Of a stretch of DNA of 64,000 nt, positions 1-64,000 are shown one piece after another (positions within the stretch are counted from its first letter, which is position 1; each line of letters opens with the position of its first letter). The position numbers and the translations under genes are program-made. Source of the DNA: an uncultured Chloroflexia bacterium. Its GTDB lineage: Bacteria > Chloroflexota > Dehalococcoidia > GIF9 > AB-539-J10. The stretch covers positions 26,153-90,152 of the forward strand of contig CAVSBM010000008.1 in the NCBI GenBank assembly GCA_963726175.1. Direction: 5' to 3'. The notes under the pieces are model-generated. The model had not been told where the DNA came from. It ran no database searches and saw only the letters and a program-made list of their open reading frames with translations.

Positions 1-155
<155 letters not shown>

Positions 156-197
156 GAAGTCGTGTTAAAAGCAGTACTTGAGGCAAAGGATAAGCTC

Positions 198-2267
198 ATG
201 TCGCGGACTTTCCCTTTGGAAAAAATACGGAACATAGGTATTATCGCTCACATAGATGCTGGCAAGACCACAGCCACAGAGATGATGCTCCATCACACAG
301 GGCGCACCTACAAAATTGGCAGCGTGGACGAAGGCACTGCGGTAATGGATTGGATGGAACAGGAGAGAGAACGGGGTATCACCATTACGTCAGCGGCTAC
401 CACATGTCACTGGCGCGAGCATCGTATAAACATTATTGATACCCCCGGCCATGTGGATTTCACCGCTGAGGTGGAGCGTAGCCTGCGTGTATTAGACGGT
501 GGCGTTGTGATTTTTGACGGGGTGGCCGGTGTGGAGGCTCAGTCAGAGGCTGTGTGGCGCCAGGCAGACAAATATGGCGTGGCCAGGATTTGCTTTATTA
601 ACAAAATGGACAGGGTTGGCGCTGACTTTCAGCACACGGTGACTATGATTAATGAAAGACTGAGGAGCAAGGCGTTGCCCATACAGCTTCCAATAGGAAG
701 TGAAAAGGACTTTCGAGGCATCATTGACCTTGTCGAAAACAAAGTTGTTGCTTTCCCGGTTGATTCTAATTCATCTTCAACTGCAGGGTACAGTGACACT
801 CTGTTGGCCAAGCATCGTCAAGCATTGATAGGAGAATTGGCTGAACTCGATGAACAGATAATGATGCTTTACCTTGATGGGCAAGATATCTCGGTTTCTC
901 AGATTAAGGCAGCCATAAGAAGGTTGACCGTTTCTAACCGCGTGGTGCCGGTTCTTTGCGGCAGTGCGTTGAGAGACAGAGGCATCGAGTTATTGCTTGA
1001 TGCTATAGTGGATTATCTGCCGTCGCCGCTCGATGTTCCTCCCATCTCGGCTACAGATCCTAGAAACGGAGAAAAAGTCCTTCGGCCGGCGAGCGACGAG
1101 GAACCTTTTTCTGCATTGGCCTTCAAAACGGTTTTTGACCCGTTTATGGGTAGACTTGTCTACTTGCGTGTATACTCAGGCAGAGTGAAGGTAGGAGCAC
1201 AAGTCTTGAATTCCAGCATAGACAAGAAAGAGAGACTGGGAAAACTATATATCATGCATGCCAATCGCCGTGAAGAGATCGACCGCACTGACACCGGAAG
1301 TATTGTGGCCAGTCTGGGACTTAAGATGGCCTCCACAGGTGATACCCTTTGTGAACCGGCGCGGCCAGTGCTTCTTGAGCCTATACGGTTTGCTGAGCCG
1401 GTGCTTTCCATGGCTGTTGAGCCCAAAAGCAAAACTGACCAGGACAAGCTGGATGATTCCCTGGCTAAACTCGCTATGGAGGATCCCACCTTCAAGGTTT
1501 ACTATGACAAGGAAACAGGTCAGACTCTGATGTCGGGGATGGGTGAACTTCATCTCGAAGTGTTAATGGAGCGTATATTTCGCGAATATGGTGTAAGGGT
1601 CAATGCTGGTAAGCCTCAGGTCGCCTATAAGGAGACAATTACCATTCCTGTGCAATCTGAAGGGAAGTTTATACGTCAATCTGGCGGTAAAGGCCAGTAT
1701 GGACACGTTTGGCTTAAGATTGAGCCAGGCGAGCGCGGCAGTGGATTTGAGTTTCGTGACCAGATTCGAAGTGGGGCCATACCTAAGGGATTTACTCCTT
1801 CAATAGAAGCCGGTGCCAAGTCAGCTTTGCCGAGTGGAGGATTAGCTGGTTACCCCATAATAGATGTAAAGGTGACTTTGTACGACGGAAGTTTTCACGA
1901 GGTTGATTCGTCAGATAATGCTTTCAGGATGGCAGCCTTCATGGCTATGAGGGATGGGATACACAAAGCTAAACCTGTTATTCTCGAGCCAATTATGGAA
2001 ATGGAAATAACAACTCCCAATGAGTTCCTCGGAGACATCATTGGCGATCTGAACTCTCGAAGAGCGCATATCGAAGGTATTGAGAGCCGCGATGATGTCT
2101 CTGCTGTCCGTTGTCTTGTTCCTCTAGCGGAGACATTTGGTTTCGCTGGAGATTTGAGATCGATCAGTCAAGGGAGAGCAAGCTACACAATGTGCTTTCA
2201 TCGCTATGAAGAATTGCCTCGGGATTTGGCTGACCAAATCGTAGCTAAAACGGGAAGAACCAGATGA
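198..2267 (+). CDS. fusA: translation elongation factor G
   Basis: ORF 162-2267 carries GTPase motifs [17 protein letters not shown] and NKMD. ATG 198 ([15 protein letters not shown]...) fits EF-G N-termini better than GTG 162. Confidence 0.95.
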
Positions 2268-2572
2268 CCGAACAGAAAGTTCGTATCAAAATCAGAAGCT
2301 TCGATCACAAGTTGGCTGATCAAGCAGTAAGGCAAATAGTAGATGCGGTGGAGCGTACCGGGGCTATTGTGGTTGGCCCGGTGCCTTTACCCACACGTAT
2401 CGAGAAATTTTGTGTTATTCGTTCTCCTAACATAGACAAGGATTCCAGGGAACAGTTTGAAATCAGGACTCATAAGAGGGTAATTGATGTTTTGCAGCCA
2501 AGTTCTAAGACCATAGATGCCCTGAGTCAACTGGACTTGGCATCCGGAGTAGAGATAGATATTAAACTGTAG
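2264..2572 (+). CDS. rpsJ: 30S ribosomal protein S10
   Basis: 102-aa ORF ([19 protein letters not shown]...) of full S10 length. Its ATGA start overlaps the fusA stop. Confidence 0.95.
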
Positions 2573-2580
2573 GCAAGACC

Positions 2581-3207
2581 ATGTTTCCAGGCATTATCGG
2601 TAGGAAAATAGGCATGACGCAACTGTTTCAAGAAAGCGGAGAGACAGTGGCAGTAAGCGTTATTCAAGCTGGGCCTTCTGTGGTAACTCAGGTAAAGAGC
2701 CATGACAAGGATGGTTATGATGCTATACAAGTGGGCTTAATTGAGAACAAGGTGAGGCAATCTCAGCTTAGCTCTCCCGAAAAAGGACATCTTCGAGACT
2801 TGGAGAACGTTCGCTATCTTCGCGAATTCAGGGCTGACGATATCAGCTCGATCAAGCGTGGTGACAAAGTGGACGTTGGATTCTTGAAGCAAGGTGACTT
2901 GGTAAATGTGATTGGCCTTTCTAAGGGTAGGGGCTTCGCTGGTGTGGTTAAGAGGTATCATTTTGCTGGTGGGCCGAAGACCCACGGCCAGACTGACCGC
3001 CATCGCGCCCCTGGTTCAATTGGAGCTACTACTTTTCCGGGGCGGGTTCTTAAAGGAAAACGCATGGCGGGGCATATGGGAAACAAGAGAGTGACAGCGC
3101 GTAACCTCGTGGTTGTTCAAGCTGACCCGGAGCGCAATTTGCTTTTAGTGAAGGGTGCAGTACCTGGGCCCAATGGAGAGTTGTTACTAATTGAGAAAGT
3201 AAGGTAG
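2581..3207 (+). CDS. rplC: 50S ribosomal protein L3
   Basis: 208-aa ORF (GIIGRKIGMTQLF...) in the conserved S10-operon order. Confidence 0.95.
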   Translation: MFPGIIGRKIGMTQLFQESGETVAVSVIQAGPSVVTQVKSHDKDGYDAIQVGLIENKVRQSQLSSPEKGHLRDLENVRYLREFRADDISSIKRGDKVDVGFLKQGDLVNVIGLSKGRGFAGVVKRYHFAGGPKTHGQTDRHRAPGSIGATTFPGRVLKGKRMAGHMGNKRVTARNLVVVQADPERNLLLVKGAVPGPNGELLLIEKVR

Positions 3208-3213
3208 CAGGAA

Positions 3214-3837
3214 GTGAAAGTACCAGTCTATGGCTTAAACGGTGAAGTTGCTGAGCAAATAGAGCTTAGCGAGGCCATTTTTGCCATTCCTTTCAATGAG
3301 TCCGTGGTGCACCAGGCGATGGTAAGACAACTGGCAAATGGGCGGCAAGGTACTGCGTCTACCAAGGATAGGGGGGAGGTTAGTGGAAGCACAAGGAAGC
3401 TTTATGCCCAAAAACATACCGGCAGAGCGCGCAGGGGGGATATAAAGTCGCCTCTTCTTAGAGGGGGCGGGGTGGTTTTTGGTCCTAAGCCACGCTCCTA
3501 TCGCCAATCTATGCCGAAGAAAATGAGAAGGCTAGCCCTGAAGTGTCTTCTCTCCGCTAAGATCAGAGAGGGAAACGTGAGACTGGTCCAAGAACTTGAT
3601 TTTAAGGAGCCAAAGACAAAAGACATGGTAAATGTTCTGTCTTCGCTCGGTATCGACTCTTCTGCTTTGATTGTTACTGCTCAGTCCACACTCAATGTGA
3701 CTAAATCAGCGGCTAATTTAGCTGAAGTAAAAGTTGTACCTTCGGCTCTGGTTAATGTGTTGGATTTGCTTTCTTATGAAACGCTGGTAGCTACGGTGCC
3801 GGCGATACGGAACATTGAACAGATTTGGGGTGAATGA
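3214..3837 (+). CDS. rplD: 50S ribosomal protein L4
   Basis: 207-aa ORF in the operon position between L3 and L23. Confidence 0.93.
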
Positions 3838-4123
3838 ATTGCATCTTTATGAAGTTCTACGGCGTCCTTTGATTACGGAGAAGGCTACTTCTCTTAAGGA
3901 GAAAGACAAATATGCCTTTGAGGTGGCGCGCAAGGCTACCGAGTGTCAGATTAAGGAGGCAGTAGAAAAAGCTTTCAAAGTAAAGGTAGGCAAAGTAAAT
4001 GTGATGACGATGCCCGGTAAAACAAGAAGATTTGGTCGGAGACAGGTAACTGGTTCACGTTGGAAAAAGGCAATAGTTACCTTGGAACCGGGGCACAAGA
4101 TTACTTTCTTTGAGGGTGTCTAA
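3815..4123 (+). CDS. rplW: 50S ribosomal protein L23
   Basis: The ORF contains LYEVLRRPLITEKAT, an L23 signature. The true start may be GTG 3830. Confidence 0.92.
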   Translation: MNRFGVNELHLYEVLRRPLITEKATSLKEKDKYAFEVARKATECQIKEAVEKAFKVKVGKVNVMTMPGKTRRFGRRQVTGSRWKKAIVTLEPGHKITFFEGV

Positions 4124-4218
4124 TGGGTTCAGTTACCAAGTGGAGAAGAAAGAAGATGTCCAAGCACCAGCATAAGAAGCTTCTCAAGAAGACTCGCTGG
4201 CAAAGGACCCACAAGTAA
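4123..4218 (+). CDS. 31-aa highly basic micro-protein, bS22-like (AURKAIP1/COX24-type small ribosomal protein)
   Basis: Absent from the ORF track because it is under 60 aa. ATG 4123 overlaps the rplW stop (TAATG) and TAA lies at 4216-4218. It translates to [31 protein letters not shown]. As I recall it, this resembles actinobacterial bS22 ([27 protein letters not shown]..). Confidence 0.6.
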
Positions 4219-4228
4219 GGAGCGTTTC

Positions 4229-5068
4229 ATGGGATTAAAGACTTATGCGCCAACTTCTCCAGGCCGGAGATTCATGTCTGGGGCTACTTTTGAAGAGCTA
4301 ACCGGAGTAGCTCCTGAGAAATCCCTGCTGGTGCCACTGAAGAAGAAGGCAGGGCGTAATAACCGGGGGGTTGTGACTGTGCGTCATCGTGGTGGCGGCA
4401 GTAAACGCAAGCTTCGTCTTATCGATTTTAAGAGGGACAAGATTGCCGTCCCAGGAAGAATAGCTTCCGTTGAATATGACCCTAATAGGGCAGCTCGGAT
4501 CGCCCTAGTTCATTATGCTGATGGGGAGAAGCGTTATATACTCGCTCCTTTGGAGATTAAGTTGGGTGATACTATACAGGCAGGCGAGGACGTTGATATA
4601 AAACCCGGGAATGCTCTGCCACTGGAGGCTATTCCTGTAGGAGCTCTAGTACATAATATTGAATTTGAGCCAGGCAAAGGGGGAAAGCTTGTTCATAGCG
4701 CAGGGAGTTCTGCCCAAATTATAAGCAAGGAGGGCCAATATGTAGTGCTTAAACTCCCTTCGGGTGAACTGCGCAAATTTCATCAAAAGTGCTGGGCTAC
4801 TATTGGTCAGATAGGCAATGTTGACCACGAAAACATAACAGTAGGCAAAGCTGGTCGTACCAGGTGGTTAGGCATTCGCCCTTCAGTTAGAGGGTCTGCC
4901 ATGACTCCTCGTGACCACCCGCATGGGGGTGGGGAGGGCAGAGCTAAGCGAGGAATGCATCCGAAAACTCCATGGGGGAAGCTAGCTTTGGGGGGTAAGA
5001 CACGTCGCCGTAGAACATCGGATAGAATGATCGTTAAGCGGAGGAAACAGAATGTCACGATCGCTTAG
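4229..5068 (+). CDS. rplB: 50S ribosomal protein L2
   Basis: 279-aa ORF with the C-terminal HPHGGGEG motif. Confidence 0.96.
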
Positions 5069-5348
5069 GAAAGGGCCTTTTTGCGACGCTAAATTGCTTA
5101 AGAGAATAGAAGCGCTCAATAATTCTGGCGAGAAAACAGTACTGAAGACGTGGTCTCGTGCCTCTACCGTCATGCCCCAAATGATAGGTCACACTATTGC
5201 AGTGCACAATGGGAGGAAGCATGTGCCCATTTTCATCACTGAGAACATGGTGGGGCATAAACTGGGGGAATTTGCGTCTACCAGGACATTTAGAGGCCAT
5301 GTCACTAAAGCCAAAATAACCGAACAGCCGGTCGTCAAACAACAATAA
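5052..5348 (+). CDS. rpsS: 30S ribosomal protein S19
   Basis: 98-aa ORF ([10 protein letters not shown]...HNGRKHVPI). Confidence 0.95.
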
Positions 5349-5354
5349 GATGCA

Positions 5355-5693
5355 ATGAAGGTAAAATCAGTAGCTAACGACGTTGGTATCTCGCCTCAGA
5401 AAGTTCGTTTGGCGATAGATATGATTAGAGGCAAGAAAGTTGATGAGGCTCTGACTATCCTTAAGTTTTCGCCTACCCCTGCAGCCAAGGCGGTGGCTAA
5501 GGTAATCAAATCAGCAGTAGCCAATGCTGAAAACAACTTTCAAATGCCGCCTGCTGAACTCAGAATCACTGACATATTTGCTGATCAGGGGCATACTTTG
5601 AAGAGATTTCGCCCTCAGTCGAGAGGGAGGATTAGTCCTATCCTAAAACGGTCTAGCAATATTACAGTTTTTGTCGCTGAAGAGGAGGAATAG
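5355..5693 (+). CDS. rplV: 50S ribosomal protein L22
   Basis: 112-aa ORF in the operon position. Confidence 0.93.
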   Translation: MKVKSVANDVGISPQKVRLAIDMIRGKKVDEALTILKFSPTPAAKAVAKVIKSAVANAENNFQMPPAELRITDIFADQGHTLKRFRPQSRGRISPILKRSSNITVFVAEEEE

Positions 5694-5695
5694 TT

Positions 5696-6376
5696 TTGGG
5701 ACAAAAAGTTCATCCTTATGGTTTCAGGCTGGGTATTAACCAGGATTGGCGGGCCAGGTGGTATGCTAAGAAGAACTATACTCGGTTTTTGTTAGATGAT
5801 TTAAAGCTACGCAGAGTTGTGGAACAAAAATGTCTTGGAGGCGCAGTTGCTCGGGTGGAAATTGAACGTCAGGGAGACGAGACACACTTAACTCTTTACT
5901 CGGCTCGTCCTGGCATCTTGATTGGTCGGGGGGGACAAAATGTGGAAGTATTGAAGTCGGACCTGGAAAAGGTCAGTGGGGAGAAAATTAGATTGACCAT
6001 TAGGGAAGTCGAGCACCCTGAGCTCGAAGCTATTTTGGTAGCTCGGAGCATAGCTGAGCGGCTTGAAGAGAGAATCCCCTTCCGCCGGGCTATGAGGCAA
6101 GCGACCTTCCGAACCCTGCAAGCTGGTGCTAAGGGAATAAAGGTAAGGTGCGGTGGGAGACTTGGTGGGAATGAAATTGCTAGAAGGGAAACCCTCCGCC
6201 AAGGTCAAATGCCGTTGCATAAGTTACGTGCCAATATTGATTATGGTCTTGTTGAAGCTCATACTGTAATGGGGTGTATTGGGGTTAAGGTGTGGATTTA
6301 TAAGGGCGATATTATCCCTGAAATGAAGGAGAAAAATGCTACAGCCGAAACGAGTGAAGTACCGCAAGGTACATAA
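5696..6376 (+). CDS. rpsC: 30S ribosomal protein S3
   Basis: 226-aa ORF with a TTG start ([13 protein letters not shown]...), including the KH domain region. Confidence 0.95.
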
Positions 6377-6761
6377 AGGAAGGCGAAAAGGTAGTGCCCA
6401 GAGCGGGGATACCATTGTTTTTGGTGACTTTGGCATGAGGGCTGAGGAATCTGCGTGGGTAACAGCGCGACAAATTGAGGCAACCCGTCGCGTATTTGTC
6501 CGCCACTTGCATCGTGGTGGTAAACTATGGATACGGGTTTTCCCTGACAAATCTGTGACAAAGAAACCTGCGGAGACAAGGATGGGTGGTGGGAAAGGTG
6601 CTCCGGATCACTGGGTAGCCGTAGTGAAGAGAGGCAGAATCCTGTTCGAATTGGCTGATGTAAAAGAGGATGTGGCTTCGGAGGCGGCCCGTCTTGCCTC
6701 TTATAAGCTTCCTATAGCTACTAGTTTTGTCAGGAAGGAGAGGCAGAAAGTTGAAAGTTAG
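6336..6761 (+). CDS. rplP: 50S ribosomal protein L16
   Basis: 141-aa ORF ([16 protein letters not shown]...). Confidence 0.95.
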
Positions 6762-6951
6762 CGAAATTCGCGCTCTCAACAATGAAGAGCTATTAACGAA
6801 GCTCGAAGAAGCTCATGAGGAGCTTTTTAACCTCCGTTTTCGCTTGGCTACTAGACAGTTGGGGAATCATCGGGAGATTCCTCGAGTGAAGAGAAGAATT
6901 GCCAGAATAAAAACTATTTTAAGAGAAAGGGAACTTGGCACAATAAGATGA
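6751..6951 (+). CDS. rpmC: 50S ribosomal protein L29
   Basis: Track ORF is 6727-6951. TTG 6751 gives [14 protein letters not shown]..., a typical L29 N-terminus. Confidence 0.9.
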
Positions 6952-7226
6952 CTGATCTCGAGAAAAGAAAGGTTAAAGAAGGCTTGGTGGTGGGTGACAA
7001 AATGGATAAAACCATTGTGGTAGCTGTGGAAACCAGGAAAGTCCATCCACTCTATAAGAAGGCTATCAGGGTTACCAAGAAGTATAAGGCCCATGACGAA
7101 AATAATGCCTGTAAAATTGGAGATACAGTGAAGATTATCGAAACTCGACCTTTGTCTAAAGAGAAGAGATGGCGGGTAGTAGAGATAACGTCACTAAAGA
7201 AGACGGTAGCTGAAACTAAGCCATAA
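6948..7226 (+). CDS. rpsQ: 30S ribosomal protein S17
   Basis: 92-aa ORF in the operon position. Confidence 0.93.
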
Positions 7227-7234
7227 CGAGAGAA

Positions 7235-7600
7235 ATGATTCAGGCTTATACTAGACTGAAGATAGCAGATAATACTGGGGCTAAGCAAATTATGTGCATT
7301 AATGTCCCTGTTGGGGCAAGGAAATATGCTCATATAGGTGACATTATTGTAGCCACGGTGAAGCGAGCCATACCCCATGGGATGGTGAAGAAGGGTGAGG
7401 TAGTGCATGCTGTAGTAGTGCGTGTAGCTGAGCCCTATCGCCGCTCTGATGGCTCCTATATCAGATTTGATGAAAATGCCGCAGTCATTCTTGGTGATAA
7501 AAATAATCCTAAGGGCAGCCGTATTTTCGGTCCTGTAGCCCGGGAACTTAGAGATAAAAACTTTGCCAAGATAATATCCTTGGCTCCTGAGGTCTTGTAA
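7235..7600 (+). CDS. rplN: 50S ribosomal protein L14
   Basis: 121-aa ORF ([17 protein letters not shown]...). Confidence 0.96.
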
Positions 7601-7601
7601 A

Positions 7602-7913
7602 ATGAAAATCAGAAAAAATGATACAGTTGTCATAATTGCTGGCAAAGACAGGGGGAAAAAGGGGAAAATTCGCCGTGCCGTCCCCAATGAAGATAGGGTG
7701 ATAGTAGAAGGATTCAATATGATTAAGCGCCACTCTCGAGCTGGCAGAGCTGCCCGGCAAGCTGGCATAATTGAGCTTGAAGCTCCCATTCATATATCCA
7801 ACGTGATGTTGGTATGCGGGAAATGCGGCAAACCCACGCGAGTTAGTTTCCGCTTTTTGGACGATGGCAAAAAAGTGCGAGTTTGCAATTCATGTCAGGA
7901 GGTGATTGACTAA
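7602..7913 (+). CDS. rplX: 50S ribosomal protein L24
   Basis: 103-aa ORF with a KOW-type N-terminus ([19 protein letters not shown]). Confidence 0.93.
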
Positions 7914-7918
7914 GGGAG

Positions 7919-8470
7919 TTGATTATGAAATCTCGCATGGAGGAAAAGTATTTAACTGAAGTAGCTCCGCAGCTTAAAACTAGGCTAGGCTATGACAATA
8001 TAATGCAATTACCTAAGTTGAGGAAGATTGTGCTTAACATTGGTTTGGGCGAGGCAACACAAGAGCCTAAAGCTCTGGAAGCAGCGGAGAAAGACCTAGC
8101 TACAATTTCGGGGCAACACCCGGTGACGACACGGGCAAAAAAGTCCATCTCCGCTTTTAAATTACGGGCTGGTGTGCCTATTGGAATGATGGTGACCTTG
8201 CGAGGCAAACGAATGTACGATTTTTTTGACAAACTGGTTAATGTTGTTCTACCTAGGTTTCGAGATTTCCGCGGAATATCACGTGATTCGTTCGATGGCC
8301 GAGGGAGCTACAGCCTGGGTATGAAAGAACAGATAGTTTTCCCTGAAATTGATTACGATAAGGTAGACAAAATTCGTGGCCTCGAGGTAACCATTGTTAC
8401 TACGGCCAAGAACGATGATGAAGCCAGGACTTTGTTGGAACTAATGGGCATGCCTTTCAGGAGGACTTAA
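7919..8470 (+). CDS. rplE: 50S ribosomal protein L5
   Basis: 183-aa ORF in the operon position. The start could instead be ATG 7925. Confidence 0.94.
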
Positions 8471-8471
8471 T

Positions 8472-8657
8472 ATGGCGAAGTTATCTAGGATTGTCAAGTC
8501 AGAGCGCCCGCCAAAATATAAAGTGCAGCAACATAATCGCTGTAAGTTATGTGGTAGGTCGCGTGCTTATATGCGTAAATTTGGCTTATGTCGTATTTGT
8601 TTCCGAGAACTTGCTTTAACTGGTGTAATCCCTGGGGTAAGAAAGTCAAGCTGGTAA
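8472..8657 (+). CDS. rpsZ: 30S ribosomal protein S14, zinc-binding type Z
   Basis: 61 aa with CKLCGR...CRIC (CxxC x2). Confidence 0.93.
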
Positions 8658-8663
8658 AGAAAA

Positions 8664-9059
8664 ATGACAGTTATTGACCCTATCGCTGATATGTTGACCA
8701 GGATACGCAACGCTATCATGGCAAGTCACGAGAGTGTGCTTGTACCTTCCTCTAAAATAAAGCTTTCTATCGTTAAAATACTTAAGGAAGAGGGTTTTAT
8801 TGACCGTTATGAAGTGCTTAAGGGGAAACCGCAGCCAATGATAAAAATCCACCTCAAGTACACAGATGAGCAACCCGTAATCTTAGGTTTAGAAAGAGTG
8901 AGCAAGTCAGGCCTGAGGGTCTATGTGGAAGGGCATGAAATTCCCCGCGTCTATGGGGGCTTGGGTATTGCCATTCTATCCACATCCAAAGGCATTATGA
9001 CTGGTCAGGAAGCATGGAGGCAGCATCTTGGCGGTGAAATTCTGTGCTATGTATGGTAA
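8664..9059 (+). CDS. rpsH: 30S ribosomal protein S8
   Basis: 131-aa ORF ([13 protein letters not shown]...). Confidence 0.95.
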
Positions 9060-9081
9060 ATTAACTTAGGAGCTGTAAATT

Positions 9082-9628
9082 ATGTCTCGTATTGGCTTGC
9101 TTCCCATTGCTATCCCTCGGGGTACCGAGGTAAAGATCAATGGAAGCGAAGTTGTAGCAAAAGGAAGCAAAGGAGAACTGCGTCGTCGGTTTCACCCTGC
9201 TATTTCTATTGCTTTGAAGGATGGGAGCTTGATTGTAACCCGGCCTAGCGATAGTAAGATCCATCGTTCTTTACATGGGCTCACTCGCAGCCTTTTGGCA
9301 AATATGGTTACAGGGGTGAGTGGAGGTTTTGAAAAAATCCTGGAAATAAATGGCGTGGGCTATAGAGCGCAGAAAACTGGCGACAAGCTGGTGCTTCAAG
9401 TGGGATATGCCAATGCTGTGGAGTTTCCCCCCTCCTGGTATTAGTATCACCGTTGAGGGGACAAATCGCATTCGCGTCACTGGTATTGATAAAGAACTAG
9501 TTGGAGAAACGGCTGCTAAAATTCGGGCGATACGCCCTCCTGACTCCTATAAAGGGAAAGGCATTAAATATTTGGGTGAGAAGCTACGTCTTAAACCTGG
9601 CAAATCGGGCAAAGTAGGTAAGAAATAG
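9082..9628 (+). CDS. rplF: 50S ribosomal protein L6 (frame broken once)
   Basis: Two ORFs, 9082-9444 and 9350-9628, make up the N- and C-halves of L6. The frame changes in the C6 run at 9427-9432. Removing one C restores ..[15 protein letters not shown]... Confidence 0.9.
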
Positions 9629-10002
9629 TGATTATAATGAGCGGGAAAGATTCAAAGGCAATCAAAAAGATACGACACAGACGGGTGAGGCAAAAAGTAA
9701 CGGGAACGATATCACGTCCTCGATTATGTGTCTTCCGTAGCTCGAATCATATCCATGCTCAGCTTATCGATGATTCTATGGGCCAGACTTTAGTCTCAAT
9801 GAGCACTCTTGACTCTCAGGTGAGAAGCAAGACCGATGGGATGGGAAAAAGCAAGGAAGCCGAAATAGTGGGAACTTTGCTTGCGGAGAAAGCATTAAAT
9901 AAAGGGATCAAACAGGTGGTTTTTGACCGTGGCGGCTATAAATATCATGGCAGAGTTAAGGCTTTAGCTGAGGCTGCCAGGAAAGTTGGATTGGAATTTT
10001 GA
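9628..10002 (+). CDS. rplR: 50S ribosomal protein L18
   Basis: 124-aa ORF. The likely start is ATG 9637 ([18 protein letters not shown]). Confidence 0.93.
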
Positions 10003-10012
10003 GGATTAGCTT

Positions 10013-10555
10013 ATGAAGGCAGTTACTAAAGTAAGAGGAAAGAGGGCCAAAATCGATGCCTCAGAACTGAGTCTCGAAGAGAAACTGTTAGGCATCGACC
10101 GTGTAACCAAAGTAGTCAAAGGTGGTAGACACCTTCGGTTCAGAGCTTTAGTGGTAGTTGGCGATGGCCAGGGGCATGTCGGATTTAGTTTAGCTAAAGC
10201 GGCAGCGGTTCCTGAAGCGATCCGTAAAGCAGGTGCTATGGCGAAGAAGGAGCTGATTGAGGTGCCTATCAAGGATGGTACCATCCCTCATGAAATTCTA
10301 GCCAAGTTTGGTGCGTCCAAGATCTTACTAAAGCCGGCGGCGCCTGGTACGGGCTTAATTGTTGGCAGTGCTGCTCGAACAATACTGGAATTAGCAGGGA
10401 TAAAAGACGCCATTGGCAAATCGTTTGGTGGGCCGAGTAAGATTAACGTGGCTAAGGCGACAATGCTTGCCCTGGCTAACTTGAGGAAAAGTGAGGAAGC
10501 GGCAATTCAAACCGATGTTGAAGCTCAGGAAGAAAAGGTAGATGAAACAGAATGA
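10013..10555 (+). CDS. rpsE: 30S ribosomal protein S5 (with acidic C-terminal tail)
   Basis: 180-aa ORF with an S5 dsRBD and C-terminal domain. It carries an extra tail, [20 protein letters not shown]. Confidence 0.93.
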
Positions 10556-10985
10556 ATTAATGCCTCCTGCGGGTGCTAAGCATAATAAGAAGCGCGTAGG
10601 TCGAGGAAACGGCAGCGGGCATGGCACCTATTCAGGGCGGGGTTGCAAAGGGCAAAAGGCTCGCTCTGGTGGTGGCGTGCGTCTTGGCTTTGAAGGCGGA
10701 CAGTTGCCTTTGATAAAACGGCTACCAGAAAAAAGGGGATTCACTAACATTTTTAAAACTAAATATAATATTGTCAACGTGGGGAAGCTGGCCATTTTCC
10801 CCTCAGGAACTGAGGTAGCTCCTGAGGAATTACTCCGGGAGGGGTTGATTAGCACCACGGACCATCCGACCAAAATTCTTGGCGCTGGCGATATCCAACA
10901 TCCATTGCTGGTTAAGGCTAACAAATTCTCTTCATCGGCGGAGAAAAAAATCCTCGCTGCTGGAGGGAAGATAGAGCAGGTTTAG
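10542..10985 (+). CDS. rplO: 50S ribosomal protein L15
   Basis: 147-aa ORF with a Gly/Arg-rich N-terminus. It overlaps the rpsE end, so no L30 gene lies between them. Confidence 0.93.
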
Positions 10986-10986
10986 A

Positions 10987-12296
10987 GTGGAGCGCAAAAC
11001 GACACGACCACGCCTTGTTCAGGCAATGATGGACATATGGGCATTGCCTGATTTGCGGCGAAGGATTCTTTTCACCATCGGCATGCTTGTCGTTTTTCGC
11101 TTTATATCTCACGTTCCCTTGCCCGGCGTGAACCTCACGAATTTGCGCGCGTACTTTGGAACAAACTCCCTCCTCGGCATGCTTAACCTTTTTACTGGTG
11201 GTGCTATGGAGAGGTTTAGTGTGGCTGCCCTGGGCGTTTATCCTTACATCACTGCATCCATAGTTATGCAATTGCTGGTCCCGGTAATCCCCAGCCTTCA
11301 AGCTATATCTCAGGAGGGGGAACTTGGTCAACAGAGAATCAATCGAATTACTCACTTAGCAACAATACCGTTGGCTGCTCTGCAAAGCTATGCTATGATT
11401 GCCTTGTTACGTTCCCAGTGGAGTCACTCAAGCCCTTGTCCCACTGACCATAGCCAACATAATAATAACAATGATTGCTAGCACGATGTTCCTGGTATGG
11501 CTAGGCGAATTGATTACCGAGCGTGGTGTTGGGAACGGGATATCGATGATAATCTTTGGTGGTATCGTGGTTGACCTACCTCAGATAGTGGGTCGTGGCT
11601 ATGTTGTTGCTCAAGGCGGAAATCCTATGGGGTTGATCGCTTACATTATTCTAACCTTAGCTATGATACTGCTTATAGTCGTATTTATTGAAGCTCATCG
11701 CCGTATTCCTGTGCAGTATGCTCGGAGCACTTTTCGCAGTGGCCGCATGTATCGCCAATCGGGGGCAACCTACATCCCTCTGCGAGTCAATACTGCGGGA
11801 ATGATACCACTCATTTTCGCCATTGCCTTAATGCAACTTCCCGGTACGATAGCTACATATTTCATGAACCCAACCAGCCATGGAGACTCCGAATTTCTGG
11901 AATACAATCTACAATATGTTTCGGTCTAGTACTGTGATCTACCAGGGGTTGTATTTTGCCTTGGTAATCGGCTTCACTTTATTCTACACTATGGTCATAT
12001 TCGAGCAAATGAACCTGCCTCAGACTTTGCAGCAGCAAGGTGGCTTCGTCCCTGGAGTTCGGCCCGGCAAGGCAACGGCTGACTACTTGAATGGAATCAT
12101 CAGGCGTATTACCTTTGGGGGCGCCATCTTTTTGGCTGTGGTGGCAATTCTGCCCTTTATTGCTGAAAAAAGTACGGGCGTTGATCTGGCGATTCGGAGC
12201 ACCGCTCTGCTCATAGCTGTCGGCGTGGCTCTAGATACCATGAAACAACTGGAGGCCCAGCTAACCATGCGCCGCTACGAGGGTTTCCTGAAATAA
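10987..12296 (+). CDS. secY: preprotein translocase subunit SecY (two frame breaks)
   Basis: Three consecutive ORFs (10987-11481, 11399-11929, 11880-12296) together give a full-length SecY (..WLGELITERGVGNGISMIIFGGIV..). The breaks lie near 11413-11416 (CCC run) and within 11868-11900, and both are +1. Confidence 0.9.
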
Positions 12297-12299
12297 ATA

Positions 12300-12956
12300 A
12301 TGTACATCATCATGCTAGGTGCTCCGGGGGCAGGGAAGGGAACTCAGGCAGATATTCTCTCTCAGGAGTTGAATTTACCTCACATAGCCTCCGGGGATTT
12401 GTTTCGGCAGGCGTTAGAAAAAAGAACCGAAATTGGTCTCCTGGCGAAGAGCTATATGGATAAAGGAGAACTGGTTCCTGATGAGATAACCATAAAAATG
12501 ATTCTGGAGAGAATTAGCCAGGCGGACTGTGCCTCTGGCTGCCTCTTCGACGGCTTTCCCCGGACTTTGCAGCAAGCTAAAACCCTGGACAAAGCTTTTG
12601 AGGAGCAGGGAAGAACCATAGACAAAGCAGTATACATTGAAGTGCCCAATGAGGAACTGGTGAAACGCCTCAGTGGGAGATGGCTTTGCCGGTCTTGTCA
12701 GGCACCCTATCATATAACGAATTCCCCGCCTAAGACACCGGGAAAATGTGATAGGTGCGGTGGTGAATTGTATCAACGTCCTGATGATAAAGAGGAAACA
12801 GTAAAGGAGCGACTTAATGTTTTCCTTGCTCAAACTGTTCCCATACTTGATTATTACAGAAAACAAGGTAAACTAGTTAGGGTGGATGGTAACCGGGGAA
12901 TGGAGGGGGTGGCTAGGGGCATAGTCTCTGCACTAAGAGCACCCATGTCACGCTGA
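12300..12956 (+). CDS. adk: adenylate kinase (zinc-lid type)
   Basis: P-loop GAPGAGKGTQ; lid CRSC...CDRCGG. Confidence 0.95.
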   Translation: MYIIMLGAPGAGKGTQADILSQELNLPHIASGDLFRQALEKRTEIGLLAKSYMDKGELVPDEITIKMILERISQADCASGCLFDGFPRTLQQAKTLDKAFEEQGRTIDKAVYIEVPNEELVKRLSGRWLCRSCQAPYHITNSPPKTPGKCDRCGGELYQRPDDKEETVKERLNVFLAQTVPILDYYRKQGKLVRVDGNRGMEGVARGIVSALRAPMSR

Positions 12957-13035
12957 GAGGAGCGAAGGGTCTCCGAGATTCTCTGGTCGCCGCGCTCCCT
13001 TAGAATGATATTGGAAACAAGCAGGGATAGAATAA

Positions 13036-13773
13036 ATGGTGATTATAAAGTCTGACGAGGAAATGGCTATTATGAGGAAGTGTGGCAAAATCCTCGCTAC
13101 TATTCTAGATAGATTGAGACTGGAGGTAAGACCGGGGATTAAGACTACCCAGTTGGACATGATCATGGCTGAAGAATCCCAAAAGAGGGGAGCTACGCCT
13201 TCTTTTAAGAACTATCGTGGCTTCCCTGCGAATTTATGTGTTTCCGTAAATGATGAGATAGTCCACGGCATTCCTGGTGAGCGGATACTGGAGGAAGGTG
13301 ACATTGTTTCTTTAGATGTTGGAGCAAAACTCAACGGATTTCATACCGATGCTGCCATAACCGTTGGCGCGGGGCGGATAACCAAGGAGGCCGAAGACCT
13401 TATCGCGGTCGCAGAAGGTAGTCTAAAGTCGGGCGTCGCTCAAGCTATAGGCGGAGCATGGGTAGGGGACATCTCGTCTGCCATTCAACATTATGTTGAA
13501 TCAAGAGGATTTTCCGTCGTTAGAGAATATACCGGACATGGAGTAGGTCGGGACTTGCATGAAGAGCCCCAGGTGCCTAATTTTATGGTTGGCAAAGGTC
13601 CTTTGCTTCGCAAAGGTATGACTCTGGCTATTGAGCCTATGGTTAATGCTGGAGATTGGCACACCAAACTGGCGGCGAATCAGTGGACGGTGCTGACAGT
13701 CGATGGAAGCCTTTCAGCACATTTCGAACACACCATTGCCATAACCGATGGAGAGGCTGAGATACTTGTTTAG
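13036..13773 (+). CDS. map: methionine aminopeptidase type I
   Basis: 245-aa ORF with a pita-bread fold signature (..FHTDAAITV.., ..HGVGRDLHEEP.., ..HFEHT..). Confidence 0.94.
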   Translation: MVIIKSDEEMAIMRKCGKILATILDRLRLEVRPGIKTTQLDMIMAEESQKRGATPSFKNYRGFPANLCVSVNDEIVHGIPGERILEEGDIVSLDVGAKLNGFHTDAAITVGAGRITKEAEDLIAVAEGSLKSGVAQAIGGAWVGDISSAIQHYVESRGFSVVREYTGHGVGRDLHEEPQVPNFMVGKGPLLRKGMTLAIEPMVNAGDWHTKLAANQWTVLTVDGSLSAHFEHTIAITDGEAEILV

Positions 13774-13787
13774 ATAATACTTAAGAA

Positions 13788-14006
13788 ATGGCTAAGAGAG
13801 AGAGAATAGAGGTCGAAGGCAAGGTGATTACAGTCTTACCCAACACAATGTTTCGCGTAGAATTGGCCAACGGACATCAGGTATTGGCTCATATCTCGGG
13901 CAAGATGAGAAAGCACTACATCAAGATTCTGCCTGGCGACAGAGTTCTTGTAGAACTATCCCCGTACGACTTAAGCCGTGGCAGAGTTACCTATCGACTT
14001 AAATAG
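13788..14006 (+). CDS. infA: translation initiation factor IF-1
   Basis: 72-aa S1-like ORF (..[22 protein letters not shown]..). Confidence 0.96.
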
Positions 14007-14066
14007 TTTGACAGGTTAAGTAAGACAGTTTATTATAACGGGTTTGTTTTTGAATGGTGATTGGAA

Positions 14067-14180
14067 ATGAAAGTAAGAGCTTCGGTTAAGCCGATATGCA
14101 GAAAATGCAAGGTTATCAGGCGGGAGGGTGTGGTTAGGGTTATTTGTGAGAATCCAAAGCATAAGCAGAGGCAGGGGTAA
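14067..14180 (+). CDS. rpmJ: 50S ribosomal protein L36
   Basis: Absent from the ORF track. ATG 14067 and TAA 14178-14180 give [37 protein letters not shown]. Confidence 0.93.
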
Positions 14181-14186
14181 TAAACA

Positions 14187-14577
14187 ATGGCACGTATCGC
14201 TGGTGTAGACCTTCCTAAAGAGAAGCCAATTTGGGTAGGTTTGCAGAGCATTTATGGCATCGGTGCTGCATCAAGCAAGCGCATCATGGCTGCCACTGGT
14301 ATCAGCCCTGGCATTAGGGTGAAAGAACTTAGCTGAGGAACAAGTTGGCCAGATTCGAGATGTTCTGGACAGACAATACAAAGTGGAAGGTGATCTCAGG
14401 AGGGAGATTCAATCTAATATAAAGCGGCTTATTGAAATTGGCTGCTATCGAGGCACAAGACACCGCATGAGGTTACCAGTCCATGGACAAAGAACGCGCA
14501 CGAACGCCCGAACTAAAAAAGGGCCAAAGAAGACAGTGGCTGGTAGAGGCCAAAAGCGTGGTATATCTAAGAAGTAA
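14187..14577 (+). CDS. rpsM: 30S ribosomal protein S13 (one frame break)
   Basis: ATG 14187 reads [26 protein letters not shown]...VKELS, then TGA at 14334-14336. The +1 frame continues [11 protein letters not shown]...RGISKK (track ORF 14383-14577). An extra T near 14334 explains the break. Confidence 0.9.
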
Positions 14578-14594
14578 GGAGATAGTTTTAACAA

Positions 14595-14969
14595 ATGCCA
14601 AAGAAGAAAAAAGCCCATAAGAAGGTTAGCGAAGGCAAAGCTTACATCCAATCTACCTTTAATAATACTGTTGTTACTATTACTGATATGGAAGGTAATG
14701 TTATTGCCTGGGGGAGTTCTGGTACTGCCGGATTCAAGGGTTCCAGGAAAGGAACCCCTTATGCTGCCCAAATAGCTGCCAGAGATGCAGCACACCGGGC
14801 AATGGGTGATGGCTTGCACCGAGTCGAGGTGTATATTAAGGGCCCTGGTAGTGGACGAGAAGCAGCCATTCGCGCCTTACAGGCCACGGGCATTACCGTT
14901 ACAGCTATCAGAGATGTGACTCCTATCCCCCATGATGGCTGTCGTCCGAAAGGGAGGCGAAGAGTATAA
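14595..14969 (+). CDS. rpsK: 30S ribosomal protein S11
   Basis: 124-aa ORF (..[16 protein letters not shown]..). Confidence 0.95.
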
Positions 14970-14970
14970 G

Positions 14971-15621
14971 ATGGCGCGCTATACAGGCCCGGTGTGTCGC
15001 CTATGTCGCCGTTTTGGGGACAAGCTGATGCTCAAAGGCGAGAAGTGTGCTACACCTAAGTGTCCTTTAGAGAAAAGGAATACTCCTCCTGGCGGGCGTC
15101 CTCCATCTCGAGGGCGCGGCGGAGCTCGAGGGCGCGGTGGGATTTCCGACCGCGGACTTCAATTGGGCGAAAAGCAAAAGCTTCGCTTTAGCTATGGTGT
15201 CCTGGAGCGACAATTTCGCAGGTTTTTTAACGAGGCCAAAAAAAGCCCCGGCGCTACTGGAGAAACCCTTCTCATATTGCTGGAAAGGAGACTGGATAAC
15301 GTGGTTTATCGCTTGGGCTTTGCTGATTCACATGCCCAAGCCAGGCAAATAGTCCGGCATGGCCATATAATGGTCAATGGTCGCAGGACAGATATTCCTT
15401 CCTTTCTCGTGAAATCGGGGGATGTCATCAAATGGTGCGAAGCCAGTAAAAAAACTGAATACTATAAAAGATTAGCTGAAGAAATTGAGGAGAAGTTTAT
15501 CCCTAACTGGTTAAGCTTGGAAAAAGAGAGCATGACAGGTAAGGTGTTGAACCTACCAGGGAAGGATGATGTTGGAGCCAAGTTTAACGTCAAAGCTGTT
15601 GTTGAATACTACTCGAGGTGA
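14971..15621 (+). CDS. rpsD: 30S ribosomal protein S4 (with RGG-type insertion)
   Basis: Track ORF is 14932-15621. ATG 14971 gives [16 protein letters not shown].... An extra [12 protein letters not shown] segment is encoded by an 18-nt tandem duplication. Confidence 0.93.
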
Positions 15622-15624
15622 GTC

Positions 15625-16545
15625 ATGCCCGAATTATCTATCCCCGCTGTAACTTGTGCCGAAAGCAGTGTTGATTACTCTCGTTTTCTTGCTGAACCTG
15701 TAGAGCCTGGTTTTGGCGTCACCTTAGGGAATACCTTAAGGCGTGTGCTGCTCAGTTCTTTGCCTGGTGCGGCAGTAACCTGGGTCAAGATCGAAGGAAT
15801 TCAGCATGAATTCTCTCCTATTCCCCATGTCAAGGAAGATGTTATGGAGTTCTTGCTGAATGTGAAGCAACTGAGGCTCTGCCCTCTCTCACGTCAGCCC
15901 GGGCAGTTGTTATTGGAGGTAGAGAGGGAAGGCAAGGTCTGTGCAGCGGATATTAAGCCTTCGGCTGACTTTCGTATTGCCAATCCTGAGCTTTATTTAG
16001 CTTCTTTGGATTCCTCCAAAGCCAGGCTTTGCGTTGAACTTAACGTAGAGCTAGGGAGAGGTTATATGCCAGCTAAGTCAGCTGACGGGTTACCTGTGGG
16101 AGCACTGCCGGTAGATGCCATCTTCACCCCAGTGCGGAAAGTCAATTATTCTGTTGAACCTATCAGGCCTGGTCAGGAGGGAAGTCCAGAGAAGCTCATC
16201 CTGGAGATTTGGACTGATTCTACGATTTTTCCCTGGGAGGCACTCAGTCAAAGTGCCAACATCTTAACTAGTCAGTTCTCTTCCTTCAGGGACTTTGAGG
16301 TTCCCATGGCTAGAGCGCTGCCCATTTTACCCGAGGAGTATGATACCCCTCTGGAAGAACTAAACCTGTCAACTCGTTCCTATAACAGTTTGAGAAGAGC
16401 GGGTATTTTCACTTTGGGGCAATTACTGGAGAAGGGCAGGGAAGGTTTGCCGCCATTGCCTGGTTTGGGGGCGAAATCTCGAGCTGAAGTGGAAGAGTTA
16501 ATGGCAAAATTCGGCTCTCCTGTTTCTGAGAAGGAAAAAGAATGA
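15625..16545 (+). CDS. rpoA: DNA-directed RNA polymerase subunit alpha
   Basis: 306-aa ORF with N-terminal ..[18 protein letters not shown].. and a C-terminal helix-hairpin-helix ([16 protein letters not shown]). Confidence 0.95.
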
Positions 16546-16895
16546 GACACAAGGTAGCAGGACGAGACTTGAGTAGGGCGACAGGGCACAGATTGGCGTT
16601 ATACCGAAATCAGGTTACTGCGCTCCTGGATCACGAAAAAATCACAACTACTGAAGCCAAAGCCAAAGAAGTTCGCAGTCTAGCGGAAAAGATGATCACT
16701 TTGGCCAAAAACGGCAACCTTGCCTCAAGGCGAGAAGCCTTAGCCTTTATTTTTGATAAGAGAGTAGTTGACAAGCTATTTGCGGAAATTGCTCCAAGCT
16801 ATGCTGACCGTAGCGGGGGTTATACAAGGTTGCTAAAGTTGGGACCTCGCCCCGGTGATAGCGCGCCAATGGTTCAAATTGAATTGGTCAAGTAA
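16542..16895 (+). CDS. rplQ: 50S ribosomal protein L17
   Basis: 117-aa ORF ([17 protein letters not shown]...). Confidence 0.95.
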
Positions 16896-17641
16896 GTTCA
16901 TTTTGCTCATTGAATATGACGGTACCCAGTATTATGGCTTTCAGTGGCAAGCTGGTTTGCCTACCATTCAAAATGAGCTTGAGCAAGCTATAGGGCGATT
17001 TTGCGGGCAAAGCAGCCGGGTTATAGCAGCTAGCAGAACTGATACCGGTGTGCACGCCAAGGGACAAGTGGTGAGCTTCTGGGCCAAAGGTACATTGGAT
17101 ACTATGACGTTAGTTAGAGCTTTGAACTATCATTTACCTGGAGATATCGCAGTCAAGGCGGCTTACAGGGCTAGCGATGATTTTAGTGTCCGGCGTGATG
17201 CCCTGAGCCGGGAGTACCGTTATTACATTCTGAATAGCAATGCCCGCTCGCCGTTTAGTCGAAGATTTGCTTTGTTTGTGCCCAAAATGCTGGACATGCA
17301 GGCAATGAGTGAGGCCTGCCACCTTATCAAAGGTGAGCATGATTTTGCCTCCTTTGCCAGTTCTCTGGATGTCAGCAAGAGCACGCTGCGCAATGTTTAT
17401 GAAGCGGGAGTCGAGAAAAGAGGAGATTTCACCGTTTTCCGTATCGTGGCTAACTCCTTTCTGCCTCACCAGGTACGAAACACCGTAGGTCTTTTAATAA
17501 GGTTGGGTCTGAGCTAAGATAGGTATCGCACATTTTCGTGATATAATGGACGCCAGGACTGTGGGTTTGGCCGGTCCCCTTTCCCCTGCCTGTGGCTTAT
17601 GCCTCGAGAAGGTCAACTATCCTAAGCCTTTGGGGAGCTAG
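16855..17641 (+). CDS. truA: tRNA pseudouridine(38-40) synthase TruA (one frame break near 3' end)
   Basis: ORF 16855-17517 (..[16 protein letters not shown].., ..SRTDTGVHA..). The +1 frame continues [36 protein letters not shown].. to TAG 17639-17641. The break lies at about 17505-17514. The start is uncertain (ATG 16855 or TTG 16879). Confidence 0.85.
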
Positions 17642-17666
17642 CCTTATCCTGAATTTGTCGAAGGAA

Positions 17667-18155
17667 ATGAAGACTTATAGTACTAAAGCTAAAGATATCG
17701 AGCGGGAGTGGTGGGTGATTGATGCCGCTGATAAAATTCTGGGAAAAGTAGCGACAGAGGCAGCCAATTTGCTCATGGGCAAACATAAGCCCATTTATGC
17801 CCCCTACATTGATACTGGTGATTACGTTGTGGTAATCAATGCTGCCAAAGTACAGGTGACCGGGAACAAAGCCGAAGAAAAGATTTATTATAGATATACT
17901 GGGTACCCCGGCGGCTTGAAGAGCCCCAGCTTTAAGGAAGTATTTGGTAAAGACCCTGCCCGTGTGATTGAGCTTGCGGTCAAAGGGATGCTGCCTCATA
18001 ATAGTCTAGGCAGAGCTATGTTCAAAAAACTGAAGGTTTATCCTGGGGATGAGCATCCTCACCAGGCTCAGAATCCCCTCCCATCACCCTGGCAAAACGA
18101 AGGGCGCAGAATGACCAAGAACAAAGAAAGCGAAATATTGTCAAAGGAAAGGTGA
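17667..18155 (+). CDS. rplM: 50S ribosomal protein L13 (C-terminal extension)
   Basis: Track ORF is 17592-18155. ATG 17667 gives [20 protein letters not shown]..., a typical L13 start. About 30 extra C-terminal residues are present. Confidence 0.93.
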
Positions 18156-18161
18156 TGATTT

Positions 18162-18557
18162 ATGAGCGAGGAAAGTTACGTTTGGGGAACTGGTAAGCGC
18201 AAATGTGCGATAGCCCAAGCCAGGCTTTTCGCTGGGAAGGGAGAGATAATTGTCAATGATAGACCCTATCAGGAAGCTTTCCCTCGCATCGAACATCGCC
18301 GTATGATTGAGCATCCTTTGCAGGTTACCAATACTATGGGCAAATTTCGTGTCACGGTGAAAGTGAATGGCGGTGGCCTGAGTGGTCAGGCTGGAGCCAT
18401 TCGCCATGGCATTGCCCGGGCTCTGGTTAAAGAAAACGAGCTATTTAGGCCCATATTGCGTAAAGAAGGCTTGCTTACTAGGGATAGTAGAATCAAAGAG
18501 CGCAAGAAATACGGACTCAAGCGAGCTCGCAAGGCACCACAATATACCAAGCGGTAA
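18162..18557 (+). CDS. rpsI: 30S ribosomal protein S9
   Basis: 131-aa ORF ending ..KRARKAPQYTKR. Confidence 0.95.
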   Translation: MSEESYVWGTGKRKCAIAQARLFAGKGEIIVNDRPYQEAFPRIEHRRMIEHPLQVTNTMGKFRVTVKVNGGGLSGQAGAIRHGIARALVKENELFRPILRKEGLLTRDSRIKERKKYGLKRARKAPQYTKR

Positions 18558-18641
18558 TTGTGCTCCAACCTGTTGATTGAACAACGGGGTGCCGGCGTTT
18601 TCTGGATTTTCTCTAACCCCCATTTTGTGGGCATCGTGTTA

Positions 18642-18669
18642 TTGCTCCGGATCAGAGAACAGCTATAAT
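18642..18669 (+). promoter_or_regulatory. candidate sigma-70-type promoter for tRNA-Gln
   Basis: TTGCTC (18642-18647), a 16-nt spacer, then TATAAT (18664-18669). It ends 9 nt upstream of the tRNA 5' end. Confidence 0.4.
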
Positions 18670-18678
18670 GGAACATAC

Positions 18679-18752
18679 TGGGGATTAGTCTAGCGGTAGG
18701 ACAGCGGGCTCTGGACCCGTGAGGCCAGGTTCGAATCCTGGATCCCCAGCCA
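18679..18752 (+). tRNA. tRNA-Gln (anticodon CUG), CCA encoded
   Basis: Hand-folded. Acceptor TGGGGAT/ATCCCCA, anticodon stem GCGGG/CCCGT with loop CTCTGGA, T arm CCAGG-TTCGAAT-CCTGG, discriminator G then CCA. Confidence 0.85.
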
Positions 18753-18899
18753 GGCTACGTAATTTTATTACTGCAAATTAGCTAGAAGCACTCGCATTGT
18801 TCTATACTGACTGAGATTGGAGTTTGGTAGTCATATTACTCTCAAAGCCAGAGTCCGAGTCACCCCCGTTCCATTTTGGGTATCAGACAAACTGGACAA

Positions 18900-19427
18900 A
18901 TGTGGGAGTGCAGTGTGATTCGATATGCTCAGGCCGCTGATTTAGGTGCCATCTTAGATATCTACAATGATGCGATATTAAATACCGCATCAGTCTACTA
19001 CTATAAACCGCATACAATTGAAGACAGGTTATCTTGGTATGAGAGGAAAGTCAGAGATGGATTTCCAGTGCTTGTGTTCGAGGAGAACAACCATGTAATT
19101 GGGTTTGCAACGTTTGGGCCTTTTAGAGTTAGGCCGGCATATAAATATACAGTAGAACATTCAGTCTACGTCCACAAAGACCATAGAAGAAAAGGTGTTG
19201 GCACTAGACTTATGATGGACTTAATAAAGATTGCGAACGAAAGAGAGTGCGCTACAGTGGTTGCCGGGATTGACTCCAGCAATGAGGGCAGCAGGGTCAT
19301 GCACGAAAATTTGGGGTTTACCAACTGCGGCACTATCAAGAGAGTGGGATACAAGTTTGGCAAATGGCTTAACGTGACTTTTTATCAGTATGAACTTCGA
19401 GGGCCTACAACACCAAAGGAAGAATAG
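18900..19427 (+). CDS. GNAT-family N-acetyltransferase (phosphinothricin/methionine-sulfoximine acetyltransferase-like)
   Basis: Track ORF is 18876-19427. It contains ..IRYAQAADLGAILDIYNDAILNT.. and the acetyl-CoA motif HRRKGVGTRLM. The start is ATG 18900 or GTG 18915. Confidence 0.8.
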   Translation: MWECSVIRYAQAADLGAILDIYNDAILNTASVYYYKPHTIEDRLSWYERKVRDGFPVLVFEENNHVIGFATFGPFRVRPAYKYTVEHSVYVHKDHRRKGVGTRLMMDLIKIANERECATVVAGIDSSNEGSRVMHENLGFTNCGTIKRVGYKFGKWLNVTFYQYELRGPTTPKEE

Positions 19428-19476
19428 CATTCGCTGCTAGTCGGTAAGATGTATTAAGTATGGGACTACTTCTAGC

Positions 19477-19578
19477 TATAATCTCCATGGCTGGCAGGGA
19501 TTTTGTAAGCAGTTCACGCAATCTTGGTGCTGAGTCGGATTTGAGAAAGTGCGATATGTGTCCTGAGCACTCAGCCGG
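19477..19578 (+). repeat. islet-boundary repeat, copy A (~100 nt)
   Basis: TATAAT...GGCTGGC...CGCAATCT.GG...AGAAAGTGCGATATGTGTCCTG...CAGCC. It aligns with copies B and C. Confidence 0.6.
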
Positions 19579-19649
19579 GGAAGGTGATAAAATCACCTCA
19601 GACTGTTTTCTAATTGGCGTAAGAAATAGGAATAAGAAGAGGCAAAATC

Positions 19650-20066
19650 ATGAACTATAAATGGATGACGGCACCCTGCGGATTAGATTGTTTCAACTGT
19701 TTAATGTACCTGGCGAATGAGAATGAGGAGCTGAGAGCCAAAATTTCCAAGAACTTGGGCATCCCATTTGTGCAGGCGGTATGTAAAGGGTGTCGTGGGG
19801 AGGCTGGGAAACCAGATTTTCTTAACTGGACTGAACCCTGTAGTGTTTATAGGTGCGTCACCAAAAGAAACCTTGATTTTTGCTCTGAGTGTTCTGACTT
19901 TCCATGTGACAATCTTCACCCGTATGCAGATAGAGCATCCGAAGTGCCTCACAATACCAAAGTCTTTAATCTGTGTTTAATAAAGAAAATGGGCTTGGAA
20001 TCATGGGCAAAAACAAAAGCCAAAGATGTGAGGCATACATATTTCAAAGAAAAGTTCAAGCTGTAA
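19650..20066 (+). CDS. DUF3795-like cysteine-rich protein
   Basis: 138 aa with the pattern CGLDCFNC...CKGCR...C...C...CSECSDFPC, which I recognise as the DUF3795 arrangement. Confidence 0.6.
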   Translation: MNYKWMTAPCGLDCFNCLMYLANENEELRAKISKNLGIPFVQAVCKGCRGEAGKPDFLNWTEPCSVYRCVTKRNLDFCSECSDFPCDNLHPYADRASEVPHNTKVFNLCLIKKMGLESWAKTKAKDVRHTYFKEKFKL

Positions 20067-20167
20067 CAAGGCGCGCACGATTTCAACTATGAAGCCACAT
20101 CAGGAATTGTCCCGATAAGTCCTCGTAAACGAATCTGAGCCCTGTGTTGCCTGCTGTATTTCTGTTG

Positions 20168-20285
20168 TATAATAGTTACGGCCGCGGCGACAAGGAGCCC
20201 GACTTCCCAAATAGCTGGCGCAATCTCGGGACTAATTCTGGTCTTAGAAAGTTCGATATGTGTCCTGGATCCCCAGCCAGTGTGG
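20168..20285 (+). repeat. islet-boundary repeat, copy B, containing an exact 18-nt copy of the tRNA-Gln 3' end
   Basis: TCCTGGATCCCCAGCCAG at 20263-20280 is identical to 18736-18753. The flanks AAAGTTCGATATG and CCCAGCCAGTGTGG are shared with copy C. Confidence 0.8.
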
Positions 20286-20301
20286 ATTGCGCAAGAGAGT
20301 C

Positions 20302-21291
20302 ATGGACGCAGAAGATTTGTCATACGACGTTGATAGTCGGATCGATACAACCACTCTGAGCAAGAACCTCAGGAGAGTGAAGGTTAAGGGTGTTAGGGAG
20401 CGAGGAGAGAGGTTCTCTGCTAGTTTAAAGCTGGTAAACAATATGATGATTCTGCCGCGAGTGTTATTGAGTATCGGTCACCTCGGACGTGTGATGGCGT
20501 TTTACGAGACCAAAGCAGCTATATTGGCGACCCTGAGCCAAGAGAGAGAGGATGATTATCAAGAACAGTATCGGAGAGAGCTTGACGAACTGATGGAATC
20601 GCAGTTCTTGCCGAAGCAGGAAAAAATTATGGAACAGACGGAGGAGGGTGGTAAGCAGGCCTTTCTCGGTCTGCTGAATAAGGACGCTAATGTGGGGAAA
20701 ACATATGAGGCGATTCTTTACTCTGGCATCGTATGGACATGGTGCAGTTTTGAAGTGCTGACGAGGGAACTTTGGGAGTATGCCCTAAACGCCGGCGGCA
20801 GATACCTAGGCAAGACCGTCATAAGGAAATTGCCCTCCAAAAACGGAATAAGGGACAAGCTTCGAAGCAAATTCATAAGTCTTGATTATCTTGCTCAGCA
20901 TGACTATGACCTATCTAAAAGCCTGGGGACTGCTCTGGTGAACAAGTTTGATTTTACCTCGTGTAATGGAATCTCAGAAGCTTATTCGTGCGCATTCCCC
21001 AAAAGCGCCGATATCAAGAACGCTCTCAAAAATAAGAAGATAAGTGATCTCGAAGCCACAAGGAACGTCATAGTCCATAATGCAGGATTCATTGACGTCG
21101 CTTACTGTAAGAGGACAGCAGCAAGCGTAACCGACGTAGGGAAGAGACTCAAGTTGAGCAACCGCAGAGCATCCGAATACGGCAATGCTGCCATAGATGC
21201 TGGGCTCGCCATAATGCTTTCTGTATCCTCGAACTTGCTGTATGCAAAGGCAACTGCGCGGAAAACAGCGGCGAGTTCGTCAAGCGATTGA
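20302..21291 (+). CDS. hypothetical protein with HEPN-like Rx4H motif
   Basis: Track ORF is 20260-21291. Its first 14 codons lie inside repeat B, so ATG 20302 is the more plausible start. The C-terminal region has LEATRNVIVHNAG (R-x4-H), preceded by a WTWCSFEVLTRELWEYAL helix, as seen in several HEPN families. Confidence 0.4.
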   Translation: MDAEDLSYDVDSRIDTTTLSKNLRRVKVKGVRERGERFSASLKLVNNMMILPRVLLSIGHLGRVMAFYETKAAILATLSQEREDDYQEQYRRELDELMESQFLPKQEKIMEQTEEGGKQAFLGLLNKDANVGKTYEAILYSGIVWTWCSFEVLTRELWEYALNAGGRYLGKTVIRKLPSKNGIRDKLRSKFISLDYLAQHDYDLSKSLGTALVNKFDFTSCNGISEAYSCAFPKSADIKNALKNKKISDLEATRNVIVHNAGFIDVAYCKRTAASVTDVGKRLKLSNRRASEYGNAAIDAGLAIMLSVSSNLLYAKATARKTAASSSSD

Positions 21292-21328
21292 GAGATAGCG
21301 GCAGTCGCGGAGTTAGCAAGTTAGCTGA

Positions 21329-21438
21329 TATAATAGTCAAGGCTGGCGTGACAAGCATTTCGCGAGTAGTTCGCGTAATTGTGGAACCAAATCGACACGT
21401 AAAAAGTTCGATATGCTTCTCGAGTGCCCAGCCAGTGT
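21329..21438 (+). repeat. islet-boundary repeat, copy C, abutting tRNA-Glu
   Basis: TGATATAAT (an extended -10-like element) ...GGCTGGC...AAAGTTCGATATGCTTCTCGAGTGCCCAGCCAGTGTGG, running straight into the tRNA-Glu 5' end. Confidence 0.6.
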
Positions 21439-21515
21439 GGCGCATTCGTCTAGAGGCCTAGGACACCTCCCTCTCAAGGAGGAGATCACCGGTTCAAATC
21501 CGGTATGCGCTACCA
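21439..21515 (+). tRNA. tRNA-Glu (anticodon CUC), CCA encoded
   Basis: GGCGCATTCGTCTAGAGGCCTAGGACACCTCCCTCTCAAGGAGGAG...GGTTCAAATCC...ATGCGCTACCA. The anticodon stem is CCTCC/GGAGG with loop CTCTCAA. Confidence 0.85.
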
Positions 21516-21531
21516 GTTCTGTTAACACGTA

Positions 21532-21559
21532 GGACTTCCTTTGAGGAAGTTCTTTGTTT
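21532..21559 (+). terminator. intrinsic terminator after tRNA-Glu
   Basis: Stem GGACTTCC / GGAAGTTC (8 bp, one G-U) with loop TTTGA, followed by TTTGTTTA. Confidence 0.6.
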
Positions 21560-21665
21560 ATCTAGGGTACTGGCAGGGGGAGCACCAGAACACATTCGCT
21601 CGGGTAGTGCGTCTGAATTCAATGTAGTATCGATTTGAGTATAATGCGGAATCAAGGAGGATACT

Positions 21666-22557
21666 ATGCCACCAGTGAAAGATGTGTTCGAACATGAATA
21701 TGCTGATGTTAATAACGTACGTCTCCACTATGTAACGGCGGGCAAGGGGAAATTGATAATGTTCCTCCACGGTTTTCCTGAGTTCTGGTATGAGTGGAAG
21801 AACCAGCTTGCTGAATTCGGACGAGATTATCAGGCGGTGGCTCCGGACATGCGCGGCTATAATCTTTCATCGAAACCTGCTGAAGTAGCAGCAATATCGG
21901 ATGAAATATCTCATTGGTGATATTCGTGCTCTTGCTGAGCATCTTGGGTATAAGAAGTTCATCCTCGTGGCTCATGACTGGGGTGGTGGGGTGGCCTGGC
22001 CGTTCGCAATACGTCATCCTGAATATCTGGAGAAGCTCATAATAATAAATGCCGTACATCCTGTTATCTTTATGCGCGAGCTCCGTGATAACCCAGCGCA
22101 ACAGAAAGCCAGTCAGTATATTCTCGTATATCGTACCCCCAAGGCTGAAGAGATACTGTCCAGAAACAACTATGCTTTGCCTGCTAGCAACCTGCTGGAG
22201 GATGGGCTAAAGCAGGGCTATTTCACGGAAGAAGACAGGAAAGCATATATTGAAGCCTGGTCGCAGCCTGGAGCGCTCACCGGTGGTTTAAACTATTATC
22301 GAGCCGCCCATCTCGGCCCTTTTACAGGTGAAAGCGACGATAGCTTGTCCGCAGACCCTTCATTGTTCACGGTCGAGGTGCCGACGCTGGTCATCTGGGG
22401 GGAGAAAGACAAATGGCTGCTTACAGGAAATCTGGAAGGTCTGGAAAAGTACGTACCAAATCTGACCATCAAGCGTATTCCTGATGGCTCGCACTGGGTC
22501 ATTCATGAAAAGCCCGCGCTGGTTAATTCCTACATTAGAGAATTTATCGAAGGCTGA
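21666..22557 (+). CDS. alpha/beta-fold hydrolase (epoxide hydrolase / haloalkane dehalogenase-like), one frame break
   Basis: ORFs 21666-21920 and 21901-22557 contain HGFPEFWYEW and the nucleophile elbow VAHDWGG. A +1 break near 21888 splits them; removing one base gives ..KPAEVQQYRMKYLIGDI... Confidence 0.8.
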
Positions 22558-22651
22558 ATCTCCAGTCGTCATGCTTCCAGCGCAGACCACCAAGTACCTC
22601 TTTATAGCCTTGTTACCAGTTTCTTCTATGTGCTAAACTTCACCACAAAAA

Positions 22652-23653
22652 ATGAGAAAACGCGTTTTCTCTGGCGCGCGCCCTACGGGCCGACAGCACA
22701 TCGGTAACTATCTGGGAGCGATACAGAATTACGTTGCCCTCCAGAATGAATACGACTGCGTCTATTGCATCGTGGATATTCATGCTCTCACCACTCTGGA
22801 AAATACAGAATCCCTTCGGGAAGATATTTATGAGATGGTGCTTGACTGGCTGGCGGCCGGCATTGACCCGCAGAAAAGCATCATCTTCGTTCAGTCTCAT
22901 GTTCCTCAAGTGGTGGAGCTCCACACTTTGTTCAGCATGGTGACTCCTTTAAGCTGGCTGTTGCGCGTGCCCACATTTAAGGAGAAGGTTAAGATGCAGC
23001 CGGATAACGTCAATTACGGGCTGGTGGGCTATCCTGTTCTCATGACTGCCGATATTGCCCTCTATAAGGGAGAGGTTGTTCCAGTGGGCGAGGACCAGCT
23101 TCCTCACCTGGAATTGGCTCGTGAGATAGTGCGTCGCTTCAACTCTCTTTTCGGGGCTGTATTTCCTGAGCCGCAGGCGAAGCTTGCCAATTTTCCTTTG
23201 GTTTTGGGCCTGGATGGGGTGCAGAAGATGAGCAAGAGCTATGATAACCATATTGAAATATCTGCCTCCCCTCAGGAGGTCTCGAAGCGAGTCATGACGG
23301 CCGTTACCGACCCGGCGCGGAAATACCGCTCTGATCCCGGGCATCCTGAGATATGCAATATTTTCCGACTCCACAATTTCTTCACCCAGGCTCGTGTGGA
23401 GGAAATTGCTTCGGAGTGTCGTAGCGCTCGCATCGGGTGTGTGGACTGCAAGAAGATATTGGCCGAGAGCATCAATTCGAATTTGAAGCCTTTCCGGGAA
23501 AGGCGGGCTAGTCTAGCCTCCGAGCCCGGTTATATCACTCAAGTGCTTGCTGATGGAGCCAATCGAGCTGAAGTCATAGCTAAGGAAACTATCAGAGAAG
23601 TTAAGGAAAAGATGAAGCTCCTGCAGCGTGCCGATTTAGAGCGACCGAGGTAA
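22652..23653 (+). CDS. trpS: tryptophan--tRNA ligase
   Basis: 333 aa with a HIGH-type motif (GRQHIGNYLG) and KMSKS. Confidence 0.93.
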   Translation: MRKRVFSGARPTGRQHIGNYLGAIQNYVALQNEYDCVYCIVDIHALTTLENTESLREDIYEMVLDWLAAGIDPQKSIIFVQSHVPQVVELHTLFSMVTPLSWLLRVPTFKEKVKMQPDNVNYGLVGYPVLMTADIALYKGEVVPVGEDQLPHLELAREIVRRFNSLFGAVFPEPQAKLANFPLVLGLDGVQKMSKSYDNHIEISASPQEVSKRVMTAVTDPARKYRSDPGHPEICNIFRLHNFFTQARVEEIASECRSARIGCVDCKKILAESINSNLKPFRERRASLASEPGYITQVLADGANRAEVIAKETIREVKEKMKLLQRADLERPR

Positions 23654-23710
23654 CACTTTATCATTCCTTATCAATCCTCTTTGGGTCTCGTATGTTCAAC
23701 AAGTAGGTTT

Positions 23711-24915
23711 ATGAAGACACTGTATTATGGCTGGTGGGTGGTAGTTGGGGCATTTCTTCTACTGTTCTGTGCGGTAGGGATACACTTTTATGCCTTTCCC
23801 GTGTTCTTTGAAGTAATGGTGAGAGAGATGGGATGGGCGCGCACGCAGGCAGCCCTCGCGCAGACGATAGGGACTTTTGTCGCTGGTGCGATGGGTGTAC
23901 TTGTTGGGGGGTTGATTCATAAGGTTGGCTTGCGACCGGTAATGGTGTGTGGAACTATCATAGCCGGACTTGGATTCCTCTTGCTTAGAACCGTTACTGA
24001 GCCTGGCAATTCTACCTTTATTACGGCCTCATCATATCACTAGGGATAGCGGGACTAGGGACAGTTGCTAACATGACGGCTGTGGCGAGTTGGTTCGATC
24101 GCGGCAGAAGCACAGCTTTGGGTATAGCTGCGACCGGGATTGGAGCAGGTGGAGTAGTTATGCCCCTGCTTGCGGGATGGCTTATCTCCAAATACGATTG
24201 GCAGACTGCTTGTGTCTGTATGGCGGGAGTGGTAATATTGGTGGGCATTCCCGTAAGCGCTATTATCATGCGGACATCGCAGGCTCGAAAGTCGAGCCTG
24301 GACAGGCACAACAGAAAGGATTGAAGATGCGAGATGCTACCATCGGGCAGGCATTGAAACAAAAGTCATTCTGGTTAATATCCGTTAGCGCGACGCTGCT
24401 GTACTTGGTGCCTATATGATAGGACTGACCCATCAAGTAGCGTTTGCTGTGGATATGGGAATAGATAGAGTAACAGCCGCCGGGGCCGTGAGCGTGCTTT
24501 GTGTCTTCAGTATTCCCGCCCGTCTGGGGTTTGGCAAGCTCGGCGACATCATTGACAAGAGATACGTAATGGTAATGATAGCCAGCCTGCACGCGGTAGC
24601 TTTTGGCTTTCTCCTGCAACCACCAATTTGGCTATGCTGTACGCTCTATTCAGCTCTTCGTAGGGGTTGGCTGTAGGCGGCCTGACGACAATGCTACCGG
24701 GGCTCGTTGCTGATTACTTCGGTAGAAAACATTTCGGCCCCGTCTACGGAGCTTCGGAAATGGTTACGACATTGGGTACAATGATCGGTCCAGTCTACGG
24801 CGGGTGGATATATGACGCCACTAAAAGCTATCATTTAGCCTTTCTAAGCGGCATTATAATAGCTTTGCTGGCAGTTATTCTTATCTATCTGGCGCCAAAG
24901 CCGAACTCTCGGTGA
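23711..24915 (+). pseudogene. MFS transporter (oxalate/formate antiporter-like), at least 4 frame breaks
   Basis: Five consecutive ORF fragments (23681-24043, 24073-24324, 24090-24419, 24416-24676, 24667-24915) read through as a single 12-TM-type MFS. The breaks lie near 24005, 24300, 24410 and 24640, and here they are -1 shifts. Confidence 0.7.
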
Positions 24916-25224
24916 ATGACGCCAGTCAAGAAAGGCTCAACGTTGATTATTTAGTCCGGGAATGGGAAAACGGGGTTCTCGGGCTGGATTAGTAAGGAGA
25001 CTGGTAGAGCGATTGGTAAGGCTTGTAGGGGCTCTGAAGTGCCTTTGAGGGCATTCTGCCGCAAAGTGAGACTCCGATTTCACGCCAGCCCGTCTAAATC
25101 CAGAATCAAGTTTATCGGGGTACCGAAGAAGTCACCAGACTTCTGTCGGGGTCAATTCAATTGCGATGCGCTTGCGTGTGTGGTAAAGTTAATATATCCT
25201 AGTAAGCAGTATGTATGAAGGCAT

Positions 25225-25300
25225 GGGCAGTTGGCTCAGTGGTTAGAGCGTCGGTTTCACATACCGAAGGTCACAGGTTCAAATCCTGTACTGCCCACCA
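25225..25300 (+). tRNA. tRNA-Val (anticodon CAC), CCA encoded
   Basis: Acceptor GGGCAGT/ACTGCCC, anticodon stem TCGGT/ACCGA with loop TTCACAT, T loop GGTTCAAATCC. Confidence 0.85.
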
Positions 25301-25320
25301 TGGAATAAGGAGGAAAAGAG

Positions 25321-25713
25321 ATGGCATCTAATGGTAGTAGCAGGAGCGGGTTACTTACCGCTGGCGGAGTCTTGAGCATAATTGGCGGGGCGCTTGAGGT
25401 GATTGGGGGGGTGATAATAGCGCTTCTGACGATAGGCATTAGAATACTGGTCAAGCTGGCGCTTATTCCCTTCCACCCAGGAGATTGGGGAGGACGTGCT
25501 GTACCTTGTATCCCATTCTGGCTGATTATAGTGGGCGCGCCTATCCTTGTTCTGGGCGTAGTAGCCATAGTCGGGGGCGTCTCGGCATTAAGAAGGAGAA
25601 GTTTTGGCCTGTCCTTAGCCGGGGCTATCTGTGCCCTCCCATCACACATTCTGGGGATACTGGCGATAATTTTCATCTCCCTGTCAAAGAAAGAATTTGA
25701 AGCGAAGGAATAG
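25321..25713 (+). CDS. hypothetical small membrane protein (about 4 TM, Gly-rich)
   Basis: 130-aa ORF preceded by AGGAGG 8 nt upstream. It has hydrophobic GG/IIGG-rich segments and is embedded between tRNA genes. Confidence 0.5.
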   Translation: MASNGSSRSGLLTAGGVLSIIGGALEVIGGVIIALLTIGIRILVKLALIPFHPGDWGGRAVPCIPFWLIIVGAPILVLGVVAIVGGVSALRRRSFGLSLAGAICALPSHILGILAIIFISLSKKEFEAKE

Positions 25714-25715
25714 AA

Positions 25716-25801
25716 GCCGAAGTGGCGGAATGGCAGACGCGCTACGTTCAGGGCGTAGTGTCCTTAAGGACGTGAGGGTTCAAATCCCTCCTTCGGCACC
25801 A
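25716..25801 (+). tRNA. tRNA-Leu (anticodon CAG), long variable arm, CCA encoded
   Basis: Acceptor GCCGAAG/CTTCGGC, anticodon stem CTACG/CGTAG with loop TTCAGGG, variable arm TGTCCTTAAGGACGT. Confidence 0.85.
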
Positions 25802-25877
25802 TTTGCGTACGGTATTTGATTGAGTGGGGTCCTCGGAAAGTACGCTAAACGAAGCGAAGGACTTTTTGGGGTGATAT

Positions 25878-25954
25878 GCGCCTGTAGCTCAGCTGGATAG
25901 AGCACAGCCCTGCGGAGGCTGGGGTCGCGGGTTCAAATCCCGCCAGGCGTGCCA
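25878..25954 (+). tRNA. tRNA-Arg (anticodon GCG), CCA encoded
   Basis: GCGCCTGTAGCTCAGCTGGATAGAGCA, then anticodon stem CAGCC/GGCTG with loop CTGCGGA. Confidence 0.8.
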
Positions 25955-25955
25955 C

Positions 25956-26031
25956 GGGCGGTTAGCTCAGCGGTGAGAGCGCCTGTCTTACACACAGGAG
26001 GTCAGAGGTTCAAATCCTCTACTGCCCACCA
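25956..26031 (+). tRNA. tRNA-Val (anticodon UAC), CCA encoded
   Basis: Acceptor GGGCGGT/ACTGCCC, anticodon stem CCTGT/ACAGG with loop CTTACAC. It starts 1 nt after tRNA-Arg. Confidence 0.85.
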
Positions 26032-26069
26032 TTGACTCAGATACAAAGTGTTCACAAAAGTTCACAAAT

Positions 26070-26234
26070 GACCTGCTGGAAAGGTTCATCGCTTCCCGTC
26101 CCGAAGGTAACAGCAAGAGGACTATAGAGTCCTACCGAGTTAAAGTGGATCGGCTTGGCAGTGGATTGCTGGGTGATGAGAGTGTTTTGAGATTCTCAGA
26201 GCAACCAGCTAATGACAGCCATAAGACTGCCTGA
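26070..26234 (+). pseudogene. possible N-terminal remnant of a tyrosine recombinase/integrase (SAM-like core-binding region)
   Basis: An open frame runs directly from the tRNA-Val end with no start codon: DLLERFIASRPEGNSKRTIESYRVKVDRLGSGLLGDES..., stopping at 26232-26234. The ..FL.SR....S.kTi.sYr.. pattern is typical of integrase N-termini. A tandem GTTCACAAA x2 at 26050-26068 precedes it. Confidence 0.3.
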
Positions 26235-26243
26235 TACTCAGCC

Positions 26244-26549
26244 TCAGCAGCCACATCCGAAGTCAGCTGTTATGGAGTAATCTCCGTTCATGGTGATGGT
26301 CGTTGAGAATGAATTGACAGTGGTGATCGTCGCCACATCACCGGTCCATTCATCAAACGCGTAGCCAAGAACTGAACGAGCCACCAGTCTCACCACGTTT
26401 CCCGCGTTATAGGTGAACGTCCCCTCTCCTGGGGTGATTACCGAACCGCCATTGGTGCTGGAGATGGTGAGCTCGTACCGAGTGGGAGCACAGCCTACCA
26501 TCCCGATAACTAGGGCTACGGTAATCAGAAGGATGGTGACTCTTGCCAC
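26244..26549 (-). CDS. small lipoprotein with InlB-B-repeat-like (bacterial repeat) domain
   Basis: Signal peptide plus lipobox (..VIGMVGC). The domain LTISSTNGGSVITPGEGTFTYNAGNVVRLVARSVLGYAFDEWTGDV..NGDYSITADFG is a close paralogue of the C-terminal domain of the 53200-55287 protein. Confidence 0.7.
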   Translation of the reverse strand: MARVTILLITVALVIGMVGCAPTRYELTISSTNGGSVITPGEGTFTYNAGNVVRLVARSVLGYAFDEWTGDVATITTVNSFSTTITMNGDYSITADFGCGC

Positions 26550-26753
26550 GTATCTGAGCCTCGAAATACTATTGTATCAGTAGTGAAGGAATTATCAACA
26601 GGTTGCGGTGTCCGAGACATGCTATGAAGATACGTAACGCAACGCCAAGTTGCTACGGCATAAGTAACAAAACAAGTTGTTGTTACCAGAGTTAAACACC
26701 ACGCTCCATTGTTTGATTGCGTTTGCCAAGGTAAGAAGTCCGTCCACCTCATT

Positions 26754-28418
26754 CTACTTCTCGTCAAGAGTGGGATACATCCGGTCACCAAGATTATTGG
26801 GGTCTACCGCCTGTTTAATCTTACGCTGCCAGGTGTGTATGGCTGGCTGCCTGGCCAGATCCTGCTGCAGTTCTTCGTGCGTTTTACCCACAGCAAGGTA
26901 CATGCCTTCCTTCCCGGGCGGGATATTATGTCTCGCTTCTTCCTGGATACAGTGCTTCATCCACTCTACGGCGGCAGCAGTGGATGCCTTGTCGGCCACA
27001 TCATAGAAACCGAATTGCTCCAGCCCGCATTGCCCCCCGCCGCCGATGGAGCCGACGCATCCCATCATCGAATCGCTGCCGCAGTCCACCAGTAGTCCCT
27101 TCTCCTGGTATTTTTCGGTCGCCTCTTCCGCGAGCGGTTCGTATTTTTTCACAAAGTCTGGCGTGCCGGACTGCATGAAATTGCCTACCCAACCACCGGT
27201 ATAGACGAAGTTCAGATTCTTCTTACCCAGCCTGAGCAGGTACAATAACGAGAACTGCTCCATTTCCGGCTCCAGCCACTTCTTAACTTTCCAGCCCCCG
27301 GTCTCTTCCAGTATCCGCTCGAGCACCTTCTCCTTATACTCAATATCCCGCTGGCTCATGCCTACCAGCACCAGCTGGAATGATATCCTCATTTCTTCAG
27401 TGACCTCTTTTACCTCCTTCTTCCGAGCAAACTCCTCTATGTCATCAAGCGATTTGGTGGGGTCCTGGTAGAGCATCCAGAAAGCCGGACCCAGGTCCGC
27501 ACCCAGCATGGTCCACTGCCGGTGCGCATAGTAACATATCTCGTTATCATATAATCTGTAATAGGCTTCGAATAAACTATCCCAGTCCTCAAAGGCCACA
27601 GTATATGCCCTGAAGTTCCCGGGCAGCGGAGAACGGTAAGCGGGCACGGTACCCTCGACGGGAAACTCCGCCGGCCCCGGCCAGGGAGACAGCTTCACAG
27701 CGCATTTGGTATATACGCCCAGACCTCCTCTGGCTCCCAGCGCTCCCCTGATGATACCCCTCATGCTCGGGCCCGGGCCCTCAGCACAGAACCAGCCACA
27801 CCCGGAACCGAGGGAGCCCGTTCTTAATATTTCACCATTGGGCATAACCCACTCCGCCCCCAGCAGGTTCTCCCTGAGCTCGCCGGTGTAAATTGAGGTG
27901 CCACCGCTTCCGTGATAACAGGCAGCGCCGACTAAGGTAGAGCAGCTGGCGCCGGCCCCGGTCACGGTGCAATTCAGCCCTCGCTTCATCACCTCTGCCT
28001 GGAGCACGCCACCGATAACATACGGCTCTATCACGGCGAACATGTTCTTCTCATCAATCTCAAGGATATGGTCCATACGCCGCATGTCCAGCTGGATGAC
28101 GCCCTCAGTAAGGGGAGCACCGTAGAAGTACCATCCCGTCGAATAGGCTTTGAATTTTATCTTGTATTTGTTGCAGGTTCTCACTATTGCCTGGACTTCT
28201 CTGGTACTGCCCGGCAATAAAGCGGCCTCCGGCCGGAGCATGAACTTGCTCTGGTTGGGACGGACGGTCTCAGCCAGCCACTGGTATGCGTATGAGTCCA
28301 TTATGGCGGGGTCTTCCGAGATATATTTGGGGCCCACTATATCTTCCAAGGCCCGGTACGCGTCTCTTGATAATGCCATTTTCTGCTCCCTTCCGTTGTT
28401 ATAGCGCCATCTGAACAA
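26754..28418 (-). CDS. FAD-binding oxidoreductase (PCMH/VAO-type, FAD_binding_4)
   Basis: 554-aa intact ORF. Its N-terminal FAD-binding region has ..LPGSTREVQAIVRTCNKYKIKFKAYSTGW.. and ..DMRRMDHILEIDEKNMFAVIEPYV... Confidence 0.75.
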   Translation of the reverse strand: MFRWRYNNGREQKMALSRDAYRALEDIVGPKYISEDPAIMDSYAYQWLAETVRPNQSKFMLRPEAALLPGSTREVQAIVRTCNKYKIKFKAYSTGWYFYGAPLTEGVIQLDMRRMDHILEIDEKNMFAVIEPYVIGGVLQAEVMKRGLNCTVTGAGASCSTLVGAACYHGSGGTSIYTGELRENLLGAEWVMPNGEILRTGSLGSGCGWFCAEGPGPSMRGIIRGALGARGGLGVYTKCAVKLSPWPGPAEFPVEGTVPAYRSPLPGNFRAYTVAFEDWDSLFEAYYRLYDNEICYYAHRQWTMLGADLGPAFWMLYQDPTKSLDDIEEFARKKEVKEVTEEMRISFQLVLVGMSQRDIEYKEKVLERILEETGGWKVKKWLEPEMEQFSLLYLLRLGKKNLNFVYTGGWVGNFMQSGTPDFVKKYEPLAEEATEKYQEKGLLVDCGSDSMMGCVGSIGGGGQCGLEQFGFYDVADKASTAAAVEWMKHCIQEEARHNIPPGKEGMYLAVGKTHEELQQDLARQPAIHTWQRKIKQAVDPNNLGDRMYPTLDEK

Positions 28419-29670
28419 GGTCTATGATGTCATAGACCTTGATTCTTTCATCCTGCGTTTTGACCGTATCGGCAAAGTTCCTTTCACACCACGGGCAGGC
28501 GCTGACGATCGCCTCGGCACCAGTGGCCTTTGCTTCGGTAAGCCTTTCTGCGGCGGTCCAGGCGGCAAAGTCCGGGTATGCTTCCAGTACCCCGCCGCCG
28601 GCACCACAGCACCAAGCATACTCTCTGATTCTTTCCATCTCCACCAGCGTCAGGCCCGGTATGCTCTTTAGGACGTTCCTTGGGGCATCATATATCCCCC
28701 AGGCACCGCTATACCTGGGTCTGCTCGGTTTCCACACCGGAATCTGCCCGTATATTTTCACTTTAGCGCCCTGCCATGGCACATACGGCTCGCCCAGCCT
28801 GCCCAGATGGCAGGGGTCATGATAGGTAATGGTCAAAGGCACACTCCTAGTCAGTTTTATCTTGCCTGTCTTGATAAGGCGGTTGATATATTCCACCACG
28901 TGAACAACCTCAAGGGTGAGACCTATCTCAGGATAAAGCCGCTTAAAGGTGTAATAACACTCAGCACATGGTGTCACCACCGTCTTGACTCCGGCATTAA
29001 TCCATGCCCGGGCGTTTTTTCTGGCAAATGCGTTCAGGTCTTTGCGGTATCCCCACTGGTAAGCCCTGCCGCCGCAGCATGATTCACTCTCTCCCATGAT
29101 ACCGATATCCACACCAGCATCCCTGAGCATCATGACGGACCTCCTGGCTGTCTTCAGCAATCCCTTATCATAGCTGTAACGGCAACCAGCATGAAAAACC
29201 ACCGTAGCCTTGTCCTCGGCCAGATTTTTTACGTCCAGTCCATCAGCCCATTTGCCCCTGTGCACCCGGGGCTCCATCATCATATTCTTTTCTTTGTGAA
29301 GGCTATCAATATAGGGCTTGTGCTGGGGCAGCGTCTGTCCATCCTCAACCAGCTTGAAGCGCATTTCTCGCATTACCTCCAGCCCCCGGATGTTATAGCG
29401 GCAGACCTTGTCGGAGACATCACACGCCCCATCCATCTGGCATTTCCAGACAATATCTTTCAGCTCGTCGTTATAGCCGATTCTACCCTCGAGCAGGGAA
29501 AGGCCGACGGATAACCTGCCGCCGAGGGAGTAGGCCTGAAAACTACAGTACTCAATGCTGGGACAGGCCCTGGCAAACCTGGCGCTTTTTATGTGGTCAA
29601 GCGGGATCCACTTGCAGTAGGAGCAGCGGCTGCAGTCTGTACAATCATCCCTGTAATCCTCTAAAGCCAT
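28399..29670 (-). CDS. (Fe-S)-binding protein with two CCG domains (HdrD/GlcF-like)
   Basis: 423 aa. N-terminal Cys clusters CTDCSRCSYC and CQMDGACDVSDKVC; CCG motifs ESESCCGG and AWCCGAGGG. Confidence 0.8.
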   Translation of the reverse strand: MALEDYRDDCTDCSRCSYCKWIPLDHIKSARFARACPSIEYCSFQAYSLGGRLSVGLSLLEGRIGYNDELKDIVWKCQMDGACDVSDKVCRYNIRGLEVMREMRFKLVEDGQTLPQHKPYIDSLHKEKNMMMEPRVHRGKWADGLDVKNLAEDKATVVFHAGCRYSYDKGLLKTARRSVMMLRDAGVDIGIMGESESCCGGRAYQWGYRKDLNAFARKNARAWINAGVKTVVTPCAECYYTFKRLYPEIGLTLEVVHVVEYINRLIKTGKIKLTRSVPLTITYHDPCHLGRLGEPYVPWQGAKVKIYGQIPVWKPSRPRYSGAWGIYDAPRNVLKSIPGLTLVEMERIREYAWCCGAGGGVLEAYPDFAAWTAAERLTEAKATGAEAIVSACPWCERNFADTVKTQDERIKVYDIIDLVQMAL

Positions 29671-29700
29671 GTCCTTTTGTACCTCAACTTTTCTTTTTTG

Positions 29701-31173
29701 CTAGAAGCAAAGCTTTCCCGGGTTAAGTACATTATTGGGGTCAAATATCCCTTTGATGGTCCTTGTCATTTCCGTGTTACGGGCATCCCGGTTATACACC
29801 ATATCCGCCCATATGCCGTAGGGACGGGAGAAATAAGCCCCCTGCTTTATCAAGGCTTCGCTGCCCGTCTCCAGTAATTCCCTGACACGGTCAGTCTCTA
29901 TCTTGTTCCCAGGGTTGTAAGGTAGATTGAATTCACAGTGACAGGCAGTACCCTGGTGCTGCGGCTGGAGGTAAATACCAATATCTGAGACCGGATAGCG
30001 CAGCGCATTTGCCGCAGCAAAAACCGTATTGACAAATTCGGGAACCTTGTCGAGCGTGGTCATGAAGAGAATATCCTGACACGCACCTTTGTAAGTTAGC
30101 TTCCAGTAGGGTACCGGGGACGGATTGAGTATGGTTGACATTATCTGTGCGCCCCCGATGCCGGAAACCGCTGGAAGTAATTTTAGGCCCAACTGCTGCA
30201 CTATGTCCCCGGCATCTTTTTCCTGAAAGTCCACCTTTTCCTCCGGAAGAAGGTCACGCCCAGCGATTCCCATGATGATAACCCATGGCGGCAGTTTGTC
30301 TTTTAGGGCTTGTATTCCGTCAGCATCCCTACTCAGGATAGCAGCCAGGTTAGCACTGTTTAATACAAGGAATTCATCCCCCAGCCTGACTCTCAGCAGT
30401 CGGTAAGCGCATTCTATCAGGTCTTTTAGGTCATCCGCCGGTATGAAGAAAAACCTGTGCACCTTAGGCAAAAGCTCACATTTTACTGATGCCCAGGTCA
30501 CGATACCCATACTCCCCTGAGCACCGGAAACGAGCCGGTAATAGTCCACCTGACCGGGACCTCCGGAGAAGACCTGGGCCAGACCCATTTTCCATTGCTG
30601 CTCAAGCGTGGGGTAATAGCCACCCGCTTCACCGGTTCGCAGTATCTCCCCATTGCCCCAGACTACCTCCAGGCATCTCAATGGTTCAGGCAACGTGTAG
30701 TTGTACTTGGGCTCCAGTCTTGGCTCCCTCTCCAACAGGCTGGCGACTACTGACTTTGACTGGCGGGGGAGCAGTGGCGTGGAGAGTCTTAAGTCCTGTT
30801 CAGCTAAGGCCGGTTGCAGCTGTGGATAGGTTACTCCCGGCTCAATTATAACCATCCTGTTTCTACGGTCAATCCTGATAATCTTATCCATCCGGCGCAG
30901 GTCAACGATGACCGCTTCCGGCACGCTGGGCACAGTATCGCCACGGAAGTGGGGCTCGCCTGAACTCACCGGCACCAGGGGTGTTCTTGTTTGGTTGGCC
31001 CACATCACAATCTTTTGCACATCGTCTGCGTTACGCGACTGTACAACTAACCGTGGCCGCATCGGCGGGGTAAAGCTATTGTCATGAGAGTACCTGTCAA
31101 GGATCTCGGGTTTATTGATTACCTTTTGCTTGCCTATTATCTCCGTCAGATTATTACTTGTTTTGACCTTCAA
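29701..31173 (-). CDS. FAD-binding oxidoreductase (GlcD/FAD-linked oxidase family)
   Basis: 490 aa with ..VVQSRNADDVQKIVMWANQTRTPLVPVSSG.. and ..VDLRRMDKIIRIDRRNRMVIIEPGVTY... Confidence 0.75.
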   Translation of the reverse strand: MKVKTSNNLTEIIGKQKVINKPEILDRYSHDNSFTPPMRPRLVVQSRNADDVQKIVMWANQTRTPLVPVSSGEPHFRGDTVPSVPEAVIVDLRRMDKIIRIDRRNRMVIIEPGVTYPQLQPALAEQDLRLSTPLLPRQSKSVVASLLEREPRLEPKYNYTLPEPLRCLEVVWGNGEILRTGEAGGYYPTLEQQWKMGLAQVFSGGPGQVDYYRLVSGAQGSMGIVTWASVKCELLPKVHRFFFIPADDLKDLIECAYRLLRVRLGDEFLVLNSANLAAILSRDADGIQALKDKLPPWVIIMGIAGRDLLPEEKVDFQEKDAGDIVQQLGLKLLPAVSGIGGAQIMSTILNPSPVPYWKLTYKGACQDILFMTTLDKVPEFVNTVFAAANALRYPVSDIGIYLQPQHQGTACHCEFNLPYNPGNKIETDRVRELLETGSEALIKQGAYFSRPYGIWADMVYNRDARNTEMTRTIKGIFDPNNVLNPGKLCF

Positions 31174-31568
31174 TTTTCAATCTCCCCCAGCGTCATTATC
31201 AAACTGAGTGTGTCTCACTCTTGATATTGTTTCCTTCTACGAAGCAGACGGTCAATCCCCAAAATTTGAAAAGATTCCAAGCTGAGTCCGGCAAGCCCTT
31301 CAGGTTTACCGATTAACGGCCTTAGTAGTTACAGAAGGCGAAGAACTCAATTGCAAGTAATAATAAAAACTTCTTTGGTGTATGTCAACACCAGTATTAA
31401 TAAGAAATAGAGCCAATAATGAGAGTTGCGGAAATTGATGGCGCAAAGGGACCAGTGGTGGTCTATGCCACTTGACGGGACGCTATCCATCAGGGTAACT
31501 TATGACCTACTAATTGATGGTAAGAATCTACCAAGCAAGGTCTAAGAGAATAAATTAGGAGGGCAAAA

Positions 31569-33062
31569 ATGGCTATTCTGGAAGAACCAGTAAAAGGGAT
31601 AGTAGAGGTCAAGAATTACATTGACGGAGAGTGGGTTGAATCCAAGGGTGAGATTCAAGATGTGGTGAATCCAGTCAATGGCAAAGTCATTGGCAGAGTC
31701 CCGATTTCAACCAAGGAAGAGATTGACGCCGCAGTCGAGGCGGCCAAAGCAGCTTTCCCTGACTGGCGGAGAACTCCGCCGGTTGCCCGTGCCAGATGCC
31801 TCTTCCGCTTAAAGGAGTTGCTTGAGGCAAATTTTGAAGAGTTGAGCAGGGTACAAACTCAAGAGCATGGGAAGACAATTGATGAATCCAGGGGTGAGAC
31901 CAGGCGCGGCATTGAAAATGTAGAAGTTGCCTGTGGTATTCCCACCCTGATGCAGGGTTATAATTCTGAAGATATCGCGTCCGGTATTGACGAATATCTT
32001 GTTCCTACGCCACTGGGCGTCTTCGGTATCATCGGACCTTTTAATTTCCCCTTCATGATTCCGCTCTGGTCAGCACCTTACGCCGTCGCAACTGGCAACT
32101 GCGTCGTAATCAAGCCCTCAAGCGAGGTTCCCTTAAGCCAGATGAAAATTGCGGAACTTGTGGACGAAGCAGGTTTTCCTCCTGGCGTCTGGAATGTAGT
32201 GAATGGTGGAAGAACAGTGGTCAACAGAATGCTGGACCACCCAGATATTGAGGGCATTACTTTTGTCGGCTCAACTCCTACCGCCAAGAACGTCATCTAC
32301 CCGAGATGCGGTGCCACCGGCAAGCGGGTCATTGCCCAGGGCGGAGCCTCAAACTTCATGGTAATCATGCCGGATTGCAGCATGAGAGCAACCATACCGG
32401 CACTGATGACATCTTTCTTCGGCAATGCGGGGCAACGCTGCCTGGCTGGTCAGAATGCCATTGTTGTCGGCGATGATGACCATTTTTACAAGGAATTTGT
32501 TAAGGGTGTTGTAGACACAGCCAGGAAGATAATAATTGGCAATGGTCTTGATGAGGAAGTTCAGATGGGTCCTGTCCGTGATGCCGAGAAAAAGAACAAA
32601 ATACTTTCCTATATCAGTAGTGGTATTAAGGAAGGTGCCAGGATAACACTTGATGGCAGGAGTGATTTCAAAATCAAGGGAGATTATCCCGATACCTGTT
32701 TCCTGGGCGCGACCATCATGGAAAACGTTAAGCCTGAAATGAAGATAGTTACCGAGGAGATATTCGGTCCCACCATGGGTATCATCCGCGTCAAAACCCT
32801 TGATGAAGCCATTAACATATGTAATGACAATCCCTTCCATAATGCGGATGCTATTTTTACCTCGAATGGAAGAACTGCTCGAGAATTCAAGTATACAGTC
32901 AAGAGCGGGAACGTTGGTATCAACGTCGGCATAGTGGCGCCCATGGCATTTTTCCCCTTCAGCGGGATGCGCGACTCCTTCTTCGGAATCTTACACACTC
33001 AAGGTAAGGAAGCGATCCGCTTCTTCACAGAAAGCAAGGTGGTAATTGAAAGGTGGCCCTAG
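31569..33062 (+). CDS. aldehyde dehydrogenase, methylmalonate-semialdehyde dehydrogenase (CoA-acylating)-like
   Basis: 497 aa. ALDH fold, catalytic-Cys context GNAGQRCLAG, and the ..FPFSG..DSFFG.. C-terminus typical of the MmsA/IolA group. Confidence 0.75.
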   Translation: MAILEEPVKGIVEVKNYIDGEWVESKGEIQDVVNPVNGKVIGRVPISTKEEIDAAVEAAKAAFPDWRRTPPVARARCLFRLKELLEANFEELSRVQTQEHGKTIDESRGETRRGIENVEVACGIPTLMQGYNSEDIASGIDEYLVPTPLGVFGIIGPFNFPFMIPLWSAPYAVATGNCVVIKPSSEVPLSQMKIAELVDEAGFPPGVWNVVNGGRTVVNRMLDHPDIEGITFVGSTPTAKNVIYPRCGATGKRVIAQGGASNFMVIMPDCSMRATIPALMTSFFGNAGQRCLAGQNAIVVGDDDHFYKEFVKGVVDTARKIIIGNGLDEEVQMGPVRDAEKKNKILSYISSGIKEGARITLDGRSDFKIKGDYPDTCFLGATIMENVKPEMKIVTEEIFGPTMGIIRVKTLDEAINICNDNPFHNADAIFTSNGRTAREFKYTVKSGNVGINVGIVAPMAFFPFSGMRDSFFGILHTQGKEAIRFFTESKVVIERWP

Positions 33063-33080
33063 TAACAGAGGAGATACAAA

Positions 33081-33521
33081 ATGCAGTTAAATACAAGCGC
33101 CTCGGTCATCAGTTTTGCTAAGCAGCTGGAAGCGGATTCTGCTGCCTTTTATGAAAAGATGGCAGAAAAATATCCCAAGGCGAAAGAGATTTTGCTCACA
33201 TTTTCCAAAGAGAATAGTAACTATGCAACGATGATTCAAAGGGCATACTACGGCGTTATCACTGATGCCATTGAGGGGTGTTTTGCCTTTAGTGTAGAAA
33301 CCGACAAATATACGTTTGAGAAAGAACCCGCGAAAGAACTAGGGTACACTGGCGCCTTAAATCAGGCCATTGATATGGAGCAGAAGCTCATCTCGTTTTA
33401 CACTGATGCTGCCGAACAATCAAAAGCGTTTATGGCAGATGTGCCCAGGACTTTTTTGATAGTAGTCAAGAAAAGAAAGAACCGTGAAGATAAACTAAGA
33501 GGGCTTCTTAAGGAGACATAA
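33081..33521 (+). CDS. hypothetical helical protein (ferritin/rubrerythrin-like fold suspected)
   Basis: 146-aa ORF lying 18 nt after the ALDH gene. The family assignment is weak. Confidence 0.35.
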   Translation: MQLNTSASVISFAKQLEADSAAFYEKMAEKYPKAKEILLTFSKENSNYATMIQRAYYGVITDAIEGCFAFSVETDKYTFEKEPAKELGYTGALNQAIDMEQKLISFYTDAAEQSKAFMADVPRTFLIVVKKRKNREDKLRGLLKET

Positions 33522-33527
33522 CTAAAC

Positions 33528-33719
33528 ATGGCAAGCGTGGTTGAAAGGCGTCGCATAACCTGCCCGATTTATCATGTTAATGCTTATGTTGTGAAGTATG
33601 ACGACGGATCTCACGTTATTAAGTGCACTAACAAAGAGAAATGTGGTGATACATGCCCATATCTGAAAGACCCGGACTACAAATCCCCTTATCGTAGAGC
33701 ACCTGAGTACATGCCTTAA
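33528..33719 (+). CDS. hypothetical small Cys-containing protein
   Basis: 63-aa ORF (..ITCPIYH...KCTNKEKCGDTCPY..) packed tightly after the previous gene. Confidence 0.35.
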   Translation: MASVVERRRITCPIYHVNAYVVKYDDGSHVIKCTNKEKCGDTCPYLKDPDYKSPYRRAPEYMP

Positions 33720-34037
33720 TAATCACAGCATCTCTATCTCATTCATTCGACATTTGAGCCTCGTCATCTCCCATTAATCCGAGAGCAGGATCGAAAGCTT
33801 TCCTTTACACCAGGGATTGCTTTGTCACTCCCGTTCCTCACAATGACAAAAAAGACGTGTCACTAAGGAAGCCGGTCTGGATTCCTTCGATGGAAATAGT
33901 ATGGCACGTAGGACATAGCATTAGAAACGCAGTAGTCCAAGGAAAAGAGTAAAGCCGGGCGTGTAACATTGACAATCACCTGCTAAGCTGCTTATGATTC
34001 TTTTGCTAAACAACGAACGAAGAAAAGGAGGAGACAA

Positions 34038-34823
34038 GTGGACAAAAAAGAAGCCCCACTGGTTGACTGGGCAAAGCTTACCCAGGAGATGGAGTGTTTG
34101 CTTCGTCTCAAAACAAGCCCCGTTGCCTACAAGAGACTGGAGAAAGTAAAAGAGCTGGAGAAAATACCGGGCGTGATGCGGCTCAATCGGAAAGCTTCTT
34201 TTTGCCAGGCACCAGCGTTGGCTCGAATGGGAGGCATGACTGTAGCATTGACAAGAGACAACCTCGGTGAGCGCTGTGCTCGAATCAATGGTCTGGCGCC
34301 GACCACCGAAAAGGAGGTCGCTTGGGAGGCAAATTCCTTTGCCAAGACCTGGTTTGCCAACGTGAAAGAAGCCAGAAAACAGATGGCGGCATATCCTCTG
34401 GTTCCACCCGGAGAGGCCATTGTGGTCGCTCCACTAGGTTCGGTGAAGTTTGCCCCCGATGTTATCTTAATCTACGGTAATCCTGCCCAGATGATGTTGC
34501 TGATGAACGGGCTCCAGTTTAAAGACTACGAGCGCTTTCAGTTTTTCTTCATCGGCGAGGGGTCCTGTGCCGATGGGTTAGCTCAGTGTTATACTACTGG
34601 CAAGCCTGCCCTGGCTATTCCCTGCATGGGGGAGAGGGCGTTCGGCGCCGTTACCGAGGATGAAATGGTTATGGCGCTGCCACCGGGAATGATGGCGAAG
34701 GCGGTGAAAGGATTGCAGGCCCTTCGAAAAAGAGGAGCTGGATATCCCATCATGTATCTTGGACCTCTATGCGACCCCTCTGTAATTCTCACACAAATCT
34801 ACCCCGATTGGTACAGTCATTAA
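34038..34823 (+). CDS. DUF169 (COG2043) family protein
   Basis: 261 aa with a GTG start after AAGGAGGAG. The ..SPVAYKRLEK......FCQAPALARMGG.. pattern matches DUF169. Confidence 0.6.
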   Translation: MDKKEAPLVDWAKLTQEMECLLRLKTSPVAYKRLEKVKELEKIPGVMRLNRKASFCQAPALARMGGMTVALTRDNLGERCARINGLAPTTEKEVAWEANSFAKTWFANVKEARKQMAAYPLVPPGEAIVVAPLGSVKFAPDVILIYGNPAQMMLLMNGLQFKDYERFQFFFIGEGSCADGLAQCYTTGKPALAIPCMGERAFGAVTEDEMVMALPPGMMAKAVKGLQALRKRGAGYPIMYLGPLCDPSVILTQIYPDWYSH

Positions 34824-34992
34824 CCTCGATTAAGGAAACAAATTAACCAAGAGACGGCGGAAGGGATGCTCTAAGTCGTGTGTGTGCCATTGAGGTGTGT
34901 GCATATATCTGTTTTGCAGTCTGCTGGGCGACCGCGACTTATCATATAAGCATTATGCAGGCATCAAATTGGTGCTCAAGGGGGTACAATAC

Positions 34993-35775
34993 ATGCGATT
35001 AGAAGATAAGGTAGCTATCGTTACCGGCGGCGGGAGAGGCATCGGCAAGGCTATCTCGACAGCCTTTGCTTCTGAGGGGGCAATAGTAGTAATAGCCGCT
35101 CGGACCCTCTCTAGGTTAGATGAGGCCGTTGAAAAGATCAAATCAGGGAGAGGTAGGGTAAAAGCCATACAAACTGACGTTTCTGATGAAAAGCAAGTGC
35201 AGCGGCTGGTAGCCGAAACTCTCAGTGTCTACGGGAAGGTCGATATTCTGGTTAATAATAGCGGCATTGGCGGACCTACTGTCAATGTCGTTGACCTGAG
35301 ACTACAGGATTGGAACGAGGTGCTGGCTATTAATCTAACCGGGAGCATGCTGTGTGCCAGGGAGGTGCTTAAACACATGATTCCGCACAGAAAGGGCAAT
35401 ATAATAAACATCGGTAGCGATGCTGGAAGGTTCGGGTATCCTATGAGAAGTCCTTACTGTGTCTCTAAGTGGGGAATTATTGGATTGACCGAGACACTGG
35501 CTATCGAGGCGGGACAATACAATATTCGTGTCAACTGCATCAGCCCTGCTGCGGTTAGGGGAGAACGTCTTACTAATGTGGTAATGGGCAGGTCCAAGGC
35601 TACGGGTGTTCCTTTTGAGGAGTTAATGAGCAAGATTACTGTAAACTATTCTCTCCAGAGGCCGACTGAAGAAGCTGAGGTAGCTGCTGCTGCAGTGTTC
35701 TTGGCTTCAGACGAGTCTAGCGGGATAACCGGGCACACGCTTGTCGTCAATTGTGGTCACCATATAGTGCAGTAG
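34993..35775 (+). CDS. short-chain dehydrogenase/reductase (FabG-like)
   Basis: Track ORF is 34897-35775. ATG 34993 gives MRLEDKVAIVTGGGRGIGKA (TGxxxGxG). The catalytic YxxxK is present as YCVSK. Confidence 0.85.
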   Translation: MRLEDKVAIVTGGGRGIGKAISTAFASEGAIVVIAARTLSRLDEAVEKIKSGRGRVKAIQTDVSDEKQVQRLVAETLSVYGKVDILVNNSGIGGPTVNVVDLRLQDWNEVLAINLTGSMLCAREVLKHMIPHRKGNIINIGSDAGRFGYPMRSPYCVSKWGIIGLTETLAIEAGQYNIRVNCISPAAVRGERLTNVVMGRSKATGVPFEELMSKITVNYSLQRPTEEAEVAAAAVFLASDESSGITGHTLVVNCGHHIVQ

Positions 35776-35816
35776 ACAACACGCAGGCATATTATGAAAC
35801 CAGAAAGGAGGTTGAT

Positions 35817-36566
35817 ATGAGTTCAATGCAACAGGACTTATCCATATTTAACAAATTTAAATTTGAAAGGAAACCAGTAGGTGTTAAGTTCTTACCTACT
35901 AAACCGGATGGAATTAAAAGGTTAGATAAGATTCTAGATTTTTGTGAGATGCTTGTAGAAGCGCAAAATGGCAGCACTTTTTATGCAGCAAAAGAGAACT
36001 TCACGTGCATAGGGCCGCTGATATTGGGTATGGTGGATAGTGACCCAGTTTTCGAGAGCGGACGAGTAGGACCTAAGTTAGAAGTCTTTAAGGAAGCACG
36101 TGCCAACAGAAGAATCTATCAGTTCATTCCGAGACTGGCTAAGGATACCGTTAACTATGTCGCTTTCTCTCCTTTAGACAAACTGTCATTCGAGCCAGAC
36201 GTATTAATTGTCACCGCCGACCCGAGTCAAGCAGAAATCATACTGAGGGCAAACAGCTATACGACGGGGAATATGTGGTCCGCTAAAGGGACACCGGTTG
36301 CGGCGTGCGCCTGGCTATATATTTATCCATACGTAAGTGGCGAATTGAATTTCATGATGCCCGGTTTTAGTTTCGGCATGCGGTCAAGAAGGCTATTTCC
36401 GGAAGGGCTGCTGCTTATATCCATCCCCTGGGATTTACTTCCCAGCATGGTGAGAAATTTGCAGGACATGAATTGGGTTCCGCATTCATACACTATAGGT
36501 AGAGAGGAACATAAGAAAAAGGTTAAGGGAATCGTGGAAGCCTTGAGGCAGGAAATTGCTGTCTAA
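35817..36566 (+). CDS. DUF169 (COG2043) family protein, second copy
   Basis: Track ORF is 35751-36566. ATG 35817 follows GAAAGGAGG. It contains ..ERKPVGVKFLPTKPDG......FCEMLVEAQNG... Confidence 0.6.
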   Translation: MSSMQQDLSIFNKFKFERKPVGVKFLPTKPDGIKRLDKILDFCEMLVEAQNGSTFYAAKENFTCIGPLILGMVDSDPVFESGRVGPKLEVFKEARANRRIYQFIPRLAKDTVNYVAFSPLDKLSFEPDVLIVTADPSQAEIILRANSYTTGNMWSAKGTPVAACAWLYIYPYVSGELNFMMPGFSFGMRSRRLFPEGLLLISIPWDLLPSMVRNLQDMNWVPHSYTIGREEHKKKVKGIVEALRQEIAV

Positions 36567-36788
36567 CTACCAGATGGGGCGGCTTTGATTTCTGATATAG
36601 CAAAGCGGTTTGGAATGATACCTTTGGATGATGGGCTTTCCAGCATGGGTGACGGCGTACTCCACAGCAGGAGGGCCAAAAAAGGATTGGGAAAGAGGGT
36701 AATGATGGATTAGAGCATCTATTGACTGAAGAAATATAATATCGAAGCACAGAACTTGACAAGAAGTGTGCGTTCAAAGGAGGGATAA

Positions 36789-38107
36789 ATGTTAAATCAG
36801 GCCAGTCAGTGGTACAAATTACAATACCCGGAGTGTTTTGTTAATGAAGAGCAACGGATGCTGCAGAAGATGTTTGCTGATTTTACCGACAAGGAGATTA
36901 TGCCGGTTCGCGCACAAGATTGATGATGATGTAACACATGAAAAAATAATTACTCCCATCCTGAAGAAATTACAGGTAGACCTTGGTTGCCAGAAAAGCA
37001 TGATACCGGAGGAGTATGGTGGCACTGGGGAGAAGGGTACCGTAGTTGGTGCTGCCCTAAGGCAGGAGCAGCTAGGGCGCGGCGACTATGGCATAAGTAT
37101 GCACAGTGCCTGCACCGACTGGGGATGGCAACCGGCTTTTACAGCCTATATCGGCCCCTTCTCTCCAAAGGCAAAGGCATGGGCTAAAAGCGGTCCTTGA
37201 CAAATTTTCCCCCAAGTTCGTGGGCAAAGAGTTAGCCGTTGCCTGCATGAACTTTAGCGAAGTCGAGTCTGCCGTTGATATTGAGAATACGCTGAATGAG
37301 GGCAGAACGATAGGGGTGAGAGCTAAACTTGAAGGTAATGAATGGGTAATAAACGGAAACAAGTTCTGGGCATCTAATAGTGGCATAGCTGACCTCAATT
37401 GCGTGGCTTGTAACATGGACCCGCGTATGGGAACAGATGGCTTTGCCTTGATTTATGTTCCCGAACCTTGGCCTGGCGTTTCCCATGGCAAATTTGAGGT
37501 CAAATGTGGCATGCAAGCTGACCGTAACACCTCCACCTATTTTGATAATGTCAGGGTGCCCAAGGAGTGGGGACTGCAGGGGCCTGAAGCCTGGGCTATC
37601 TTTCAAGAAATCTTGGCTGCTCCTATGGCTATGAACTCGGGACATGCCACAGGTATTCTACAAGGGGCCTTCGATGTCCTTCTTGACTATACAGGAAAGC
37701 GGGTGGTAGGCGGTAAACCAATCAACCAGCATCTTTCATCGGCTGTCATCCTGGGCGAGATGGCATCAGCAATAACTGTCGCCAGAGCTGCTTTTTTGGA
37801 ACTGGCCTATCAGTTTGACCATCGAGAGATTTATGGTCCCTGGGATTCGGTAAGTATGGCAGCTAAAGGACACGCGGTGCATGTATTTATTACCAGGAAA
37901 GCATCAGAACTAATCCTGAGAGGGATGGAGCTCATGGGTTCCTTCGGTTATGTCCGTGAAAACAACTACGAGAAGTATTATCGTGATTCTGCGGAGGCGA
38001 AAATAGTTTTAGGTGGCGTGCAGTATGGTCTATTTACCGTATGCAGGCAATTTTATGACCTGGATTACTCTTCATTTGGCCCGGGAAAGCTTCAAAAGCC
38101 AGCTTAA
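36789..38107 (+). pseudogene. acyl-CoA dehydrogenase family protein, 2 frame breaks
   Basis: Fragments 36789-36923, 36838-37200 and 37106-38107 join into one ACAD (..IPEEYGG.., ..INGNKFWASNSG.., ..YTGKRVVGGKPI.., ..MGSFGYVREN..). The +1 breaks lie near 36905-36920 and 37180-37195. Confidence 0.75.
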
Positions 38108-38246
38108 TTGCACTCCCGCCTCTTTAAGTCAGGCTCATGATGCAGGTCACCACCAGCTGAGCGAGGGATTATTCTCGCAATTCCAGGGACACCATACCAA
38201 TTAGGCCTACTACAAATTAGGTATTACGTCCCCAGAATACCATCGA

Positions 38247-38285
38247 AACGAGATTGCACATTAGTCACAAATGTGCAATCTCGTT
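38247..38285. repeat. perfect 16-bp inverted repeat with a 7-nt spacer
   Basis: AACGAGATTGCACATT-AGTCACA-AATGTGCAATCTCGTT. It lies in a 750-nt non-coding stretch and has no flanking T-run. Confidence 0.9.
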
Positions 38286-38864
38286 ACATCCAACAAAAGG
38301 GTAGACGGGTGACTGTGCATAATCTTGCTGAATTTCTGCCTTCGTGGAGATGTGGGGCTGGGGATATCTATGATAAGCTTTGGTGCTGGTTGTGCACTTC
38401 TACTACTGAACGGGGACCCCTGCCTTGACGAGTGGGTGGCGAGGTGATATACTGACGATTGAGAACAAAAAACCAAGCTCTTACAAAATAGCCAATAATA
38501 CCGGAAATTGGACGGGAAGAATCAGAATTGGCTAGCTCAATTTACTCGGCGGAGCCTGATAAATCAGGCAATTACAGAACTGTACAGGCGAAGGGCTTCC
38601 AAAACGCCCCAAGCAAAATCGAACGGAAAATCAGAAACTGCACTACATCTACCCCTGAAAAATTAACAGGATCTTAACATTGGTAGCGTATTATTATAGG
38701 CGTGTGAGAGTGTGATGAAGGTGGTGATGAAGCACAATACTGGGAATGAAAATTCGTTCGGGATAGCAGAACAAAAATACAGATAGAAGGAGGTGATGGC
38801 GAGCAGATTATAGGACGGAAAGGCGTAACAAGTTTTTGAAAAATTTTAGAAAGGAGGAGAAATA

Positions 38865-40265
38865 GTGAAAAAAGTACTTTTTATCACGTTAGCAGCGATC
38901 CTGGCTCTGAGCGTGGGCCTCATCGGCTGTGGGGGCGAGAAGCTGCCGCCGCAGGCGCCAGAAAGCATCCTAGTTGGTCTGGCCAGAGACCTGGATGGAC
39001 CGCTGGCCGTTTTCGAGTGCGGTTACGGGGGAACGAGTTATCGGTGGTTCGCTGATAAGGTCAACGCAGACGGCGGGATCTTTCTGAGCGACTATGCAGA
39101 AAAGGTGCCCATAGAACTGAAGGTGCGCGATTTTGACGTTAGACATGGGACCTAGCGGACAGTCACAAGGAGCCTTAATAGACACAGACAAAGTGTGACT
39201 TTGTATGGGGTGGCCCGGGCACCGATTGTATTTACACTCAAGCCCCTATCTGCAATGCCGCGGCGAAGGTGCTGGTCACCCTCGAGGGTGGTGCCAGCAC
39301 CATGATTTGGGACAAGAAATATAGATAGCTGGCCCTACGTGTGGGTGAGCCTGAGCTTTGCCAACTGGAACCAGATCCCTGTTTTGCAGGATATGCTCGA
39401 GGCAATAGCTAGGTAGAGCGCCAAAGGCATATATAACCTACATTGGGGAGATGGGAGCTACGCACGGCATAGAATATAAGACAGAAACCATTAACGAATT
39501 CGGTGCAGCGAACGTCATTGACGCTGGGTTTCCATCCCTATCACGCTGATTGCGACACAGGCAGCGGATGCGCTAATCCGAGCCGCTAAAACCGCTCTGG
39601 GAGACCCGCACACCGAATTATGACATCTTCTGCTGCATATACCTATCCCTGGAATGTCGCTGACGCTTATAGGTCGCAATGATGGCCAGCGACTTCAACC
39701 CTCCGGCTATCCTATTCGGACCGGGCGGCAACACCAATGCTACGGTGCTGTCTGACTTCGGCCCTATGCAGCAAGGAGCAACTGAGCTTCATCGTAGCCG
39801 ACAATCACACGTCAACTGCGATGTCACTGACATGTATGCTGACCTTGCGGAGCAGGTAGAGGCGGACTGGGCCGACCCCAACCTGGCGATGTGACCCAGG
39901 ATTTACTGACCAGTGGCTGGAACGCTCTCGACTACTGGGGCATGCCTTGCTACATTGCAGCGACTGGAGATGTGGGAGCAGGCTGTAGAGGCAATGGGGA
40001 CATTGACTCAACTGGCGTAAGAGCCGAGCTTGCTAAGTTCAGCTCCACGAATCCGGCTGACACGGTCCTTGGCGACTGCTGGTTCACGGTATTTGGAAAT
40101 GGCAATGGTGGTGGAGTCCTAGACTACGCGTGCCACCCTGGAGAGATTGGCCAGTGGCAAAGTGGGGAGTATAGAATCGTAGGAGGTAACTCAACCCTAC
40201 TGCGTCGTTCATCTACCCCATGACGGGCAAGTGGGGCTGGCTGCTACGACTAAGGGTAGGATAAA
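38865..40265 (+). pseudogene. ABC transporter substrate-binding lipoprotein (Leu/Ile/Val-binding, Peripla_BP_6-like), many frame breaks
   Basis: An intact lipoprotein signal (..LIGCGG) and the first 96 aa, then at least 6 frame changes. Recognisable pieces (..WGGPGTD.., ..VLVTLEGGAST.., ..GEIGQWQSGEY..) are spread over all three frames. Confidence 0.65.
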
Positions 40266-40399
40266 GACTCTAGACATAAGGTAAGGAGTCTGGTATAGTA
40301 GCAGGCTGTCTAGAAGAGATATCGGGTAGATTCCCGGGGTGTTTTTCTAGGCAGCCTGCTTCTTGCGTGTGTCAAGAAGAGACAAGAGGAGATAACGAG

Positions 40400-41289
40400 T
40401 CAGCGTCATGCGCAGAGGCAGAGAGACTCTGTAGGCTTAATCGTAGTTGGTATATTGGCGGGCGGGATATATGGCTTGCTGGCTATGGGCTTGAGTTTGC
40501 AGTATGGTGTTTGCCGGGTGCTGAACATCACTCATGGCGAATTTGCTATGCTGGGAGCTGTGCTCACCTTTACCCTCACAAGGTTAGGGATTAATCCGCT
40601 GCTGGCACCAGTCATTATCGGTCCTCTTTTGTTTGGCATCGGTTTTTTGCTTCAAGCAACTCTGTTCAGAGGTCTTAAAGCCCGGGCGCCATCACCGGCT
40701 GCCTTCGAGGGCAATGCTTTGCTAGTCGCCTTCGGTCTCATGTACATCATCTCGTACCTGGCCCGGATGAAATGGGGTACCCGGTCACTGCCAACTCATA
40801 TTTAACCAATAATGTGTCGTTTTTAGGGCGTTAACATCCAATTCAACCTGATCGTAGGCCTTTGCCATTGCTGTGGTCTTAGGCATAGCTGTTCATCTCT
40901 TTTTGACCCGCTCCCGGCTGGGAAGAGCAATCAGGGCCACGGCTGAAGACCAGGCGACGGCGGAACTGATGGGGGTAAATACCAACACGATTCTGGCTCT
41001 TTGTTTCGGGCTGGGAGCGTTACTGGCGGGCGTTGCCGGCACACTGATCAGCATAAGAACTCACGTTAACACAGCTATCGGCTTTAACAATACCATAATC
41101 GCCCTCATCGTCGTCACCCTGGGCGGATTGGGCAGCGTCCCGGGTAGTTTTATTGCCGGAATCATAATTGGTATCGTTTCCATGCTGGTTACTGGCTTTT
41201 GGGAGCCGGTTCTTGCCGTGCCTGTTTATTACGCAATACTCATGGTCCTGTTGCTGGCGAGACCATCAGGCATCTTCGGGAAGAAGTAA
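40400..41289 (+). pseudogene. branched-chain amino-acid ABC permease LivH-like, at least 3 frame breaks
   Basis: ..GGIYGLLAMGLSLQYGVCRVLNITHGEFAMLGA.. (40455-40805) and ..RSRLGRAIRATAEDQATAELMGVN.. (40873-41289). Three shifts fall within 40780-40860. The 5' end is unclear. Confidence 0.7.
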
Positions 41290-41294
41290 AGCAA

Positions 41295-42288
41295 ATGAAT
41301 ATAACCCGGTTATTTACCACATATAGAAAGCCACTGTGGGTAGGATTTCTGATTCTGCTCATAGTCTTTGTACTCACCTTTCCCCTGTACGGTGGGGCAT
41401 ATCCTACCATCGTGCTGAGTCACCATGCTTATGTATGCCATCCTGGCGGTGAGCTGGGCTATGTTTTCCGGTGCCACCGGTTACATGTCATTAGCGCCGG
41501 CAGCATTTTTCGGAATGGGCATTTATTCTACGGCTCTGCTGCAGGACTATCTGCCCTTCCCCGTTATTATAGTCATTGGAGGTCTCATCAGCTTTGCGCT
41601 TGCTCTTCTAGTTGGACTGGTAACCCTGAGGCTGAAGGGCATATATTTTACTATCTTCAGCTTCGGACTCGTTATGTTCATGGGCAATGATTATCAACTA
41701 CATGGAGGCCATATAATAGCGGAGACATGGTTGGTATTTCATCCCGCTGGATCGAACAATGCTTCTTTACACAATGCTCGGCTTGGCTGTGGTGACGGTG
41801 CTCACCGTTTATCTTATCAGGCGCTCCAGATTGGGATTGGCTATGCAGAGCATCGGTGGGAACGAGGAAGCGGCGGAACACATGGGCGTCAATACCACTA
41901 GGATGAAAGTCCTGACCTTTGCCATCAGCGCCATTTTCATGGGGGCAGCCGGGGTAGTCGCAGCGCCTTCTCTGTTATATATTCTAACTCTAGTATTGCC
42001 TTCAGCGTAACCTACTCTTTCATACCGATCGTGGCGGCGGTGTTTGGCGGCATGGGGAATCTCTATGGTCCGATAGTAGGTGCCCTTCTTTTTGGTTATT
42101 TAGAGAAAACGCTAAGAGCCACGTTGTCAAGCTATTTTATGCTCGGTTTTGGAATTATAATGGTGGTGGTTATCTTATTCCTGCCCAACGGAATAGTAGG
42201 GCTGGTGCCAATGTTGCGAGATAAGCTGGGATGGGTGATTTCGAAGTTACGGAAAGGAAGCGAAGGGGAGCAACATGCGAATACTTGA
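41295..42288 (+). pseudogene. branched-chain amino-acid ABC permease LivM-like, at least 3 frame breaks
   Basis: Four ORF pieces (41199-41690 from ATG 41295, 41425-41901, 41759-42010, 42031-42288) read colinearly as one LivM-type permease. Confidence 0.7.
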
Positions 42289-43010
42289 AGGCCAGGCCGT
42301 AACCAAGTTTTTTGGGGGGTTAGCGGCGGTATCCAATGTTGACTTCCATGTTGACCAGGGCGAAATCCTGGGTCTTATCGGTCCCAACGGAGCAGGCAAG
42401 ACAACGCTGTTTAATTTGATATCGGCGGCTTTGCCTCTTAGCTCAGGGGAAATAAGATTTAAAGGCCAGAAGCTCAACGGCTTGAAGCCCCACCAAATCT
42501 GCAGGATGGGGATTGCCAGGACGTTTCAAGAGACTAAGGTTTTCGCCAATATGCCGGTTCTTCAGAATGTACTGGTGGGGGCGTTTTTCGGGGCCCAAAG
42601 CGTGTATCACAGCAGATGCTGCCGGGGAAGCCAGCCAGGCGTTAGAGTTTGTGGGGCTGTCGGCAATGAGCACGACTCCAGTTAAGGACTTGACACTGGT
42701 CAACCAGAAGCGGGTTGAAGTAGCCAGAGCACTGGCCACCAAACCTGAGCTTTTGTTGCTCGATGAGCTGATGGCCGGTCTAAACCCCGCCGAGGTAAGC
42801 GAGGCCATGGAGCTGGTAACCAGGATTCGAGATAAAGGGATTACCATTTTCATGGTTGAGCATGTCATGAAGGCAATCATGGGCATATGTGCGCGGGTCA
42901 TGGTGCTCCACCATGGTGAAAAGATTGCTGAAGGAACATGCAACGAGATTAGCTGCAATAAGACAGTTATTGATGTATACCTGGGGGAGGAGACCCATGC
43001 TGGAAGTTAG
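42275..43010 (+). CDS. ABC transporter ATP-binding protein LivG-like (one frame break)
   Basis: Walker A GPNGAGKTT, Walker B LLLLDELMAGL. A +1 break lies near 42590-42600 (T5/G4/C3 runs). Confidence 0.8.
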
Positions 43011-43708
43011 CAACCTGAATGTTTTTTACGGCAAGTCCCAAGCCTTACGGGATGTTTCTTTAAAAGTCGAAGAAAAGGAAATAGTGGCTTTGGTGGGCGC
43101 TAATGGCGCCGGTAAAACGACACTGCTTAATACTATATCCGGCCTGGTACGTCCAGCTTCAGGTAGTGTGGAGTTTCTGGGCAAGAGAATAGACAGGCTA
43201 GCACCTTATAAAATTATGCAACCTGGGTATTTGCCAGATACCCGAGGGCAGAAAGCTTTTCAGCGACATGACAGTGGGGGACAACCTGGAGATGGGAGCG
43301 TATAGCTCTGCAGCCTGGAAGCGGAGGAAAGAAACGCTGGAGCGGGTCTATCAGGTTTTCCCGGTACTGAAAGAAAGACAAAAACAATCAGCTAAGAAGT
43401 TAAGCGGCGGCGAACGGCAAATGGTAGCCATAGGCCGGGGCTTGATGTCCAATCCCAGACTATGCATGTTTGATGAGCCATCGTATGGCCTGGCACCGAA
43501 ATTATTCTCAGAGGTTCTCGAGGTCATAAAGCACCTGCGTGAGCAGGGAATTACCATCTTCCTGGTTGAGCAAAACGTCCGACAGACACTTGAGACAGCC
43601 GATCGGGCCTACGTGATAGAAAACGGGCGGATTGTCTTAGAGGGAAAGGTAAAGACCTTCTGCAAAATCGAACAGGTGAAGACAGCCTATATAGGGGCTG
43701 TAGCTTAA
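42997..43708 (+). CDS. ABC transporter ATP-binding protein LivF-like (one frame break)
   Basis: ATG 42997 gives MLEVSNLNVFYGK...GANGAGKTT. The +1 frame continues LGICQIPEGRKLFSDMTVGDNLEMGAY...LSGGERQM.... The break lies near 43220. Confidence 0.8.
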
Positions 43709-43734
43709 GCGGGTGTGATACGGTGCCTATCTCA

Positions 43735-44040
43735 ATGGCAAATGACAAAGCTCAGATGCCAAATGAAGCCCGAAACCCAAATGACAAAACGAAATAGCCC
43801 TGGCATCCAAGCATTTGTGTTTCACTGGGTTTCTGCAATATTACCCCTGTTAAGATAGGAGGGGTAAGGGGAGTTATGAAAACTATGGAAGTAACCCCCT
43901 TTAATCCCCCTTACTCTAAGGGGGAGATTTAAGGGAAGGAACAGTTTTGCCATTCAAGCATTTGGATTTCATTTGTCATTTAGACTTTGACATTTGGATT
44001 TGTCTAGGATTTGGTGCTTGGGATTTAGGATTTCAGGATA
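43735..44040. repeat. dyad-symmetric A/T-rich motif array around G/C hairpins
   Basis: CAAATG at 43739, 43760 and 43778. CATTTG at 43812, 43959, 43970 and 43991. GGATTT x5 between 43964 and 44033. Central hairpin TCCCCCTTA-CTC-TAAGGGGGA at 43905-43925. Confidence 0.7.
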
Positions 44041-44066
44041 GGCTGTTTGAAAAAAGGAGGTAAAGT

Positions 44067-45926
44067 ATGGCACGAGGTTACATGGGAAAGATTCTGTTTG
44101 CGGATCTTTCCAAAGACAAGCTAAGGGATGAGGCGCTTGACGAAAAGCTTTGCCGCCAGTTCATTGGAGGGTATGGCATCGGCGCCAGAATCCTGTTCAG
44201 CCGACAAAAAGCCGGTGTTGACCCTTTGGGACCGGACAATACTCTGGGCATCCTTACGGGCCCCTTTACCGGCACTCCGGCACTTGCGGGTACAAAGCAC
44301 ACTGTAGCAGGAAAATCACCGTTGACCGGGGGCTGGGGCGATGCCAATTCCGGTGGTTACTTCGGTGCCTTTCTGAAGTACGCCGGCTACGATGCCGTGT
44401 TCTTTAGCGGAATATCGGCAAAGCCGGTCTACCTGTTTATCAACAATGGTAAGGCTGAACTGAGGGATGCCGCCCACCTATGGGGGAAGGACACTCGCCA
44501 GACCGAAGAAATACTCAAATCGGAATTGGGCAAGGATGTGGAGGTAGCTTGCATTGGCCCCTCAGGTGAGAAGCTTTCGCTCATCGCAGCAGTGTTTAAC
44601 AGGAGCCGGACCGCGGCTCGTTCCGGTCTGGGTGCCGTAATGGGCTCCAAGAAGCTCAAGGCAGTGGCGGTGAAGGGCAACATGAAGGTCCCCCTGGCCG
44701 ATGAACAAAGAACCAAGGAACTGAGAAAGAAATACACGGCTGAACTGGGCGGGCATATTGTCTGGTTGAAGCCGTTTGGCACGCCTTTCCTCGTTGACAT
44801 CGGCGTTCTGAGTGGTGATTCGCCGGTCAAAAACTGGGCAGGAGTAGGGGTTATTGACTTTCCAGATTTTCAAACCCATAGCCAAGGAGGCTGTGATTGA
44901 GCGTATGACGAAGAAGTTTGCCTGTTACCAGTGCCCTATCGGATGCGGGGGGTACATGAAGGCAGGAACCGGAGAGTATAAATATGCCGCTGGTTCCCGG
45001 AGACCGGAATATGAAACGATTGCCATGTTTGGCACCAATTGTCTCAACAACAACCTGGAATCGATAATCAAGGCAGCCGATATTTGCGATCGCTACGGAG
45101 TTGACACCATCTCGGCCGGGGCGACCATCGCTCTCGCTATTGAATGTTATGAGAAGGGGCTTATCACCAAGAAAGACACCGATGGTATTGAAATGACCTG
45201 GGGCAACCACAAAGCCATCGTGGCCATGACCGAAAAATTGGCTAAGAGGGAAGGTTTTGGTGACGTGTTAGCCGATGGAGTGAAGGTGGCAGCGGAGAAG
45301 ATTGGCAAGGGCGCTGACCAATACGCCATACATGTTGGGGGGCAGGAACTTCCGGCACATGACCCGAAGCATGCTTTTTACCTTGCCACTAGCTACAGGA
45401 TGGACCCCACTCCAGGCCGTCATTTTGTGGGCTCAGAGTTGTCAGACGCCCCCTATCATCCTGCAGGACTGCTGCCCAAATTCGACTTAAAGTCCTTTTC
45501 CGGCAGAGGAGAAGCACGCAAGATAGGCAGCAGTTTCCACCAAGTCGTGGTTTGTACCGGGACATGCCTGTTCGTGTACTGGGCTTTTCCCAATGTTGAC
45601 CCTATCGCCGATTTCATGAGGGCGGTTACCGGCTGGGATGTGACTGGATGAGGAATTACTGAAGACAGGAGAGAGAATTGCCAATATCCGGCAGGCGTTC
45701 AATATTCGAGAAGGGTTGAACCCGCTAAAGTTCAAGGTCTCCGACAGAGTTCTGGGGAAGCCACCACTAAAGGCAGGGCCTCTAGCCGGGGTGACCATTG
45801 ATGAGGATACCATGATCAAAGAGTACCTGAGCTGCCATGGATTGGGACCTCAAGACAGCCAAGCCCAGTAAGAAGAAACTGCTGGAACTGGGGCTGACAG
45901 ACGTAGCTCAGGAACTCTGGCCTTAG
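44067..45926 (+). pseudogene. aldehyde:ferredoxin oxidoreductase (tungsten AOR family), 3 frame breaks
   Basis: Pieces 44067-44900, 44854-45651, and two further frames to TAG 45924-45926. AOR hallmarks are present (N-terminal MGKILFADLS..., ..ACYQCPIGCGG..). The +1 breaks lie near 44870, 45648 and 45833. Confidence 0.75.
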
Positions 45927-46000
45927 CCGGGACAACTCACGCCGCAAACCATGCGGCAAAGTCGAGTGCCTGAACCAGAACAGACGGGCGCTTCCGTTGC

Positions 46001-46768
46001 CTATATCATCACGGTTCCGCCATCAATATAGATAATCTGTCCGGAGATCATGTCCGAGGCAGCTGAGGCTAAAAACAAGACTGCCCCCGCCGGGTCGGTT
46101 GGCTGCAAACGTTGGTGAATTGATTGTTCCCCGGTGGCAATCCCGAATATTTTTTCGCTATCCGTCTGGGCTAGACTGGCCTCGGTAGCCACATATCCCG
46201 GGGCAACAGCGTTGACATTAATACCTGAGGGACCCAGAGCTCTAGCCAGGGCGTGGGTTAGTATGTAAACCGCTCCCTTAGTACAGGCATACGGTAAAAA
46301 GAGTTGGGCCGCGGGGACTCTGGCAACGTTAGACGCAATGTTGATAATCTTGCCCTTTTTCTGCTTTACCATCAGCGGAGCTATGGCCTTGCAAACCACC
46401 CATGTTCCTCTTACATTCACCACAAACATCTGATCCCACTCCTTGACCGTCCAAGCATCCCAGGGCTGGGCATTGATTCCGTACCATATAGCAGCATTAT
46501 TGATGAGGACATCAACTCTGCCATACTGCTGTATAACCTTCTCCGCTATCTTCTTGCCAGCGTCTTCGTGCGAAATATCAGCCTCCATGATTGCTACTTC
46601 CCCACCCTTAGCCTTTACCTCTTTAACCGTGCCCTGAGCCCTCTCCAGATTAGTGGTAGTCAATAGCAATTTGGCCCCTTCTTCAGCAAACTTCAAGGCG
46701 AAGCTTTTCCCCATACCGCGACTGGCACCGGTTATGACAGCCACCTTGTCCTTTAATACTCCTGACAT
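46001..46768 (-). CDS. short-chain dehydrogenase/reductase
   Basis: 255 aa with VAVITGASRGMGK and a catalytic YACTK. Confidence 0.85.
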   Translation of the reverse strand: MSGVLKDKVAVITGASRGMGKSFALKFAEEGAKLLLTTTNLERAQGTVKEVKAKGGEVAIMEADISHEDAGKKIAEKVIQQYGRVDVLINNAAIWYGINAQPWDAWTVKEWDQMFVVNVRGTWVVCKAIAPLMVKQKKGKIINIASNVARVPAAQLFLPYACTKGAVYILTHALARALGPSGINVNAVAPGYVATEASLAQTDSEKIFGIATGEQSIHQRLQPTDPAGAVLFLASAASDMISGQIIYIDGGTVMI

Positions 46769-46841
46769 ATCTCCCTCCTTTTAATCTTTCAGCACGAAGT
46801 CTCACAGTTAAAAATATTCTATAGTCTGACGGCCGAAAAAC

Positions 46842-47411
46842 TCAACCTTTAACTTTCGGGCTGCCCACATAGCCTTTGACATTCCCTTTTTCAAATTCAT
46901 CCAGGATAATTTCGGTGGTCCACATAGCTGTCTGCATAATAGTGCAGCCACGCGATATCCCCAAGAATTCTATGCTCATGTCATCGCGTGCCAAGTCCCA
47001 CGCCTTCCCAAAGAATCTTCTCTGGACATCCTTGCACAGTATGGAGTTATATTCTTGATAATACTTATTCAGAAGGGTATTGCGAACAGTAGCACAATTC
47101 TCACGGAAACTGCGCTCGTTGAAGGTCTCTTGTTGAATTCCCAAAGCCAAGCCAAGCACCAAAGCACCGCTCGCTACGGCGGCACAGGTACCATATCCGC
47201 TCAAGCCAACACCACCAGTGAGAACACATATCCCCGAAAAAAGCCTATCCTCCATATCCTTGGGGATAATCTCCAGACCACCCCATCTCAGGGCATCAAT
47301 CGTTGCCAAAAATGTACACTGGCCACAACCCCTGTATTTTGCTTCATACTGTATAGCTAGCTCATTTGCTTTCTTAATAATCTCGCCCCTGGTCTTCGTG
47401 AGCCTGGCCAT
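46842..47411 (-). CDS. C_GCAxxG_C_C family redox protein
   Basis: 189 aa. The motif elements appear in order: YRGCGQC, GTCAAVASG, ILCKDV, RGCT. Confidence 0.6.
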   Translation of the reverse strand: MARLTKTRGEIIKKANELAIQYEAKYRGCGQCTFLATIDALRWGGLEIIPKDMEDRLFSGICVLTGGVGLSGYGTCAAVASGALVLGLALGIQQETFNERSFRENCATVRNTLLNKYYQEYNSILCKDVQRRFFGKAWDLARDDMSIEFLGISRGCTIMQTAMWTTEIILDEFEKGNVKGYVGSPKVKG

Positions 47412-47579
47412 AATTATCGCGCCTCCGTTTCCACCTTAAATTGCACGCATTGTACCATGAATAGACAGCTTACTGTCAACGGGTAGAAAAAGTCTCGCGG
47501 CTCCTGTTATAATATTTCTTCAAATAGGATTGACGCCAGCGGACCATATAGTCCGATCCAGGTCAAGGAGGGAAGGAAT

Positions 47580-48212
47580 ATGGCTAAAGACCTAGTCAAG
47601 ACATTGGCTGATTTGAAGGAACAAGAGGTTATTAAGATTGTTGAGGATAGGCTGAACGCCAAGGAAGATCCACTCAAAATCTTGGAGGACGCCAGGAGAG
47701 GCATGGAAATCGTGGGCAAGCGTTTTGCCAACAGCGAGTACTTCATACCTGACCTGGTGTACTCCGGTGAGATACTTAAGTCGGTAACCGAGCTGGTCAA
47801 GCCCAAGCTGACCAAGGCGGCTGAGAGCAAGAAGCTGGGCAAGGTTGTTTTCGGCACGGTTGCCGGGGATATACACGACATCGGCAAGGACATCGTCGTC
47901 TTTATGCTCGATGTCAATGAGTTTGAGGTATACGACCTCGGCGTTGATGTCCCGGCGCAAAAGTTTGTGGAGAAGATAAAGGAGACTGGGGCCCCCATTG
48001 TTGGCTTAAGCGGATTTTTGACGCTGGCTTTTGATTCCATGAAGCAAACTATGGACGCTATAAAGGCCGCCGGCTTACGAGACAAGGTAAAAGTCATGAT
48101 TGGCGGCGGGCAGATAACCGATGAGATAAGGAAGTATACAGGTGCTGATGCCTATGGTAAGGATGCCATGACCGGGGTGTCCCTGGCCAAGAAATGGGCA
48201 GGCGCCAAGTAA
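47580..48212 (+). CDS. corrinoid (cobalamin-binding) protein of a methyltransferase system
   Basis: 210 aa with an N-terminal helical cap. B12-binding motifs DxHxxG (GDIHDIGK), SxL (LSGFL) and GG (MIGGG) are all present. Confidence 0.85.
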   Translation: MAKDLVKTLADLKEQEVIKIVEDRLNAKEDPLKILEDARRGMEIVGKRFANSEYFIPDLVYSGEILKSVTELVKPKLTKAAESKKLGKVVFGTVAGDIHDIGKDIVVFMLDVNEFEVYDLGVDVPAQKFVEKIKETGAPIVGLSGFLTLAFDSMKQTMDAIKAAGLRDKVKVMIGGGQITDEIRKYTGADAYGKDAMTGVSLAKKWAGAK

Positions 48213-48242
48213 TAATCCTCACACAATGCGGAGGTAATAGAA

Positions 48243-49580
48243 ATGGAAAAGAAATGGGAAGAGATGTCACCAGAGGAAAAGCAAGAAGCGCGGTTTCAGA
48301 AGTGGCTTGCGCCGGAGGGCGTCAAGTTTGCCAGCCCGGAAGCTGGGAAGCTCTACAAGGAGAGGGCCACCCGGATAAAAGACGCCATCCAGATGAAGAA
48401 GAAGCCGGACAGGGTGCCGGTACTGCTGATACCTAGCTTTGCCCCTGCCTTTTATTCCAGACTGACCCCTCGTGAGGTCATGTATGACTATGAAAAAGCC
48501 AACCAGGCCTGGAAGAAATTCTACCTTGACACTCAGCCAGATGCACACTTTGGCTGCGTGGCGCCTGGGCCGGGACCCTTCTTTGACATTCTTGACTACA
48601 AGTTGTACAAGTGGCCTGGCCACGGCGTCGCACCTGAATCCACCTACCAGGCTATCGAAGGCGAGTACATGAAGGCGGATGAATATGATGCCTTGATCCA
48701 GGACCCGACATATTTCTTCACCACCACCTATCTGCCACGCATATTCGGCGCACTGGAGTCCTTCAAGCAACTGCCTAATCTCACCACCTATGTTGAAATG
48801 TACGGGACAGGCATTACTTTCTTCCCCTACGGTCTGCCCGATGTTCAGGCTGCCTTCAAGAAGCTTCTGGAAGCCGGGAGTGAAGCCCTGAAATGGCTGG
48901 GATATTTCGGTGCCTTTATGAAGGAGATGACGGAGTTGGGATTTCCCGCGGGTCAGGGCGGCTATACCAAAGCGCCTTTTGATATTCTGGCTGACACCCT
49001 CAGAGGCACTAAAGGGATAATGATGGATATGTACCGACAGCCCGATAAGCTCATCAAAGCCATGGATGCCATGTTGCCATTCTGGATTCAGAAGGGGGTG
49101 ATCGAGGCAAATATGAACTCAAATCCTCTAATATTCATACCTCTGCATAAAGGTGCCGATGGGTTTATGTCTGACGAGCAGTATAAGAAATTCTACTGGC
49201 CTTATCTGAAGAAGATAATCCTGGGCTTGGCTGACGAGGGAGTGGTGCCATTCATCTGGGCTGAAGGGGGCTATAACTCGCGTCTGGAGGTCATCCGAGA
49301 TTTACCGAAGGGTAAAACAGCATGGTTGTTTGACATCGTAGATATTGCCAAAGCCAAGAAGGCACTGGATGGCATTGCCTGCGTGTGCGGCACCATGCCC
49401 ACGGACTTGCTGACAATAGGCACATCCCAGCAAGCTAGAGACCACGCCAAGAAGTGCATTGATGTTGCCGGCAAAGGCGGCGGCTATATCATGAGCAATG
49501 GAGCATTCTTCGATCAGGTGAAGTGGGAGAATCTCAAGGCGATAGTTGAAACCGTCAAGGAATACGGAGCATACAAATAG
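48243..49580 (+). CDS. uroporphyrinogen-decarboxylase (URO-D) family methyltransferase (substrate:corrinoid MT candidate)
   Basis: 445-aa intact ORF lying 30 nt after the corrinoid protein gene. The URO-D-like TIM-barrel assignment rests on overall similarity as I recognise it, together with the operon context. Confidence 0.6.
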   Translation: MEKKWEEMSPEEKQEARFQKWLAPEGVKFASPEAGKLYKERATRIKDAIQMKKKPDRVPVLLIPSFAPAFYSRLTPREVMYDYEKANQAWKKFYLDTQPDAHFGCVAPGPGPFFDILDYKLYKWPGHGVAPESTYQAIEGEYMKADEYDALIQDPTYFFTTTYLPRIFGALESFKQLPNLTTYVEMYGTGITFFPYGLPDVQAAFKKLLEAGSEALKWLGYFGAFMKEMTELGFPAGQGGYTKAPFDILADTLRGTKGIMMDMYRQPDKLIKAMDAMLPFWIQKGVIEANMNSNPLIFIPLHKGADGFMSDEQYKKFYWPYLKKIILGLADEGVVPFIWAEGGYNSRLEVIRDLPKGKTAWLFDIVDIAKAKKALDGIACVCGTMPTDLLTIGTSQQARDHAKKCIDVAGKGGGYIMSNGAFFDQVKWENLKAIVETVKEYGAYK

Positions 49581-49638
49581 CTACCGAACGGGTTAGCGGG
49601 CTGGCGCGGTAACATAAGAGCAAAAAAGAGGCTGTGCT

Positions 49639-50328
49639 ATGCCTATAATCCGCGATATCCCCATGAGACTGAAGGCCAGAGAAGTGCTACGCCGGCAGGG
49701 ATTGGGGCGAGGAGCTAAAGTCAGGCCAGAGATAAAAACTTTAATCCGGGAACTGCTCGTTAGTGTCAGCAAGGCACACCTTTTACAACCTGCTATCGCT
49801 TATGAAATCTACACTATAGCTGAGATAAACCAGCGGCAATTGTCCCTCGAGGACGATCCAGAAGTTCATAACTCGTTATTATCTTCAGTGCTAGACCAGG
49901 CAAAAGAGCTCGCCGTTGCCGTCTGCACTATTGGTCCCAGGCTGGAAGGACAGGCGTCAGATTACTTCAACCACGGGGAGCCATTGCGAGGCACGCTTCT
50001 GGACGGCATCGGCAGCGCTGCTGTGGACTCGCTAGCCGAGGAATTCTGCAGGTTTGTGGCAAATGAAGCGTCATCCCGTGGCTACGAGGTGAGCAGCCCC
50101 ATCAACCCGGGTATGCCTGGTTTACCGATTACCGCGCAGAGGCAGTTGCTTAAACTCGTGCCGGCACGGGAAATCGGAGTGAGCCTGACTTCCTCAGGAA
50201 TAATGGTCCCTCGCAAATCAGCCTCCATGGTCATGGGCATCGGACCAAAAATGACCAAGTGGACACGAGCTGAGGTCTGTGCGCGCTGCCACCTCAACAA
50301 GGCCTGTTCTTATAGAATATCGGCCTGA
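49639..50328 (+). CDS. methionine-synthase activation-domain-like protein (Met_synt_B12-like)
   Basis: 229 aa. ..SPINPGMPGLPITAQRQLLKLVPAREIGVSLTSSGIMVPRKSASMVMGIG.. parallels the MetH reactivation domain. A C-terminal CARCHLNKAC is also present. Confidence 0.6.
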   Translation: MPIIRDIPMRLKAREVLRRQGLGRGAKVRPEIKTLIRELLVSVSKAHLLQPAIAYEIYTIAEINQRQLSLEDDPEVHNSLLSSVLDQAKELAVAVCTIGPRLEGQASDYFNHGEPLRGTLLDGIGSAAVDSLAEEFCRFVANEASSRGYEVSSPINPGMPGLPITAQRQLLKLVPAREIGVSLTSSGIMVPRKSASMVMGIGPKMTKWTRAEVCARCHLNKACSYRISA

Positions 50329-50441
50329 TCGGAAAACGGAATACAGGAGCAAATATTTGACCATCGTGAATATTATGTGATAAAAAGTCTCACTCAGGTG
50401 AGTCAATGTGGATGGTGAACAGTGGGCATGGATGGTGATAA

Positions 50442-52331
50442 GTGACAACCAAAGCCTTCGCCAACAAGAAGGTGACTGCTTGCACAATTGACTTTGAGCC
50501 GGTAGGTCGCAGAGGGAGGTGTCAAAGGAACGAGTCTCTTCTGACTTGTGCTCGGCGCCTCGGTGTAGGTATCAGCAGCGTATGCGGGGGCAACGGAACA
50601 TGCCATGCATGCAGGGTGCAGGTCCTAAGTGGCACCGTCTCCAAACCAACACCTAACGAAGAAGAGACATTTGATTCACAAGAACTGAAAGAGGGGTGGC
50701 GGCTTGCCTGTCAGACTTATCCCGCGAGCGATGTGAAGTTGGTGATCCCAGCTGAGTCCATGACCACCCCACAGCGACTTCAGGTGGAGGGACTGGAGGT
50801 GAGAGTCTCCCCCGAGCCATCAGTTCGAGTCTACCGCCTGCAGCTATCTGCTCCCTCACTGGAGGACCCCCAAGCTGATGCCGACCGCCTGCTTAAGACA
50901 CTGAGCCAGCAGCACAAGCTGCGATGCGCCAAGATTGACATTGGTGCCCTGCGCACGATCTCCGGCCAACTGCGGTCGTGGAAGTGGAGAAGTCAGGCTG
51001 TAGTCCGTAATGGCGAGGTGATAGCCATTCTCCCCTCAAAAAGCCGCCGGCTGGGGCTGGCCATAGACCTGGGCACCACCAAGATTGCTGGCTACCTGGT
51101 TGACCTCACTGATGGCCGGACTTTGGCCGCCAAAGGGATAGTGAATCCTCAAATTAGCTACGGGGAAGATATCATCAGCCGTATTAACAGGGTGGTGAAG
51201 TCACCAGATGGGGGTGTACAGTTGCAGAAACTCGCGGTTGACGCCGTCAACGAGCTTTGCGCTGACCTCTGTGCTGAGGCTGGTGCCAAATCTGAACAGA
51301 TTTTGGAGGCAGTAGTCGTGGGCAATACCGCCATGCATCACCTTTTCCTTCGCCTGCCTGTAAAACAGCTTGTGCTCTCTCCTTTCGTGCCTGCCGTCAG
51401 TCGGGCATTGGAGGTCAGGGCTGGCGAATTGGGGCTGAATATTACCTCCGGGGCATACGTACACCTGCTGCCGAACATCGCCGGCTTCGTTGGTGCTGAT
51501 CATGTAGCGATGTTGCTGGCCACAGATGCCTGGCAGGCAAAAGAAACAACGGTGGCTCTGGACATCGGGACTAACACCGAGGTCTCTTTAATCTACAAGG
51601 GGAAGATAGCCACTACCTCCTGTGCCTCCGGACCTGCCTTCGAGGGTGGCCATATCAAGTACGGCATGCGGGCAGCCACAGGAGCTATTGAACGCCTGCG
51701 GCTTATCGACGATGTGATCCAGTATCAGACAATCGATGAGGCGCCGCCGGTTGGCATCTGCGGCTCTGGCATACTTGATGCACTGGCTCAGCTTTATCTG
51801 GCTAAAGTCATAGATGAAAGCGGCAGAATGATGAACAACCACCCGCGTATTCGCAATTACAAAGGACAGCACGAGTTTATATTGGTTAACAAGGAGGAGC
51901 GGAATGGGAAGCCAGCTATCACCATCACCCAGCATGACATAAGGGAATTGCAGCTGGCTAAGGCAGCCATTCGCACCGGCATCCAGGTGCTTCTGGAAAC
52001 GAGCGGCTGCGCTGAAGACGATATCAAGCAGGTGATAATTGCCGGAGCCTTTGGCACCTACATCGATATATCCAGTGCCGTGGCAATCGGCATGTTGCCG
52101 CCACTGCCTCTGAAACACTTCCGGCAGGTGGGCAATGCCGCCGGCATGGGAGCCAAGCTGGCACTGATTTCCCTTAGATCGCGGGCCCAGGCAGAGGCTA
52201 TCGCCTCCAGAGTTAGTTATATTGAACTAGCCAGCAGCCCTAACTTTCAGCCAACATTTATGCAGGCAACTTATCTGGGAAGATATCGCATTGTAGACGG
52301 CAGAAGGGAGAAATTGACTTATGCAGACTAG
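50442..52331 (+). CDS. reductive activator of corrinoid proteins (RACo; 2Fe-2S ferredoxin + ASKHA ATPase, DUF4445)
   Basis: 629 aa with a GTG start. The N-terminal plant-type ferredoxin carries CGGNGTCHACRV. The ASKHA part has LAIDLGTTKIAG, ALDIGTNTE and GICGSGILD. Confidence 0.8.
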   Translation: MTTKAFANKKVTACTIDFEPVGRRGRCQRNESLLTCARRLGVGISSVCGGNGTCHACRVQVLSGTVSKPTPNEEETFDSQELKEGWRLACQTYPASDVKLVIPAESMTTPQRLQVEGLEVRVSPEPSVRVYRLQLSAPSLEDPQADADRLLKTLSQQHKLRCAKIDIGALRTISGQLRSWKWRSQAVVRNGEVIAILPSKSRRLGLAIDLGTTKIAGYLVDLTDGRTLAAKGIVNPQISYGEDIISRINRVVKSPDGGVQLQKLAVDAVNELCADLCAEAGAKSEQILEAVVVGNTAMHHLFLRLPVKQLVLSPFVPAVSRALEVRAGELGLNITSGAYVHLLPNIAGFVGADHVAMLLATDAWQAKETTVALDIGTNTEVSLIYKGKIATTSCASGPAFEGGHIKYGMRAATGAIERLRLIDDVIQYQTIDEAPPVGICGSGILDALAQLYLAKVIDESGRMMNNHPRIRNYKGQHEFILVNKEERNGKPAITITQHDIRELQLAKAAIRTGIQVLLETSGCAEDDIKQVIIAGAFGTYIDISSAVAIGMLPPLPLKHFRQVGNAAGMGAKLALISLRSRAQAEAIASRVSYIELASSPNFQPTFMQATYLGRYRIVDGRREKLTYAD

Positions 52332-53175
52332 AGTGTCAAGTCCGAAGAAAGAAGTCATCATTGGTGATGACCAGCCCACAGTGCTTATCGGCGAGCGTAT
52401 CAATCCCACAGGCAAGAGAAAGCTAGCCGAGGCTCTTAAGGCTGGCGACCTGGAGATTGTCCGCAAGGAAGCCTTGGCTCAAGTGCAAGCCGGGGCCGAT
52501 ATTATTGATGTCAACGTGGGGGCATTCGGCGTCGACGAGGTGACCCTGCTGCCCAAAGCAGTGCAGGCAGTGATGGGCACCGTAGACGTACCCCTATGCC
52601 TTGATAGCTCTAACCCCGATGCTCTCGAGGCGGCACTCAAGGTCTATAAGGGTAAGCCGCTGGTTAACTCAGTTACCGGTGAAGAGCACTCCCTGAAGCG
52701 GATTCTACCTTTAGTCAAAAGATATGGGGCTGCCGTCATCGGTCTGGTGCAGGATGATGAAGGTATTCCCAAGGATGCTGAGCGAAGGGTGCTGATTGCC
52801 CATAAGATAGTGGAAAAGGTCGAGGCAGCAGGCATACCCCGTGAGGACTTAGTCATTGATTGCCTGGCTTTCGCGGTAGGAGCTGAACCTAGCTCTGGGG
52901 TGGCAGTTATAGAAGCCATCCGGCGGATTAAGGCCGAACTGGGGGTGAACATGACAATGGGTGCCAGCAATGTATCTTTCGGCTTGCCTGACCGCGAACT
53001 GCTCAATAACGCCTTCGTCGTCATGGCTGTTGCCGCTGGTGCCACCTGCCTCATTGTGGATGTGGCTAAGGTGCGCCCAATTATTCTAGCTGCCGACATT
53101 GTGCTCGGTCGTGACAAGCGTGCCCGACGCTATATTGAAGCCTATCGGCAGCGCCCGAAGCCGGATAGACAATAA
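52321..53175 (+). CDS. methyl-tetrahydrofolate:corrinoid methyltransferase (pterin-binding, MeTr/AcsE-like)
   Basis: 284 aa with ..IGERINPTGKRKLAEAL..GADIIDVNVG.., ..NSVTGE.. and ..MGASNVSFGLP.., as in DHPS-like pterin-binding barrels. Confidence 0.8.
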   Translation: MQTRVSSPKKEVIIGDDQPTVLIGERINPTGKRKLAEALKAGDLEIVRKEALAQVQAGADIIDVNVGAFGVDEVTLLPKAVQAVMGTVDVPLCLDSSNPDALEAALKVYKGKPLVNSVTGEEHSLKRILPLVKRYGAAVIGLVQDDEGIPKDAERRVLIAHKIVEKVEAAGIPREDLVIDCLAFAVGAEPSSGVAVIEAIRRIKAELGVNMTMGASNVSFGLPDRELLNNAFVVMAVAAGATCLIVDVAKVRPIILAADIVLGRDKRARRYIEAYRQRPKPDRQ

Positions 53176-53199
53176 GAAGTAAATGACAGGGAGGTAACA

Positions 53200-55287
53200 A
53201 TGAAGAATAAAAAAATGCTCCTACCAGCCCTGCTTGCTATCGTTCTGTTCTTCAGCCTGATTCCTCCTGCTTCGGTAGCGGGAGATTCTACAATGGCACG
53301 GAACGTGGGCTCTGTTATGAGTCTAGGGCAAGCAATGCCCATGGTTGCCGCAGGCTTCACACACACGGTAGGGCTCAAGTCTGAAGGCACCGTGGTCGGT
53401 GTGGGAGCCAACTCCGACGGGCAGTGCAATGTGGGCAACTGGACGGACATCATCCAGGTCGCAGCAGGCGGCCAACACACGGTGGGGCTAAAGGCCGACG
53501 GCACCGTGGTCGCCGTGGGAAGCAACTCCGACGGGCAGTGCAATGTGGGCAACTGGACGGACATAATTCAAATCGCCGCTGGTGTCTATCACACAGTAGG
53601 GGTTAGGGCTGATGGCACTGTGGTCGCCGCGGGATGGAACGGCGGCAATCAGCTCAATGTGGGGAGTTGGACAGAGATCATCCAGGTCGCTGGAGGTTAT
53701 GGTCACACGGTAGGGCTTAAAAGCGACGGCACTGTGGTCGCCGTAGGATACAAAGGGTCTGGACAGAGCGATGTCGGCGACTGGAGAGACATCGTTCAGG
53801 TCGCTGCCAACAGCTATCACACGGTAGGGCTTAGAGCCGATGGCACAGTTGTCGCTGTGGGAGATAACTCCTCCGGGCAGTGCAATGTCGGGGAGTGGAG
53901 GGACATCACTAACGTCGCTGCAGGCTACGACCACACAGCGGGGCTCAAGGCCGACGGCACTGTGGTTGCCGTGGGAAAGAGCGACGACGGGCAATGCGAT
54001 ATCGAGGAATGGACGGACATCATCCAGGTCGCCGCAGGTGGCTGGCACACAGTCGGACTTAAGAACGATGGCACCGTGGTCGCCGCGGGAAGGAGCTACT
54101 ATGGGCAGTGCGATGTCAGCGGCTGGACGAATATCACCAAGATCGCCGGGAATGTCAAGCACACGGTGGGGCTTATGAACGATGGCACCGCGGTCGCCGT
54201 GGGATGGAATGGCTACGGGCAGTGTGATGTCGAGAGCTGGACAGACATCATCCAGTTCGCCGCAGGTTATGGTCACACGGTGGGGCTTATGAACGATGGC
54301 ACGGTGGTTGCCGTGGGAGATAACGGCTACGGGCAGTGCGATGTCGGCAACTGGACGGACATCGTCGGGGTCGCCGCAGGCTCCAGGCACACGGTGGGGC
54401 TCAAGACCGACGGCACCGTGGTCGCCGTGGGAGATAACCAGTTCGGGCAGTGCAATGTGGGCAACTGGACGGACATCGCCCAGGTCGCCGCAGGCGGTAG
54501 TCACACTGTGGGGCTTAAGGCCGACGGCACCGTGGTCGCGGCGGGGGACAACGAGTATGGCCAGTCTGCTGTGAGCGACTGGACGGGCATCACCCAGGTC
54601 GCCGCAGCGGGCTATAATACAGTCGGGTGCAAAGCCGATGGCACCGTAGTTGCCACGGGACAAGACTACTACGGGCAGTGCGATGTCGGCAGTTGGACAA
54701 ATGTCATCCAAGTCGCGGCAGGCGGCAGTCACACGGTGGGGCTTAAAGCCGACCGCACCGTGGTCACCGTGGGAAGCGATGCCGGCGGGCAGTATGCCAT
54801 CAATAGCTGGACCGACATCACCCAGGTCGCCGCAGGCGAGTTTCATACGGTGGGACGTAAGGCCGATGGCACTATGGTCGCTGCCGGCCCTGATATCGAA
54901 CTCGCCAAATGGAATCTGGGCGTTGTCGAGTATACCCTTACCGTCTCCGGCACTGCTGATGGTTCGGTAACCGCTCCTGGTGAAGGCGTGTTCACCTATA
55001 ATGCCGGGATGCTGGTGCACCTAGTCGCCAGGCCAGAGAAAGGCTACCGCCTTGTCAAGTGGGCTGGCGATGTGGACACCATCGCCAATGTCAACGCCGC
55101 CACAACCGTCATTGCCATGCACGGCGACTACGCTGTAACTGCCAACTTTGGGCTCAACTGGCCGTTAATCGCTGGGGTTATAGGGGCAGTGGTAGCTGCG
55201 GGACTGGCGATCTTTTTCTTACGTAGAAGGAGAGCCACCCGGACAGAGAGGCAAGGCCGAAGAAGAGCCGCCCGGAAAAAACGCTGA
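53200..55287 (+). CDS. secreted, membrane-anchored RCC1-like repeat protein (14 x 38-aa units) with B-repeat-like domain
   Basis: 695 aa with an N-terminal signal peptide. It has 14 units of ..HTVGLKADGTVVAVG.N..GQC.VG.WTDI.QVAAG.. (114-nt period, some stretches identical at DNA level). These are followed by a YTLTVSGTADGSV...GDYAVTANFG domain, a TM helix and a basic tail (RRRRATRTERQGRRRAARKKR). Confidence 0.8.
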   Translation: MKNKKMLLPALLAIVLFFSLIPPASVAGDSTMARNVGSVMSLGQAMPMVAAGFTHTVGLKSEGTVVGVGANSDGQCNVGNWTDIIQVAAGGQHTVGLKADGTVVAVGSNSDGQCNVGNWTDIIQIAAGVYHTVGVRADGTVVAAGWNGGNQLNVGSWTEIIQVAGGYGHTVGLKSDGTVVAVGYKGSGQSDVGDWRDIVQVAANSYHTVGLRADGTVVAVGDNSSGQCNVGEWRDITNVAAGYDHTAGLKADGTVVAVGKSDDGQCDIEEWTDIIQVAAGGWHTVGLKNDGTVVAAGRSYYGQCDVSGWTNITKIAGNVKHTVGLMNDGTAVAVGWNGYGQCDVESWTDIIQFAAGYGHTVGLMNDGTVVAVGDNGYGQCDVGNWTDIVGVAAGSRHTVGLKTDGTVVAVGDNQFGQCNVGNWTDIAQVAAGGSHTVGLKADGTVVAAGDNEYGQSAVSDWTGITQVAAAGYNTVGCKADGTVVATGQDYYGQCDVGSWTNVIQVAAGGSHTVGLKADRTVVTVGSDAGGQYAINSWTDITQVAAGEFHTVGRKADGTMVAAGPDIELAKWNLGVVEYTLTVSGTADGSVTAPGEGVFTYNAGMLVHLVARPEKGYRLVKWAGDVDTIANVNAATTVIAMHGDYAVTANFGLNWPLIAGVIGAVVAAGLAIFFLRRRRATRTERQGRRRAARKKR

Positions 55288-55534
55288 ATTGAGCTTTCAG
55301 CCAAGGCATTCTTGCCACAGAACATGCTATGGAGTCAGCCAAGAGTTGACGGTTACTGCCTGGCGATGATACCATTGAGAGAGGTCATCTCTGGTCGTGA
55401 AATCATCCAGATGGGAGGCAATAGAGATAAGAGATGAACTGAAGGCTCAAACGAGAATCTGACTGTCTTTAACTATCACATCGGTCCTATGTAACTGCAG
55501 GAAATTCTGAAAAAGGAGGTGCAACATCGGCGAT

Positions 55535-56290
55535 TTGTTTGATTTGACAGGCAAGGTTGCTGTAGTGGTTGGTGGTGCTGGCGGCATCGGTCGTGCACAA
55601 GCTCTGGCGCTCGCGGATGCTGGTGCTGACGTCATCGTGGCTAGCCGTAAACTTGAACATCTCGAGCCGGTAGCCAAAGAGATACAAGCTCGGGGTAGAA
55701 AGTCACTGGCTGTTCCTGTCGAGGTTACTGAAGAGAAATCAGTAGCGGCTATGGTCGATAGTGTCGTGAAGAAATTCCCACACATTGATATTCTGGTAAA
55801 CGCTCATGGTCTGGCGATTCGCAAGCCTGCCGATGCCTTTCCCATTGATGAGTGGCAGAAGGTTATGGATATTAACACCCGCGGCACCTTCCTCACCTGC
55901 CAGGCGGTTGGGCGGGTGATGATCAAGCAGCGCAGTGGTAAGATCATAAACCTATCGTCGGTGAGAGGCAGATACGGCCTCCCAGCAGACTACGCGGCCT
56001 ATTGTGCCAGTAAAGGGGCTGTAGATAGCCTGACACGAACGCTGGCCTGCGAGTGGGCCAAGTACAACGTACTGGTGAACGCACTCGCGCCCACTATGGT
56101 GGAGACCGAACTTACCCGTACTGCCTTGGCCAACCCTCAGTTTGCCCAGCAGATGAAGTCCCGTATTCCGCTCGGCCGTTGGGCAATGCCGGAGGATATT
56201 GTGGGGGCTACCATATTCTTTGCCTCAAAAGCGTCAGACTTCATCACCGGGCAAATCCTGTACATCGACGGTGGCGTGACTACCTGGTAG
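55535..56290 (+). CDS. SDR-family oxidoreductase (candidate phloroglucinol reductase)
   Basis: 251 aa with VAVVVGGAGGIGRA and a catalytic YCASK. It is the first gene of a five-gene co-directional operon. The start codon is uncertain (TTG 55535, or ATC 55526 closer to the AGGAGG). Confidence 0.8.
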   Translation: MFDLTGKVAVVVGGAGGIGRAQALALADAGADVIVASRKLEHLEPVAKEIQARGRKSLAVPVEVTEEKSVAAMVDSVVKKFPHIDILVNAHGLAIRKPADAFPIDEWQKVMDINTRGTFLTCQAVGRVMIKQRSGKIINLSSVRGRYGLPADYAAYCASKGAVDSLTRTLACEWAKYNVLVNALAPTMVETELTRTALANPQFAQQMKSRIPLGRWAMPEDIVGATIFFASKASDFITGQILYIDGGVTTW

Positions 56291-56335
56291 TAGAATACTT
56301 TACAGCTAGAATCTAATTTTAGGGAGGTACATATT

Positions 56336-57277
56336 ATGGGTAAAAAAGTATTTGTTTCTCTGTCGCATCCCTTCGGTGCGGAAATTCCCCGCTGGCCTTA
56401 TTTTGACAAGCCGATAATCGATAATACGCACACCATGGCAAAAGGCGGCGTTCTGACGCAGAAGATCACCTGCACTATGCACACCGGTACGCATTGCGAT
56501 GCTCCCCGTCACGTTATGGAAATCGAGTTCGACGGCAAAAGAGCCCGTTACACGCACGAAATGCCTATTGATGCCTACACTGGCGATGCCGTTTGCCTTC
56601 CCATCGAGATCGAGCGCTGGGGACTGATCCTCCCGAAGCATCTTGAGGCTGCCTGCGAAAAAGTGGGTATCAAGCCGAGCGAACTGAAAGGCATGGTCGT
56701 TTGCCTGAATAGTGGCATGCATCGCAAGTTTGACGACTCCAAGGAGTACTATCATTATTCCTGCGGTACCGGCGTCGAAGCCGGCAGATGGTTTTTAAAG
56801 CACAAGGTAAAGTGCGTTGCTCAGGATATGCAGGCGTCGGACCATCCTCTCCACACCGCTATGGGCAACAACGGCATGACCCGTATGAACCTCCTCGGCG
56901 CTTCCGGCAAGCCTATCACCGAAGAGTACATTGAGCAGTTCGGTGAAGAAGCCTATGCCGAATTTGATAAGTTTACCTACATCAAAGTGCATGGCAAAGA
57001 AGCTTATGACAAGAAGTTCGGCGACCTGGAAGCCATCGGCTGCTGGGGCACCTGGGAGCCCTGCCATAAGATACTGCTGGGTCACGGCATAGTCGGCATT
57101 GAAAACCTTGGCGGAGATCTGGATAAGGTTTCCGGTAAGCGCTTCAGGTTCTACTGCTTCCCGATCCGCTGGTACATGGGCGATGGCTCCATGGCTCACT
57201 GCGTTGCAGAAATCGACGAAGACGATCTGAATGATGTGCCCGATAGGACCTACACCTACGCCGGCGTCCTCGCTTAA
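56336..57277 (+). CDS. cyclase-family metal hydrolase (kynurenine formamidase/isatin hydrolase-like; candidate dihydrophloroglucinol cyclohydrolase)
   Basis: 313 aa with the HxGTHxDxPxH motif present as MHTGTHCDAPRH. Confidence 0.7.
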   Translation: MGKKVFVSLSHPFGAEIPRWPYFDKPIIDNTHTMAKGGVLTQKITCTMHTGTHCDAPRHVMEIEFDGKRARYTHEMPIDAYTGDAVCLPIEIERWGLILPKHLEAACEKVGIKPSELKGMVVCLNSGMHRKFDDSKEYYHYSCGTGVEAGRWFLKHKVKCVAQDMQASDHPLHTAMGNNGMTRMNLLGASGKPITEEYIEQFGEEAYAEFDKFTYIKVHGKEAYDKKFGDLEAIGCWGTWEPCHKILLGHGIVGIENLGGDLDKVSGKRFRFYCFPIRWYMGDGSMAHCVAEIDEDDLNDVPDRTYTYAGVLA

Positions 57278-57329
57278 GTATATAGCTGTTTGTTTACCCC
57301 GATAATTCAAAACTAAATATGGAGGAGAT

Positions 57330-57662
57330 ATGAAAAAGATTAATCTAGCTCAGGTCAAGCCCTATGAGGCTGCCGGTCATTTCAAGATGGTTGCGCTCAG
57401 GTTAAGTGGCAAAGAGGAGACCGGAGCTGAGAAGTTCTGGGTAGGCATGTCCCATTTCCTTCCCGGTGGTGGGGCGGAATTCGGGGCCACGCCAGCGGAG
57501 AAATACTATTTCGTTCTGGACGGAGAAATCACCGTTAAGACCAAGAAGGAAGAGATTACCCTCGGGCGATGGGACTCAGTCTACATCGGTCCCAACGAAG
57601 GTAGAGAAATCATCAACAAGAGCAATAAACCCGTGAGTATGCTGGTGGTCATTAACTATTAA
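57330..57662 (+). CDS. cupin-domain protein
   Basis: 110 aa with a small beta-barrel pattern (..YYFVLDGEITV......GRWDSVYIGPNEG..). Confidence 0.55.
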   Translation: MKKINLAQVKPYEAAGHFKMVALRLSGKEETGAEKFWVGMSHFLPGGGAEFGATPAEKYYFVLDGEITVKTKKEEITLGRWDSVYIGPNEGREIINKSNKPVSMLVVINY

Positions 57663-57723
57663 TAGTCTTCTCTGTTGCGAGCAATTGTCACGATTCCTGC
57701 CTGAGTAGGAAAGAGGGCAGCTT

Positions 57724-58671
57724 ATGAAAGCAGAAGAAATTAATCACGTTGGCCTGCTGGGAGCCGGCATGGTGGGGCATGGACTGGCACTGCATTTTGC
57801 GAAGGCAGGTTATCGGGTATCTTTATACTCCCGGACTCAGCAAACGCTGGACAAAGCCGTTGAAAATATTAAGTCAAATCTCCACGTCCTACTGCAAGGA
57901 CAAGCTAGCGTAGAGGATGAAGTAAAGAAGATCATAAGCAGGATAAAAACAACAAGAAACATAGACGAAGCAGTGGCGAAGGCCCCAATTATTATCGAAT
58001 CAGTGGCTGAAGACCTAAAGGTCAAACAAGATCTATTTAAGGAACTAGATCAGATCTGCCCCAGGGATGTTATTCTGGCCACAAATACATCGGTAATCAG
58101 CATAACCGCGATAGCATCTAAAGCCAAGAACCGGGATAGAATCATTGGAACACACTTCTGGTTTCCGCCATACCTTATCCCTCTGGTTGAGGTGGTAAAG
58201 GGAAAGGACACCTCTAGTGACACAATGGAAACAACCTATCAATTCATGAAAAAGGCTGGGAAACACCCCATCAAATGCTTGAAGGACGTCCCAGGATTCG
58301 TCGCTAACCGTCTCCAGCACGCCCTGTGGCGGGAAGCCATCTCAATCGTAGAAAAAGGGATTGCCGATCCAGCTACTGTCGACGATGCTATCAAGCAGAG
58401 TTTTGGCATCCGGATTCCGGTTCTGGGGCCAATTGAGAATGCCGATATGGTGGGGCTAGATTTGATTCTGGCCATCCACAATACAGTTTTGCAGGATTTG
58501 GAGGCTTCTCCCAACCCCTCACCGCTCTTGAAGGACAAGGTAAGTAAAGGTGAGCTTGGGTTCAAATCTGGAAAAGGCTTCTATGACAGCTGGACACCAG
58601 AAAGGATGAAGCGCACTAGAGAAAGGCTTATGAAGCATCTCATTGATTACTCCCGCAAGCAACAAACTTGA
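57724..58671 (+). CDS. 3-hydroxyacyl-CoA dehydrogenase-family NAD(P) oxidoreductase (candidate 3-hydroxy-5-oxohexanoate dehydrogenase)
   Basis: 315 aa with a Rossmann N-terminus (VGLLGAGMVGHGLA) and 3HCDH N- and C-domain-like regions. Confidence 0.75.
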   Translation: MKAEEINHVGLLGAGMVGHGLALHFAKAGYRVSLYSRTQQTLDKAVENIKSNLHVLLQGQASVEDEVKKIISRIKTTRNIDEAVAKAPIIIESVAEDLKVKQDLFKELDQICPRDVILATNTSVISITAIASKAKNRDRIIGTHFWFPPYLIPLVEVVKGKDTSSDTMETTYQFMKKAGKHPIKCLKDVPGFVANRLQHALWREAISIVEKGIADPATVDDAIKQSFGIRIPVLGPIENADMVGLDLILAIHNTVLQDLEASPNPSPLLKDKVSKGELGFKSGKGFYDSWTPERMKRTRERLMKHLIDYSRKQQT

Positions 58672-58710
58672 GACACTGTGTGATATCGATAACCGGCAAC
58701 GCAAGGAGGA

Positions 58711-59655
58711 ATGCACGAGATGGAAAAACTAATCATAACCGCGGCTCTAACCGGCAATATCACCCTGCCGACTCAGACACCTTATCTACCGCTTACACCA
58801 CAACAAATCGCCGATGAGGCGGTAAGGTGTGCCAATGCCGGTGCAGCTTCGGTACACATCCATGGCCGGGACCCCCAGACCGGCAAGCCGACTACTGACC
58901 CAGCGGTCTACCGGGAGATTGCCACTCTCATCAAGGCAAGAAGCAACGTCATTGTCTGCGTGACCACCGGCGGCACCATGGAAATGACCGCGGCGGAAAG
59001 GATAAGGGTTGTCCCGGCTCTTAAGCCAGAGCTGGCTACGTTTAACATGGGATCGATTAACTTCTCAATCCACCCCATAGCCGAGCGATATAAGGACTCG
59101 GACTACAAGTATCCCTGGGAGAAGGATTTTGCCGCCGGAACCATAAATTTCATCTTCCGTAATACCTTTGGTGATATCGAGCACTTCTGTAAGACCATGA
59201 CTGAGAATAATACAAAACCCGAACACGAAGCATATGACGTAGGGCACCTGTACAATATACAGTATTGTATTAGGAGAAAGCTTGTGCAATTCCCCATCTG
59301 GGTTCAATTCGTGACTGGAATTTTGGGAGCGATCGGCGCTGATCTGGAGAATATCATGTTCATGAAACAGACAGCTGACCGATTGTTCGGGCCGGAAAAC
59401 TACAAGTGGTCGGTAATTGGTGCGGGCTATCCCGCGGAGTTCAACCTGGCGACGCTGGCGATAATGATGGGTGGGCATGTTCGCGTTGGCTTTGAAGACA
59501 ATATTTTTGTGCGCAAAGGAGTATTGGCCAAGAGCAACGCTGAACTGGTAGAGAAGGCAGTCAGAATCGCCCGGGAGCTAGAACGGGAAATAGCTACGCC
59601 GGACGAAGCAAGAGCGATCCTTGGCCTGAAAGGGAAGGACAAGGTCAGCTATTAG
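58711..59655 (+). CDS. beta-keto acid cleavage enzyme (BKACE/DUF849) family protein (candidate triacetate acetoacetate-lyase)
   Basis: 314 aa. ..LIITAALTGN......ASVHIHGRD.. is the typical BKACE N-terminus. The start may be ATG 58720. Confidence 0.75.
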   Translation: MHEMEKLIITAALTGNITLPTQTPYLPLTPQQIADEAVRCANAGAASVHIHGRDPQTGKPTTDPAVYREIATLIKARSNVIVCVTTGGTMEMTAAERIRVVPALKPELATFNMGSINFSIHPIAERYKDSDYKYPWEKDFAAGTINFIFRNTFGDIEHFCKTMTENNTKPEHEAYDVGHLYNIQYCIRRKLVQFPIWVQFVTGILGAIGADLENIMFMKQTADRLFGPENYKWSVIGAGYPAEFNLATLAIMMGGHVRVGFEDNIFVRKGVLAKSNAELVEKAVRIARELEREIATPDEARAILGLKGKDKVSY

Positions 59656-59697
59656 AAGGACTGGGCATAATACCCGACAGAAGAATCTCTTCGATTT

Positions 59698-60324
59698 CTA
59701 TTTTGTTTCTTGAGCCCGGCGATCTTCTGTTGGCGACTGGTAGGTGGCTACTTGACGGCTTTTGCAATCTGTAAGCTTGGACACGTTTGAAGGGGATTGC
59801 GTCAAATCAGCGACGACCACAAATTCGTACTCAGGGAAATGCCTCTGAAGTGCTTCTTTTAACGAACTCCTTACTACTATGAGCACGCTAACTGGTGAGG
59901 CTAGGGCTAGTTCGACTGCTGGCATAAGCCCCTTGCCACACAGTTCCAACGGGCCGACCTCATCGATGACCACCAAATCGCATCTACTTTCAACTGCCCT
60001 TTTGATAGCACCGCAGGCAAACGCAATCGCACGACTGCTGATGGTATAGTCGCCAACCACTTCACCTCCCTTGAAACGTCCAAGGCAGGACAGCCGGGCG
60101 AAAGGGACCTCTTTGCCGGTGAGGAGGTCAATTACGTTGAAGCCAATTCGTTGTCTTTGCTTCTCAATCGCTGGGGAAAGGACTCCGCCAACGCTGGAAC
60201 CGCATTGTCGCCGCCGGTCAATGTATTCTCTGCACCAACTGGTCTTGCCCGACCTTGGTTCACCTACGACGAGCAGTCTCACTAAAGATCTGATGCGAAG
60301 GCAACTGCCGCGCCAATCCAGCAA
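59698..60324 (-). CDS. P-loop NTPase, DUF2478/THEP1-like
   Basis: 208 aa. Walker A GEPRSGKTS and Walker B DLVVIDEVGPLE. Confidence 0.6.
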   Translation of the reverse strand: MLDWRGSCLRIRSLVRLLVVGEPRSGKTSWCREYIDRRRQCGSSVGGVLSPAIEKQRQRIGFNVIDLLTGKEVPFARLSCLGRFKGGEVVGDYTISSRAIAFACGAIKRAVESRCDLVVIDEVGPLELCGKGLMPAVELALASPVSVLIVVRSSLKEALQRHFPEYEFVVVADLTQSPSNVSKLTDCKSRQVATYQSPTEDRRAQETK

Positions 60325-60345
60325 AAGGCCATGATGGCTATAGTG

Positions 60346-60991
60346 CTAGCATAGAACAAACTTGGGCTTCACAGTCATGAGTTGCCAGAAGTTGGGTCGG
60401 AGCTTTGCGCCCACCAGGTGTCCTAGGAGCAGCAGACAAGTACCTACAATAGCCAGAGCTGTGCCATCGGTAAGTGCCGCAGTGACCCTCTCAGTAGGTC
60501 CCCAGGATGCCCAGTTGCCCATACCTATGGTCGATGCCAGGATGGCGTAAAGGATGGCGCTGAGGTATCCTGCTGAGATACCAACAGCAATGCGCGTCTT
60601 GATACTGCTTTCGAAACCTTTAAACAACAGGCTGACTACCAGGGTGAAGGCCAGTGCTTCCAGAAGGATTGCCGAGGCAGGATTGACCACGAAGGGAGAA
60701 AAGATAGGTTGGCCATAAATCACGGCGCTCAGCGGCTTGAACAGGGCGGCGATGACTCCGAGCCAGAATACGAGTCTTAGGCCGTCGATAGATGACAACA
60801 AATGTTGCCATGAGTGCCATGCCGATGCCCCCTGTAATTGCCCCTTTGTAGGCGAAGTGGACAAGGTGTAAAGCCCCGCCCAGAGTAGCTTCCACAAGGC
60901 CCCAGATTGAGCCAAAGACCAGAATCCCGACGATTACACGCAAAATAGTCCCCGACCCCGAGAGTGTTTTGATTTTGTTAGATACCTGCAT
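60346..60991 (-). CDS. hypothetical polytopic membrane protein (one frame break)
   Basis: ORFs 60620-61006 (from MQVSNK...) and 60346-60915 overlap in different frames and read colinearly as one membrane protein of about 215 aa. The break lies near 60790. Confidence 0.45.
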
Positions 60992-61136
60992 ACTTTGCCT
61001 CCCCATTCATAAGCTTGCCTGAGTTTGCACTTAACTATATCAAACAGGGATTTTTTGGTCAATATGATGTTGACTGTTCCGAGTTCACCGTATTAGAATA
61101 ATAAACTGAGTCAGACGAAAAAGGAGGTGGAAGAAT

Positions 61137-63729
61137 ATGGCTCGTTCTGCGAAAGAAGAACAGGTTTTTACCAATTGTACCGTCGGCGGACCACTTTTTG
61201 TGTACGTGAAGAACGGGAAAATAACACGCGTTGAACCCTTGGAGCTCAGTCCTGATGATGCTGAATCCTGGGTCATAAGAGCACGGGGAAGGAAATTTTC
61301 CCCTGCGAGAATGGCGAACGTTGCACAATATGCCTTGGCTGAGAGGTCAAGGATATATTCCCCCGATAGGCTTCTTTATCCCCTTAAGAGAGTTGATTTC
61401 AATCCGCAAGGAGATAGAAAAGCTGAAAACAGGGGTACGTCAGGCTATAAGCGAATCAGCTGGGACGAAGCCTTAGATATTCTGGCCAAAGAAATAGAGC
61501 GTGTCCACAAGACTTATGGGCCTGGCGCAGTTCTCACCACGCCTTCTTCACATCACAATTGGGGCAATATAGGTTACAGGCACAGCAGCCTCTTAAGGTT
61601 CATGGGAATCCTGAATGCTACCTACGTTGACCACAATCCGGATAGCTGGGAGGGGTGGCACTGGGGGGCAATGCATATGTGGGGGTTTGCCTGGAGGCTG
61701 GGCATTTCATCGCAATACGATCTCCTGGAAGATGCCTTGAAACACGCCGAGATGGTGGTCTACTGGTCTTCTGACCCTGAAAGCACCTCCGGAATCTATG
61801 GAGGGCAGGAGTCAAATCAGTGGCGTTCCTGGCTGAAGGAGCTGGGGGTGAAAATGATTGTTGTAGACCAGCATTATAATTCCACCGCTGTGAATTTTGC
61901 TGACAAATGGTTTGCTCCCAGGCCGGGAACTGACACAGCGATGGCAGCAGCTATCGCCTATGTCTGGCTTACGGAAGGCACATACGATAAGGAATATATT
62001 AAGGAACATGCACACGGATTTGAAAAGTGGAAAGGCTATATACTTGGCGAAGAAGATGGTTTTGCCAAGACGAGTGAATGGGCTGAAAAAGAAACAGGAG
62101 TACCAGCACGAGAGATTAGGGCCCTGGCAAGAGAGTGGGCCAGGCGTAAGACTATGCTGGCCTCTGGGAGCGCACTTGGGGGAGGAGCCTGCAGGACGGC
62201 CTACGGGACAGAATGGGCAAGGTATATGGTTATGCTGGCAGCCATGCAGGGGATGGGCAAGCCAGGGAGCAACATATGGACAACAAACTACGGTGCCCCC
62301 CAGAATTTTGACTTCTTCTTTCCGGGATATGCTGAAGGCGGCATATCCGGCGACCCACTAAACACTGCTGCCCACTTCCAAATGGTCTCACGAGGAATAA
62401 CAAAACATCCGATAAGGTCTGAAGTGAATGATCCTGGGGGACAGCATATACCCAGGATTCTACTTCCTGAGTGCATTTTGAATCCGCCTCAGGAGTGGCG
62501 AGGGAAGGGCTTTTGTGGCGCTTCGCCTGAAACTCAGTTCAAGAAATACAAGTATCCTGAAGATGGATACTCTGAGGTGAAGATGTTCTGGCGGTATGGC
62601 GGTTCCTATATTGGCACCATGAACAACACAAACAGGTGGGTCAGGATGTACCGGAGTCCCAAGCTTGAGTTTGTGGTTAACCAGTCAATCTGGATGGAAG
62701 GTGAAGCGCAACTTGCTGACTTGATACTTCCAGCCTGCACCAATTTTGAGAGATGGGACATCGGCGAGTGGGCTAACTGCTCGGGTTACATTCCTCATTG
62801 CCATTATACAGTCAACCATCGGACAATAGTGCTACAAAAGAAATGTATTGAACCACTGGGAGAATCTAAGGCAGATTACGACATATTCGCTGCGGTAGCT
62901 GAGAGGCTTGGCTTCTACGAGCAAGTTCACCGAAGGGGGCTTAACAGAGCTGGACTGGGTAAAGAAGCTGTTCCAATTAACTGACCTGCCGAAGTACATT
63001 TCGTGGGAAGAGTTTGAGAAGAAAGGCTACTTCGTTGTCCCACTGCCAAAACCTTATAAGTCCACACCAAGTTTGAGATGGTTTGCCGAGGGACGGAAGA
63101 ACGATACACCAGACTGGGGACCTGTGGGTGGAGGGGTAGCAAGCATACCAGATGCCGAAGGCAACCTGGCTACCCAGACGGGTAAAATAGAGTTTGAAGC
63201 AGAAAGCCTCAAACGGTTCGACCCCGATGACTGGGAAAGGCCACCCGTGGCCAAGTATATCCCTTCCTGGGAAGGTCATCACACAAAGGAGCTTTACTCC
63301 AAATACCCCCTTCAGCTCATTTCTCCTCACCCGAGGTATAGTTTTCACACCATGTATGATGGTAAAGATAGCTGGATAAATGAAATACCGGAACACAGGG
63401 TTAAAAAGGAAGATGGACGGTACTACTGGGTGATTCGGATAAATTCGAGAGACGCCGAGAAAAGGGGCATAAGAGATGGCGATTTGGTCAACGTCTACAA
63501 CGACAGAGGAGTTGTCATATGTGCAGCGCAGGTTACAGAGCGTGTCCCATACGGTATGGTTCATTCGTACGAGTCCTGCGCTGTTTATGACCCAATCGGA
63601 GAGCCTGGCGAATCGCCAGATAGAGGTGGATGTATCAACCTGCTGACACCGCATCGTTTTATATCTAAGAATGCCTGTGGCATGGCTCCGAATTCCTGTC
63701 TGGTTGAAATTGAAAAGAGGAGGGAATAA
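61137..63729 (+). CDS. molybdopterin oxidoreductase large subunit, pyrogallol-phloroglucinol transhydroxylase (AthL)-like (one frame break)
   Basis: ORFs 61137-62984 and 62908-63729 join with a +1 break near 62925 (..LGFYEQ/FTEGGLTELDW..). It has no twin-arginine signal and no N-terminal Cys cluster. Blocks such as GGPLFVYVKNGKITRVEP, HNPDSWEGWHWGAMHMWGF, ILPACTNFERWDIGEWANCSGYIP and HSYESCAVYDPIGEPGESPDRGGCINLLTP match my recollection of the Pelobacter enzyme. Confidence 0.7.
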
Positions 63730-63731
63730 AT

Positions 63732-64000
63732 ATGGCTAAGTGGGGTATGGTAATAGATATAACAAAGTGCAATGCTTGCTATAGCTGTTTCATAGCCTGC
63801 AAAGACGAGTACTGGGATAACGATTATCCTCCCTATTCCGCAGGCTCAGCCCAGGCATGGACAATTCTGGATGGACCTCGTGAAGAAAGAGCGTGGAGCG
63901 TGTCCTTGGGTGAAGGTCGCATACATACCTGTACTTTGTATGCAGTGCGACAACGCGCCCTGTGTTAAGGCTGCCAGGAACCGCGCGGCATATAAAAGGC
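63732..64000 (+). CDS. 4Fe-4S ferredoxin-type beta subunit of the molybdoenzyme (partial; one frame break)
   Basis: MAKWGMVIDITKCNACYSCFIACKDE.... After about 63845 the +1 frame continues AQPRHGQFWMDLVKKERGACPWVKVAYIPVLCMQCDNAPCVKAA.... The 3' end lies outside the window. Confidence 0.7.

What the first reader, a model, noticed from the sequence alone, without database searches (positions are those of the whole stretch)
61137..64000. Cytoplasmic DMSO-reductase-family enzyme resembling pyrogallol-phloroglucinol transhydroxylase
**Seen in the sequence.**
- A large subunit of about 860 aa (one +1 frame break near 62925) has neither a Tat signal nor the N-terminal CxxCxxxC FS0 cluster.
- A DmsB-like poly-ferredoxin subunit follows 2 nt later.
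- Long blocks (HNPDSWEGWHWG.MHMWGF, ILPACTNFERWDI.EWANCSGYIP, HSYESCAVYDP.G..G.S.DRGGCIN.LTP) agree with what I remember of the Pelobacter acidigallici AthL sequence.

**Inference.** This is a trihydroxybenzene transhydroxylase feeding the phloroglucinol operon 1.5 kb upstream. Few members of this enzyme class have been characterised, and I do not know of one described in Chloroflexota.
Basis: partly seen in the sequence, partly recalled or inferred. Interest (0 to 1): 0.72.

Follow-up and report, generated by a model that had tools for sequence, protein, structure and literature searches.

The report
Pyrogallol transhydroxylase genes in Dehalococcoidia
These are the two subunit genes of a molybdenum enzyme that most likely turns the plant phenol pyrogallol into phloroglucinol, sitting beside the genes that break phloroglucinol down; this enzyme was already reported in genomes of this bacterial group, and the apparent gene breaks look like sequence errors.

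Summary
Window 61137-63729 encodes an 863-aa DMSO-reductase-family protein with one extra base at about 62922. A ferredoxin-type small subunit starts 2 nt later at 63732, has one extra base at about 63842, and runs off the window.

The large subunit matches the crystallised Pelobacter acidigallici pyrogallol hydroxytransferase over its full length (1143 bits, 59% identity); the next PDB family scores 252 bits. The Mo-ligand Ser175 and seven other pocket residues are conserved. It has no Tat motif and no FS0 cysteine cluster.

The four-enzyme phloroglucinol pathway lies at 55535-59655. This linkage is conserved in related Dehalococcoidia genomes.

The frame breaks are most likely sequence errors:
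- At least 13 such breaks occur across the window, including two in essential secY.
- All ten close relatives compared at DNA level have intact genes.
- dN/dS is about 0.08, and 0.11 downstream of the break.

The novelty claim does not hold. AthLS genes were reported in Chloroflexi genomes in 2013 and 2016, and near-identical proteins are in public databases.

Two features are unexplained: this subclade has lost Trp354, and relatives carry a divergent second enzyme pair just downstream.

Verdict: a well-supported new member of a known kind, of low to moderate interest.

The parts
61070..61099 (+). Sigma-70-like promoter candidate (TTGACT, 18 nt, TAGAAT) in the divergent intergenic region ahead of the alpha gene
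   Evidence: 10 of 12 matches. The number of such sites in the region is not above the shuffle expectation, so this is only a positional hint.
61122..61127 (+). Shine-Dalgarno sequence AGGAGG, 9 nt before the alpha ATG
   Evidence: Read directly.
61137..62924 (+). Transhydroxylase large (alpha, Mo-bisMGD) subunit, N-terminal 596 codons in frame 0. Contains the PF21423 AhtL-like first domain, His144, Tyr152, Arg153, Asp174, Ser175, Trp176, Tyr404 and Tyr560 equivalents.
62922..62922 (+). Single extra base (GAG[C]AAG) that causes the +1 frame break in alpha. It is absent from all ten close relatives compared at DNA level.
   Evidence: The aligners place it at 62922-62925.
62926..63729 (+). Alpha subunit C-terminal 267 codons in frame +1, including the PF01568 MGD-binding domain; stop at 63727-63729
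63732..64000 (+). Transhydroxylase small (beta, poly-[4Fe-4S]) subunit, first ~89 codons only. One extra base at ~63842-63845 breaks the frame, and the window end truncates the gene. Contains CNACYSCFIAC and CMQCDNAPC cysteine motifs.
   Evidence: 75 bits to 4v4c_B. The intact 278-aa beta of relative L002 scores 212 bits to 4v4c_B over residues 2-265.
55535..56290 (+). SDR, candidate phloroglucinol reductase (PGR)
   Evidence: family only. A homologue lies within the fetched flanks of 24 of the 84 loci held (80 of them AthL-homologue loci). The assignment rests on cluster context (PMC10470551).
56336..57277 (+). Cyclase-family protein (PF04199), candidate dihydrophloroglucinol cyclohydrolase (DPGC)
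   Evidence: PMC10470551.
57330..57662 (+). Small cupin, conserved inside these clusters, role unknown
   Evidence: present in 19 of the 84 loci.
57724..58671 (+). 3-hydroxyacyl-CoA-dehydrogenase-like protein, candidate (S)-3-hydroxy-5-oxohexanoate dehydrogenase (TfD)
   Evidence: PMC10470551.
58711..59655 (+). BKACE enzyme, candidate triacetate acetoacetate-lyase (TAL)
   Evidence: PF05853, 355 bits. NF053538 '3,5-dioxohexanoate:acetyl-CoA acetone transferase', 411 bits against a cut-off of 430.
59698..60324 (-). NTPase_1/DUF2478 protein between the two gene sets, conserved in relatives
60346..61006 (-). Conserved hypothetical protein with no Pfam match (240 aa and intact in L002). In the window it is broken by two 1-nt insertions at ~60357 and ~60775.

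Best explanation
The locus encodes the alpha (863 aa, Mo-bis-MGD) and beta (three-[4Fe-4S]-type) subunits of a cytoplasmic pyrogallol-phloroglucinol transhydroxylase-type enzyme (EC 1.97.1.2 type) in a Dehalococcoidia (Chloroflexota) bacterium.

By analogy with the P. acidigallici enzyme, it moves a hydroxyl group between phenols at a Ser-ligated molybdenum centre. 1,2,3,5-tetrahydroxybenzene serves as co-substrate, and the net effect is isomerisation of pyrogallol (1,2,3-trihydroxybenzene) to phloroglucinol (1,3,5-trihydroxybenzene) without net redox change.

The upstream genes then consume phloroglucinol in four steps:
- NADPH-dependent reduction (SDR, 55535-56290).
- Hydrolytic ring opening (cyclase-family DPGC, 56336-57277).
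- Oxidation to triacetate (57724-58671).
- Cleavage with acetyl-CoA (BKACE, 58711-59655).

The two frame breaks are single-base insertion errors of the assembly, not biology.

Shown here: homology, residue conservation, gene linkage, clade placement, and the window-wide spread of frame breaks. Inferred: substrate, reaction, co-substrate requirement and expression.
For: Homology and architecture:
- full-length match to 4v4c_A (1143 bits); the next family, DMSO reductase, scores 252 bits.
- 59.1% identity to PgtL. His144, Tyr152, Arg153, Asp174, Ser175, Trp176, Tyr404 and Tyr560 are all conserved.
- Pfam PF21423 (AhtL-like first domain), PF00384 and PF01568.
- the beta subunit best matches BthL. 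The intact beta of a relative has the C-terminal CarboxypepD_reg-like beta-sandwich domain.

Phylogeny:
- in an NJ tree the window protein lies in a Dehalococcoidia/Desulfobacteraceae/Bathyarchaeia clade (94% bootstrap).
- That clade is sister (70%) to the clade holding PgtL, Eubacterium/Lachnospiraceae and Actinobacteria sequences.
- Proteobacterial 990-aa homologues and TorA fall outside.

Gene linkage:
- all four phloroglucinol-pathway families lie upstream.
- synteny is conserved at 88-93% nucleotide identity in L002, L004, L006, L009 and L068. The linkage also appears in Actinobacteria and Bathyarchaeia loci.
- PMC10470551 gives the biochemistry of the four downstream enzymes.

Frame breaks as errors:
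- both are 1-nt insertions absent from all ten close relatives.
- the best-matching loci encode uninterrupted homologues of about 860 codons (2589 nt in the closest relatives).
- secY (3 pieces), livH, livM, livG, livF, AOR (3 pieces) and an acyl-CoA dehydrogenase are also split.
- dN/dS is 0.077 against L002 overall, and 0.106 downstream of the break.
Against: - No enzyme of this subclade has been characterised. It is only 59% identical to the P. acidigallici protein, whereas Firmicutes homologues are 74-75% identical to it.
- The window protein and its relatives of 93% identity or more lack the Trp of the GGLGGWGGACR loop (PgtL Trp354), which most other homologues keep. This could alter the pocket.
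- The sister relationship to the PgtL clade has only 70% bootstrap support in a simple NJ tree.
- No bona fide resorcinol hydroxylase sequence could be included in the tree.
- Only 89 residues of the beta subunit are in the window.
- The frame breaks cannot be proven to be errors without reads.
Confidence: 0.72

Rival explanations
1. It is the same enzyme family but has a different substrate. This subclade would transfer or add hydroxyl groups on another polyphenol (for example hydroxyhydroquinone, as in Pelobacter massiliensis, or a resorcinol- or gallate-type compound), still feeding phloroglucinol into the adjacent pathway. It might divide the work with the divergent second alpha'-beta' pair found just downstream in relatives.
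For: - Identity to PgtL is 59%, and the protein sits in a separate clade.
- The subclade has specifically lost Trp354.
- All close relatives with enough downstream sequence carry a convergent alpha'-beta' pair. Alpha' has a changed pocket: Y152A, R153C, Y404Q.
- Hug et al. 2013 also report two operons per genome (PMC3971608).
Against: - All eight pocket and catalytic residues checked are identical to PgtL, including Arg153, which is replaced in the proteobacterial clade.
- Linkage to the phloroglucinol pathway fits the pyrogallol reaction just as well.
Confidence: 0.18
2. The genes are real pseudogenes. The alpha and beta genes were each inactivated by a 1-nt insertion, and the transhydroxylase is dead in this organism.
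For: The given sequence has two independent frame breaks in two adjacent genes of one operon, and two more in the neighbouring minus-strand gene.
Against: - At least 13 frame breaks are spread over the 64-kb window, including two in essential secY and two in AOR.
- dN/dS is 0.08 overall and 0.11 downstream of the break.
- No in-frame stops or other decay appear once the single base is removed.
- All relatives are intact.
Confidence: 0.06
3. It is an S-/N-oxide reductase (TMAO, DMSO or biotin sulfoxide reductase), as JGI's automatic names for many homologues say, or some other DMSOR clade such as acetylene hydratase or thiosulfate/polysulfide reductase.
For: - JGI names several homologues 'trimethylamine-N-oxide reductase (cytochrome c)'.
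- The best NCBIfam hit is the bisC family.
Against: - NCBIfam scores are far below the cut-offs: 353 against 1017 for bisC_fam, and 269 against 909 for TorA.
- PDB scores are 252 bits for DMSO reductase, 86 for thiosulfate reductase and 60 for acetylene hydratase, against 1143 for AthL.
- There is no Tat signal.
- The AhtL-specific first domain PF21423 is present.
- TorA is the outgroup in the tree.
Confidence: 0.02

Closest known systems
[quoted passage not shown]
   Same: - Full-length collinear alpha subunit (59% identity), with the same three Pfam domains.
- No FS0 cluster and no Tat signal.
- Ser175 Mo ligand, plus His144, Tyr152, Arg153, Asp174, Trp176, Tyr404 and Tyr560.
- The beta gene follows directly and best matches BthL. 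The intact beta of relatives has the extra C-terminal beta-sandwich domain.
   Different: - It belongs to a separate clade (Dehalococcoidia, Desulfobacteraceae, Bathyarchaeia).
- A one-residue deletion removes Trp354.
- It is uncharacterised biochemically.
- The window copy carries two single-base insertions, and its beta gene is truncated by the window end.
AthLS operons reported in Chloroflexi genomes RBG-2 and RBG-1351 (Hug et al. 2013, PMC3971608) and Dehalococcoidia single cell DEH-C11 (Wasmund et al. 2016, PMC4959651)
   Same: - Same phylum and class, and the same predicted enzyme.
- Two operons per genome, as in the relatives L001-L009 here.
- MAGs of the same RBG series carry a 97%-identical copy (Chloroflexi bacterium RBG_13_51_36, L004) and a 71%-identical copy (RBG_16_50_9, P0049).
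   Different: Those papers predate the 2023 elucidation of the phloroglucinol pathway. They did not describe the physical linkage of AthLS to PGR, DPGC, TfD and TAL that is seen here.
Anaerobic phloroglucinol degradation cluster of Clostridium scatologenes (PGR, DPGC, TfD, TAL; Zhou et al. 2023, PMC10470551)
   Same: The same four protein families occur in one co-directional block at 55535-59655.
   Different: - The window cluster has an extra conserved cupin gene and an adjacent transhydroxylase.
- Chloroflexi and Dehalococcoidia are not mentioned in that paper's main text.
Resorcinol hydroxylase RhLS of Azoarcus anaerobius, part of the RhL/PgtL family (Wells et al. 2023, PMC10100899)
   Same: The same Ser-coordinating, FS0-less DMSOR subfamily acting on phenols, with alpha and beta subunits.
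   Different: - No RhL reference sequence was available for direct comparison.
- Proteobacterial ~990-aa homologues are only possible RhL-like enzymes. They are 50-53% identical, carry an N-terminal extension, replace Arg153 and sit in aerobic aromatic-degradation contexts. They fall outside the window's clade.

Membership tests
Pyrogallol-phloroglucinol transhydroxylase (AthL/BthL) | Full-length sequence homology of the large subunit to crystallised AthL, clearly above other DMSOR families | tested here: met
   1143 bits, residues 11-860 against 7-866; the next family scores 252 bits; 59.1% identity.
Pyrogallol-phloroglucinol transhydroxylase (AthL/BthL) | AhtL-type first domain in place of the FS0 [4Fe-4S] domain; no N-terminal Cys cluster | tested here: met
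   PF21423, 76.9 bits at residues 18-71. The first 70 residues contain only one Cys.
Pyrogallol-phloroglucinol transhydroxylase (AthL/BthL) | Cytoplasmic location: no twin-arginine signal peptide | tested here: met
   The N-terminus MARSAKEEQVFTN has no RR motif or hydrophobic h-region. No signal-peptide predictor was available.
Pyrogallol-phloroglucinol transhydroxylase (AthL/BthL) | Serine ligand to Mo (Ser175) | tested here: met
   Ser is conserved in the DHNPDSWEGW block. PMC10100899 lists Ser as the ligand for PgtL.
Pyrogallol-phloroglucinol transhydroxylase (AthL/BthL) | Substrate and catalytic pocket residues His144, Asp174, Tyr404 (plus Tyr152, Arg153, Trp176, Tyr560). Their roles are recalled from Messerschmidt et al. 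2004, which could not be read here. | tested here: met
   all are identical in the window protein. Arg153 is replaced in the proteobacterial and L080/L081 clades. Tyr152, Arg153 and Tyr404 are replaced in the alpha' paralogue.
Pyrogallol-phloroglucinol transhydroxylase (AthL/BthL) | Trp354 of the GGLGGWGGACR loop (a possible pocket residue; its role is recalled only uncertainly) | tested here: not met
   the window reads SGSALG-GGACR. The Trp is deleted in the window and in P0001-P0003, L002 and L004, and in a few more distant hits. Trp is present in 85 of the 120 best homologues (W, F, M or H in 99). Its significance is unknown, and it is not an established defining feature.
Pyrogallol-phloroglucinol transhydroxylase (AthL/BthL) | BthL-type small subunit encoded directly downstream, with three [4Fe-4S] motifs and a C-terminal beta-sandwich domain | tested here: inconclusive
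   Only ~89 residues are in the window. They match BthL best (75 bits) and carry the first Cys motifs. The intact 278-aa beta of relative L002 matches BthL over residues 2-265 (212 bits) and has Fer4_11 plus CarboxypepD_reg domains.
Pyrogallol-phloroglucinol transhydroxylase (AthL/BthL) | Phylogenetic placement with PgtL rather than other DMSOR clades | tested here: met
   sister to the PgtL-containing clade (70% bootstrap). The whole group is separated from the proteobacterial homologues, the alpha' paralogue and TorA (100%). The tree is a simple NJ tree, and no RhL reference was included.
Pyrogallol-phloroglucinol transhydroxylase (AthL/BthL) | Genomic link to phloroglucinol catabolism | tested here: met
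Pyrogallol-phloroglucinol transhydroxylase (AthL/BthL) | Uninterrupted reading frames | tested here: not met
   One extra base in alpha (62922) and one in beta (~63842). Judged to be artefacts, because secY and at least six other genes in the window are also split.
Pyrogallol-phloroglucinol transhydroxylase (AthL/BthL) | Tetrahydroxybenzene-dependent conversion of pyrogallol to phloroglucinol; Mo-bisMGD content | not testable with these tools
   Needs biochemistry.
Resorcinol hydroxylase (RhLS) | Closer relationship to A. anaerobius RhL than to PgtL | not testable with these tools
   No RhL sequence could be obtained: the papers are not held and no database hit carries that name. Indirect evidence: proteobacterial homologues lie outside the window's clade.
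S-/N-oxide reductases (TorA, DorA, BisC, DmsA) | Score above the curated NCBIfam cut-offs | tested here: not met
   bisC_fam 353 against 1017; dmsA_ynfE 332 against 778; TorA 269 against 909.

The most novel reading that the evidence does not exclude
The Dehalococcoidia subclade that lacks Trp354, together with the conserved convergent alpha'-beta' paralogue (pocket changes Y152A, R153C, Y404Q) and the aryl-O-demethylase-like genes at 48243-53175, forms a dedicated island. This island would funnel several methoxylated or hydroxylated lignin- and tannin-derived aromatics into phloroglucinol. The two transhydroxylase-like enzymes would have distinct, so far undescribed substrate specificities, for example hydroxyhydroquinone or tetrahydroxybenzene interconversions.
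Probability: 0.2. Interest if true: 0.5.

Novelty: new member of a known kind. Interest (0 to 1): 0.25.

Why it matters
The locus gives a clean, syntenic example that uncultured sediment and soil Dehalococcoidia encode a contiguous route from pyrogallol, a tannin and gallate breakdown product, through phloroglucinol. By analogy with the characterised C. scatologenes pathway, the end products would be acetoacetate and acetoacetyl-CoA.

This supports earlier genome-based proposals that these organisms ferment plant polyphenols in anoxic sediments. It also links the 2013 and 2016 AthLS predictions to the phloroglucinol pathway worked out in 2023.

It does not open a new question. The enzyme family, its presence in Chloroflexi and the downstream pathway are all already known. 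The practical value is correct annotation: many database homologues are mislabelled as TMAO reductase. It is also a warning that this window carries frequent single-base indel errors.

Tried and rejected
- Exact-sequence look-up of a window protein (BKACE) to find the source contig returned nothing.
- Messerschmidt et al. 2004 (PMC511022) and Darley et al. 2007 (PMC1913315) are not held. Two full-text searches for the residue names and the mechanism found nothing usable. The roles of the active-site residues therefore rest on my memory of the 2004 structure paper.
- PDB searches with the SDR and the cyclase found no entry named phloroglucinol reductase or DPGC. Those assignments rest on family plus cluster context.
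- A second database search with a proteobacterial 992-aa homologue, meant to find a protein named resorcinol hydroxylase, returned only generic names. The RhL alternative could be tested only indirectly.
- Biopython bootstrapping timed out and was replaced with a numpy NJ bootstrap.
- An ORF-adjacency and codon-usage heuristic for counting frame breaks across the window could not separate true operon overlaps from frameshifts. It was not used, and the count of at least 13 rests on Pfam-supported or DNA-comparison-supported splits only.
- Programmed ribosomal frameshifting was considered and rejected. There is no slippery sequence at TACGAGCAAGTTCAC, the extra base is absent in all relatives, and similar breaks occur in unrelated genes.
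- Structure prediction was not run.
Full report
**1. What is in the sequence**

ORF listing and translation show a 615-aa ORF at 61137-62984 and an overlapping 273-aa ORF at 62908-63729 in the +1 frame. Joined at about 62922-62926, they give an 863-aa protein.

The stop codon is at 63727-63729. A second gene starts at 63732, two bases later. It reads MAKWGMVIDITKCNACYSCFIACKDEYWDNDYPPYSA in frame 0. It continues as QPRHGQFWMDLVKKERGACPWVKVAYIPVLCMQCDNAPCVKAA... in frame +1 until the window ends.

An AGGAGG sits 9 nt before the alpha ATG. The N-terminus has no twin-arginine motif and only one cysteine, so there is no Tat signal and no FS0 cluster.

**2. What the proteins are**

Large subunit:
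- Against all PDB sequences, it matches the pyrogallol hydroxytransferase large subunit of Pelobacter acidigallici (4v4c_A) over its whole length (1143 bits).
- The next families score far lower: DMSO/TMAO reductases about 250 bits, thiosulfate reductase 86, acetylene hydratase 60.
- Pfam finds the AhtL-like first domain PF21423 plus PF00384 and PF01568.
- No NCBIfam S-/N-oxide reductase model comes near its cut-off.

Active site:
- In a MAFFT alignment the protein is 59.1% identical to PgtL.
- It keeps His144, Tyr152, Arg153, Asp174, Ser175 (the Mo ligand), Trp176, Tyr404 and Tyr560.
- The catalytic roles of these residues are from my memory of Messerschmidt et al. 2004, which the library does not hold. 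The Ser ligand is confirmed by PMC10100899.

Small subunit:
- The 89-residue fragment best matches the BthL small subunit (75 bits).
- The intact 278-aa orthologue in the closest relative matches BthL over residues 2-265 (212 bits).
- That orthologue has the Fer4_11 and CarboxypepD_reg-like domains.

**3. Organism and relatives**

A scan of one genome per GTDB species found 163 loci encoding relatives. The best ones are all Dehalococcoidia or Dehalococcoidales MAGs:
- L002, 98.6% amino-acid identity.
- L004, Chloroflexi bacterium RBG_13_51_36, 96.9%.
- Several more at 94-97%.

Every one of these has an uninterrupted 863-codon gene. The region 55.5-64 kb of the window is syntenic with L002, L004, L006, L009 and L068 at 88-93% nucleotide identity.

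**4. Phylogenetic placement**

An NJ tree (843 columns, 200 bootstraps, TorA as outgroup) gives the following picture:
- The window protein lies in a clade with other Dehalococcoidia, a Desulfobacteraceae MAG and Bathyarchaeia (94%).
- This clade is sister (70%) to a clade (98%) containing P. acidigallici PgtL, Clostridiales, Eubacterium and Lachnospiraceae sequences (74-75% identical to PgtL) and an Actinobacteria, Planctomycetota and Binatia group.
- Outside both lie proteobacterial homologues of about 990 aa found on Burkholderia and Salipiger megaplasmids. These sit in aerobic aromatic-degradation contexts with VOC dioxygenases and FAH-family hydrolases.
- Two further MAG sequences (L080, L081) also lie outside. 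In all four of these sequences Arg153 is replaced by Trp or Tyr.

These proteobacterial proteins may represent resorcinol-hydroxylase-like enzymes. I could not obtain a named RhL sequence to prove that.

**5. Genomic context**

Upstream, co-directional genes encode:
- an SDR (55535-56290);
- a cyclase-family protein (56336-57277);
- a small cupin (57330-57662);
- a 3-hydroxyacyl-CoA-dehydrogenase-like protein (57724-58671);
- a BKACE enzyme (58711-59655; NF053538 at 411 bits against a cut-off of 430).

Between them and the alpha gene lie two minus-strand genes: an NTPase_1/DUF2478 protein and a conserved hypothetical protein.

A tblastn of the window's pathway proteins against all 84 loci held (80 of them AthL-homologue loci) finds these genes near AthL homologues throughout the Dehalococcoidia clade. 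They also occur in several Actinobacteria and a Bathyarchaeia locus.

**6. The frame breaks**

DNA alignment to ten relatives shows that each break is a single inserted base present only in the window:
- GAG[C]AAG at 62922.
- One extra base in GCAGGCT at about 63842.

Two more window-specific 1-nt insertions break the neighbouring minus-strand gene (about 60357 and 60775).

The same kind of damage occurs across the window:
- secY is in three frames (10987-12296).
- livH, livM, livG and livF (40455-43708) are each split.
- An aldehyde:ferredoxin oxidoreductase is in three pieces (44067-45871).
- An acyl-CoA dehydrogenase is split (36838-38107).

That makes at least 13 breaks in 64 kb, including two in an essential gene.

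With the one base removed, the alpha gene differs from L002 by 44 synonymous and 13 non-synonymous changes. dN/dS is 0.077 overall and 0.106 in the part downstream of the break. The reading frame was therefore under purifying selection until essentially the present.

The most economical reading is indel error in the assembly. Operon-specific decay is unlikely, and programmed frameshifting has no support.

**7. How it most likely works (inferred)**

By analogy with the P. acidigallici enzyme, the alpha-beta heterodimer binds pyrogallol at the Ser-ligated Mo-bisMGD centre. It transfers a hydroxyl group from the co-substrate 1,2,3,5-tetrahydroxybenzene. This yields phloroglucinol and regenerates the co-substrate, with no net redox change.

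Phloroglucinol is then reduced, ring-opened, oxidised and thiolytically split by the upstream enzymes, as in PMC10470551.

The homology, residues and linkage are shown here. The substrate and the chemistry are inferred.

**8. Comparison with what is known, and novelty**

- Hug et al. 2013 reported two AthLS complexes each in the Chloroflexi genomes RBG-2 and RBG-1351, and proposed pyrogallol fermentation (PMC3971608).
- Wasmund et al. 2016 reported three copies in Dehalococcoidia cell DEH-C11 (PMC4959651).
- NCBI already names a Chloroflexi homologue (P0049, 71% identity) 'pyrogallol hydroxytransferase large subunit'.

The claim that none has been described in Chloroflexota is therefore wrong at the genomic level. 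No Chloroflexi enzyme has been characterised biochemically, as far as I could find.

The 2023 phloroglucinol paper does not mention Chloroflexi. The explicit AthLS-plus-full-pathway linkage in Dehalococcoidia is thus a modest addition. I rate this a new member of a known kind.

**9. Loose ends**

- The window protein and its relatives of 93% identity or more lack the Trp of the conserved GGLGGWGGACR loop (PgtL Trp354). Trp is kept in 85 of the 120 best homologues, and W, F, M or H in 99.
- Every close relative with enough sequence carries a convergent second alpha'-beta' pair directly after beta. Alpha' is 893 aa in L002 (874 aa in L001) and about 41% identical to alpha, with Y152A, R153C and Y404Q. 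The window ends before this point.
- These two features leave room for a different or split substrate range, which I keep as the main rival (0.18).

**10. Verdict**

The frame breaks are most likely artefacts. Interest is 0.25.

Noticed in passing
window 10987-12296, 36838-38107, 40455-43708, 44067-45871, 60346-61006: Single-base frame breaks are pervasive. secY is in three frames. livH, livM, livG, livF, an aldehyde:ferredoxin oxidoreductase (three pieces), an acyl-CoA dehydrogenase and a conserved hypothetical gene are all split. Where relatives allow a check, the breaks are 1-nt insertions in the window. This points to an indel-prone assembly, so any 'pseudogene' call in this window needs read-level confirmation.
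   Followed up: partly
window 48243-53175: Four genes lie directly upstream of the phloroglucinol genes: a URO-D-family methyltransferase, a 229-aa ORF (only a weak Met_synt_B12 hit), a RACo/AcsV-like corrinoid reductive activase and a methyl-THF:corrinoid methyltransferase. Together they look like an aryl-O-demethylase system that could feed methoxylated aromatics into the same route. No clear corrinoid-binding protein was identified.
   Followed up: partly
window 53200-55287: A 695-aa protein with 12 RCC1 repeats and an InlB-B-repeat-like domain sits between the demethylase-like and phloroglucinol genes. Its region has 56-57% GC, against about 49% elsewhere.
   Followed up: no
window 57330-57662; homologues in 19 of the 84 loci held: A 110-aa cupin is conserved inside phloroglucinol clusters next to AthL homologues in Dehalococcoidia, Actinobacteria and Bathyarchaeia. 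It is not one of the four enzymes of the published pathway, and its role is unknown.
   Followed up: partly
L002 7481-11007 (minus strand); likewise L001, L003-L009, L068; also near AthL homologues in Actinobacteria loci L037, L054, L055, L065, L073: A second, convergent transhydroxylase-like pair (alpha' 893 aa in L002, about 41% identical to alpha; beta' 281 aa) follows the beta gene in all close relatives. Alpha' keeps His144, Asp174, Ser175, Trp176 and Tyr560 but has Y152A, R153C and Y404Q, which suggests a different substrate. The window ends before this position.
   Followed up: partly
window ~62180-62200 (alpha residues ~342-352, SGSALGGGACR): A one-residue deletion removes the Trp of the conserved GGLGGWGGACR loop (PgtL Trp354). 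It is shared by the window and its relatives of 93% identity or more, and by a few more distant hits. Relatives at 76-80% identity keep the Trp.
   Followed up: partly
L001, L003, L005, L008 against L002, L004, L007 (beta genes); window 63870-63920: Among genomes whose alpha subunits are 96-99% identical, the adjacent beta subunit comes in two variants only about 69% identical to each other. This suggests recombination or replacement of the small-subunit gene. The window carries the L002/L004 type.
   Followed up: no
P0009; L021, L022, L024, L027: Bathyarchaeia and Nitrosopumilales MAGs carry AthL homologues 65-80% identical to the Dehalococcoidia protein. This points to cross-domain gene transfer or to binning errors.
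   Followed up: no
and one search hit tables: Many public homologues of this family are auto-named 'trimethylamine-N-oxide reductase (cytochrome c)' or 'S/N-oxide reductase-like'. This is a systematic misannotation of the RhL/PgtL family.
   Followed up: no
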